A stretch of DNA of 64,000 bases, from contig JAUCBJ010006587.1 in the NCBI GenBank assembly GCA_032718475.1, forward strand, positions 62,001 through 126,000. Direction: 5' to 3'. The notes under the pieces are model-generated. The model searched no databases and was not told the origin of the DNA. It saw only the letters and a program-made list of their open reading frames with translations. Of the stretch, positions 1-64,000 are shown in pieces. Made by a program: the position numbers and the translations under genes. Origin of the DNA: Nemertoderma westbladi. Taxonomy: Eukaryota > Animalia > Xenacoelomorpha. Position 1 is the first letter of the stretch. Each line of letters opens with the position of its first letter.

Positions 1-1185
1 TAGTACGAACCAACCAACCACTGAATAAACATTAACCAACCACAGAGTGAGCACCAATCAACCACTTAGTAAGCACCAACCAACCACTGAGTAAGAACCA
101 ACCAACCACTTAGTAAGCACCAACCAACCACTGAATAAACACCAACCAACCACAGAGTGAGCACCAACAACCAACCACTTAGTACGAACCAACCAACCAC
201 TGAATAAACATTAACCAACCACAGAGTGAGCACCAATCAACCACTTAGTAAGCACCAACCAACCACTGAGTAAGAACCAACCAACCACTTAGTAAGCACC
301 AACCAACCACTGAATAAACACCAACAAACCACTTAGTAAGCACCAACCAACCGCTTAGTAAGCACCAACAACCAACCACTTAGTACGAACCAACCAACCA
401 CTGAATAAACACTAACCAACCACAGAGTGAGCACCAATCAACCACTTAGTAACCACCAACCAACCACTGAGTAAGAACCAACCAACCACTTAGTAAGCAC
501 CACCCAACCACTGAATAAACACTAACCAACCACAGAGTGAGCACCAATCAACCACTTAGTAACCACCAACCAACCACTGAGTAAGAACCAACCAACCACT
601 TAGTAAGCACCAACCAACCACTGAATAAACACCAACCAACCACAGAGTGAGCACCAACCAACCACTTAGTAAGCACCAACAACCACTGCATAAGCACCAA
701 CCAACCACTGAATAAACACCAACCAACCACAGAGTGAGCACCAACCAACCACTGAGTAAGAACCAACCAACCACTGAGTAAGAACCAACCAACCACTTAG
801 TAAGCACCAACCAACCACTGAATAAACACCAACCAACCACAGAGTGAGCACCAACCAACCACTTAGTACGAACCAACCAACCACTGAGTAATCACCAACC
901 AACCACTGCATAAGCACCAACCAACCACTGAATAAACACCAACCAACCACAGAGTGAGCACCAACAACCAACCACTTAGTACGAACCAACCAACCACTGA
1001 ATAAACACTAACCAACCACAGAGTAAGCACCAACCAACAACTTAGTAAGCACCAACCAACCACAAATTGAGCACCAACCAACCACTGAGTAAGAACCAAC
1101 CAACCACAGAGTAAGCACCAACCAACCACAGAGTGAGCACCAACCGACCACCAGGTAAGCACCAACCAGCCATTGAGTAAGCACC
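1..1185. repeat. Intronic minisatellite, ~23-bp unit (CCAACCAACCAC + variable TTAGTAAGCA/TGAATAAACA/AGAGTGAGCA/TGAGTAAGAA)
   Basis: Directly visible tandem array. It lies downstream of the GT donor at 1229-1228 of DMXL exon 4, and the overlapping 'VVGW/SGWLV' ORFs are translation artefacts. Confidence 0.95.
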
Positions 1186-1229
1186 ATCCGAACTATTGAG
1201 TACACAATAACCACACTACTAACACCAAC

Positions 1230-3840
1230 CTGTGCATATATTTGCTTGTGTGGCGCCAACTGAACCCAGTAACGGCTCTGGGGTGGGCTATGTAGACGAA
1301 GCTGTAATGGGAGGCGTGTATACGGGGGCTGGCGGTCTGTCTGTCTGCGGTCGGGTGTGTCTGGGACGGGGTTCGGTACCAGACCTTAACGAGTCTATCA
1401 GAACGACCTAGAAGGAGATGAATCGAAGCTATTATGGCTCAGTCATAATAAAAGATACTATAGGAGAGGTTATATATTCCATCAGTAAATAATAACAAAT
1501 ACAATTTAAAATAAGGAAATTTAAAAAGCGCGAGTAACGAGGACTACTGGTGTCTCGGTAACGATAATCCAGACAACAGGGAGTAACTGAACGCAAATCC
1601 CGTCTCCGCGAATTAAATTATCGCATCAATGTTAAATTACCAACTTAAGGAAAGGAGCAGGTTACACTGGCACGTTATTCTAACTAAAACAATAAACGAA
1701 AGTGAATAGTTACAATTATATTTTTAGAAGTAGTCAGCTGTTATTTAAGTCGATTTTCCCCTGGAGTGTAAAAGGATGAATTTTGATTGCGTCGAAAGAA
1801 ATAATTATATGTTGTACAAGGAAGTGTGGAGGATGACGATTTGTAAGTTGTAGTTTGATAATTTGAGCAAAGGGGAACAATTTTTTCAAAAGATTATAGT
1901 TTCATAACAAAGTGTAATAGTAAAACAAGTTTCTCGGAGTTATGAACTGTAACTAACAAAATGCATAACAAGAAAACACTAAAAATAACTAACAAGAAAT
2001 CTTAAAACTATTGTGCATGTATGAGCGGGCACCAGTTTAAGCAACAAATTATAAATTAATGAATCAGATTATACAAAAACCAAAAACTTGTCATAACCTA
2101 ATGTGTACATAACATATTAAAGTGCCATAACATTATGTGGTGAACAAATATTACGGCTCGCCCCATCAATCACCTACCAGCCGTAGCGAAGAAGCTCCCA
2201 TCGGGAGAGAAGGCGAGGTAGGATATCGGGGTTGCGGTCTTACAGGTCCAGACGCAGACCCAAGAGGTCGCCACATCCGGGGCGCCTTTAACCAGACTCC
2301 ATAGATGCAAGGTATCCTCCCCAGCCGTAAGTAGTTGACTACCGGCCTGATTCCATGATAAATTACTAACAAACGTATCCAACTGGAAATATCCTAAAAG
2401 TGTATTGCGTAGGGTAAATAATTAACTAATTAGGCCAATAAGTATATTAAAATTACGGTTCTGGCAGATATTATTATACGTATATGGAAAACTTTATCAC
2501 AACATATTGTCTAAAACTTTAATTAAAGGCTTTGAGCTGATGGTCAGAGACATTATTCTAATAGAGTATGAAAATTTCAACACCATATGTATAAAAAATA
2601 TATGTATAATTAATTACCCGCCCTAATTTAGTTAGTTTCGCGTCCAAGTATATTATATAACGTGTATGTATAGGTTCACTGACCAGTAAGATGCCACAGA
2701 TAATCCAGGAGATGGTTGCTCCGCTGATTCGGCACTTTTCTGGGCTCGAAGAGATATACGCAATCGGCGAAGGATGCTCCAAGTTTCCCGTTGTCGGTGG
2801 AGCAGGCAATGCAGCCGACCAGCTGGCCGCCAGTAACGGAACCGGGTATAACCTGAACCCGTTGGAAACTCGTCGCTAGTATTACTACATCACAACCGGA
2901 ACCATACGCCTAAATAAGGAGAGTCATATCAGTCAATCGTTGATCGTAGGGTATCCGTTGGCTGGGGGTGTATTTTGGACTTACTGAACTATAGGTTATT
3001 GTTGTATACCATTAAATATCCCAATAGAAATTAAACAGCATGGCATAGGATCCCCGTACTACTGTATATAATTATTTTCTACGTACATTTAGTATTGTAT
3101 TTGGTGTACCGTACTATTATAATCCAATATTATGTGGTGCAATTTATTTACATGTATTTATTTATCACCATAGAAAATCGTTACATTAAAGTTAAATCGG
3201 TTTGACGATCACTATGACTATCTGAGGGTATTATATATTATAAAGTAGGCTCGAGGAGGCTACTCTAATATAAAGGAGGCTACTCCCTACTGGTATATTT
3301 TGATATCCGATAATGGGATCTCTAGTGACGACGACGATGATAGATAAAGAGATAGGCCTACTTAGATACGGTACCATTCCTAAACTGGCACTAGTGACTA
3401 TCCGGGGGGGGGGGGGGGGGGGGGGGAACCCACCAAAACTGTTAGGCCTAATCCTAAAATCACCTACCGGTAAACTGAAGTCATTAGTGCCCGGTTAGTA
3501 AAGGAATAGGTTACAGAGGCGATATGAAACGAACCAAAACAATAAACGAGAGTTAGGAATATTGTAGGCCTAGAATATAAAGATAAATTTAAAACCAGAT
3601 TACGGGTTTAGGTTAGGTGATTTCAGCTTCAGCTTCAGGTAGTCCCCCAAACTAGTACCCCAAAACTGATCTAGGATCTGAGTAGCATAACTTTATTAAG
3701 CCTACCGCGCTACCGGTCTGCCGGTAGGCCTACCAGCGTACGGAATTACTAACCGTGAAAGGAATACCATCAACGTTTCCAACAGCATAACAGTTATCAC
3801 CAGCATTTACAGCTCCGGTTAAAACTTGGTGTCGATTCAT
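1230..3840 (-). CDS. DMXL: DmX-like / Rabconnectin-3 alpha, 5' part. Coding exons 3840-3754, 2909-2684, 2393-2178, 1407-1230; gene continues past position 1
   Basis: Spliced translation MNRHQVLTGAVNAGDNCYAVGNVDGIPFT|AYGSGCDVVILATSFQRVQVIPG...LWHLT|GYFQLDTFVSNLSWN...FSPDGSFFATA|GRSDRLVKVWY...YSFVYIAHPRAVTGFSWRHTSKYMH matches the DMXL1/2 N-terminus as I know it. All introns are GT-AG with consistent phases. Confidence 0.93.
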
Positions 3841-4249
3841 TTCTCAAATTACCGTACAGCCGTTTCTGAATTACAGCATTTCCTGTGTTCCTTCCTGAAG
3901 GCTGCGGTACCGCCACCACCGGTACACTAGCTGACTAGTCAGCTACAGCAACAGGATGTGCTGTTAGTTTAGAAAGCCAAGGCCTTGTAAAGTAATAGGC
4001 ATATACAGTACATCAGTCTTAAACTCTCACGTCATAAAGCTGTAAAGGTAAATACTGGAATAGGTACCAATAATAGTGTCAACAAATGGCTGAACACTGC
4101 CAATAGATACAGACAGGATTGGGATTAGTTATTCTGTTATTAATAATGAGGTCAGGAGGTAGGCCTAGCAGCCTAGCGGTACCGGTAACCTAGGCCTTCT
4201 ACGGCACAGTCTGAACGGTAAATAGCAAAATGGAACAATTTTATTAACT

Positions 4250-4462
4250 TAAGGAACAAGTACATACCCGGTACCGTAAATAAACATATTATAGGAAAGG
4301 TCAAACTGAAAGTAAATGGTAGTACCGGCATGTACAGTCGTACACGTATGTATGAATTTCATCGGTTAGCTAATATGGAACAAGTACATACCGTAAATAA
4401 ACCTATTATAAGGATGGTCAAACTGAAAGTGAATAGTAGTACCGGTATGTATGAATTGTATC
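4250..4462. repeat. Imperfect tandem duplication (~125-bp period)
   Basis: GGAACAAGTACATACC...GGTCAAACTGAAAGT...TAGTACCGG occurs at ~4253 and ~4377. Confidence 0.75.
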
Positions 4463-4827
4463 GGGGGAGCAAACATTTGAGAAAATCATGACAAAACGTG
4501 CCGGGCATCTCTGGAAGGTCCGAGTCTAATAACAATAAACTCTTTGACAGCTCGTTTCAGCTTAGCGTAACTAGTAGAAAAGGGTACATAAATATCTTAA
4601 ACTAATTAAATATTTTAGTAGAATGGGATATGGGGAATCTCAATAATGTATACAACTAATTCAACCCCGATATTAGAATTTTACAAAACCAAAATATTTT
4701 ATTCGAAAAGACAAACATCTCAATATGGGATTAAAACCTGTATCTCAAATTTCTAGCCCAAAGGTCTACAATGTGAGCAAAAGCTCTATACAGTACGTTA
4801 CCAAGTGAGCAAAATAAAAATGAAAAT

Positions 4828-5015
4828 TCGTTTCACTTTAAAGGTACAACTCACCGCGGGTGAGCCTAACTAAATTGGGTTTTCTACAATGTTACTAACT
4901 CTTGTTTATTGTTTTGGTTCCTTATTTCAACCCACCTCTGTAACCTGCTTCTATATGGCGAACGGTGGTAAGCCAGGCTCACCCGCAGTGAGCTTGTACC
5001 TTTAAAGTGAAACGA
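4828..5015. mobile_element. MITE-like element, ~190 bp, with ~40-bp terminal inverted repeats
   Basis: TCGTTTCACTTTAAAGGTACAACTCACCGCGGGTGAGCCT at 4828 and its near-perfect reverse complement ending at 5015. The interior holds the dispersed 'AAACAATAAAC / CAGGTTACAGAGG' motif. Confidence 0.65.
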
Positions 5016-7807
5016 TTTCTTATGACATTGGCCATATTCAGCCACCGTAACAAACAGTTTGAATATATTAGAAGTTTTGCTTTGCTGACCTAAAAAACAA
5101 CACAGTATGCCAAAAAAACGTATCCGATTATTGGGTACCCCCCCCCCCCCCACCTCTTTTTTTTTTAACTAAGAAGCATTGGATACGTTGTAGTATAGGA
5201 TAAAACCATGAAAGTCCAAGAAAGATAGCAAGCAGACAGCAAGTCAGACCACCTCCATGTACAAAAAGGAAGAAACCCAGCAGAATCCCTCAATGTTTGT
5301 AAAGGCCCACTATGTGAAGCTCATAAACAATGAGAGGTTGTTGCCTGATAACTTTACATTGTGTGTATGCGAGTCTGTGTAATAATCTACTTAACTTTTC
5401 GTGTAATCACTTTTGATTTCGATCGATACATAGCTGTAGAGTAGGCCTACAATATAATGCTTTTGAATTGCTACTGTACACACCAACTAGCAAAAATGTT
5501 CGCTGCGGGGGTTTTCCATGTCGGTGAATTCGATTTAATTTCCTGGAGTCCTTTTTAATTAATTATAGTCATCATTTTTTAAAATTAATATAGTCAATGG
5601 GACATCTGTCCGACAGTATGTTTTGTCGGACAGATCGACAGCCGCATCTTGAAAAATTCGAGATCTTGCTAAACAGTTTTAATATTTAACATCATCATGC
5701 TCATGAATCTTGATGAAATGAGAGAAAATGTGAAATTTAATGTATAAGCAGCAGGCATAGTATGTGATGGTAATATCGTATGACATCCAGTTCTTCAAAT
5801 TTGTTGCACTATGCTGTTAGTAGCTTTTAACTTGTCACTTTGTATTCAGAACAAGATATCGATTTATAAAACCAATATTCTAGAACAATATACTTGCATT
5901 TATACTTTGACTTTATAACATATTTTATTCGAAAATTGTAACATTACTCAACGCCGTTAGTATTAACAGCGAGTTGTTATTTAGCACTTGAAAACCTTAC
6001 ACTTAGCACCTTACACTTTACATTACAGCATTGTATTGGCCTGTACATTTAGTATTGTATTTGGTGTTATCAGTTAAGTAATGTCCCCTTAGTGGACATT
6101 ACTTAACGCCGTCATTGGTTGCCACGTAAACAATACGTGGAAATTTGCCTGACAGCCAGATAGACCTACTGCATTACCTACAGGTAGGCGGGGTATAGCT
6201 ATTAATAACCAGTAGCTATATTATTAACATGGCTCAAAACGCCACCATAAATATAAGCTAACTTATTTATAACAAAATTTATGTCATTTTTACATTTATT
6301 TATACAGCAACTAATTTAATTTGTGCAGTTTCTATCACTTATAATATATATACCATCATTTCGTATTGTTAAAATTTTGGAATAAAACTACATACATACT
6401 TGTTGCAAAGTACTTTAGTGTTCTGATCCTCGTGGCTTTATTTTCACTCACTCACTAACGTTCGTTCGTGTAACGAAGCACTCGGATCATCACACTGTAA
6501 AGTGCTACTTTACACACAAGTATGAAAATAGTTATTAAATTCATTTCATGTAAATTATATTGATTATGTAAATATGTTGTAAAATATACGTAAAAAGAAA
6601 GAATCAAATATCGTAAACAATTTATAAAAAACTTGTATTTTTACACTTCTGACACTCGTTAGGTTTCCCCATTCGCTGCGCCCGTATGGAATAAATAATA
6701 TAGTGGGTTACATAAAATATTGGAATAAATACAGTTATGACCTCTAGGTAAATAAGAGATATCGGATAGAGCGATAATTATATCCGATTTTATTCTATTT
6801 ACTGTTGCAGGCCTCTCTCTTAGCAGCGTAAAGGAACCAATGAGAATCCTACTGTAGTAGGCTACGATAATTAGTTAATTCAATTTTCGAATAAAAATAT
6901 GTTCTGAAATCGGATCGCTCAGAGGAAAAACCTTTCAACGCGAAGACTTTTCAAAGAAACTTTAATCGGTAACACTCGTTGCCATTGTGAGCCAGGGTTT
7001 CACCTGGCCAAAATATGGATGTGGCCAAAATAGTATTGACTATTTAATCCTGATTGCGATTCTGAAACTCATTTTGCAAGATATAAAACGGTTGAACGAG
7101 TATTTTACTTTGGATTACACAGCGTAGTGTGATAAGATAAGTCGAGCGGATGTTTTAGTTTCTATTATACCAGGAAACGCTGATTATAAAATAACATATA
7201 AATGCAAATATTTGGTTATTAAGGAGGTCGAATTTATTATTTTATAGATATTTAACTAAACAATCAGATTATTACAATAAAATGAAACTGTAACCTGTTC
7301 TATTGAATCTTGTTTATTGTTTTGTTTAGAAAACATGTCATTGTAACCTGCCCCTTTCCCTTAATTTTAATCTAATTTATTTAATTCATTTATTTATTTC
7401 AATTTAACATTGAGACGAGATATTAATTCGCCGAGATTGGATTTGCGTCAACCACCCCCCCCCCCCCCCCCCCCACCCACCCCTCAATTATAGTTGGAAT
7501 TGTCTATGATGACGGAAATTGGAAAATAATTGGGTGCCATTTCCTCCAGTGTGAAACCATCCGCCCGCTAACTGCCAATTAAGGGAAAGGAACAGGTTTG
7601 CTGGAAACATTTTACGCATTTAGTGTGCAGCATCGATTGTAAAATATAATCCAGTGATAAAAACAAAGTCATATTTGGTTATGAAACTGATTCTAGTTAT
7701 TTAACATTCAATTGTAATTTTTTAGTTATAATAACACTGAAAGACCTACTATATTTTAATATATTACAAATAGTTAGAGTTTAAATCGAAATGTTTTAAT
7801 GATGTTC

Positions 7808-10800
7808 TTATATGAGATCCATATCAATATCTAGGTCGTGCATTGCACTTCCGCTGGGCACCTCCCCAATGAGACCGCCCAAACCCCCGATCTCACCCAG
7901 ACTATCCGCCGGAAGAGGCGACCCAACCACCACCGGACTCTCCATACCAATGTCCTCATCGTCATCATCGTCGTCGATACCTCGTTTAAGGTATCCCGTA
8001 TCGAACTGCTCCCCAATGTCACTACTATCTTCCTCAAGATAATCGGCTTTGCGTTTCTTCGAAACATCGGGAATGTTTCGCAAATCATCCGTATCCGAGT
8101 CTAACTCCTCGAGATCAGACGTAGAAATATCGTCCGGACCGATGTTGGAGAGATCGATGCTGGGCGTGTCAAACTCACCAGCGGCATCAACGTTGTTAGG
8201 AGGCTCCACAGGTTGTTCGACTTGAGAGGCAGACCTTCCATTGCGTAGTAACTTTTTCATCCTGTCCGTCCATTTCTCACTATCTGCCATTTCATCATTT
8301 CCATCTTCATCAGTGTCGCTAAGTTTGAAATCCCCGCGGGAATTCTCTTCTCCCAGGCTTTCTGAGTTGTCGGACAGATAGGCGATCTTCTGTGCGCGCC
8401 AATCCGCGCTGTCCCCCGAGTAGTCTGAGTCGGAGGAGACCTCGACAACGGCATGCCACGAACGCAACTTACCGGTCCGCGGGTCGTATCGCACGCGCTT
8501 GGTTCGCATCTCGCCCGCGGCCTCGCCCTCGCCCAGCTCGTAATGCACGCGCTCGTGCTGCTCGCAGATGGCGCGCCGCGCGTACGGGATGCGGCAGACG
8601 CGGCAGTAAAACAGCCGGCCCTCATCGACGCCGGCCAGACCGACAACGCCGCCCTCGAGATGTAACTTCCGGTGGAAATCGCGATAAGAAACGCGATTAA
8701 ACGGCGCCAAACAAATATCGCAGGTAAACATGGGGCCGTGCCCGCGCTGGTGCTGTTCCAAGTGGCCCCTTAGAGCGGTCTGCTGCGTGCATCTAATGCC
8801 ACACACTTTGCACCGATAGGGTTTCTCACCGGTGTGACTGTAAGTGTGCGTAATAACGCTACGACGTGTTTTAAATCCTTGACTGCAATATTTACAGGCG
8901 AATTGCATGTTTGTATTATTGTGGCTCAGTAAATGACGTCTATAAATGACTTCGTTAGAGAATTTATTGTTGCAGACGGAACATGAGAAAACCCGTTGGA
9001 TAGGGCGGAACCCGGCACTGGGTCGTTTAGCCTTGTGTCTCACGGCCGTCGCTGGTTTTGTACGCGCGTTCGTGAAAGCGGCCCGGGGATTCGCTCCGTG
9101 ATAAATAACCTGATGGAACTTAATATCCGCCCCGGTGTAGGACCGACCGCCGCACTTCGCGCAGACATCCCTGGCCCCCGGCGCGTGGGAGCATTTCTGC
9201 AACTCCGCGAGGGTGTAACAGTAGACACCGCAGGGGCACCTACGTTCCGCTTTCCTCCCTAACGGTATGTAATGCTGCAGTAGCATATGCTGGCTGCAAG
9301 CGTCCGCGGTGGGGAATGAGATCCTACAAAGAGCGCATCGCGTGGGCCACGATGTCGCACTACTACCGGTGACGTTGTCCGCGCTAACGAGATCGTGCGA
9401 ACCACTAACGTGTTCCGCTAAAGAGCGAACCGTTGTAAACATAACGCCGCAAAGATTGCACTTAAACCGGGGAAGGGGTTTGGGATGCGCCGAGGCGATA
9501 TGCTCCTCCATTATCTTCTTACTCGGGAATATTAAAGGGCACTTTGAGCAGGAGATGAGGCCGGAGAACTGGATGTGCTGGGAGAGGTGATCGAACCAGT
9601 CCACAAAGAAGTCAAACACAGTGTTGCAGTTAATTATTTGGCAGGGGAAGTTGACTCGCCAATCTCCTCGTCTATAATGATCCAACTCATGGATTTCAAG
9701 GTTCGCATGATCAGTAAACTCGGCCTCGCAACGCCAACACGAGTAAAACCCTTGAAACAAGTGCGATTTACAATGACGATGGAGGTCGTTGATGCTCTTG
9801 AACGTCTTTTTACCGCACTGCACACACTGGTAGCGGTGATCGGCCACCTGTTGGTGGTCCAGACGATCTTTGCTAGTTGTAGTATCGGCCACCGGGTCAT
9901 TCGTCTTGCTTATCGATGTTTGCGGATCCAAATCGCCGGATTTATTGATTTTATTATAAACTTCAGCGAAGGTTCGAGGCTTGGCATTGTTTGAATCGAG
10001 GTTGTATCTTTTTAATAGGAATGACACCGCCTGGGCGGAATCGCTGGGCTTCGGTGCTGCCGATTTAGCCAACTTATCGTCCGCTGGAGACGCATCGGTA
10101 CACCAGAAACAGAACTTGGGACGGAATCCACGAAGTTTCGCTTCGCATTGTTCGAAATGTTTCTCTAAGTCCAGCGACTGCCAGTACGTTGTGCCGCAAT
10201 AAACGCAGGCATAAATAGATCTGCGACACACGTGGCGTTCTTTACGCGATAAAGTATCGAAGTTGACGTTACATTTAGTGCAAATGTGCAAACCTCCGTC
10301 GGAGGAGGCTTTGGTACCACCCATAATAAATACAGATGGGTCAGATATATCCAGGCGTTTGAGGTCTACAGTGACAGCTGAGTCCACCAACTTGTTAGAG
10401 AGCGATGGAACAGCGCCAATAGTCTTAGGTTTTTGCTTCCCGGGTTGTTGTATCTCCCCGGGTTCAATGTTTGATGCGCCAGACATAGCAACCGATTCCT
10501 CGGGTCCAACATTAGAACCAATCGACTTTGCTAGGCCTACACTCTTTGCCGACGACCTTGTACACACAGTATGTTGTGTTTGGATTTTAGCTTGAACGAC
10601 GGGGGTTTTAGGTAGTTCACCGCGAGTGGGTAGAATTCGAGTTGATGTTTGACCCTGCATGGAAACAGTAACCTCACCTTCTTCTAAATCACCTGACTCA
10701 GATGAACTCATTTTAGTAGAATTGCTATTCTTACTTAAATAAGACTCCGATACCGGTAGGGTTGAAGAATTTATATCAACATCCACTTCCAAATCAGCAA

Positions 10801-11197
10801 GTTCCTCTGAAACTGCAGATGGAGAAATTTTAAAATCATCTAGTTGCCCAAAATCATTTGAAATATCATTACATATGTCGTCATCGTCACGAGCCATATC
10901 TGAAGCTAATCCCTTTGCTAAATTGGCAACGAAGACGTCGTTGTCGGTTTGTTTAAAGAGGGAACCATTATCTTCATCCACATACCCTTCCATGTTGTCA
11001 CCACTCGTTATAACTGGCAATTCTTTAGTTGCAAAATTAAAATTATCTGAAGGTCCGTCAGATAGCGTTGGCTCAAATTCGTCCATTTCATCGCCAATAC
11101 TGGTTTCATTCCAAGAAGAAAAATTAGGCAGAGTATCCTGCAAAGCCTCTACTAACACTCGATTATCGCTAATATTAGAGTCTATGGAGTCATCCAT
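7808..11197 (-). CDS. Intronless multi-C2H2 zinc-finger protein (1129 aa) with acidic N- and C-terminal regions
   Basis: Long ORF with more than a dozen CxxC...HxxxH motifs (e.g. FACKYCSQGFKTRRSVITHTYSH-TGEKPY-RCKVCG) and a TGEKPY linker. Confidence 0.9.
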   Translation of the reverse strand: MDDSIDSNISDNRVLVEALQDTLPNFSSWNETSIGDEMDEFEPTLSDGPSDNFNFATKELPVITSGDNMEGYVDEDNGSLFKQTDNDVFVANLAKGLASDMARDDDDICNDISNDFGQLDDFKISPSAVSEELADLEVDVDINSSTLPVSESYLSKNSNSTKMSSSESGDLEEGEVTVSMQGQTSTRILPTRGELPKTPVVQAKIQTQHTVCTRSSAKSVGLAKSIGSNVGPEESVAMSGASNIEPGEIQQPGKQKPKTIGAVPSLSNKLVDSAVTVDLKRLDISDPSVFIMGGTKASSDGGLHICTKCNVNFDTLSRKERHVCRRSIYACVYCGTTYWQSLDLEKHFEQCEAKLRGFRPKFCFWCTDASPADDKLAKSAAPKPSDSAQAVSFLLKRYNLDSNNAKPRTFAEVYNKINKSGDLDPQTSISKTNDPVADTTTSKDRLDHQQVADHRYQCVQCGKKTFKSINDLHRHCKSHLFQGFYSCWRCEAEFTDHANLEIHELDHYRRGDWRVNFPCQIINCNTVFDFFVDWFDHLSQHIQFSGLISCSKCPLIFPSKKIMEEHIASAHPKPLPRFKCNLCGVMFTTVRSLAEHVSGSHDLVSADNVTGSSATSWPTRCALCRISFPTADACSQHMLLQHYIPLGRKAERRCPCGVYCYTLAELQKCSHAPGARDVCAKCGGRSYTGADIKFHQVIYHGANPRAAFTNARTKPATAVRHKAKRPSAGFRPIQRVFSCSVCNNKFSNEVIYRRHLLSHNNTNMQFACKYCSQGFKTRRSVITHTYSHTGEKPYRCKVCGIRCTQQTALRGHLEQHQRGHGPMFTCDICLAPFNRVSYRDFHRKLHLEGGVVGLAGVDEGRLFYCRVCRIPYARRAICEQHERVHYELGEGEAAGEMRTKRVRYDPRTGKLRSWHAVVEVSSDSDYSGDSADWRAQKIAYLSDNSESLGEENSRGDFKLSDTDEDGNDEMADSEKWTDRMKKLLRNGRSASQVEQPVEPPNNVDAAGEFDTPSIDLSNIGPDDISTSDLEELDSDTDDLRNIPDVSKKRKADYLEEDSSDIGEQFDTGYLKRGIDDDDDDEDIGMESPVVVGSPLPADSLGEIGGLGGLIGEVPSGSAMHDLDIDMDLI

Positions 11198-11685
11198 GAC
11201 CGATTATGACTTTAGGCCTATATAACAGAATAAACGCTCCACCCCACCAATGAGTAAAGTAAGACCTATTCCCTAGTCATGCCAAAGTTATATTCGGAAA
11301 ATCAACACACTAGTCTATATACCGTAATCCGGGGTAACTTGATATACTTTTTACCTTTAACTGTGAATATCTTTTGAAGTTTCTATCCTATAGAGATGGC
11401 ATAAAAAGAAAATTTGTTAGACGGGATAAGTAATACATCACTACTGCACCAGACTAATGCACTATTTGAGGTGTTTGGTCTAGTGGTGTTTTTATTTTAA
11501 AAAGCAACTGTATCAAGTCAACCCACAGAATGGGGTGACTTGATACATAAGCAAATTTTCCGCAAAATAATAGGGCACTTGTGTCAAATAGGGGACCCTC
11601 ATAACCTGCTAATCCTGAAATCGCATAAACTGAAGTCACTAGTGCCCGGTTAGTAAAGGAGCAGGTTACAGAGGCGAGTTGAAAG

Positions 11686-12897
11686 GGGTGCTGGTCACCT
11701 CGCCGCACTGCCACTTCGCCGCAAGTCATCTCGCCGCAGATAATGTGGGCGAGGTGTCTTGCGGCGAGGTGTCTCACTGTGAATGCCATTTCGCCGCAAA
11801 TTATCGGACACCTCGCCGCAAGTCAATATTAATCATTTATTTCTATATTTACAGGAAAGCCTACTTATGGCATTGGACATTATTATAAGAAGAAATAAAA
11901 TAATACGGTAAGGTTTGTTGTTCTATTATAATTACTGAATTATATTACATGTTAATATAGATACAGTAAGAGTATTTGAGTAACGTATTCAGATTATAGT
12001 AAAATACGGTCATAGAGATTCATAGAGGATATGAATGACATAATGAGTATTCTGACATAGAGGTCAGATCAGAATACGGTCATTGAAGTTGTTTCCATGT
12101 CATTGATTACGGTACTTTGCACCGTTAGGAGTAATTCACCAGAACGCTTTTAAGTTGACATAATGTAACAATAACTATTTACGTACATGTACAATGCGTT
12201 CACGTAGTTTTTGTAATGCAGTAACTAAGTACGGAAACGGAAGTAAGGCAACATAATGTAATAAGGTTAATACTGTATGTTTATGTTAACCGATCACAGT
12301 TCTTAATTACAAATGTAATGTTCTTAGTGGATTGATATACTTATATTTGTTGTCAGTCACTTTTTTTGTTAAGAGCAAAATTATGGTCGAATTACATTTC
12401 AAATTAATTTCCATGACATTAATAATAATATTGCATTAAATATTATAATTTTCTTTAATTTCTTACATTACATTTATTTATTTGTGTGGAATTAATATCA
12501 CACTACCAAATCGCCAGGACAAATTTAAGAAATTCCAACAAATAATTATTTATTACATGGTAAAAAAAAGTAGAACATTATTTCACTATTCTCGAGGCAT
12601 TTTTAATACGTTACTCAAATACTCTTACTGTATCTATAATAATACAGTAATTATAATAGAACAACAAACCTTACCGTCTGACCGTATTATTTTATTTCTT
12701 CTTATAATAATGTACAATGTCACACTAGGCTTCCCTGTAAATATATAAATAAATGATTAATATTGACTTGCGGCGAGGTGTCCGATAATTTGCGGCGAAA
12801 TGGCACAATGGCACTCACAGTGAGACACCTCGCCGCACATTATCTGCGGCGAGGTGATCTGCGGCGAAGTGGAAGTGTGGCGAGGTGACCAGCACCC
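11686..12897. mobile_element. Non-autonomous DNA transposon (Mutator-like/foldback type), ~175-bp TIRs, 8-bp TSD GTTGAAAG
   Basis: Starts GGGTGCTGGTCACCTCGCC and ends GGCGAGGTGACCAGCACCC. TIRs are built from (C/T)TCGCCGCA subrepeats, TSDs are at 11678-11685 and 12898-12905, and the AT-rich interior is non-coding. Superfamily is inferred. Confidence 0.85.
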
Positions 12898-13053
12898 GTT
12901 GAAAGGAACCAAAACAATAAAAGAGAGTTAGGAATATTGTGGGGGTGACTTGGTACACCTTGGAAGTTTGAAAAAAAGAATGAAGTCCCCACCTAATGCG
13001 CTAATGGGGATATAAAATTATGGCTAAAATTAAATGCAGAAATATAAAAATAA

Positions 13054-13444
13054 CTCGGTCCGACTAAACACCCAAATCACACAAAATTGACCAAATCACA
13101 ACAAATCAAAATCAGACCAAATCACACAACAAATTCTAATCTTTATTTTTTTCAAATCGTTTATTGTTTTGGTTCCTTCTGGCTACCACTGCAGCACTGT
13201 AAATTTTTTTTTGTGATTTTGTGTGATTAAGCCTACTGTGATTTGTTGTGATTTGGTTTTGGGATTATTTTTTGTGATTTGGTTTGTGATTTGGTGCTTG
13301 GTGGTGTGATTTGGTTTGTGATTTGTTGTGATTTGGTATGATTTGTTGTGATTTGTTGTGATTTGTTGTGATTTCAGGATTTGGTGTGATTTGTTGTGAT
13401 TTGGCAGTTTTATTATTTTTATTTAATTTGATTTAGACGGACCC
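13054..13444. mobile_element. MITE-like element with inverted arrays of CAAATCACA / TGTGATTTG
   Basis: Ends CGGTCCGACTAAA ... TTTAGACGGACCC are imperfect inverted repeats, flanked by the direct repeat AAATATAAAAATAA (13040-13053, 13445-13458). Confidence 0.65.
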
Positions 13445-15429
13445 AAATATAAAAATAATTTTTGAACAACCTTAACCCAAATGGCAAATTGTCAAAAAAT
13501 CGACCTATATTTTGACATCGAAAAAAAAGTGAATTTTTGAAAAATGAATTTTTGGTTCTAGTGATCACAAATGCGAAGCAATGACAAAATTTATTTTACT
13601 ATTTGACAGACAATTTATTCAGACATCATCTAATATTTCAATTTTTATCATAAAATCAAGCTATCACAGTATCACCCACAATCCAGCAATCTGTTAAAGA
13701 AAAAAGTATAACTTGCTGTATCACAGTATCAAGTCACCTCAATGTAAGAAAAAATTGTAGGCCTACAGTATAGGCTGATAGGAGTATAGCCTATACAGCT
13801 ATATAATATATATACCGTACTACAGTACTACTGTACTATAAAAAATATATTCGAGCCTAGTACCAGTACGTACTAAATGACAGAATGAAATCATTGTGCC
13901 TAAGCTGCTTAGGCTTATGACAGTCAGACAGTATGAATGGAATGGAACAAAAAAATGGAATGAGTAAAAAAAAACATTAGAATTATGGATACATGACCGA
14001 ACGTAGTCAGGATCGAATGTAACATAGTTATTAGGCCTATGTATCGAACGTAACCGCAATTACTGAATTATGTTACATTGACAGATTGAATCCTATAACT
14101 ATCAGACTTTATGTTACATTGACAGATTGAATCCTACAACTATCAGACTATCTGACTATGTTACATTTGATCTACAAATTACTAAGCTCGAATGTAACAT
14201 TGCCATTTAAAGGAACAGGTTACAGAGGCGTGTTGAGGGAACCAAAACAATAAACGAAAGTTAACACATGTTACAAGATTATGCAAGTTACCGGTACTTT
14301 TATTTAAACTGTTAAAGGAGCAGGTTACAGAGGCGTGTTGGGGAACCCAAACAATAAACGAAACTAAATAATAAATGGGGGGGGGGGGGGGGGGGGGGGG
14401 GGGGAGGCGGTTCTAAATTCTAAGGTATCTAGCAGCAGAGCAGTCTACAGTCTAGATTATATTCCAAAGTCGAAAAATAAAGCTGACGGTGGACGGGGGG
14501 GTGGGTTGGATAGGCCTAGATAAATACTGAAATATTGTCATGTACTGAATAGGCCTACTGAAATAGTCAACAGACGATTTTTAGCAGCTTGTCTTCTTGT
14601 TGTATCGAAATAGTTCAGACTGTCAGAAATTAAAAAATCCGGCTCTCTCAGGCAGTCAGCAGGTCAGCCCAGCAGTAAGAAACAGATAAAAGTTGTCGAA
14701 CTCGAAATATCATCATACTAAATCTTCGGCGTACGGCAGTACGGCGTACCTGTAAAAGAAACTGGCTGACTGGTACCGGTTGCCGGTACCGGCTGACCGG
14801 TACTACTGTACTACGTTAAAGTTTGGCGCGGAAGATACTATATTTAGAAATTGTGGACACAAAATAAAATACTGTACAGAAATACTGTAGGTACCTACGG
14901 CTGTACGGCAGTACGGTACCGGTTGTTCCTATACCTGTATACCAGTACTGCAGTATACAGGTATACCTGTATAAGTGTATACCTATGCTATAAGCAGTTA
15001 CTGAGTTATGATACCGGCACACGGTACCGGTGGTATTCAGATTCAGTGCCTGGTACATCAGTTGATCGGTTTGACTGCCTAGACTAGCGCTTAGATGTTG
15101 AATCTACAACTCAGAAATCAGCCACTCAGGTAATAGGAATAATAACCTCATTAAATATTAGCCAATTAGGAGACAACTGCTACACAGGCGTATTGAAAGA
15201 ATTTTAAAATAAGCAGACTAATAGCTTGCTGCACGTTATTTCAACAAAACGGGCAGTGCTAAAATGCACAAAGAGCCACACGGATCCAAAAATGACCATT
15301 ACACTATGAAGCAATGAGGCACCAACCCACTCCGACACAGGAGATGTTGCACAGAGTTAAATTAATACCATCAAAGTTAATTCTGAGCACCTACAAATGT
15401 TAATGAAGGTAATAAAATGGTGTCGAAGC

Positions 15430-17174
15430 ATGTCAGATACTGTACAAACGGATCCAAAGCATGTCAGTATACTTTGCACACGGACCCAAAGGATGTCAGA
15501 TACTTTGCACACGGATCCAAATGATGTCATATACTTTGTACACGGACCCAATGGATGTCAGATACTTTGCACACGGACCCAAAGGATGTCAGATACTTAT
15601 GAACACGGACCCAAAGGATCTCAGATACTTTGAACACGGACCCAAATGATGTCAGATACTTTGAACACGGACCCAAAGGATGTCAGATACTTTGCACACG
15701 GACCCAAAGGATGTCAGATACTTTGCACACGGACCCAAAGGATGTCAGATACTTTGCACACGGACCCAAAGGATGTCAGATACCTTGAACACGGACACAA
15801 AGGATCTCAGATACTTTGAACACGGACCCAAAGGATGTCAGATACTTTGCACACAGACCCAAAGGATGTCAGATACCTTGAACACGGACCCAAAGGATCT
15901 CAGATGCTTTGAACACGGACCCAAAGGATGTCAGATTCTTGCACACGGACCCAAAGGATGGTCAGATACTTTGACACGGACCCAAGGGATGTCAGATACT
16001 TTGCACACGGACCAAAGGATGTCAGATTCTTGCACACGGACCCAAAGGATGGTAGATACTTTTGACACGGACCCAAGGGATGTCAGATACTTTGCACACG
16101 GACCCAAAGGATGCGAGATTCTTTGAACACGGACCCAAAGGATCTCAGATACTTTGAACACGGACCCAAAGGATGCCAGATACTTTGCACACGGACCCAA
16201 ATGTTGACAGATACTTTGCACACGGACCCAAAGGATGTCCGATAATTTGAACACGGACCCAAAGGATGGTAGATACTTTGACACGGACCCAAAGGATGTC
16301 AGATACTTTGCACACGGACCCAAAGGATGCCAGATACTTTGCACACGGACCCAAATGATGTCAGATACTTTGCACACGGACCCAAAGGATGTCCGATAAT
16401 TTGAACACGGACCCAAAGGATGGTAGATACTTTGACACGGACCCAAAGGATGTCAGATACTTTGCACACGGACCCAAAGGATGGTAGATACTTTTGACAC
16501 GGACCCAAGGGATGTCAGATACTTTGCACACGGACCCAAAGGATGCGAGATTCTTGAACACGGACCCAAAGGATCTCAGATACTTTGAACACGGACCCAA
16601 AGGATGTCAGATACTTTGCACACGGACCCAAATGTTGACAGATACGTTGCACACGGACCCAAAGGATGTCCGATAATTTGAACACGGACCCAAAGGATGG
16701 TAGATACTTTTGACACGGACCCAAAGGATGTCAGATACCTTGAACACGGACCCAAAGGATCTCAGATGCGTTGCACACGGACCCAAAGGATGTCAGATTC
16801 TTGCACACGGACCCAAAGGATGGTAGATACTTTTGACACGGACCCAAGGGATGTCAGATACTTTGCACAAGGACCCAAAGGATGCGAGATTCCTTGAACA
16901 CGGACCCAAAGGATCTCAGATACTTTGAACACGGACCCAAAGGATGCCAGATACTTTGCACACGGACCCAAATGTTGACAGATACGTTGCACACGGACCC
17001 AAAGGATGTCAGATAATTTGAACACGGACCCAGAGGATGGTAGATACTTTTTACACGGACCCAAATGTTGGCAGATACGTTGAACTCGGAACCAAAGGAT
17101 GTCAGATACCTTGAACACGGACCCAAAGGATGTCAGATACATTGAACACGGACCCAAAGGATGTCAGATACCTT
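15430..17174. repeat. 31-bp minisatellite (GATGTCAGATACTTTGCACACGGACCCAAAG), ~55 units
   Basis: Directly visible tandem array. The many short ORFs over it are artefacts. Confidence 0.97.
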
Positions 17175-17362
17175 GATACCTTAAAATTACAAAAAGAAAG
17201 AAGGTCAATTTCTTTAATGTTGCGCGAAAATAATAATTTATTAGTTGACTATCGATTATTAATTAATTATCTAACATGGAGGTAATAATTGAAGGTAAGA
17301 TAAATAAATGAACGGTTATATATAGTCGGTTAAAACTCAATTTATCGATAGGTGTAGCTGAT

Positions 17363-19375
17363 TCAGTTATATTTAATATAAAGTAAACTGTTACTACGAG
17401 TTTCGTACAGAAAGAATCCACTATTATTATACATAGTAGCGATCCCACCGAACCCGTTTACTGGCACGGCACCCAATAGGGATACTTTAGTTCCGCTTCT
17501 ATCGCCTTCATAAACCCCCAGATAATGATTCCCTTCTTCTTCTAGAGGAACTAAGAAATACCATGATTGATTCAGCAGTAGTTCCACCGCCCCAATAGGG
17601 ATGGATTTACCCCAATCAAGAACGGATATCCTTCTATTCAATACGAGAGTAACGTTGGGTCCGGTGGCGGTAGCATTATAGCCACATATGGATAATTTAT
17701 GTTCGTTAGGTTGGAATAATCCGACGATTAAATAGCCCAGTAAACCGCTGGCAAGAAGTTTCCCGGGTTCTTCGATACGGGATATCCATTCCTTAGAACA
17801 ATCGCGTCGGTCCAGTTTAATCACGCAGTTGTTTGACGTTAGCAGATAATCACAATGGATACCGACCATAGGACCTATTGGTTGACCGCGGTATCTCTCT
17901 TTACCAAAACACAAATGTTTGACATCACCTCCGTCTGTGTTTATTACAAATACACATTCTTCCGTTGCGGCGATCCAGGTTTCCTTGGAGTAATTATCTA
18001 GAAACTTAATCTGTTTCTTTTCGGCGTTGCAGTCGGCTTCTAGAATAATAGGTTCACCACGTAGAGATAAAGAATCGTCGTAGTTGAATTCGTAAATATA
18101 AATCCTGTTAGTTAGGGAATCGGTTATCCCCAGGTTCCCATGACAACCACCAATGGAACCGACTTTACCGATTCCCATTCTCCGACAGTCGATCCGACAT
18201 GTTTCCTTTAGCGGCGGATCTCTTAATAAAATATCTTCGTATTGGTGGAGGTAAAAACGTTTCTCAACCTCCAGTTCTTCTACTGGAACCGCCATCTTCT
18301 CTCCTCCATCGCCGCTATCTATAATATCAACGCGGCCGGTAATCCCTTCCAGGTCCTTCTGTAACTCAACCGGAACGAAACGAATTTCCGGTACCTCTAC
18401 AACTTCTATCTCAGAAATCCGCTGCTCGATTTCTTTGTATTTCTTTAGAATCTTCTTGGCTTCTGCTATTTCTTTGATCAACTCGGAATTCTTTATCTTC
18501 TTATAATATTCGTTTTCTTCAGGAATTTCGATATTAGCGAGAATTTCCTGCGCTGCTGATATTTTTCCCGCCATTTTGGTATTTAAATCCCGGACCTGCT
18601 TCATCATTGTATCTTCGGCTGCTTTTAATTCGTTGTATAAATATTCGAAGTGTTTGCGGATGTCGTCGGTGGAAACTTTAGTGACGTCATCCAAATCCCC
18701 CAGAATTCCTTCCAACACTGTTAGTTTAGTCTCCAATCGAGTTCTCAACTTTCCGGGATCTTCTATTAAGTTTCGTCTGATTGAATTACAGACTTCGTTC
18801 GTATACCAGACCTCGTGATCTTTAGAAACATCGTCTACGGAATGGCATTGGCGACAAACAGTACATTCGCATTTCTCGCAATAATGGCGTTTGTTTAGAC
18901 CGTGGGTTAGGCACAGATCGGGATCCGGTTCTTTAGATCCACCAACAGCTCCTTGTTTATCGAGATCTACGTCATTAGACCAGCATCCCGTCGGTTCTCC
19001 AGCTGCTCCCGAATTAGGTGGATTGGCGACACAGACGTGGTAAGGTTCGCACTTTCTGCACAATTCGATGTCGCAACGTTCGCAGGGATTCGTTCCTTTG
19101 TTTTTTCTGCACTCGTCGCATGTTTTTTCTTTTCGAATCATATCAATCATGGTGACGACATGACTTACTGTCGGCAAAGAATCCAGTTTCTCTACCTCGG
19201 TGGGGTTCCGACAACGAGGACATTCCAACGAAAATCCATCACCGCGTTGTTTAGAAAATTTTACGATACATTTGTAACAGAAACAGTGGGAGCAGTTGAT
19301 CAAAAGTCGAGGCTGATGTAAAAGTCGTAGACATACGGAACATTCGAACTCTCGTTCCAGTTGCTCCCGGTCCAT
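17363..19375 (-). CDS. TRIM-like protein (RING, two B-boxes, coiled coil, divergent probable beta-propeller C-terminus), ~670 aa, single coding exon
   Basis: RING CSVC...CSHCFCYKC...CPRC, B-box CDEC...CERC...LCRKC..H, B-box CLTH...YCEKC...VCRQC...H, then a helical region. The first in-frame ATG (MDREQLERE) is at 19375 and is preceded by a TTGCAG acceptor-like site. Confidence 0.88.
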   Translation of the reverse strand: MDREQLEREFECSVCLRLLHQPRLLINCSHCFCYKCIVKFSKQRGDGFSLECPRCRNPTEVEKLDSLPTVSHVVTMIDMIRKEKTCDECRKNKGTNPCERCDIELCRKCEPYHVCVANPPNSGAAGEPTGCWSNDVDLDKQGAVGGSKEPDPDLCLTHGLNKRHYCEKCECTVCRQCHSVDDVSKDHEVWYTNEVCNSIRRNLIEDPGKLRTRLETKLTVLEGILGDLDDVTKVSTDDIRKHFEYLYNELKAAEDTMMKQVRDLNTKMAGKISAAQEILANIEIPEENEYYKKIKNSELIKEIAEAKKILKKYKEIEQRISEIEVVEVPEIRFVPVELQKDLEGITGRVDIIDSGDGGEKMAVPVEELEVEKRFYLHQYEDILLRDPPLKETCRIDCRRMGIGKVGSIGGCHGNLGITDSLTNRIYIYEFNYDDSLSLRGEPIILEADCNAEKKQIKFLDNYSKETWIAATEECVFVINTDGGDVKHLCFGKERYRGQPIGPMVGIHCDYLLTSNNCVIKLDRRDCSKEWISRIEEPGKLLASGLLGYLIVGLFQPNEHKLSICGYNATATGPNVTLVLNRRISVLDWGKSIPIGAVELLLNQSWYFLVPLEEEGNHYLGVYEGDRSGTKVSLLGAVPVNGFGGIATMYNNSGFFLYETRSNSLLYIKYN

Positions 19376-19965
19376 TGCTGCAATGTGAATGAATGTAGTC
19401 TGGTTGTTCGGTACCGGTAACGGCAGAACGGTACTGCGGTAGTGCAGTAGTTGTGGTGTGCTGTGTGGTGTAGTACAGTCTGTACTGCAGTATATTTCTT
19501 CAGTACCGGTATGCAGGTATGGCAGGTAGCCTAATACCTGTAGGTCTAACACTGTAGGTCTAACAACTGTGGATAGTTTTGAGATGAGTCCTACTGACAG
19601 ACTGAGTTGAGACAAACATTGGCAGACACTCGATCAATACCGATTATTAGAGATGGGGGGACAACAACTGTACACAAATCCAATCTCGGCGAATTAATAT
19701 TTAAATTAATTAAGTTAAATTCACTATTTAGGAAGAGGAGCAGGTTATTAGTGGCACTATATTCTAACCATAACAATAAATGAAACTCATTAGAACAGGT
19801 TAGAGGTTTTATTTTTGAGAGCAATTATCTGTTATTTGCGTCGAGTTTCCCCTGGAGAGAGATGTATATTTATTGATGATCTGATTAAGTGCGAAAATAT
19901 CCCCCCTTGTTAAAAATTACAGAAATTTGTTTTTTTATTGCACCTAGAGGGGTAGCCTCCCTGCC

Positions 19966-20052
19966 CCCTGCCGGCGCCCCCCGCCGGCGCCCCCCGCCGG
20001 CGCCCCCCGCCGGCGCCTCCCGCCGGCGCCCCCCGCCGGCGCCCCCCGCCCC
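19966..20052. repeat. GC-only short tandem repeat (CCGCCGGCGCCCC, 13-14-bp unit)
   Basis: About 6 visible units. Confidence 0.9.
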
Positions 20053-22489
20053 AAAATTCCTAAAATGTGGTATCGAAAAATAAAAATGGAAAATAACGGA
20101 GGAGTAGTCTTTTTAGTGAAATTTTTTAAATCATACAAAGGCCGCTAGGGGGCGCCAAAAAATATTATTTTTTCAAATTTTTATGTACTTTGATGATCCT
20201 CTTTTCTATGGTATCGTTTTCTATGCATTTTTCAACCACATTGGAGACATGCACAAAATAAGATAAAACCGTAGGGGAGATAAAACCCGTTAACCGTTTT
20301 TTGCAATTTTTTATTTATATGAAAGGTAATTTCATAAGCTTCAATAAATTTCGACTAGATTTCTTGATTCCATAATATTTCCCCATTTTTTAATGAAAAA
20401 TTTGAAGAAACATGGGTTTTTCATTTTTTTTTTAATTTTAAATTATTTTTTACAAAATTGCCAATTATCAGAAATAGAAAATGAAAATACAAAATGTATC
20501 GCAAAATATATTAAGAATACGTACATTATTTAAGAATGCTATGCCGGCTTGTCAACAAAGTTGCACCGTCACAATTCCCTCTCCCGCATGACATTCGCGA
20601 GATTATCCGCATCTTCAAGGCCAGTGTCCTTTAGGAGGCGTCTTCCGAAAGTAATGGGCCGTCCACCATGCTTATTTTCTCTATGAGGCTGCTAAACCTC
20701 AAGATTGTGCGCAGGCTGGTCCTCACGGCGAAAGCAATGATATGTTAACCAAGCTTTCATGTACTGCATATACAGCCTATATACAGTTATACTGTAAGTC
20801 TGGAGTTCTGAGAGCCATTTATTGCAAAAAAAATCGTTTGTTTGGGATTTATTCTTTGTTAGTTTTACATTAAATTTGACATCCTGGGGAATTTATCCCC
20901 GCCTTGTAATAAGACTGAGACCGGGCTCTGTCTAGGCTCCCACTTGTCGGATGTCCTTATCCCAGTATGGTTTGATCGTTACCTTGTCTGTCTGGTGTTG
21001 GTTGTTGTTCGTACTGATGTAAGACTTCAAAGACTGTTTTGCTGCCAATGCTAACTGTATACAGAAATCTTATAATTTTATCAGATTATCATTCAATTTC
21101 AGTGCATATAATATTTGTACTTCACGTGTATTGAATAGCCCATAAAGTTGTTTATATGTTGCCTAACAACAGTTGTGGTATTACTGAACTCTTATTGGTA
21201 ACTACCGAAGCCGGTGTTTCTTACGTCTTATTGGCTCTTCTATTTCACTGAGCCTTGCTTGTACCTTATATAATCAGTGCCCACCTTGACACTATAGGCT
21301 TAACCTGATATCATATTCAGGTACTTTACATCGTTTTTATAGCCTAGCGAGCCACGTTAGTTACAACGGCTTGCAATATAATTGCTTATCACTTATTACT
21401 TGCAACTTATCGCTTGTCATTGCAATTTAACATCTTATTGCTTATTATTTGCATTTACTATTATTGCATTACTTGCTAATGAATATATTGGACCAGAGAT
21501 CAAACCAACTCGATTTCCACATGGTGAGTGCATATTGCGCCCTGTCTGTAATAGTATTCGGTTCATTTAATGCGAGTGTGTGTGCCTATAGTACTGCAAT
21601 ATTATTCCCAACTAGTAAATATCATTTACTAACAATGCAAGTGATACGAGTAAACTGTGCGCTTATCACGCACTAGGCCAACGTAGTGTCCTACCTGTGA
21701 TATATGTAAGTCATACGTACATTTACTAGCCAACAACACAATATAACGGAACGGTTTACACGTAACTATCGCACCCCTTTGAAGCAGTTTGAAGCAGGCG
21801 GAGGCTTTATACTTACAGTAACTAATTCTAGATCTCGTTAAGATATATATATTAGATAATATATATATATACCTCCACGCTTTCGTGAGTGTTCCTGCTG
21901 TGTGGCAGGTATCCCAAGGCATAGATAGCACTCATAAGAACTACATAAATACTTGCTAGGCATCTTCAGGTTAGCCTGCCATAAACGCCTTGACAGACTG
22001 CGTATCTTCGTAGTTCGCTACTTACTTCCAAACATCTGAGATTATTTATCCTGCGGTGACCAGAATTTATCCTTCAGTATAATTAATTGGCTCAAAATAA
22101 AAACATTAAGTAATTCTCGTTGCGTTTTCGAACCATTGAGTTGCGCCAAAGTTTCTTTGCGTTGCGTATTTTCCTTGATGCCCATTTTGATGCTAAATTA
22201 ATTAATAATTACCAACGTTATTACTGGTCTAGAATAATTAATGCGAATTCAACAGAATGAACCTCTATCTCGTTGATTGGATAAATAATTTTACCTCCAG
22301 TTTTGGAATATTGTTCGGAATTACTTTATTATTCTGCAATGCGGATATTAAAGTCTTTATTTTATGAATTATATAAATAATTATGATGCAATCATCCTAT
22401 TATCTCTATTCTGTATTCTCCTATGACTCGCATATGTTTTAGGTAATTATAACTTATACCGGTCCTATATACTTTCAGTTTCTACACTC

Positions 22490-23641
22490 TGTAAAGGCTT
22501 TTGCGTAATTAGCCGGTTATTTTCCCCGTAAAGTACTCTGTAGTTGGTTTAACCGGCATAAAAGGCCGTGTCCTTACTGTATTGTTGTTTTAGAGGACAT
22601 AAAAGCCATTTCTTCTGTATGTGTACTTTAGCGGACATGATTAGCAATTCTATGACGCAATAAGCCGGATCCTCTTGAAACAGTGTAGATACCATGACGA
22701 CGGCTAACAGCTGATATTGCCACGTAGAACATCTCTTTGTTCTTTGTTCTCTCTTTGATCGGTCGACCAATCAGAGCGTTTTTTGCCTCTGTGTTGGAGA
22801 TGGTATATAGAAACTAGGGAAGTGAGTCAGTATGTGAATTCTTCCACAGCCTACAACACCGGCGTGGAACCTACGTGTTTCAGTCTTTAGTTCAACATTA
22901 GTAGGCTTAATTATAGAACGTATATCCGTTATCTAATCTTATTAACTATCCATAACTTAATCATTCATACCTTAACATTACTGCTTTTGCTGTCGGCTAT
23001 TCATTATATTTGTTGATGGAACATTATATTTGGAATACTGATAAACAATCAGACACCCCAATCTTCTTGATATACTAAAGGTTAGAGAGACCGGATACAT
23101 ATAACGATTGCGACTTACATTAAGTGGTTTGAAGTGAATCTAATGCTATTTTATAGGCCCTACACGTATTGTCTGTTGTTCTCCTTATATGTGACTAAAA
23201 TTAGTGAAGGTCGGCAGATTAGTGTGCAGCATTGTGCAGTATTGTGTATGATTGTGATTGATAACGAAGCATCTCCTAAAGAATGCGCCATATACGTGAA
23301 TCTATAGCCATCCCGTTGTGTCTGGTTTAAGTCATAACTCTGTTTATATATTTAGAGCGCCACGTCCTAAAGGAACTGTTAATATTTCCCGAAAGTGAAT
23401 AATATTTGTCAGAGATTATATATATTAAGATCAGTCGAATAATACAGTAGGCCTATCCCGCAATACGATTAGGCTTCCGAATCTAGTCTCCTGGGTATAT
23501 CCAGCGGGTGAATGATCGCGCATAGACTGGTTTCGGCTAATGTAGTGTATCAAATATTTGTCGTAGGCTAAAGACTATCTATTATCTAGAAGACATCCTA
23601 ATTTGGCAGGTTAAACTGCTAAAGGTCTGAAAGCGCGAACA
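22490..23641 (+). repeat. 5' LTR of element A (1152 bp)
   Basis: TGTAAAGG...GCGCGAACA, matching 35114-35985 plus 47938-48217. Confidence 0.95.
22765..22832 (+). promoter_or_regulatory. Candidate LTR promoter: CCAAT box, TATA-like TATATAGA and Inr-like TCAGT
   Basis: GACCAATCAGAGCG is conserved in all three LTR types, TATATAGAAA is at ~22804 and TCAGT ~24 nt later. The TATA-like site is degenerate in B and C. Function is inferred. Confidence 0.45.
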
Positions 23642-23653
23642 ATAACGGATATA
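23642..23653 (+). promoter_or_regulatory. Non-tRNA primer-binding site of A (ATAACGGATATA), complementary to LTR 22921-22932
   Basis: Abuts the LTR end, has no TGG, and is the exact reverse complement of TATATCCGTTAT. Confidence 0.75.
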
Positions 23654-25272
23654 AAGTTCGGATTGCAGGGTAGGCAATAAATACAGTTTAATATTGTTCT
23701 GGTAAGAACAATAACGGATATATGTCTAATTGCAGGGTAGGCAATAAATACAGTTTAATATTGTTCTGGTAAGAACAATAACGGATATAGCTTCTGTATT
23801 GCAGTAGGCAATAAAGCTGAAGTACCGGCAACCGGTACCCAGTAGGCCTGACTACCTAACCACCCAGACCGGTACCTACAGCAGTACAGGTATAGCAGTA
23901 TTATTCGATTTGATAGTTATATACTGGTAGGCCTTAATATTGAATCAGGGAGGGCCCGCCCTGGTTTTTTATTAAGATTTTACTTATTTCTGTCAAGTTT
24001 TATTTATTTGTAGGCCAATATTGAGCAGAAGGCGTGTAAGCCTGCTCAGATTGTACAGATAATTTGTAGGCTTGACTGTTGTCTAACTGTTGTTAAGTCT
24101 GATCGGATTGCAGTGTGTGTAGAGCATCTGTCTGATAAAGTGCTAGTTAGGAACGTAGGGGCTTCAAGTGCTGTGAGGTAAACCCCCTTTGAAAGAATAA
24201 GTCGTACTACTATGGTACGACTACTACTAGTCGTACTACTAGGCACGTTGGTTCTGGTAGACCGCGGTAATTAACTTCTAGGTAGGAACACTCCGTGATA
24301 CATAACGTAGTACTTATAGCGATACGGCTATAAGTCGTCAGACGGTGGTATTTTCCTATCTGGACAACGCAGTATATTTACTACTACTTATTATTTTCAA
24401 ATACCGTAGTACCCTGTCCGTTGTAATAACCAGATATTCTAACCCTTTGTTAGGCTGGTTAGTAGACTTCTTGTAAAATTACCCTAAAAATTCGTATTTG
24501 TGTATTTGTAATTTTTTTTGTGTTTATTTAGAGATTGTAATCTCAACCCGAATTGTACGTAATTTGTAATATTAAGTAACTTAGGTAAATTAGAATTATT
24601 TGTTTTAGTGTCCAACAAGTAGCACTTCATTGAGAGCGCACAGCTTCTGTGTAGTGACTCCCCCCAGAAATAATAACATTTATTTCAAATATTGACAAAA
24701 ACCCATTTTAACGGGTATATATATTATAAATCAACTTAAACGATTTATAAAATAGTAGGCCTGCCATACAACAATTAGGTCTCAATATCAGTTGGACTAC
24801 TGCTTAAATAACGGTAATAAAGTAAGTTAAAGTAACCAAGTAACCCTTAAAATTCAGAAATTCAATTATTCTAAAATAATTGACATACCGGTATTTACAA
24901 TAGGCTTATTATATTTATTTCTATAAATTTTAGGCTGAAATTATACCGGTATTCTGTAATTAATTCTAGTTAATAATTATACTTATATATACTATAAGTG
25001 TAAACTGCATACCGGTATTCACGATAGGCCTATTATATATTTATATATACTTGTGCTGAAAGTACATACCGGTATTCTGTGACAAATCTAGTCTGTGACA
25101 ATACTTATATATATATACTATAAGCATACCGGTATTCTAATATATTATATATATATCACGCTACACTGAGTAGCAGTATCGGTAATTAATTACTAGGCTA
25201 GCAGTTAATACTGAATTACTAGACTTGCTTAGACTGTAATATAGCAGTAGGCATTCAACTGTGCAAACAAAC

Positions 25273-27714
25273 ATGTCTGATACTAAGCAGAACCTGTCAG
25301 ACAGTTTATTAGATGTAACTATCTGCGACTCAGATAGGGGTGTAGAACCGTCTAGACCTAAGTTCAGTTCACCTCCCACTGTGAGGAAGGTCATCCCTCC
25401 TGTAGTAATTTCAGACCCTAGGCTAGTCCAACATCGTAGGTCTATCATAGGCACTCGAGCTCAGGTCAAGCGGGACCAAGAAGCAGCGGAACAGCAACAA
25501 CTCGCGAGCCAAGAACTTATTTCTCAACGGTCCGACAGCTCCAGTAGTGAGGATACTGTAGAGCTGACACCCGAGCGCGGAGCAAAGATGACGGATGCGG
25601 TTTATTCAGATCCCCTACTCATCCTTCCTGCAGCCGTACTCACTAGGTTATTGATTGCGGTGGAAGAACACCAGATCGATTGGGCGAGAAGTAAGCGATC
25701 GACTAAAGATAGTTATGCGGGATATACAAGGGAAGAACTGAAGTCTATTGTCGAGTCGCAATGGAACTTCCCCGGACCCGGACTCCCGTTTGATTTATCA
25801 GAAGCTGCCTGGGAAGATATACACAGGATGGGAGTAACCAAGGAAACCGTCGATCCAGCTGTGTGGAAGAGGTCCGCAGCCGGATACGTACAGGGATTCG
25901 TAAGCTCTATGGAGCGAGTAGAAAAACAACTGTTTCAACAACCCCAAGGACCTCAAGAGCAGGGACAACTGCTTTATCAAGTTAGAGAAAGAATTCTACG
26001 AATCAGGCTAATCTTATCAGCCTTTGAGGAGGCTTCTAAAAGAAGACAAGACACGTCGTTGCAAGTTGCCGTAAAGACTTGGTTTCAACGGGTGAGCCTC
26101 CAAGTGCAGGGAACGACTCAGTGGAAAGCCCAACTGGATGAGCGCTCAACCCATGGAGAATCAACAGACGCTACTTTTTCCCAAGTGGAAAGTGAAGCGA
26201 CGGCAGAGAAGCCGCATAAGAGGGATGCCATTGACATCTATCTGTCGGACTATCAACGTTTTGTAGGAGATGAAGAGTTGAGGAGAAGACTAGAGGGGCT
26301 TAGCCCTAATAGTGAAGGAGCCCAGCGTGTGTTGGACGCAATCGATGTGGATAGGTTAGCTGCGAACCAAGCTAAATTCAATGAAAGCATCCGCATCGCT
26401 AAGGTTCAAGAAGAACAAGTAAAGAAAAAACGTATAGAAGACAGAAAGATAGCAGCAGTGGCAGCAGCAGTGGCAGCGGCAGAAGCGGAAAGAAAGGCTG
26501 TAGAAGCGGAAAGAAAAGCAGCCGAAGTGGAAAGAAAAGCGGCAGCGGCAGAGGCAGAAGCGGAAAGAAAAGCAGCCGAAGTGGAAAGAAAAGCGGCAGA
26601 GGCAGTGGCAGAAGCAGAACGAAAGGCGTCTGAAGAGACTGCCCAACTAGAGTTGGAAAATCTTCAAGAGAAGCAAGACAACTTTAATAAACAGTTAACA
26701 GCTAGTAATATGCAGATGATGAATCGATCTACTCCCAAAAGGCAAGGTTATACATCATCTGAGGAAGGCGATACCACAGATCAGGAAGGCGGAGGAAATC
26801 GATCTCGCCTAAGCAGACGTAAAAGAATGTCCCACCGTCAGAAATTGCCTGATTTGCCCCCAGCTGTTCGAAGGCAACTAAATAACACAAATTTAGGTAG
26901 TACAGAACCCACAGACCAAATAATTAAAATAGAAAGACTCCCTACTATAGTAGACGAGCCTGAAATAATTAGGCCTGTTCTTGAAATCACCCCTTCGGTG
27001 ATAGAGACACCTGTACTCCCAGAACCTACCTTTAAATTCCCTTTACACAGCACCAAATTATCTGTGCCTAGAGGAACAGCCCCTGAAACAGTGTCGGTCC
27101 TGGACTCCGAGCGAAATATAAAGGATATATCGCCCGTAGTCCCTCGTCTGCCCGCTACGACGTTGGCGGATCCTGCTTCGGCGGTTGATTGGGTAGACGA
27201 GAGACGGCGGGGGATGGATATTCTCCTCGGAAAGATGGAGGAGAATCGAGTGCGCTCCTCCCAACAGGTCCGAGAGTTAGAAGGGACTGTTCAACAGTTA
27301 AAGGGAACCGTAAAGGAAAGTAGGTTAGAGTTGCAAGAAGTGCAGCAAAGTATCGCGCTAGAACGCGATAAATTAGTAAATTTACAAAAGGGTATACCAC
27401 CACCCCCGGTAACAATGTGTCAACCTGTTAGGTCTGAAGTATCTCATGCGCAAGGTGTGGAGCCTACACGCATATATACTGCTAGCGAAGTAGAAACTCC
27501 TATAGTGAACCCTATTAAGGGTAATTATAGACCTGTTGATAATGATATTCCCTATAGACCTGATCATAATCCGAGAAATTTATATACCGATAACTCGATA
27601 TTAAATAACACGATGGCCCAAGAAAGTTTTACGCGTCAAATGGCTAGAACCGAAGCCCGCCAAGCGGTAAAGGTGGGAGAGATAGTCAAGTTCAATGGAG
27701 ATGAGATGAAATGA
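25273..27714 (+). pseudogene. gag: gag N-terminal part of element A, truncated by the LINE insertion
   Basis: Homologous to the B and C gag. It ends ...VKFNGDEMK* where B continues EMKWLPFNEYY, and the TGA is created by the insertion junction. Confidence 0.9.
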
Positions 27715-29638
27715 CTCAAACAGACTACAGCGGCCAAGAATGCAGTTAAAGCTGCATCTAGGTCTCTGAACAGGCAGTACTCTGTTAATCTACAGGAGCT
27801 AATAAACCAACAGGTTGATGCCATCAATGATGCTGACGACAGCAGGCAATCATCCCAGGCATGGAAATCGATCAATCTGCTTACTGGGCGGAAAAGCCAA
27901 CCAACCACCAAGGTTAAGGCTGAATCACCAGCCGATCGCCTCAATGGTTGGAAAGCCCACTTTGAAAAGCTCCTCAATAATGACAGGGTATTGCCTGATA
28001 ACTTTATAGAAGTAAAAGTGTCTGAGTCTGTACTCCCAGATATTCCCATTGGCGATATCTCCTTTGCAGAAGTGAAGGCTGCTGCAAAGAGCATTAAGAC
28101 CAATCGTGCCAGTGGAGTAGATGGTGTTCCCCCTGAGGTCTTTAAAATACCTGAGTGTCTAAAGCTCATCTATCCCATCATAGTAGACATGTACCGTACA
28201 ACAAGAGTCCCACAAGAAATGAAAACAAATAAGTTGGTGCCAGTTCCCAAGAAGGGCAACCTAACACTCTATGGTTCTTTTCGGGGAATCTCATTGATCT
28301 CGATTGCTGCAAAACTATACAATAGAATTCTATTAAATCGCATCAGGGATCCCATTGAGAGACTGCTACGTGGAAATCAGAATGGGTTCCGTAAAGGTCG
28401 TGGGACCATGGAGCCCATTTTGGCACTTAGAAGGATAATTGAAGAGTTATCAAAAAAGAAAGACAGGCATCTGGCTGTTATCTTTGTTGACTTCTTCAAG
28501 GCCTTTGATTCAGTCTCTCGCTCACGTATGTTCAGCATACTTTCATTATATGGGATTCCTGATGAAATTATTGCAGCAATCAGATCAGTATACGATGGTT
28601 CGACAACATTTGTGTCTACTGTTGACGGTGACACAGAACCATTTGAAGTGTTATGGGGCGTCCTCCAAGGAGACACACTTGCACCATTCTTGTTCATTAT
28701 TGTGGTTGACTATGTTCTACGCATGTCCTTAGATCATCATAATGATGATGGGGTGATGATAACTCCACCTACTGGCTCCAGAAGTCGAGGAAATCCTGCC
28801 AAGTACCTAACTGATCTAGACTTTGCTGATGACTTAGGAGTACTCTCAGAATCATTAGAGGGAGCCCAGCGGCTCCTCAGCTCATTAGAACATGCTGCTT
28901 CTAGTGTTGGTCTTTTTATTAACTCCAGAAAGACCAAAATTCTGACAGTTAACTTTGAAAGTCCTCAGCAAGTCTCTGATCGGATGAGCATAAGCTCAAA
29001 GGATGGTATGCTTGAGCATGTGGACGACTTCTGTTACCTGGGATCATGGATCCGGAAGTCAGGTGAGGACCTTCGAATACGTAAGGGAAAGGCATGGGCA
29101 GCCTTGAATAGGCTTTCCAGGATTTGGAAGTCACCTAGAATTAATCGGAAACTTAAGGTCCGATTATTTAGAGCAGCAGTAGTTCCAGTACTCCTCTACG
29201 GGAGTCCATGCTGGGCTCTAACTGCTGAGGACACCAAATCTCTGGATGGCACATTCACAAGAATGCTACGCCGGGTACATTGTGTCAAGTACAATGCACA
29301 CATCTCCAACCAGACACTATATAACATTGGAGGTGTCTCATTGGTTCCCCCAAGCTTGACACTAGAACAAAATCGCCTCCGCTTTGCAGGACATTGCTTT
29401 CGCCGTGAGGACCAGCCAGTGCATAATCTTGTACTTTGGCAGCCTCATGGAGTGAATAAGCATGGTGGACAGCCCATGACTTTCTTGAGACGCATCTTAA
29501 AGGACACTGGCCTTAAAGATGCGGATGATCTAGCAAATGTCATGGGTGATAGGGAGTTGTGGCGGCGCAATTTTGTTGACAAGCCGGCACAGCATTCTTA
29601 AAAATGCAGCTGCAATGCAGCATGCCGATCCTAGTAGT
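27714..29638 (+). mobile_element. 5'-truncated RTE-clade non-LTR retrotransposon
   Basis: TSD AGATGAAATG (27704-27713, 29639-29648; 8-10 bp because of overlap with the tail) and a (TAG)n tail. The empty site is visible in B at ~41266-41280. Confidence 0.92.
27715..29601 (+). CDS. LINE reverse transcriptase (open frame, 5'-truncated, no endonuclease)
   Basis: RGISL, QNGFR, FVDFFKAFDSV, GVLQGDTLAPFLF, LDFADD, YLGS and the RTE-type C-terminus RLRFAGHCFRR...LW.P. The frame is open from the 5' junction. Confidence 0.9.
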   Translation, partial: LKQTTAAKNAVKAASRSLNRQYSVNLQELINQQVDAINDADDSRQSSQAWKSINLLTGRKSQPTTKVKAESPADRLNGWKAHFEKLLNNDRVLPDNFIEVKVSESVLPDIPIGDISFAEVKAAAKSIKTNRASGVDGVPPEVFKIPECLKLIYPIIVDMYRTTRVPQEMKTNKLVPVPKKGNLTLYGSFRGISLISIAAKLYNRILLNRIRDPIERLLRGNQNGFRKGRGTMEPILALRRIIEELSKKKDRHLAVIFVDFFKAFDSVSRSRMFSILSLYGIPDEIIAAIRSVYDGSTTFVSTVDGDTEPFEVLWGVLQGDTLAPFLFIIVVDYVLRMSLDHHNDDGVMITPPTGSRSRGNPAKYLTDLDFADDLGVLSESLEGAQRLLSSLEHAASSVGLFINSRKTKILTVNFESPQQVSDRMSISSKDGMLEHVDDFCYLGSWIRKSGEDLRIRKGKAWAALNRLSRIWKSPRINRKLKVRLFRAAVVPVLLYGSPCWALTAEDTKSLDGTFTRMLRRVHCVKYNAHISNQTLYNIGGVSLVPPSLTLEQNRLRFAGHCFRREDQPVHNLVLWQPHGVNKHGGQPMTFLRRILKDTGLKDADDLANVMGDRELWRRNFVDKPAQHS

Positions 29639-29640
29639 AG

Positions 29641-31887
29641 ATGAAATGGTTACCTTTTAATGAATATTACAAAGATAACATACAGAACTCTGTGCTATCT
29701 AATGGAGAGAAACTTAGATTCCTCATCGAGTGCTTGGAAGGATCTCCCAAGCTAATGGCGTTAAAGTTTATTGGACATCCAGACGGATTAAGACAAGTTT
29801 GGGATACACTAAACATCAGGTATGGTAATAGGAATAACATAGCTAGGTATTTGTATGCAAAATTAATGGCGCCCCGAAAGTTTCTTAGCAGCGGGATTAT
29901 AGAGTTTTCCGATGAGATTCAGGAGATCTGTAGACAATTAGATTGGCTAGGTAAGTCTCATGAATACCAGAATTCTATGGTTGTAGGAGCCTTAGCATCT
30001 ACTTTGCCCAAGGGTGGAGTAGGTACACGCTGGGACAAGAAAGTGTTATATATGATGGAACAACAACGACGAGACCCTACCATGGCTGATCTCATGTCAT
30101 TCTTAGATGGAGAAGTGAAATTACAGCTCCTAAGGCAGTCCAGAGAGAAGACACTGGAAAACAAGGTAAGTGAGAAACCCGTTTCTAGGAGAAGGGTAAT
30201 ACCAGTGTGTTATACCGACGACGGCGAAAGCCAGGCTTCTCAAGAGGAAGACAGCGGGAAAGACACTGAAAGATCTTACTATGACCACAAAGCGACTAAG
30301 GACGTAAGTAAATTCAAGTCTCGAACCAATGACAGGAGAGAACAGGTAAGAAAAACTCCTCCTACGTCTCCTAAGAGAATTCAAGTAAGAAAGCCCGAAG
30401 AAAGAACGAGTGTGCACAACGTTACTCAAAGTAAGGTAAGTAACATCAAACCAAAATGTGTGCTGTGCGACGGGCCCCACCGTTTGAATATGTGTGATAA
30501 ATTCCTAAAGAAATCATTAAAGGATAGACGTGAAGTCATGTGGGATAAGCGGTTGTGTTATAATTGCCTCAGACGAGGACACCAACGGCGAACCTGTTAC
30601 TCCGACTCAAGGTGTGCAAAGTGCGGCGCAAAACATCATATCTTGTTGCACACGGAATTCGAACGAAACAGCCCGAGTCAGGTAAGTGAGTCCGAACTAC
30701 ATGTCCAATTCAGTGATGTGAACGACACTGACCAATATTCTGAGATGGAAGGATTCTATACGGACGAATTCTCCGACGAAAACGAATCCTGTTACCTGAC
30801 AAATACCGCAGTGTATCGAGCACTTACGTATGAAAAGGACACCGACAGCGAGCTCCCCCTAACTACTTCTGACCGACAACCATCTTGGAAAGCACCAACT
30901 TCCAATGTAGGAATCCGAGAATTTCCTGTAGTACAGTTAAGGGTCCACGGACCTACAAGGAGTTATATAGTGAACGCCCTCCTTGACTCCGGTAGCACAG
31001 GAACATTCATCGACAAAGAACTAGCCGAAGACATCTTTGCTGGACAACCCAAGTTCCGAACTAAGCTAAACATGTCAGGAATTATGCAGGTTTGGAAATC
31101 TACCGTAATAGCGGATTATTATGTAGGCGCGTTGTCCACCCCCCAGGATGAACTAGGAGAACACAGCATAAGGTCAGTAAAAATGGTAGCGATAAAGAAC
31201 TTCGCGACCAGCCAAGTGGAACCTTATAACTGGGATGAGGACGATTTCACCCAGCAGCTTGAAATACCTAGATTCAACACCGATTACCCTGGAGTCCAAA
31301 TACTCATCGGTCAAAATGCGCATGAAGCGCTCGAGACATTGGAGAAACGGCCTGCTCAACCGCAACCACTACAAGTCTATGCGGGAAGAACTAGAGTAGG
31401 TTGGTACTTTACTGGCCCTTCTCGTAGAACTCTTATGGAAAGATTACCAAAAGAACAGGTATATCAATTAAGTGAACGGGAAGTGGAGAGCAGTGAAGTT
31501 GACGACCCAACTGAGGGAACACCATACTCCTCAGATAATGACGACATCAACTCCAATGTAGATCAATGGAGACATTGCCCCGAGACGATCAATCTAGCCG
31601 ACATCGCTTCCAGAGGAGCAACTCCTCAAGAACTTACAGATACTCCAGACCGGTTAGGTGGACCCGACTTCCTAAGTAAAGAAGATGAATGGCCTCCTCA
31701 TCTTACCCCGGTGAAGATTAGACAGGCCAAGGGAGCGGAGAAAGTAACACAACCACTCAATCGCCCAGCTGGTCGTTTATGTTTACTGGAAAGAGACCGA
31801 AAACTGTCCGGAAACTATGGAAGGCAAGATACTCTTCCCACGACCACCTCCCTAATCCAACAAATATCTAGGGACTCCATAACGTAA
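29641..31887 (+). pseudogene. gag-pro: gag C-terminus, aspartic protease and fused pol remnants of element A (RT, RNase H and integrase deleted)
   Basis: Triple Cys/His knuckle (CVLCDGPHRLNMC, CYNCLRRGHQRRTC, CAKCGAKHHILLH) and LLDSGS. Junctions DDI|NSNVDQWRH and EDEWPPHL|..VKIR relative to C and to full BEL pol. Confidence 0.9.
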
Positions 31888-33512
31888 CAACATACGGAGT
31901 GGGTGTGTGACTACATTATTTTATATTTATTTTTATTATTTTATATTATGTATGTATTATTATGTAATTTTATTATAATCGTTTTCTTTAATTTTATTTA
32001 GTAGAATGTTATTTAGTGATTATTTAGTAGATTAGTGCAATATATTAGTGTTTATTACTTAATTACTTATATATTATATTTAGTGCGACGGCGAGAAATA
32101 ATTCTTTTTCTCTTTCCTTACTGTCCGTATCATATTATAAATACGTGACTACAGTAAGATGAAATATCCGTACTTATTAAAGTACAATAAAGCCACTACT
32201 ATATTTAAGTATTATTGGTAGGCAGAGTATTAGGAATGCAAAGTTCAGATCCTCGTGTCTCGGCTAAACCAAGCTCTGGGTAGACCTTGGAAACGACTTG
32301 CCTCTTCTCACTGACATTGCTTCGTGCGATATTGCTCTCATACCGTATATTAAATAATACATATAGTAGCGTGATGTCCCTTTAACAGTAGCGTATAACG
32401 CAAAATAAATCTGTTAAACCCTTTGACCATCTGTAATTCTAGTCGATTAAGATATCGCGGCACCCACCGATATACTTGAAAGACAAATTCTAGAATCAGT
32501 GGTTAACGTCCCCAGACAAGTTCTGGAATAAACTGGTGCCCATCCTAAATATTAATTATTAATATTTATAAAATCTGTCAAATTTTAGATCCTTTAAAAT
32601 TCTAGTCTATTAAGATATCGTAGCACTTACCGATATTCTTAAAAAGATCAATTCCTAGAATCAAGGATCCCAGTCCACAGACTTGTTCTGGAATAAAATT
32701 GTGTCTATTTAATATTAAATAATAAAATTACGGGAATAAATTTAAATTCATCTTTTAATGAATTTGATAAATTGTTATTTTATACAATTTATAATATTCC
32801 CAAAATTCCATTAATTAATAGATCATGGGAGCGGAGATTCACCTCTTAAGTGTATTAGTGTGCGAGAATCTCCAATATAGAGTCAATAGCCGATAAAATT
32901 CATAAAATCATATATAAAGATGATATTGACCATCAAAGACTTACTATTAAATAGCATCCCAGATCTGTATGCATGAGAATTACCCTAATTCTACCGCTAG
33001 CTTTCCATAATGTCACCATAGCAACAACCACGCTAAAATTAGAAGCGAGTTAACAGAACAATAAAAAGCTTGCCCCATTGAATAGCATAGGGAATAAATA
33101 GCGCACTGCTAGTATCCAAGGATACATAATAAATACAGTGACATTCTGGAAGGTACTGACTAACGGACAAATTGCCCGAATGTGTGCGGTTATGGCAGTT
33201 GTGTTGAATTTGTGCGTTTGTAGGTGAATGTTTCTACTAAGGTGTGTTTACAGTAGCGAGTCGCAATTGTGAAAGTAGCCCTAACTCTCCAGAAAGAACC
33301 TGCAGTACATCTAAGCCTTTGGGACGGACAGTGGAGTGACTTGTGCCGGTTATCGTTGTCGTTGTGTAGCTACATCGTTGGCGAAAGCACGGCGATGACG
33401 GTACATCGGCGCTGAGGATCTTACACTGTCCGGGGGCAAAAGAGGGGTAGGCAGCGACGCCCGCTAGCCTAATATATAAACTCATTATAATATTGATAAA
33501 CTCATAGCAGAT

Positions 33513-35035
33513 ATGACTGAGTTGATAGAAGATGATCTCGGTATTAGGGAGCGATATACTCTACCTTTACAAGCGTTTGTCGATAGCTTGATACGCGGCG
33601 ACGCTGATCCAACTACTACGGAGGATGATGGTCGTTATATCTAACCGCCAATGTCCCGGAAGCAACTTGCGCGTGGGTTGGACTGTAGAAAATTCACCGC
33701 TCGCTATACACATCGTAATGGTACGTATATGGACTTCTTAACTACTGGTCATCCTATCGACCTACACGATACGAACGATATAGACACCAAAAGGGAAATT
33801 GTTTTATTTAAATATCATACCCAGCGGAAGCGGAACGATAAACTGAGACTCGAACACGAAAATTCTATTCGAAACCGACTCGAAAGTGCAGATGGTGAAG
33901 AGCCGGATAAACGCAGCGACTTCACCAAATACCTGGAATTCTTGAGAGAAACCTATCTCGATATTACCAGTCAACAGAATCTAGAAACTCGATATCCTCA
34001 AGGTATACATCATGACCGCATGGTAGAACTCAAACGGCTCTATTCCACTATGATGTATCTTACCGCCGATCGACCGCTACCTGTTGTACCGGATAGTTTC
34101 GAACGGATGGAGGAATATTGTAAGCTGGAGAAAGATCACTCGAGTTTCCCCTACAAGACGTGCGTTTTTGGTATTTTTGCGATGAATGCCCAAGACCCAA
34201 CCAACAAACGGAAAGACATAAACATCCGCGGAGACGTTGCTTTAAACACGGTTTTACTCGCTATATTTACGGGAGTTTCGAGCGAAACTTGTTCGATGTA
34301 TCACCTACGCTCGTTCGACTCAGACGATCCTTAAATAAACCAATGATCAGAGTTTCGGAATACTCGATCAGATCTTCTCATTCCCTAGTGAGACCTCAGA
34401 CTCTTGATCCTATTAGTATGACGGATCCTCCCGAGCTGTACTCACTACTCAAAGATCTAGTGTTACCTGAACAATTAGTCGGTGGCACCCCGGTTGTGGG
34501 CTTCCTAGATATTAGCCCATCCTACCTAGCCGGATTGGGACGCGGACATTTAATATCGCCGCTTAACCCTTACCATCGTCCCGGCTTAACACGATATAAC
34601 CTGTCACCAAAGTGGCGGAGAGCGTTGTACCAAATGAGTTAGACGCTATTCTACAAAGATCGGAAAAGGAACTTACGCTTGTTCAGATAAACGTAAATTG
34701 CACTAGCAAGTCCAAGCGGTAAACAAAGTAAATTTATCTCAGTTCGATCGGGAAATCCAGAATCTCTAAGAAGTTATCGAACTTGGACGACCCTATTCTC
34801 TGCGAGAGTTTTTGGATGAACGTATCCAGCTACGAGCGGAGGAAAATCAGCTCGAGGAGAAGCATATCGAAACGGCAGATACCTCGCCCATAATCCTACA
34901 CCTTCTGATGCAATCATATTGCACCCTTCACCCCGGAGTTATGGCCCTCCTAGTAAAGTGGCTCGCCCCAAAGAGAAAAGGACTCTTGCTAGCCTCAAAA
35001 AACTGCGTAAACGCCGTCCTCGTAAGAAAGACTAA
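33513..35035 (+). pseudogene. Extra ORF3 of element A (unknown function, disrupted)
   Basis: MTELIEDD start, premature TAA at 33642, fragments 33651-34334 and 34160-34642, and basic C-terminus ...LKKLRKRRPRKKD*. Homologous to B and C. Confidence 0.7.
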
Positions 35036-35113
35036 CTGTTTAGAGTATCTTTATATTTTAGAAACTGTGATTTGTTATATTTTATAGACTTAAATCCCAT
35101 TTTCTGGGAGCGG

Positions 35114-35985
35114 TGTAAAGGCTTTTGCGTAATTAGCCGGTTATTTTCCCCGTAAAGTACTCTGTAGTTGGTTTAACCGGCATAAAAGGCCGTGTCCTTA
35201 CTGTATTGTTGTTTTAGAGGACATAAAAGCCATTTCTTCTGTATGTGTACTTTAGCGGACATGATTAGCAATTCTATGACGCAATAAGCCGGATCCTCTT
35301 GAAACAGTGTAGATACCATGACGACGGCTAACAGCTGATATTGCCACGTAGAACATCTCTTTGTTCTTTGTTCTCTCTTTGATCGGTCGACCAATCAGAG
35401 CGTTTTTTGCCTCTGTGTTGGAGATGGTATATAGAAACTAGGGAAGTGAGTCAGTATGTGAATTCTTCCACAGCCTACAACACCGGCGTGGAACCTACGT
35501 GTTTCAGTCTTTAGTTCAACATTAGTAGGCTTAATTATAGAACGTATATCCGTTATCTAATCTTATTAACTATCCATAACTTAATCATTCATACCTTAAC
35601 ATTACTGCTTTTGCTGTCGGCTATTCATTATATTTGTTGATGGAACATTATATTTGGAATACTGATAAACAATCAGACACCCCAATCTTCTTGATATACT
35701 AAAGGTTAGAGAGACCGGATACATATAACGATTGCGACTTACATTAAGTGGTTTGAAGTGAATCTAATGCTATTTTATAGGCCCTACACGTATTGTCTGT
35801 TGTTCTCCTTATATGTGACTAAAATTAGTGAAGGTCGGCAGATTAGTGTGCAGCATTGTGCAGTATTGTGTATGATTGTGATTGATAACGAAGCATCTCC
35901 TAAAGAATGCGCCATATACGTGAATCTATAGCCATCCCGTTGTGTCTGGTTTAAGTCATAACTCTGTTTATATATTTAGAGCGCC
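35114..35985 (+). repeat. 3' LTR of element A, first 872 bp (interrupted by B), preceded by PPT-like GGGAGCGG
   Basis: Appears identical to 22490-23361. Confidence 0.95.
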
Positions 35986-37153
35986 TGTAAAAGCTTTTGC
36001 GTAATTAGCCGGTTATTATCCCCGTAAAGTACTCTGTGGTTGGTTTACCAGGCATAAAAAGGCCGTGTCCTTGCTGTACTGGTGTTTTAGAGGACATAAA
36101 AGCCATTTCTTCTGTATTTGTACTTTAGAGGACATAATCCGCAATTTCGGGACGCAATAAGCTCGATACTCTTGAAAACAGTGTCGCTACCATGACGACG
36201 GCTAACAGCTGATATTGCCACGTCGACATTTCTTTGTTTCTTTGTTCTCTCGTTGTTCGGTCGACCAATCAGAGCGTTTTTTGTCTCTGTGTTGGAGGTG
36301 GATACAGAAACTCAGGAATTCAGTGTTATGTTTTTGCCCAGAGCCTAAGAACACCGGCTTTTGGCACCTCCGTGTTTCAGTCTTTAGTCTTACATTAGTA
36401 GGCTTAATTATAGAACGTATATCTGTTATCGAGTTACCTTATCAATGCAATTCAATGCTTACTAAACATATCATGCATATCTTACTTAACATTACTGCTT
36501 TTGCTGTCGGTTATTCATTATATTTGTTGATGGAAGATTATATTTGGAATACTGATCAATAGTCAGACACCCAACCTTCTTGATATACTAAAGGTTAGAG
36601 AGACCGGTTACAGATAAACGATTGCGACCTATGTTAAGTGGTTTGAAGTGAATCTAATGCTATTTTATAGGCCCTACATGTATTGTCTGTTATTCTCTTT
36701 GTATGTGACTAAAATTAGTGAAGATCGGCAGATTGGTGTGCAGCATTGTGCAGCATTGTGTATGATTGTGACTGATAACAAAGCATCTCCTAAAGAATGC
36801 GCCATATACGTGAATCTATAGCCATCTCATTGTGTCTGGTTTAAGTCATAACTCTGTTTACATATTTAGAGCGCCACGTCCTAAAGGAACTGTTAATATT
36901 TCCCGAAAGTGAATAATATTTGTCAGAGATTATATATTACGATCAGTCGAATAATACAGTAGGCTTACACCATCAATCATTAAGCTTCCGAATTCAGTCT
37001 CCCGGGTATATCCAGCGGGTGAATGATTGCGCATAGACTGGCTTCGGCTAATGTAGTGTATCAAATACTCGTCATAGGCTAAAGACTATATATCATCTAA
37101 AAGACATCCTAATTTGGCAGGTTAAACTGTCAAAGGTCTTAAAAGCGCAAACA
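35986..37153 (+). repeat. 5' LTR of element B
   Basis: TGTAAAAG...GCGCAAACA, followed by ATAACAGATAT. Confidence 0.95.
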
Positions 37154-38826
37154 ATAACAGATATTGCTTCTGGATTGCGGCGTAAGCAATCAAGTCTAAA
37201 GTACCGGTACCGGTCGAACGGTAACCTGTACTGCTGTAACCAGTAGGCCTGACTGCCTGATCATCCGAACCGGTACTCCGATCAAGTGCTAGTTGGGAAC
37301 GTAGGGGCTTCAAGTGCTGTGAGGTAAACCCCCTGTGAAAGAATAAGTCGTACTACTGGGTTAGAACGCATACTAACTAATCATTTCGGAGTCTGCATAT
37401 ACCGTAGTTTGTTTAGCCTTGATAGTAGCCTGTCAGTATTTGGTCTGCATTTTGTTTGAGTAGTTTGTACGCGTAGCGTAATATTTATTATTCAGAGTTT
37501 ATGCTATTATTCGCAACATTCATTCCCCAAGTTTATTCCTACAGTAATTGTGTATGTTATACATACCGTTATAGTTAAACTAACCCCGGTACTACATCAG
37601 GGCTGCTCGGCGTAGGTAAAGACTGGAGATTTTGTGCTTTGGTCACTCCGGCAGATACCATGGTTCTTTTAGCTGTTCAAGTATTTTTAACTACTAATTA
37701 TTTGTTGTACAAGTACTTGTACCTAATTTAGGGTTTAGTGTACAGTGCTTTCCGAAAGCAATTAGTGTGTAGGCAGTATATTTGTGTTGTAAAGTGGTTA
37801 ATAGGCACGTTGGTTCTGGTAGACCGCGGTAATTAATCTCTAGGTAGGAACACTCCGTGATACATAACGTAGTACCTATAGCGATACGGTTATAGGTCGT
37901 CAGGCGGTGGTATTTTCCTATCTGGACAACGCAGTATATTTACTACTACTTATTATTTTCAAATACCGTAGTAACCTGTCCGTTGTAATAACCAGATATA
38001 CTAACCCTTTGTTAGGCTGGTTTGTAGATTTCTTGTAAAATTACCCTAAAAATTCGTATTTGTGTATTTGTAATTAAATTTTTGTGTTTATTTAGAGATT
38101 GTAATCTCAACCCGAATTGTACGTAATTTGTAGTATTAAGTAACTTAGGTAAATTATAATTATTTGTTTTAGTGTCCAACAAGTAGCACTCCACTGAGAG
38201 CACACAGCTTCTGTGTAGTGACTCCCCCAGAAATAATAACATTTATTTCAAATATTGACAAAAACCCATTTTAACGGGTATATATATTATAAATCAACTC
38301 AAACGATTTATAAATAGTAGGCCTGCCATACAACAATTAGGTCTCAATATCAGTTGGACTACTGCTTAAATAACGGTAATAAAGTAAGTTAAAGTAACCA
38401 AGTAACCCTTAAAATTCCGAAATTCAATTATTCTAAAATAATTGATATACCGGTATTTACAATAGGCTTATTATCTTTATTTTATAAATATAGGCTGAAA
38501 TTATACCGGTATTCTGTAATTAATTCTAGTCTGTAATTATACTTATATATATACATTATAAGTGTAAGCTGTATACCGGTATTCAAGATAGGCCTATTAT
38601 ATATATAAACTTAGGCTGAAATCATACCGGTATTCTGTAATTAATTCTAGTTACTAATAATACTTATATATACCATAAGCATACCGGTATTCTAATATTA
38701 TATATATATCACGCTACACTGAGTAGCAGTATCGGTAATTAATTACTAGGCTAGCAGTTAATACTGAATTACTAGACTTGCTTTAACTGTATTTATAGCC
38801 GTAGGCATTCAACTGTGTAAACAAAC

Positions 38827-41800
38827 ATGTCTGACACAACCCAATCACTGTCGGATAGTCTCCTAGATAGTGTTAGAATGACTGTTAGACAGTGTCTTAA
38901 AAGGATCAGTGACCCAGATCCAAGTATAGAACATCCTAGATCCAAGTCTAAGTCCCCTCCTACTGTAAGAAAGGCCATCCCTACAGTAGTAGTGTCAGAC
39001 CCTAGACTAGTAGAACATCGTAGGTCTATCATAGGCACTCAAGCTCAGGTCAAGCGGGACCAAGAAGCAGCGGAACAGCAACAACCCGCGAGCCAAGAAT
39101 TTATTTCTCAGCGGCCCGACAGCTCCAGTAGCGAGGATACTGTAGAGCTGACACCCGAGCGCGGAGCAAGGATGACGGATGCGGTTTATTCGGATCCCCT
39201 TCTCATCCTTCCTGCAGCCGTACTCACTAGGTTATTGATTGCGGTGGAAGAACACCAGATCCATTGGGCGAGAAGTAAGCGATCAACTAAAGATAGTTAT
39301 GCGGGATACACAAGGGAAGAACTGAAGTCTATGGTCGAGTCGCAATGGAACTTCCCCGGACCCGGACTCCCGTTTGATTTATCAGAAGCTGCCTGGGAAG
39401 ACATACACCGGATGGGAGTAGCCAAGGAAACCATCGATCCAGCTGTGTGGAAGAGGTCCGCAGCCGGATACGCACAGGGATTCTTCAGCTCTATGGAGCG
39501 AGTAAAAGAACAACTGTTTCAACAACCTCAAGGACCTCAAGAGCAGGGACAACTGCTTTATCAAGTTAGAGAGAGAATTCTGCGAATTAGGCTAATCTTA
39601 TCGGCCTTTGAGGAGGCTTCTAAAAGAAGACAAGACACGTCGTTGCAAGTTGCCGTAAAGACTTGGTTTCAACGGGTGAGTCTCCAAGTTCAAGGAACGG
39701 CTCAGTGGAAAGCTCAGCTGGAGGAGCGCTCAACCCATGGAGAATCAACAGACGCTACTTTTTCCCAAGTGGAAAGTGAAGCGACGGCAGAGAACCCGCA
39801 TAAGAGGGATGCCATTGATATCTATCTGTCAGACTATCAACGTTTCTTAGGTGATGAAGAGTTGAGGAGAAGGTTGGATGGACTTAACCCTAATAGTGAA
39901 GGAGCACAGCGTGTGCTTGACGCCATCGACGTGGATAGGTTAGCGGCGAACCACGCTAAATTCGATGAACAACTCCGCATCGCTAGAGACCAAGAAGAAA
40001 AGGTGAAGAAAAAAGGCATAGAAGACAGAAAGAAAGCAGCAGTAGCAGCTGCAGAAGCCGAAAGGAAAGCAGCCGAAGAGGAAAGTAAAGCAGCCGAAAT
40101 GGAAAGAAAAGCGGCAGCGGCAGAGGCAGAAGCGAAAAGAAAGGCGGCAGCGGCAGAGGCAGAAGCGAAAAGAAAAGCAGCCGAAATGGAAAGAAAAGCG
40201 GCAATGGCAGCGGCAGAAGCGGAGCGGATAGCGGCTGAAGAGATCGCCCAATTAGAATTGGAAAATATTCAGGAGAATCAAGACTGCATAAATAAACAGT
40301 TAACAGCTAGTAATATGCAGATGATGAATCGATCTACTCCCAAAAGACAGGGATATACATCATCTGAGGAAGGCGATACCACCGATACTGAAGGCAAAGG
40401 AAATAGATCTCACCTAAGCAGACGTAAAAGAACATCCCACCGTCAGAAATTGCCTGATTTGCCTCCAGCTGTTAGAAGGCAACTAAATAACACCAACTTA
40501 GGTAGTACAGAACCCACAGACCAAATAATTACAATAGAGAGACTCCCTACTATAGTAGATGAGCCTGAAATAATTAGGCCTGTTCCCGAAGCTACCCTTT
40601 CGGTGGTAGAGACACCTGTACTCCCTGAACCTACCTCTAAATTCCCTTTGCACAGTACTAAGCTACCTGTGCCCAGCAGAACAGCCCATGAGACAGTTCA
40701 TGCCCTGGACTCCGAGCGAAATATTCATGATTTGTCGCCCGTTGTCCCTCGTCCGCCCGCTACAACGTTGGCGAATCCCGCTTCGGCGGTCGAATGGGTG
40801 GATGAGAGACGACGGGGGATGGATCTCCTGCTCGGACAGATGCAGGAGACCGTTCAGCAATTCAAGGGCACAGTAAGGGAAAGTAGGCTAGAGTTGCAAG
40901 AAGTGCAGCAAAGTATCGCGCTAGAACGCGATAAATTAGTAAATACACAAAAGGGTATACCACCACCCCCTGTAACAATGTGTCAACCTGTTAGGTCTGA
41001 AGTATCTCATGCGCAAGGTGTGGAGCCTACACGCATCTATACTGCTAGCGAAGTAGAAACTCCTATAGTGAACCCTATTAAGGGTAATTATAGACCTGTT
41101 GATAATGATATTCCCTATAGACCGGATCATAATCTGAGAAATTTATATACCGATAACTCGATATTAAATAACACGATGGCCCAAGAAAGTTTTACGCGTC
41201 AAATGGCTAGAACCGAAGCCTGGCAAGCGGTAAAGGTGGGAGAGATCGTCAAGTTCAATGGAGATGAGATGAAATGGTTACCTTTTAATGAATATTACAA
41301 AGATAACATACAGAACTCTGTACTATCTAATGGAGAGAAACTTAGATTCCTCATCGAGTGCTTGGAAGGATCTCCCAAGTTAATGGCGTTAAAGTTTATT
41401 GGACATCCAGACGGATTAAGACAAGTTTGGGATACACTAAACATCAGGTATGGTAATAGGAATAACATAGCTAGGTATTTGTATGCAAAATTAATGGTGC
41501 CCCGAAAGTTTCTTAGCAGCGGGATTATAGAGTTTTCCGATGAGATTCAGGAGATCTGTAGACAATTAGATTGGCTAGGTAAGTCTCATGTATACCAGAA
41601 TTCTATGGTTGTAGGAGCCTTAGCATCTACTTTGCCCAAGGGTGGAGTAGGTACACGCTGGGACAAGAAAGTGTTATATATGATGGAACAACAACGACGA
41701 GACCCTACCATGGCTGATCTCATGTCATTCTTAGATGGAGAAGTGAAATTACAGCTCCTAAGGCAGTCCAGAGAGAAGACACTGGAAAACAAGGTAAGTG

Positions 41801-42363
41801 AGAAACCCGTTTCTAGGAGAAGGGTAACACCAGTGTGTTATACAGACGACGGCGAAAGCCAGACTTCTCAAGGAGAGGATAGCGGGAAAGACACTGAAAG
41901 ATCTTATTATGTCAATAAAACGCCTAAAGACCAGGTAAGTAAATTCAAGTCTCGAACCAATGACAGGAGAGAACAGGTAAGAAAAACTCCTCCTACGTCT
42001 CCCAAGAGAATTCAGGTGAGAAAGCCCGAGGAAAGAACGAACGTGCACCACACAGCACATGTTAAAGTAAGTAACATCAAGCCCAAATGTGTGCTGTGCG
42101 ATGGGCCCCACCGTTTAAGTGCGTGTGATGAATTCCTGAGGAAATCACTAAAGGACAGACGTGAAGTCATGTGGGATAAGCGGTTGTGTTATAATTGCCT
42201 CAGACGAGGACACCAACGGCGAACCTGTTACTCCGACGTAAGGTGTGCAAAGTGCGGCGCGAAACATCATATCTTGTTGCACACGGAATTCGAACGAAAC
42301 AGCCCGAGTCAGGTAAGTGAGTCCGAACTACATGTCCAATTCAGTGATGTGAACGACACTTGA
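38827..42363 (+). CDS. gag: gag of element B (1178 aa; ends at a 1-nt insertion)
   Basis: Long ORF with an Ala/Glu/Lys coiled-coil repeat, a BEL capsid-like region (KFNGDEMKWLPF...EKLRFLIECLEG) and three zinc knuckles. Confidence 0.88.
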   Translation: MSDTTQSLSDSLLDSVRMTVRQCLKRISDPDPSIEHPRSKSKSPPTVRKAIPTVVVSDPRLVEHRRSIIGTQAQVKRDQEAAEQQQPASQEFISQRPDSSSSEDTVELTPERGARMTDAVYSDPLLILPAAVLTRLLIAVEEHQIHWARSKRSTKDSYAGYTREELKSMVESQWNFPGPGLPFDLSEAAWEDIHRMGVAKETIDPAVWKRSAAGYAQGFFSSMERVKEQLFQQPQGPQEQGQLLYQVRERILRIRLILSAFEEASKRRQDTSLQVAVKTWFQRVSLQVQGTAQWKAQLEERSTHGESTDATFSQVESEATAENPHKRDAIDIYLSDYQRFLGDEELRRRLDGLNPNSEGAQRVLDAIDVDRLAANHAKFDEQLRIARDQEEKVKKKGIEDRKKAAVAAAEAERKAAEEESKAAEMERKAAAAEAEAKRKAAAAEAEAKRKAAEMERKAAMAAAEAERIAAEEIAQLELENIQENQDCINKQLTASNMQMMNRSTPKRQGYTSSEEGDTTDTEGKGNRSHLSRRKRTSHRQKLPDLPPAVRRQLNNTNLGSTEPTDQIITIERLPTIVDEPEIIRPVPEATLSVVETPVLPEPTSKFPLHSTKLPVPSRTAHETVHALDSERNIHDLSPVVPRPPATTLANPASAVEWVDERRRGMDLLLGQMQETVQQFKGTVRESRLELQEVQQSIALERDKLVNTQKGIPPPPVTMCQPVRSEVSHAQGVEPTRIYTASEVETPIVNPIKGNYRPVDNDIPYRPDHNLRNLYTDNSILNNTMAQESFTRQMARTEAWQAVKVGEIVKFNGDEMKWLPFNEYYKDNIQNSVLSNGEKLRFLIECLEGSPKLMALKFIGHPDGLRQVWDTLNIRYGNRNNIARYLYAKLMVPRKFLSSGIIEFSDEIQEICRQLDWLGKSHVYQNSMVVGALASTLPKGGVGTRWDKKVLYMMEQQRRDPTMADLMSFLDGEVKLQLLRQSREKTLENKVSEKPVSRRRVTPVCYTDDGESQTSQGEDSGKDTERSYYVNKTPKDQVSKFKSRTNDRREQVRKTPPTSPKRIQVRKPEERTNVHHTAHVKVSNIKPKCVLCDGPHRLSACDEFLRKSLKDRREVMWDKRLCYNCLRRGHQRRTCYSDVRCAKCGAKHHILLHTEFERNSPSQVSESELHVQFSDVNDT

Positions 42364-42376
42364 CCAATATTCTGAG

Positions 42377-43519
42377 ATGGAAGGATTCTATACGGACGAA
42401 TTCTCCGACGAAAACGAATCCTGTTACCTAACAAATACCGCAGTGTATCGAGCACTTACGTATGAAAAAGACACCGACAGCGAGCCCCCCCTAACTACTT
42501 CTGACAGACAACCATCTTGGAAAGCACCACCTTCCAATGTAGGAATCCGAGAATTTCCTGTAGTACAGGTAAGGGTCCACGGACCTAAAAGGAGTTATGA
42601 AGTGAACGCCCTCCTTGACTCCGGTAGTACAGGAACATTCATCGACAAAGAACTAGCCGAAGACATCTTTGCTGGACAACCCAAGTTCCGAACTAAGCTA
42701 AACATGTCAGGAATTATGCAGGTTTGGAAATCTACAGTAATCGCAGATTATTATGTAGGTGCGTTGTCCACCCCCCAGGATGAACTAGGAGAACAGAGCA
42801 TAAGGTCAGTAAAAATGTTAGCGATAAAGAACTTCGCGACCAGCCAAGTGGAACCTTATAACTGGGATGAGGACGATTTCACCCAGCAGTTTGAAATACC
42901 TAGATTCAACACCGATTACCCTGGAGTCCAAATACTCATCGGTCAAAATGCGCATGAAGCGCTCGAGACATTGGAGAAACGGCCTGCTCAACCGCAACCT
43001 CTACAAGTTTATGCGGGAGGAACTAGAGTAGGTTGGTACTTTACTGGCCCTTCTCGTAGAACTCTTATGGAAAGATTACCAAAAGAACAGGTATATCAAT
43101 TAAGTGAATGGGAAGTGGAGAGCAGTGAAGTTGACGACCCAACTGAGGGAACACCATACTCCTCAGATAATGACGACATCAACTCCAATGTAGATCAATG
43201 GAGACATTGCCCCGAGACGATTAATCTAGCCGACATCGCTTCCAGAGGAGCAACTCCTCAAGAACTTACAGATACTCCAGACCGGTTAGGTGGACCCGAC
43301 TTCCTAAGTAAAGAAGATGAATGGCCTCCTCATCTTACCACGGTGAAGATTAGACAGGCCAAGGGAGCGGAGAAAGTAACACAACCACTCAATCGCCCAG
43401 CTGGTCGTTTATGTTTACCGGAAAGAGACCGAAAACTGTCCGGAAACTATGGAAGGCAAGATACTCTTCCCACGACCACCTCCCTAATCCAAAAAATATC
43501 TAGGGACTCCATAACGTGA
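42377..43519 (+). pseudogene. pro: Protease and fused pol remnants of element B
   Basis: LLDSGS and the same two deletion junctions as A. Out of frame with gag because of an extra T at ~42361. Confidence 0.88.
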
Positions 43520-45161
43520 CAACATACGGAGTGGGTGTGTGACTATATTATTTTATATTTATTTTTATTATTTTATATTATGTATGTATTATTATGTAAT
43601 TTTATTATAATCGTTTTCTTTAATTTTATTTAGTAGAATGTTATTTAGTGATTATTTAGTAGATTAGTGCAATATATTAGTGTTTATTACTTAATTACTT
43701 ATATATTATATTTAATGCGACGGCGAGAAATAATTCTTTTTCTCCTTCCTTACTGTCCGTATTACATTACAAATACGTAACTACAGTAAGATGAAATGTC
43801 CGTACTTATTAAAGTACAATAAAGCCACTACTATATTCAAGTATTATTGGTAGGCAGGGTATTAGGAATGCAAAGTTCAGATCCTCGTGTCTCGGCTAAA
43901 CCAAGCTCTGGGTAGACCTTGGAAACGACTTGCCTCTTCACACTGACATTGCTTCGTGCGATATTGCTCTCATACCGTATATTAAATAATACATATAGTA
44001 GCGTGATGTCCCTTTAACAGTAGCGTATAACGCAAATAAATCTGTTAAACCCTTTGATCATATGTAATTCTAGTCGATTAAGATATCGTGGCACCCACCG
44101 ATACGCTTGAAAGACAAATTTCTAGAATCAATGGTTAACGTCCCCAGACAAGTTCTGGAATAAACTGGTGCCCATCCTAAATATTAATTATTAATATTTA
44201 CAAAAATCTGTCAAATATCAGATCCTTTAAAATTCTAGTCGATTAAGATATCGTAGCACTTACCGATGCTCTTAAAAGGACAAAATTCCGAGAATCAAGG
44301 ATCCCAGTCCCCAGACACGTTCTGGAATAAAATTGTGTCTATTTAACATTAAATAATAAAATTTACGGGAATAAATTTAAATTCATACTTTAATGAATTT
44401 AATAAATTGCAATTTTATACAATTTATAACATTCCCAAAATTCCATTAATTAATAGATCATGGGAGCGGAGATTCACTATATTAAGTGTATTTGTGTGTG
44501 AGAATCTCCAATGTATAGTCAATAGCCGATAAAATTCATAAAATCATATATAGAGAGGATATTGACAATTAAAGAATTACTATTAAATAGCATCCCAGAT
44601 CTGTATGCATGAGAATTACCCTAATTCTACCGCTAGCTTTCCATAATGTCACCATGGCAACAACCACGCTAGAATTAGAAGTGAGTTAAAAGAACAATAA
44701 AGGGCTTGCGTATTGAATAGCATACGGAATAAATAGCACACCGCTAGTATCCAAGGATACATAATAACAACGTGACATTCTGGAAGGCACTTGACTAACG
44801 GACAAATGACCCAAATGTGTGATAGAATGTGTACCATTTGTGACTGTTACGTGGAATTTGTGCGTTTGTAGGTGAATGTTACTACTAAGGTGTGTTTACA
44901 GTAGCGAGTCGCAATTGTGAAAGTAACCCTAACTCTCCAGTAAGAACCTGAAGTATATCTAAGCCTTTGGGACGGACGGTGGAGTGGCTCGTGCTGGTTG
45001 TTGTAGTCGTTGTGCAGCTACGACGTTGGCGATAGGCACATCGGCGAAAGTACACCAGCGCTGAGGATCTCGCACTGTCCGGGGGCAGATAGGGGTAGGC
45101 AGCGACGCCCGCTCGCCTAAATATAAACTCATTATAATATGGATAAACTTATATAGCAGAT

Positions 45162-46686
45162 ATGATTGAGTTGATAGAGATGATCTTGGTATCAGGGAAC
45201 GATATACTCTACCTTTACAAGCGTTTGTTGATAGCTTGATACGCGGCGACGCTGGTCCAACTACTACGGAGGACGATGGTCGTTATATCTAACTGCCAAT
45301 GTCCCGGGAGCAACTTGCGCGTGGGTTAGACTGTAGAAAATTCACCGCTCGCTATACGCATCGTAATGGTACGTATATGGACTTCTTAACTACTGGTCAT
45401 CCTATCGACCTACACGATACGAACGATATAGACACCAAAGGGAAATGGTTTATTTAAATATCATACCCAGCGGAAGCGGAACGATAAACTGAGACTCGAA
45501 CACGAAAATTCTATTCGAAACCGACTCGAAAGTGCAGATGTCGAAGAGCCGGATAAACGCAGCGACTCCACCAAATACCTGGAATTCTTGAGAGAAACCT
45601 ATCTCGATATTACCAGTCAACAGAATCTAGAAACTCGATATCCTCAAGGTATACATCATGACCGCATGGTAGAACTCAAACGGCTCTATTCCACTATGAT
45701 GTATCTTACCGCCGATCGATCGCTACCTGTTGTATCGGATAGCTTCGAACGGATGGAGGAATATTGTAAGCTGGAGAAAGATCACTCGCGTTTCCCCTAC
45801 AAGACGTGCGTTTTTGGTATTATTGCGAGGAATGCCCAAGACCCAACCAACAAACGGAAAGACATAAACATCCGCGGAGACGTTGCTTTAAACACGGTTT
45901 TACTCGCTATACTTACGGGAGTTTCGAGCGAAACTTGTTCGATGTATCACCTACGCTCGTTCGACTCAGACGATCCTTAAATAAACCAATGATCAGAGTT
46001 TCGGAATACTCGATCAGAACTCCTCATTCCCTAGTGAGACTTCAGACTCTTGATCCTATTAGTATGACGGATCCTCCCGAGCTGTACTCACTGCTCAAAG
46101 ATCTAGTGTTACCTGAACAATTAGTCGGTGGCACCCCAGTTGTGGGCTTCCTAGATACTAGCCCATTCTACCTAGCCGGATTGGGACGCGGACATTTAAT
46201 ATCGCCGTTTAACCCTTACCATCGTCCCGTCCCGGCTTAACACGATATAACCTGTCACCAAAGTGGCGGAGAACGTTGTACCAAACGAGTTAAACGCTAT
46301 TCTACAAAGATCAGAAAGGAAACCTGCGTTTGTTCAGATAAACGTAAGTTGTAACAGCAAGTCCAAGCGATAAACGAATTGTCTTTATCTCAGTTCGATT
46401 GTAAAATCCAGAATCTCTAAGAAGATATCGAACTTAGGCAACCCCATTCTCTGCGAGAGTTTTTGGATGAACGTATCCAGCTACGAGCGGAGGAAAATCA
46501 GCTCGAGGAGAAGCATATCGAAACGGCGGATACCCCGACCATAATCCTACACCTTCTGATGCAATCATATTGCACCCTTCACCCAGGATTTATAGCCCTC
46601 CTAGTAAAGTGGCTCGCCCCAAAGAGAAAAGGACTCTTGCTAGCCTCAAAAAACTGCGTAAACGCCGTCTGCGTAAGAAAGACTAA
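45162..46686 (+). pseudogene. Extra ORF3 of element B (disrupted)
   Basis: Homologous to 33513-35035, with additional frameshifts. Confidence 0.7.
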
Positions 46687-46764
46687 CTGTTTAGAGTATC
46701 TTTATATTTTAGAAACTGTGATTTGTTATATTTTATAGACTTAAATCCCATTTTCTGGGAGCGG

Positions 46765-47932
46765 TGTAAAAGCTTTTGCGTAATTAGCCGGTTATTATCC
46801 CCGTAAAGTACTCTGTGGTTGGTTTACCAGGCATAAAAAGGCCGTGTCCTTGCTGTACTGGTGTTTTAGAGGACATAAAAGCCATTTCTTCTGTATTTGT
46901 ACTTTAGAGGACATAATCCGCAATTTCGGGACGCAATAAGCTCGATACTCTTGAAAACAGTGTCGCTACCATGACGACGGCTAACAGCTGATATTGCCAC
47001 GTCGACATTTCTTTGTTTCTTTGTTCTCTCGTTGTTCGGTCGACCAATCAGAGCGTTTTTTGTCTCTGTGTTGGAGGTGGATACAGAAACTCAGGAATTC
47101 AGTGTTATGTTTTTGCCCAGAGCCTAAGAACACCGGCTTTTGGCACCTCCGTGTTTCAGTCTTTAGTCTTACATTAGTAGGCTTAATTATAGAACGTATA
47201 TCTGTTATCGAGTTACCTTATCAATGCAATTCAATGCTTACTAAACATATCATGCATATCTTACTTAACATTACTGCTTTTGCTGTCGGTTATTCATTAT
47301 ATTTGTTGATGGAAGATTATATTTGGAATACTGATCAATAGTCAGACACCCAACCTTCTTGATATACTAAAGGTTAGAGAGACCGGTTACAGATAAACGA
47401 TTGCGACCTATGTTAAGTGGTTTGAAGTGAATCTAATGCTATTTTATAGGCCCTACATGTATTGTCTGTTATTCTCTTTGTATGTGACTAAAATTAGTGA
47501 AGGTCGGCAGATTGGTGTGCAGCATTGTGCAGCATTGTGTACGATTGTGACTGATAACAAAGCATCTCCTAAAGAATGCGCCATATACGTGAATCTATAG
47601 CCATCTCATTGCGTCTGGTTTAAGTCATAACTCTGTTTACATATTTAGAGCGCCACGTCCTAAAGGAACTGTTAATATTTCCCGAAAGTGAATAATATTT
47701 GTCAGAGATTATATATTACGATCAGTCGAATAATACAGTAGGCTTACACCATCAATCATTAAGCTTCCGAATTCAGTCTCCCGGGTATATCCAGCGGGTG
47801 AATGATTGCGCATAGACTGGCTTCGGCTAATGTAGTGTATCAAATACTCGTCATAGGCTAAAGACTATATATCATCTAAAAGACATCCTAATTTGGCAGG
47901 TTAAACTGTCAAAGGTCTTAAAAGCGCAAACA
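46765..47932 (+). repeat. 3' LTR of element B
   Basis: Copy of 35986-37153, preceded by TTTTCTGGGAGCGG. Confidence 0.95.
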
Positions 47933-47937
47933 GCGCC

Positions 47938-48217
47938 ACGTCCTAAAGGAACTGTTAATATTTCCCGAAAGTGAATAATATTTGTCAGAGATTATATATA
48001 TTAAGATCAGTCGAATAATACAGTAGGCCTATCCCGCAATACGATTAGGCTTCCGAATCCAGTCTCCCGGGTATATCCAGCGGGTGAATGATCGCGCATA
48101 GACTGGTTTCGGCTAATGTAGTGTATCAAATATTTGTCGTAGGCTAAAGACTATCTATTATCTAGAAGACATCCTAATTTGGCAGGTTAAACTGCTAAAG
48201 GTCTGAAAGCGCGAACA
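47938..48217 (+). repeat. Last 280 bp of the 3' LTR of element A
   Basis: Matches 23362-23641 (A-type, e.g. GGCCTATCCCGCAATACG) with 2 substitutions seen, followed by TSD CACTC. Confidence 0.95.
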
Positions 48218-49452
48218 CACTCCGGTCCTAGGCCAACACACCAGTGCGCATATTACCAATTGGGGTGAATATTTAATTTCGATATTTATCATTTAAGGTA
48301 CCCTTTAAAAGAAAGTAACAGGTTATGATGGCTCTAATCAACAGGGTGTCGAACGATTTTGACATGTTTTTTTCCCGGCCTTTTCCTTGTATTTCCAAGG
48401 TTCATTTGTGAATTGTCCCAGTTTAGATGACATAATATAATACGTAAAAACATATTATAATTTGATTTTCACTTGACCTAAATTTCATGCCAAATTTCTT
48501 GAACGGAACTTCCTTTCCTATCAAATTATATGTTGTCAAAATTTTTTTATGTACAATCAAATACTAAACTCAGAGTCGTTTTAGCTCAGCTATCTCATCG
48601 ATCAGCCTGTCTACTGTTTTAGCATAAAGTTTTAGCAACAATTCACAACAAGTTTATCAATAAAAAACCTTTTATCAATAAAAAGGCTTGTGGGGCGAGA
48701 CACGTATGGCGAGCCATCAGCGAACTGATATAATTATACTATGGCCGTTTTTTAAAAGTCTGTGTGTGACGTGTGTGTGTGTGTGGTGTGTGTGTGTGTC
48801 GGTAGCCATAAATGTCGGAAGCCATAATCGAAGTTAATATCTTCAGCTAAATTGTATGGTTGAGTCATTTTGAACGGTCTCTCCATGGAAATTAATTGTT
48901 TAGCACCATACGATTAAAGTTATTTTGCACTGAAATTAGATATCTGGAATCCATGTACCCCATCCCATTATAGTTTTTTATTTTTTCAAGTGATATGCGT
49001 TAATACAGTAAATGTATTTTTAATTGATTTAAACATAATTAACATTGTAAATTCATACGCTGATTCCATTCTCCCCCATAGAGCCTAAGGCATGGCAAGG
49101 GCAGCCGTGCCCAATAATATTTCTTGAAGTTTTACAGTTGGCAAGCTAAAGTCATTGGCCAAGCCAGTGCCTAGGCTAGTACACAAGGACATAGTAATCC
49201 AGGAGAAGGAATAGTGCTCCTTCAATACATCTCAACAGACATCAATTCATTTGCCTGTGCCTACCAACGCGTGCTCTATAACATAACATATATTCTTGAT
49301 TTCCATCACCTCTCACCACAATTATTATTAGTAATTAAAAGTTTCAATTCGATTTGTCTTTCCGTTATCTGGTTATTCAGTTATTGCATTATTAATAAAT
49401 AAATGTTTTAAAATATATCTTACGAAATATGGTTAATATTTAAAACTTGTCG

Positions 49453-49988
49453 CTAACATTCTCGCTATGGGGGTTTTAAGGAGTGCTGATTACATTTCTG
49501 ATGTCAGTTTTCACGTTTACATAAATCTAGTCTGTCTGTCTGTCGGTCATTCTGTCAGTCAGTCTGTCAAAACTTAAAAGATAATTCAAATTAACTAACA
49601 TTCTCGCTATGGGGGTTTTAAGGGGTGCTGATTTCATTTCTGATGTCAGTTTTCAGGTTTACATAAATCTAGTCTGTCTGTTTGTCGGTCTTTCTGTCAG
49701 TCAGTCTGTCAAAACTTAAAAAAGAATACAAACTAACTAACATTCTCGTTATGGGGGTTTTGATGGGTGCTGATTTTATTTTAGATGTCAGTTTTCACGT
49801 TTAAAAAAATCTAGTCTGTCTGCCTGTCGGTCTTTCTGTCAGTCAGTCTGTGAAAACTTAAGAAAGTATACTAACTAACCAACATTCTCGCTATGGGGGT
49901 TTTAAGGGTTGCTGATTTCATTTCTGATGTCAGTTTATACGTTTACATAAATCTAGTCTGCCTGGCTGTCGGTCTCTCTGTCAGTCTG
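49453..49988. repeat. Four tandem copies of a ~142-bp unit (AACATTCTCGCTATGGGGGTTTTAAGG..GTGCTGATT...AAATCTAGTCTGTCTG)
   Basis: Units start at ~49455, 49598, 49739 and 49881. Probably internal repeats of a non-autonomous element (inference). Confidence 0.9.
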
Positions 49989-50743
49989 AACTACTGTACT
50001 GTGGTTGGCATTACGCCATATACCTAACACTAATAATACAGTCTACAATACAGCCTATCTACAGTACAGAATGGATTTTTTGCCATGAAGAGCAATAAAT
50101 GTCATTAATACTATCCACCAGTATACCTACTCCAAGAGCCTTCCAATAAAACATGTATTCCAGCATGACGTCCACTGCACGTCTTCGTGCTGTCCATGGT
50201 GACGTGCAGTGGACGTCATTAGGCTCTAAGGGGTTAAGCAACACGGTCCCTACTTCGCCCTGTCGACACCCCAGCCATTTTCCACCAATCCTTTTTTAGA
50301 GTTTATTAATTTTTTTGGTATTGGTGAAAGTTCTACAACATTAGTAAATATGTTTTTTATGATAGCTAGTGTTTTTTTGCTAGCTAGTATTTTTTGAAAT
50401 TATAAAAAATGTGAAATCCATGATATTTCAGGTTAAACTGTTGAAGAATATATTAATGACCAAAATAATTTCCAAAAATTACTAGCTAGTAAAAAATACA
50501 AGCTATATACCATAAAAAATCTACTAAGGTTCTAGAACATTCACTAATATAAAAAAGCACTCAAAATCACAAAAGAATAAAGGTTAAAAAACTCATTCGG
50601 GACCCTTTTGCTTAAGGAGTCAAAATTGTAGAACAAATTCCCGAAGTTTGCGACGTTTGCGAAATTCGCGAAGAATTCGTCAGTTTCTGTGCCCTAATGG
50701 TTTCGTGACGAAACAATCAAATCTTACACACTTAACACACACG

Positions 50744-51343
50744 AACTAATTTAATGTGGGTATTAGTATGCCTGAATAATTAAATAGAAATTAAATTAAT
50801 GAACGCTATTACAACATGAAATCTACGGAATCAATACACAACACACGCACACTACTGAATTTAAAAATTTATATAGATTGCAACTTATATTTGGCTACCT
50901 TTTAATGGGTGATTAATTTAATTATTATTAAAACTCAATTATTAAAACTCTCTGTCAGCGTCTAGTAATGCACTTTGTGGGGTCTTCGAGCAGCACGTGT
51001 TCAAATGTTCAATGAATGAACAGCGACTAATTAACAAATTTATGAGAGACTCATTGACCAGCTACCGACAGACCAATATTGTGACATATATTTTAGTTTA
51101 ATGTTTGATTCAATTAGAGGCACAAATTAAAAAGGCTACAAATATATAAGGGTGAATAATTAAATTAGTCACCCATTGGGCCTAAAAGGTAGCCAAATAT
51201 AAGTTGCAATCTATATAAATTTTTAAATTCAGTAGTGTGCATGTGTTGTGTATTGATTCCGTAGATTTCATGTTGTAATAGCGTTCATTAATTTAATTTC
51301 TATTTAATTATTCAGGCATACTAATACCCACATTAAATTAGTT
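50744..51343. mobile_element. Foldback/MITE-like element with inverted arms of at least 165 bp; right arm interrupted by element C
   Basis: 50744-50912 is the near-perfect reverse complement of ~51168-51343. Confidence 0.85.
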
Positions 51344-52460
51344 TGTTCGCGCTTTCAGACCTTTAGCAGTTTAACCTGCCAAATTTAGATGTCTTCTAGA
51401 TTATAAATCGACTTTAGCCTATGACGAGTATTTGATACACTACATTAGCCGAAGCCAGTCTATGCGCGACCATTCACCCGCTGGATATACCCGGGAGACT
51501 GGATTCGGAAGCTTTGACCTTATTGCGGTGTAGGCCTACTGTATTATTCGACTGATCGTTAATATATAATTTCTGACAAATATTATTCACTTTCGGGAAA
51601 TATCAACAGTTCCTTTAGGACGTGGCGCTCTAAGTATGTAAACAGAGTTATGACTTACACTAAACACAACGGGATGGCTATTGATTCACGTATAAAGCGC
51701 ATTCTTTAGGAGATGCTTTGTTATCAGTCACAATCATGCACACTACCGCACAATGCTGCACACCGATCTGCCGACCTTCACTAATTTTAGTCACATATAA
51801 AGAGAACAGCAACCGACACATATAGTGCCTATGAAATAGCATTAGATTCACTCCAAAACCACTTTAATGTAAGTCGCAATTGTTATATGTAACCGGTCTC
51901 TTACCTTCAGTATATCAAGAAGATTGGGGTTTTATGATTATTTATCGATATTATCCAAATATAACAATATTCCATCAACTGATATAATTAATAACTGACA
52001 GTAAATAGCAGTAAAAATGCGGTGTTTGTAGGTGACAATATGATTTGTAACAATATGAATTGCGTTGATATGAGGTGCGATGGGTAGGATAACAGTTATA
52101 CGTTTCTATAATCAAGCACACACTGACTGAATTGCGTGAGTTTCTGTATACAATGTCCAACACAGAGTAAAAAACGCTCTGATTGGTCGACTGAACAAAG
52201 AACGAACAAAGAACAAAGAAAAAGTTACACGTGGACACAGCTGATAGATGTCGTCATCTGAGTTCCGATATTTAGAGCATTTGGCTTATTGCGACATAAA
52301 ATCGCTAGTTATGTCCGCTAAAGTACACATACAGAAGAAATGGCTTTTTATGTCCACTAAAACACCGGTACAGTAAGGAAACGGCTTTTTATGTCCGTTA
52401 AAACAACTACAGAGTACTTTGCGGGGAAAATAACCAACTAATTCCGCAAAAGCCTTTACA
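51344..52460 (-). repeat. 3' LTR of element C
   Basis: TGTAAAGG...GCGCGAACA on the minus strand. Confidence 0.95.
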
Positions 52461-52538
52461 CCGCTCCCAGAAAATGGGATTTAATTCTATAAAATATAAA
52501 AAATCACACTTTCTAAAATATAAAAATACTCTAAACAG

Positions 52539-53700
52539 TTAGTCTTTCTTACGCGGACGGCGTTTACGCAGTTTTTTGAGGCTAGCAAGAGTCCTTTTCT
52601 CTTTGGGGCGAGCCACTTTACTAGGAGGGCTATAACTCCTGGGTGAAGGGTGCAATACAATTGCGTCAGAAGGTTTAGGATTACGATCGGTGTATCCGCC
52701 GGTCGAGGTACCTGGTTGATCGATATCAACTTCAGTGGAGCGAGGTCTAACGGCCTTTAGGGCGCGTCTTAGGACAGCAGCTCCTACTGGTCCCTGACGA
52801 GTCGTCTGGACAATAGCGGTAGGTGGACCGTGAGTGGTGAGAAACTTCCTCGGTTTAATGGTTCTTTCCAGCTCGCGTTCTCGGGCTCGATATTCGTAGG
52901 GCCGTCGAGATACTTCCTGTAACTCAGGGTGCGAGTTGATAAATAAATCGCCATACTCAGGGTCTTGACGGATGAAATTGATCAAATGGTATGAATTAAT
53001 ATCGTTAGGATTGACGTTCCTGAGATATTTTCGAACAAATTTGGTGGAAATACACTCACCAACAAGCTTCATTAGTTCGTAACTCGGTGTGCGTGTTTTT
53101 TGTTCAACAGACGCGAATAGACAACGACAGGTAGTGGTCGATCAGCGGTAAGATACATCATAGTGAAATAGAGTCGTTTGAGGTATACCTCAAATGATCA
53201 TGATGTATACCTTGAGGATATCGAGTTTCTAGATTTTGTTGACTGGCAATATTGAGATATGTTTCTCTCAGGAATTCCAGATAATCGTTGAAGTCGCTGC
53301 GTTTATCCGGCTCTTCAATGTCTTCCCTTTCGAGTCTACCGAGAATAGAATTCTCGTGTTCTATTCTCGGTTTATCGTTCCGACTCCGCTGGGTATGATA
53401 TTTAAATAAAACCATTTCCCTTTCGGTGTCTACATCGTCCGTATCGTGTAAATCGATAGGATGGCCAGTAGTTAAGAAGTCCATATACGTACCATTACGA
53501 TGCGTATAGCGAGCGGTGAATTTTCTATAATCCAATTCACGCGTAAGTTGCTCCTGGGACATTGGCGGTTCGATATAACGACCATCGTCCTCCGTAGTAG
53601 TTGGACCAGCGTTGCCGCGTATCAAGCTATCAACAAACGCTTGTAAAGGTAGAGTATATCGCTCCCTGATACCAAAATCATCTTCTATCAACTCAGTCAT
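52539..53700 (-). pseudogene. Extra ORF3 of element C (fragments 53700-53158 and 53072-52539)
   Basis: Shares its N-terminus and basic C-terminus with A/B ORF3 but retains a different internal segment. Confidence 0.72.
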
Positions 53701-55342
53701 ATCTGCTATATGAGTTTATCAATATTATATTGAGTTTATATTTAGGCTAGCGGGCGTCGCTGCCTACCCCTCTCTGCCCCCGGACAGTGCAAGATCCTCA
53801 GCGCCGATGTACCGTCGTCGCTGTGTTTTCGCCAACGTAGTAGCTACACAACGACAACGATAACCGGCACAAGTCACTCCACTGTCCGTCCCAAAGGCTT
53901 AGATTTACTTCAGGTTCTTGCTGCAGAGTTAGGGCTACTTTCACAATTGCGACTCGCTACTGTAAACACACTTTAGTAGTAACATTCACCTATAAACGCA
54001 CAAATTCCACACAACTGTCACAAATTGTACACATTCGGGCCATTTGTCCGTTAGTCAAGTGCCTTCCAGAATGCCACGTTATTATTATGTATCCGTATCC
54101 TTGGATACTAGCAGTGTGCTATTTATTCCCTATGCTATTCAATGGGGCAAGCTTTCTATTGTTCTTTTAACTCACTTCTAATTCTAGCGTGGTTGTTGCT
54201 ATGGTGACATTATGGAAAGCTAGCGGTAGAATTAGGGTAATTCTCATGCATACAGATCTGGGATGCTATTTAATAGTAATTCTTTAATTGTCAATATCCC
54301 CTTTATACATGATTTTATGAATTTTATCGGCTATTGACTATATATTGGAGATTCTCGCACACTAATACACTTAATAGGGTGAATCTCCGCTCCCATGATC
54401 TATTAATTTATGGAATTTTGGGAATGTTATAAATTGTATAAAAATGACAATTTATCAAATTCATTAAAACATGAATTTAAATTTATTCCCGTAAATTTTA
54501 TTATTTAATATTAAATAGACACAATTTTATTCCAGAACATGACTGGGGACTAGGATCCTTGATTCTAGGAAATTGGTCTTTTTAAGAATATCGGTAAGTG
54601 CTACGATATCTTAATAGACTAGAATTTTAAAGGATCTAAAATTTGACAGATTTTATAAATATTAATAGTTAATATTTAGGATGGGCACCAATTTATTCCA
54701 GAACTTGTCTGGGGACGTTAACCACTGATTCTAGAGTTTTGTCTTTCAAGTATATCGGTGGGTGCCGCGATATCTTAATCGACTAGAATTACAAATGGTC
54801 AAAGGGTTTAACAGATTTATTTGCATTGTACGCTACTGTTAAAGGGACATCACGCTACTATATGTATTATTTAATATACGGTATGAGAGCAATATCGCAA
54901 GAAGCAATGTCAGTGAGAAGAGGCAAGTCGTTTCCAAAGTCTACCCAGAGCTTGGTTTAGCCGAGACACGAGGATCTGAATTTTGCATTCCTAATACTCT
55001 ACTTACCAATAATACTTGAATATAGTAGGAGCTTTATTGTACTTTAATAAGTACGGATATTTCATCTTACTGTAGTCATGTATTTATAATATAATACGGA
55101 CAGTAAGGAAAGAGAAAAATAATTATTTCTCGCCGTCGCACTAAATATATAATATATAAGTAATTAAGTAATAAACGCGAATATATATGGCACTAATCTA
55201 CTAAATAATCGCTAAAATAACCTTCTACTAAATAAAATTAAAGAAAACGATTATAATAAAATTACATAATAATACATACATAAGTATAAAAATAATGAAA
55301 CAAACATAAAATAATATAGTCACACACCCACTCCAGACGCTG

Positions 55343-55771
55343 TTACGTTGGGGAGTCCCTAGATGTTTGTTGGATTAGGGAGGTGGTCGTGGGAAGAGTA
55401 TCTTGCCTTCCATAGTTTCCGGAGAGTTCTCTGTCTCTTTCCAGTAAACATAAACGACCAACTGGGCGATTGAGCTGCTGTGTCTCGAAGACAATTCCCG
55501 GTTTCTTAAAGTTACGTGGAAGATCTGAATCCACAATAAGGACCATGTCTCCAGCGCTGACGTTTTCTTGCTGCGCAAACCACTTAGTTCGAAGTTGTAG
55601 CGCGGGCAGATAATGTTTTTCGAAATGGTCAGCGAAACGACGGGATAACAACTGCATAAGTTGCCAAGTTTGCCGGCAGTATTCGTCTCCGTCTGTGATT
55701 TCCGATCGTGGGAGCATGGCTACGGGTTTCTTCAGTAGGAAGTGCGCGGGTGTTAGCGCTTCTCCCATCAT
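55343..55771 (-). pseudogene. Post-integrase C-terminal remnant of BEL pol
   Basis: ALTPAHFL...YLPALQLRTKW...GDMVLI...RPVGRLCLL is typical of the BEL/Pao pol C-terminus. The HHCC and DDE core are absent. Confidence 0.85.
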
Positions 55772-58700
55772 TCATCCTCTTCTTTGCTTAGGAAGTCGGG
55801 TCCACCTAACCAGTCTGGAGTATCTATCAGTTCTTGTGGAGTTGCTCCCCTGGAGGCGATGTCTGCTGGATTAATCGTTCCGGGGCAATGTCTCCATTGA
55901 TCCATCTTCGTGCGACTAAGTATAATGGCTACTCTGTTGGTAACGAAGATGCTGAACTGACAGACTTCATTGGTTATATACTCCAACACGAGTAAAGCAT
56001 CGGTCCAATAGACAGTTTTCTCCAGTGGATATTCGATCTGTTCTGTTACATTCCGGCCGATGGCTGCCGCTTTTAACTCCGCTCGAGGAACTTTCAACTT
56101 GTTGTTTATCAATGCCTTAGAGGTTACCAAGGCAACTTTGATTCCATCCGGAGTTTCAACTCTCAGGTAGGCTACTATACCTATTCCCATATCGCTGGCG
56201 TCTCCAAACACATGGAGTTGATAGGAATACGTAGGGAGAACATGACCAAAATATGAACGGGAAATTATAATGTTCTCGATGGCTGGTAGAGAATCTTCCC
56301 ATTTCATCCACTTCTTTAATAGTTCTCCCTTAAGTGGATCGTCCCATGAGTGGTTTTCAAGCCACATTTGTTGTACTAAACTCCGAGCAATCCGTATAAC
56401 TGGGCTAATAAATCCCAATGGATCGAAATAAGTGCTCAGGATACTTAAACAAATCCGTTTAGTCCGAACTGGATTATCTCGCTGTTTGAGCTGGAAAAAC
56501 AGGATATCTCTCTCTGTGTCCCATTTCAAACCAAGTGTTTTGGTTTCTGGAAGATCGTCTTTGATTAGGTCTAGATCTTTCGCTCCTCGATCTTCTACCG
56601 GGATCGATTCCAGAAACTCACGGGAGTTGCTGGTGAATTTAGTTAATCGAAATCCACCTCTTTTTAAGCACTCTACCGTTCCTTTGGCGACATCAATGGC
56701 TTCTTCCACTGATGGGAGGGACTTTAAATTGTCGTCCATGTATATATCCTGTTTGATGTTGTCGATCACCTCTTTAGAGAAGGCGTCCCGGTTGTCATCA
56801 GCAGTGGTTCGCACCACTGAGCAGGCGTTTGAAGGGCTTGAGATGATCCCAAAAGCCTGGATGGTCATCCAGTACTCCACCGGTTTCTGGTTGAGGTCTC
56901 CTTCAGGCCACCACAGAAATCGTAGGCTGTCTCGATCCCTATCCAGCGCCTTGACTTGTAAGAACATGCCTTCTATATCGGAGGCGAAAGCGATTGAATA
57001 TTGTCGTAATCTTAAGAGTATTCCCAACAAGGATTGGAGTAAGTTGGGTCCTGGTAACAACTCGGAATTAAGGGATTGGCCCATGTAGAGGGCGGAGCCG
57101 TCAAATACTACTCGTACCTCATGGGGTTTACCGGGTTTGGGAACGTAATGATGTGTTAAATAGTACGTTCTCTCAGTTAGGGGTGTTTCTTCCGGTACTC
57201 GCTCCGCATATCCCTTGTTAATAAATTTCTTCAACTGAGTCTGATACATTTCTTTAGCTGAAGCATTTGCCGTAAGGCGTCGATGTCGTTGAGCAATTCT
57301 TTTCTCCGCCAAGGGTCGGTTGTTTATGAATTTTGGTTCTCGCTTTCGGAATGGTAGACCGATTTCATATCTACCTTGATCTTTAAGAAAACGTATAGTT
57401 GTCTCCTGGATCTGCTTGGCTCTTTCTTCTTCTACCGATAGGGCCTTATCGTAGGAATTGGGCTCTACAGCCTCTTGAGTAAAGAATCGTACGGCGTGTT
57501 CATCCCGAGTCTTCGCGTTATAGCGCTCGATTACGTCATTCAGTTCGTCGTTATAGTCGACTTGTCCTGATGGACAAATGAGTTGACATAGGTTCACTTG
57601 GTTTTGCCAAGTCTCGTTTTCCGTAAGGAGATCGATGGTATTCTCCTCGTCGAAGATTTGGTGGATATCGTCATTATCTGAGGAGTATGGTGTTCCCTCA
57701 GTTGGGTCGTCAACTTCACTGCTCTCCACTTCCCATTCACTTACTTGATATACCTGTTCTTTTGGTAACCTTTCCATGAGAGTTCTACGGGAAGGGCCAG
57801 TAAAGTACCAACCTACTCTAGTTCTTCCCGCATAGGCTTGTAATGGTTGCGGTTGAGCAGGCCGTTTCTCCAATGTCTCAAGCGCCTCATGCGCATTTTG
57901 GCCGATGAGTATTTGCACTCCAGGGTAATCTGTGTTGAATCTAGGTATATTAAGCTGCTGGGTGGAATCGTCGTCATCCCAGTTATAAGGTTCTACTTGG
58001 CTGGTAGCGAAGTTCTTTATCGCCACCATTTTTACTGACCTTATACTGTGTTCTCCTAGTTCATCCTGGGGGGTGGACAATGCACCTACATAATAATCCG
58101 CTATTACTGTAGATTTCCAAACCTGCATAATTCCTGACATGTTTAACTTAGTTTGGAACTTGGGTTGTCCAGCAAAGATGTCTTCGGCTAGTTCTTTGTC
58201 GATGAATGTTCCTGTGCTACCGGAGTCAAGGAGGGCATTCACTATATAACTCCTTTTAGGTCCGTGGACCCTCAACTGTACTACGGGAAATTCTCGGATT
58301 CCTACATTGGAAGTTGGTGCTTTCCAAGATGGTTGTCGGTCAGAAGTAGTTAGGGGGAGCTCGCTATCGGTGTCCTTTTCATACGTAAGTGCTCGATACA
58401 CTGCGGTATTTATCAGGTAACAGGATTCGTTTTCATCGGAGAATTCGTCCGTATAGAATCCTTCCATATCAGAACTTTGGTCAGTGTCGTTCACATCACT
58501 GAATTGGACATGTAGTTCGGAATCACTTACCTGACTCGGGCTGTTTCGTTCGAATTCAGTATGCAACAAGAGATGATGTTTTGCGCCGCACTTCGCACAC
58601 CTTGCGTCGGAGTAACAGGTTCGCCGTTGGTGTCCTTGTCTGAGGCAATTATAACACAACCGCTTATCCCACATGACTTCCCGTCTATCCTTTAATGATT

Positions 58701-59946
58701 TCTTTAGGAATTCATCACACACATTCAAACGGTGGGGCCCGTCACACAGCGCACATTTCGGTTTGATGTTACTTACCTTATTCTGAGTAACGTTGTGTAC
58801 ACTCGTTCTTTCCTCAGGCTTTCTTACATGAATTCTCTTAGGAGACGTAGGAGGAGTTTTTCTTACCTGTTCTCTCCTGTCATTGGTTCGAGACTTGAAT
58901 TTACTTACGTCTTTAGGCGTTTTGTTGACATAGTAAGATCTTTCAGTGTCTTTCCCGCTGTCTTCTTCTTGAGAAGCCTGGCTTTCGCCGTCGTCGGTAT
59001 AACACACTGGTGTTACCTTTCTCCTAGAAACGGGTTTCTCACTTACCTTATTTTCCGTTGTCTTCTCTCTGGACTGCTTTAGGAGCTGTAGTTTTACCTC
59101 GCCATCCAAGAATGACATGAGATCAGCCATGGTAGGGTCTCGTCGTTGTTGTTCCATCATATATAACACTTTCTTGTCCCAGCGTGTACCTACTCCACCC
59201 TTTGGTAAAGTAGAGGCCACAGCTCCAATAACCATAGAACTCTGATATTCATGAGACTTACCTAGCCAATCTAATTGTCTGCAGATCTCCTGGATCTCAT
59301 CGGAAAACTCGATAATTCCGCTACTAATAAACTTTCGGGGCGCTACTAACTTGGCATACAAGTACCCAGCGATATTATTCCTATTACCATACCTGATGTT
59401 TAGTGTATCCCAAACTTGTCTTAATCCGTCTGGATGTCCAATAAACTTTAACGCCATTAACTTGGGAGATCCTTCCAAGCACTCGATGAGGTATCTCAGT
59501 TTTTCTCCATTAGATAGTACAGAGTTCTGTATGTTATCTTTGTAATATTCATTAAAAGGTAACCATTTCATCTCATCTCCATTGAACTTGACGATCTCTC
59601 CAACCTTTACCGCTTGCCGGGCTTCGGTTCTAGCCATTTGACGCGTAAAACTTTCTTGGGCCATTGTGCTATTTAATATCGAGTTATCGGTATATAAATT
59701 TCTCGGATTATGATCCGGTCTATAGGGAATATCACTATCAACAGGTCTATAATTACCCTTAATAGGGTTCACTATAGGAGTTTCTACTTCGCTAGCAGTA
59801 TAGATGCGTGTAGGCTCCACACCTTGCGCATGAAATACTTCAGACCTAACAGGTTGACACATTGTTACAGGGGGTGGTGTTATACCCTTTTGTGTATTTA
59901 CTAATTTATCGCGTTCTAACGCGATACTTTGCTGCACTTCTTGCAA
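55768..59946 (-). pseudogene. pol: gag C-terminus, protease, RT and RNase H of element C
   Basis: Zinc knuckles, LLDSGS, RVVFDGS, SLNSELLPGP, DIEGMFLQV, YMDD, KTLGLKW, HVFGDAS, PRAEL, WTD and NPADIASRG are Pao-type motifs. Confidence 0.93.
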
Positions 59947-59974
59947 CTCTAACCTACTTTCCCTTACTGTTCCC

Positions 59975-61944
59975 TTAAACTGATGAACATTTCTCCTGCA
60001 TCTGCCCGAGCAGGAGATTCATCCCCCGCCGCCCCTCATCCACCCACTCGACCGCCGAAGCGGGAGCCGCCAACATAGTAGCGGGCAGACGAGGGACAAC
60101 GGGCGACAAATCATTGATATTTCGCTCGGAGTCCAGGACAGGAACTATCTCAGGGGTTGCTCTTCTGTGGGGCACAGGTAGTTTAGTGCTGTGCAAAGGG
60201 AATTTAGAGGTAGGTTCTGGGAGTACAGGTGTCTCTATCACCGAAGGGGAGGCTTCGAGAACAGGCCTAATTATTTCAGGCTCATCTACTATAGTAGGGA
60301 GTCTTTCTATTTTAATTATTTGGTCTGTGGGTTCTGTACTACCTAAGTCTGTGTTAGTTAGTTGCCTTCTAACAGCTGGGGGCAAGTCAGGCAATTTCTG
60401 ACGGTGGGACATTCTTCTACGTCTGCTTAGACGAGATCTATTTCCTCCGCCTTCAGCATCGGTGGTATCGCCTTCCTCAGATGATGTATATCCCTGTCTT
60501 TTGGGAGTAGATCGATTCATCATCTGCATATGACTAGCTGTTAACTGTTTATTTATGCAGTCTTGATTCTCGTGAATATTTTCCAACTCTAGTTGGGTGG
60601 TCTCTTCAGACGCTCTCCTTTCTGCTTCTGCCACTGCTAATTTTCTTTCCACTTCTGCCGCTGCCTCTGCCGCTTTTCTTTGCGCTTCTGCCTCTGCCTC
60701 TGCCGCTTTTCTTTGCGCTTCTACCGCTTTTCTTTCCGCTTCTGCCTCTGCTGCTGCCGCTGCTGCTATCTTTCTGTCTTCTATACGTTTTTTCTTTACT
60801 TGTTCTTCTTGGACTCTAGCGATGCGGAGGCTTTCATCAAATTTAGCTTGGTTCGCAGCTATCATTTCCGCATCGATTGCGTCCAACACAAGCTTGGTTC
60901 CTTCACTATTAGGGCGAAGTCCAGACAGCCGTCTCCTCAACTCTTCGTCACCTAGAAATCGTTGATAGTCTGACAGATAGATGTCAATAGCATCCCTCTT
61001 ATGCGGTGTTTCTGCTGTCACTTCACTTTCCACTTGGGAAAAGGTAGCGTCTGTTGATTCTCCATGGGTTGAGCACTCAGCCAGCTGAGATTTCCACTGG
61101 GCAGTTCCTTGAACTTGGAGACTCACCCGCTGAAACCAAGTCTTTACGGCAACTTGCAACGAAGTGTCTTGTCTTCTTTTCGAAGCCTCCTCAAAGGCCG
61201 ATAAGATTAGTCTGATTCTTAGAATTCTTTCTCTAACTTGATAAAGCAGCTCTCCCTGCTCTTGAGGTCCTTGGGGTTGTCGAAACAGTTGTTCCTCTAA
61301 TCGCTCCATAGAGCTGAAGAATCCCTGTATGTATCCTGCTGCTGACCTCTTCCACACAGCTGGATCGCTGGTTTCTTTTGACACTCCCATCCTGTGTATG
61401 TCTTCCCAGGCAACTTCCGATAAGTCAAACGGGAGTCCGGGTCCGGGGAAGTTCCATTGCGACTCGACAATAGACTTCAGTTCTTCCCTTGTGTATCCCG
61501 CATAACTATCCTTGGTCGATCGCTTACTTCTCGCCCAATCAATCTGGTGTTCCTCCACCGCAATCAATACCCTAGTGAGTACGCTGCAGGAAGGATGAGA
61601 AGGGGATCCGAATAAACCGCATCTGCCATCTTTGCTCCGCGCTCGGGTGTCAGCTCTACAGTATCCGCACTACTGGAGCTGTCGGGCCGTTGAGAAATAA
61701 GTTCTCGGCTCGAGTGTTGCTGCTGTTCTGCTGCTTCTTGGTCCCGCTTGACCTGAGCTCGAGTGCCTATGATAGACCTACGGTGTTGGACTAGCCTAGG
61801 GTCTGATACTACTACTGGAGGGATGATCTTTCTTACGGTAGGAGGTGAATTGAACTTCGTTCGCACACGTTCCACACTCCTGTCTGGGTCACAGATGGTT
61901 GTATCTAGGAGACTGTCTGACAGGTTTGGCTTTGTGTCAGACAT
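59975..61944 (-). pseudogene. gag: gag N-terminal part of element C (frameshifts near 61582 and ~59990)
   Basis: ORFs 61944-61564 and 61567-59975 together align with A/B gag. Confidence 0.9.
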
Positions 61945-63200
61945 GTTTGTTTATACAGTTGAATGCCTACTGCTATATTACAGTTAAAGCAAGTCTAGTA
62001 ATTCAGTATCACTGTTAGCCTAGTAATTAATTACCGATATCGTTACTCTATGTAATGTGATATATATACAATATATTAGAGTACCGGTATATACTTATAG
62101 TATATATAAGTATTATTACAGACTAGGTTTGTCACAGAATACCGGTATATAATTTCAGCACAAATATATATAAATATATAATAAGCCTATCGTGAATGCC
62201 GGTATACAGCTTACACTTATAGTATATATAAGTATAATTATGGACTAGAATTAATTACAGAATACCGGTATATAATTTCAGCACAAATATATAGAAATAT
62301 ATAATAAGCCTATCGTGAATACCGGCATGTCAATTATTTTAGAATAATTGAATTTCTGAATTTTAGGGTTACTTGGTTACTTTACCTTACTTTATTACCG
62401 TTATTTAAGCAGTAGTCCAACTGATATTAAGACCTAATTGATGTATGACAGGCCTAACAACAGTCAGACAACAGTCCAGCCTACAAATTATCTAAATAAG
62501 AAATATTACGCTACCCGTACAGACTACACAAACAAAATACAGACCAAACGCCGGCAGACTACTATCAAGCCTAAACACATACAGTATATGCAGACTCCGA
62601 AATGGTTAGTTAGTATGCGTTCTAACCGAGTAGTACGACTTATTCTTTCGGGGGGATTTACCTCACAGCACTGGAAGCCCCTACGTTCCTAACTAGTACT
62701 TTATCGGACATACACTCTACACACACTGCAATCTCTTCAGACTTAACAACAGTCAGCCAACAGTCCAGCCTACAAATTACCTATACAATCTGAGCAGGCT
62801 TACACGCCTTCTGCTCAATATTAACTTACAAATAAATAAAACTGACAGAAATAAGTAAAATCCCAATAAAAAACCAGGGCGGCCGTCCCTGATTAAATAT
62901 CAAGACCTACCAATATATAATTCACAAAATCGAATAATACTGCTGTACCTGTACTGCTGTAAGTACCGGTCCGGGTGGTTAGGTAGTCAGGCCTACTGTT
63001 TACCGGTCGACCGGTACTTTTCGTCTTTATTGCCTACTGCAATAAAGAAGCTATAACTGTTATTGTTCTTACCAGAACAATATTAAACTGTATTTATTGC
63101 CTACACTGCAATCAGAACTTAATAACTGTTATTGTTCTTACCAGAACAATAGTAAACTGTATTTATTGCCTACACTGCAATAAGAAATCATAACTGTTAT

Positions 63201-64000
63201 TGTTCGCGCTTTCAGACCTTTAGCAGTTTAACCTGCCAAATTTAGATGTCTTCTAGATTATAAATCGACTTTAGCCTATGACGAGTATTTGATACACTAC
63301 ATTAGCCGAAGCCAGTCTATGCGCGACCATTCACCCGCTGGATATACCCGGGAGACTGGATTCGGAAGCTTTGACCTTATTGCGGTGTAGGCCTACTGTA
63401 TTATTCGACTGATCGTTAATATATAATTTCTGACAAATATTATTCACTTTCGGGAAATATCAACAGTTCCTTTAGGACGTGGCGCTCTAAGTATGTAAAC
63501 AGAGTTATGACTTACACTAAACACAACGGGATGGCTATTGATTCACGTATAAAGCGCATTCTTTAGGAGATGCTTTGTTATCAGTCACAATCATGCACAC
63601 TACCGCACAATGCTGCCCACCGATCTGCCGACCTTCACTAATTTTAGTCACATATAAAGAGAACAGCAACCGACACATGTAGTGCCTATGAAATAGCATT
63701 AGATTCACTCCAAAACCACTTTAATGTAAGTCGCAATTGTTATATGTAACCGGTCTCTTACCTTCAGTATATCAAGAAGATTGGGGTTTTATGATTATTT
63801 ATCGATATTATCCAAATATAACAATATTCCATCAACTGATATAATTAATAACTGACAGTAAATAGCAGTAAAAATGCGGTGTTTGTAGGTGACAATATGA
63901 TTTGTAACAATATGAATTGCGTTGATATGAGGTGCGATGGGTAGGATAACAGTTATACGTTTCTATAATCAAGCACACACTGACTGAATTGCGTGAGTTT
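63201..64000 (-). repeat. 5' LTR of element C (partial)
   Basis: Matches 51344-52143 with about 2 substitutions seen. Confidence 0.95.

Follow-up and report, generated by a model that had tools for sequence, protein, structure and literature searches.

Self-comparison of the 64-kb window (the whole stretch of Nemertoderma westbladi DNA analysed here) revealed an LTR element family with three copies, A, B and C, in which minus-strand DNA is probably primed by a piece of the element's own LTR RNA in place of a tRNA, on the analogy of Tf1. This self-priming interpretation, which the original prediction had put forward, was supported by a BEL/Pao Pol, by the lack of a tRNA-type PBS, by an element-specific duplex abutting the LTR, and by the recurrence of the signature in 14 of 16 related families.

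The LTR ends of the three copies were set by comparing 5' and 3' LTRs, and every LTR ended in CA. Element A (22490-48217, plus strand) was flanked on both sides by a 5-bp target duplication; its 5' LTR occupied 22490-23641 (1152 bp, TG..CA), and its 3' LTR was found in two parts, 35114-35985 (0/872 differences from the 5' LTR) and 47933-48217 (2/285 differences). Element B (35986-47932, plus strand) was nested within the A 3' LTR with a 5-bp target duplication of its own, and its LTRs lay at 35986-37153 (1168 bp) and 46765-47932 (3/1168 differences). Element C was on the minus strand, with a 3' LTR at 51344-52460 (1117 bp) and a 5' LTR at 63201-64000 that was cut by the window end and differed from the 3' LTR at 2 of 800 positions. 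A short purine-rich tract preceding the A 3' LTR (35106-35113, plus strand), identical in B and C, is a putative PPT. Because the LTR pairs were nearly identical (2/1157 differences in A, 3/1168 in B and 2/800 in C, or 0.2-0.3%), all three elements are young.

All three copies were nevertheless defective, and no intact copy of the family was seen. The gag-protease remnants of A (25240-31884, plus strand, broken by a non-LTR insert at about 27714-29638) and B (38821-43516, plus strand) lacked RT, integrase and most of RNase H. C retained a gag-PR-RT-RNase H frame (55771-60018, minus strand; PF03564 and PF05380) with no integrase core downstream, so that the integrase core was missing in 3/3 copies, C having been compared with two full-length relatives. 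LTR pairs only 0.2-0.3% apart despite the missing RT or integrase therefore indicate that the cis signals worked in recent transposition, and we infer that A, B and C were mobilised by a helper element. Several other features of these elements were also recorded. The insert in the A gag region (27714-29638) was a 5'-truncated non-LTR retroelement (RVT_1, DUF6451) with an apparent duplication of about 10 bp. Gag carried an N-terminal extension of about 800 aa ahead of DUF1759 (A 25240-27711, B 38821-41250), which contained alanine/glutamate-rich repeats and had no Pfam match. Between pol and the 3' LTR lay a stretch of about 3 kb (A 31885-35100, B 43520-46750, C 55340-52470) with repeats of about 165 bp and broken frames; two frames of this region had no match in Pfam, and the A frame at 33645-34331 had no usable match in the Atlas. 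The region may or may not hold an env-like remnant.

The assignment to BEL/Pao was confirmed by the Pol encoded in C, which matched PF05380 (Peptidase_A17; E 4.6e-33) and PF03564 (DUF1759; E 2.4e-11), and PF05380 was found in 120 of the 120 RT-RNase H matches listed. The best Pol relatives, by RT-RNase H, were only 38-43% identical, and their named sources were echinoderms, cnidarians, molluscs, a tunicate and fish; in a tree of 33 rows, C formed a long branch without placement. The domain order in C was PR-RT-RH followed by a C-terminal tail. In line with Belpaoviridae (BEL/Pao, Semotivirus), the elements had PF03564 and PF05380, TG..CA LTRs of about 1.15 kb and a putative PPT, and a 5-bp target duplication was present in A and B, the 5' end of C lying past the window. 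In the ICTV profile of this family the PBS is 18 nt long and serves tRNA-Arg or tRNA-Gly, and replication is described as tRNA-primed and poorly understood (PMC8742986). No such PBS was present, either in A, B and C or in the 16/16 related families. Since the priming site departs from the ICTV description, the three elements were filed as BEL/Pao by Pol only. A Ty3/gypsy chromovirus Pol was not found in them, whereas a PBS complementary to the own LTR was; the family thus likely works like Tf1, judging by this analogy, but is no member of Tf1/sushi. The viral contig set yielded no match to the LTR pattern and no relative of Pol.

In place of a tRNA-type PBS, the bases adjoining each 5' LTR were the exact complement of a site inside the same LTR. 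In A, the PBS at 23642-23653 was an exact complement of a putative self-primer site at 22921-22932 (12 nt, 709 nt ahead of the LTR end); in B, the PBS at 37154-37164 paired with a putative site at 36419-36429 (11 nt); and in C, on the minus strand, the PBS at 63190-63200 paired with a putative site at 63946-63956 (11 nt, with a possible 12th G-U pair). The original prediction had named these six stretches, and all of them were recovered at exactly these positions as complements of 12, 11 and 11 nt. It had further claimed that no TGG follows any 5' LTR and that pairing ends at the LTR boundary; both held, the PBS starting 0 nt past the LTR and the duplex leaving a 0-nt gap in A, B and C alike. 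The two compensatory changes that it had reported were also present, at PBS position 6 (G in A; A in B and C) and position 8 (A in A and B; T in C), both mirrored in the LTR site, so that the covariation is based on two variable positions in the three copies of the window. The self-primer sites occupied one homologous LTR position, and the LTRs diverged just 3' of it, as predicted: 12, 8 and 3 of 25 positions were identical there (ungapped), versus 24, 16 and 17 of the 25 ending at the site.

The duplex was specific to each element. The longest perfect complement anchored at the LTR end was 12, 11 and 11 nt in the own LTR versus 5-7 nt in the six cross-element pairs. The exact-match length was reached in only 3, 3 and 4 of 5000 dinucleotide-shuffled LTRs for A, B and C, respectively, and a looser score (offsets 0-5, G-U permitted) was equalled by 5, 19 and 15 of 300 shuffles. 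In addition, the PBS was present three times in the leaders of A (repeats of the identical 12 nt at 23711-23722 and 23778-23789) and C (leader repeats at 63122-63132 and 63053-63063, minus strand), in units of 67-69 bp, and once in B, and 7/7 PBS units in these leaders bore the variant of their own element. The leader may also pair with 22915-22918 in a second short helix, upstream of the main duplex; C carried one additional A in the LTR and one additional T in the first leader unit, at this possible second helix.

DNA contigs of related copies changed abruptly just past the site. In contigs of runs X1, X3 and X4, likeness to A collapsed at about 22933-22936, and the fall was weaker in X5; summed depth in run X1 was 119,610 at 22930-22932 versus 1,973 at 22936-22938. 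The loose contig ends behind this edge were unlike one another, and together with the edge this is what is expected of a strand-transfer boundary, although an indel of A's own explains part of the edge.

By analogy with Tf1, transcription would start at, or upstream of, the LTR self-primer site, which would fold onto the PBS. The RNase H of the helper element's RT would then cleave just 3' of the site (after 22932 in A), and the freed 3' end would be extended through U5 and R, about 710-745 nt, before jumping to the 3' LTR. At plus-strand synthesis the primer would be copied into a new PBS. Because a change in the LTR site would in this way be written into the PBS, covariation could arise without two separate mutations, and we take the site/PBS covariation to be a trace left by priming. 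The variable stretch just past the site would be the edge of strand transfer. PBS repeats might, more speculatively, be lost when second-strand transfer goes to a downstream unit and gained by template switching.

We also searched the surrounding sequence for structure and transcription signals. In each of the three elements a U5 hairpin was predicted at a distance of 18 nt from the LTR end (in A at 23602-23623, plus strand, 8 bp with a 6-nt loop, from a local fold only), and B carried two one-sided changes in it. A U5 stem-loop is reportedly required in Tf1. Thermodynamic folding of the natural stretches of 826-860 nt gave a pair probability of 0.0 for the helix between site and PBS in A, B and C, in a setting where the arms are more than 700 nt apart and fold predictions are weak; folding thus lends the helix no support. 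The distance from self-primer site to LTR end was 709-745 nt in A, B and C versus 44-203 nt in 14 relatives. No TATA box was present about 30 nt upstream of the self-primer site in the window copies, and AATAAA was absent after the site in A and B. In A, however, a TATA-like word at 22912-22918 precedes the site by 9 nt and could place the transcription start downstream of it.

Other origins of the primer were weighed against these data. An element-derived primer might act in trans, cut from the 3' LTR copy or supplied by a second packaged RNA or a short LTR transcript. The self-primer site does occur in both LTRs, the helix in the 710-nt range was not recovered by folding, and the TATA-like word lies just upstream of the site. 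However, a shared pool of primers would mix variants in a family as large and variable as this one (11,693 contigs in run X1), yet 7/7 PBS units matched their own copy, and we regard a trans primer as unlikely. We give the same low probability to a host RNA without a CCA end, such as a half-tRNA or another small RNA, acting as primer while the LTR:leader duplex serves as a regulatory or packaging structure. Half-tRNA primers are known in copia lineages, according to the available portions of PMC6317226, and the ICTV gives tRNA priming for the BEL/Pao family (PMC8742986). ARAGORN found no tRNA in the 64-kb window, and a search of 22400-25300 against Rfam returned nothing at E<=1. With a host primer the PBS would be fixed, and neither the LTR nor a splice junction would be constrained, whereas the PBS letters varied among the three copies and the 16 families, always tracking the own LTR; moreover, pairing stopped at the LTR end, or at most 4 nt from it, where a primer 3' end is needed.

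A chance inverted repeat, or a functionless repeat kept alike by template switching, is very improbable. The sequences are short and AT-rich, the PBS of C is almost palindromic, and the loose score was equalled by up to 19/300 shuffles. Against this stand the exact match, so rare among the 5000 shuffles, the homologous position, the two matched changes, and the recurrence of the complement across splice junctions of relatives. Self-priming remained our preferred reading, and its signature was also sought in related elements.

For this purpose, the RT-RNase H of C was aligned with 31 matches, which led to 80 metagenome loci and 16 genome-bin loci. Two copies fixed a candidate LTR end in 20 of these loci, of which four were left out, namely L028 (same family as L024), L095 (same family as L040), and L044 and L080 (end unclear); the 16 families that remained had about 40% Pol identity to the A/B/C family, and for L027 and L041 an arbitrary LTR start was used. 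The 16 genome-bin loci (L081-L096) carried BEL/Pao Pol in bacterial genome bins, with titles including Rubritalea, Endozoicomonas and Poribacteria, and several had both LTRs; they are probably animal host DNA binned with bacteria.

TGG was found at the LTR end in 0/16 families, and a self-complement of 10-15 nt was present in 14/16. In 12 of the 16, a perfect PBS complement of 11-15 nt was formed across a GT-AG junction in the LTR, the junction being 72-451 nt long, and in two (L061 and L087) the complement was contiguous and 10-11 nt long, as in the window; L069 and L084 gave no convincing self-match. The duplex started 0-4 nt past the LTR in these relatives, where contiguous matches were mostly 7-9 nt. 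With any GT permitted and no consensus imposed, GTAAG came out as the single best donor in 9 of the 12 junction families, and the other three (L033, L082 and L083) had donor ties, each including a consensus-like donor. As a control, 255 other dinucleotide pairs were tried in place of GT-AG; 0-6 of them equalled it in the nine families, and 13-22 did so in the other three.

The match was again specific to the own element. In a swap matrix, whose donor pattern was picked after the GT-AG results were known, at least 10 nt were matched in the own LTR by 17/19 elements versus 6/342 pairs with a foreign LTR, and three of these six were between sister families. The sisters L082 and L083 showed matched differences on both sides of the duplex. 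In a second set, in which the LTR end was not fixed, 7/14 loci reached 11 nt (four spliced, three contiguous) versus 4/182 swaps; L039, among the seven, is related to L090, and in two of the loci that fell short the LTR start was probably placed wrongly. The original claim of self-priming by this lineage was thus supported as the likely mechanism, but its restriction to the lineage was too narrow; the self-complement trait seems common among these relatives and mostly splice-dependent. Contiguous forms were not clustered on the tree (three changes, with 500/500 shuffles as low).

A spliced primer was considered for A, B and C as well. Its donor was poor and its match, at offset 1, was 10-11 nt long; since 73-84 of 255 control dinucleotide pairs equalled this, the contiguous duplex was preferred for these elements. 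A donor-like site at 23081 was also conserved at the corresponding position of each LTR, with a possible acceptor about 275 nt downstream (at about 23355); an intron there in R-U5, if spliced in the template, would vanish on replication. In the relatives, an initiator-like AG had been tried as a mark of the transcription start; the pairing came to no more than 7-9 bp and included mismatches, and the AG was read as a splice acceptor instead. At 12171 and 2999 in the window, the junction motif had stray matches that lacked an upstream complement. In L027, near the LTR donor, a TATA box preceded the first paired base by 31 nt, a hint that the duplex may begin at the transcription start; this arrangement was not consistent in other families.

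A, B and C would accordingly represent a contiguous form, and most relatives would make the primer by splicing an intron from the 5' LTR copy. On balance we favour the wider reading that a large BEL/Pao branch lacks tRNA priming, that most of its members splice an intron from the 5' LTR RNA copy and transmit it through the unspliced 3' copy, and that a few Tf1-like, intron-less forms, the A/B/C family included, have arisen repeatedly.

Self-priming has precedents outside BEL/Pao. In Tf1, the first 11 bases pair with the PBS and an RNase H cut after base 11 frees the primer, according to the available parts of PMC7175516, PMC4600332 and PMC5341516, and the first of these also places the PBS sequence at the end of the plus-strand cDNA (PMC7175516). 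Like A, B and C, Tf1/Tf2 (Schizosaccharomyces pombe), Tj1 (S. japonicus), Tf1/sushi and the Tcn1 chromoviruses (Ty3/gypsy) have no tRNA PBS and an LTR:PBS duplex of about 11 nt adjoining the LTR. The Nemertoderma elements differ from the Tf1/sushi group in that their Pol is BEL/Pao, not gypsy, their transcription start is putative, 709-745 nt separate the site from the end of the LTR, A and C have a tripled PBS, and most of their relatives need splicing to form the primer. The accessible portion of PMC6317226 describes self-priming for Tf1/sushi and Tcn1 gypsy elements and predicts it for the TAR lineage of Ty1/copia (Houba, Osr-1) from an LTR:PBS complementarity of at least 10 bp, 0-5 bp from the LTR. 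The duplexes of A, B and C fall within these limits as they appear there; the TAR lineage is plant copia, another superfamily.

The original prediction knew of no self-priming report for BEL/Pao, and none was found in the open papers searched; supplements, Repbase, GyDB and subscription papers may hold PBS remarks. The main texts of PMC554778, PMC3118150, PMC6238403, PMC8556966 and PMC2774666 did not mention PBS, priming or tRNA, and PMC8220671 contained only generic mentions of them. In the sections available of PMC3601003, PMC5443660 and PMC6934838, self-priming came up in connection with Tf1-type elements or an ancestral state only, and those of PMC3601003 propose tRNA priming as a late invention, a proposal, as far as these sections give it, on which self-priming in BEL/Pao bears.

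BEL/Pao elements are abundant in animal genomes. If true, self-priming in this group would correct the tRNA-primed description of the ICTV profile and would add a third superfamily to a mechanism for which proof exists only from gypsy elements of yeast. If the reading of a large branch is also true, none of the three superfamilies of LTR retrotransposons would be without self-priming, and reverse transcription would be gated by host splicing. Both readings give exact predicted positions, the cut site in A and the splice junction in relatives. PBS-based annotation would overlook self-priming elements, and such elements would presumably lack the target of 3' tRNA fragments.

Outside the three elements, the window contained tandem arrays at 1-1000, 15488-16900 and 49453-49986, with units of 22, 31 and 142 bp. 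Host frames on the minus strand at 7808-11203 and 17363-19633 encoded a C2H2 zinc-finger protein and a RING-finger protein.
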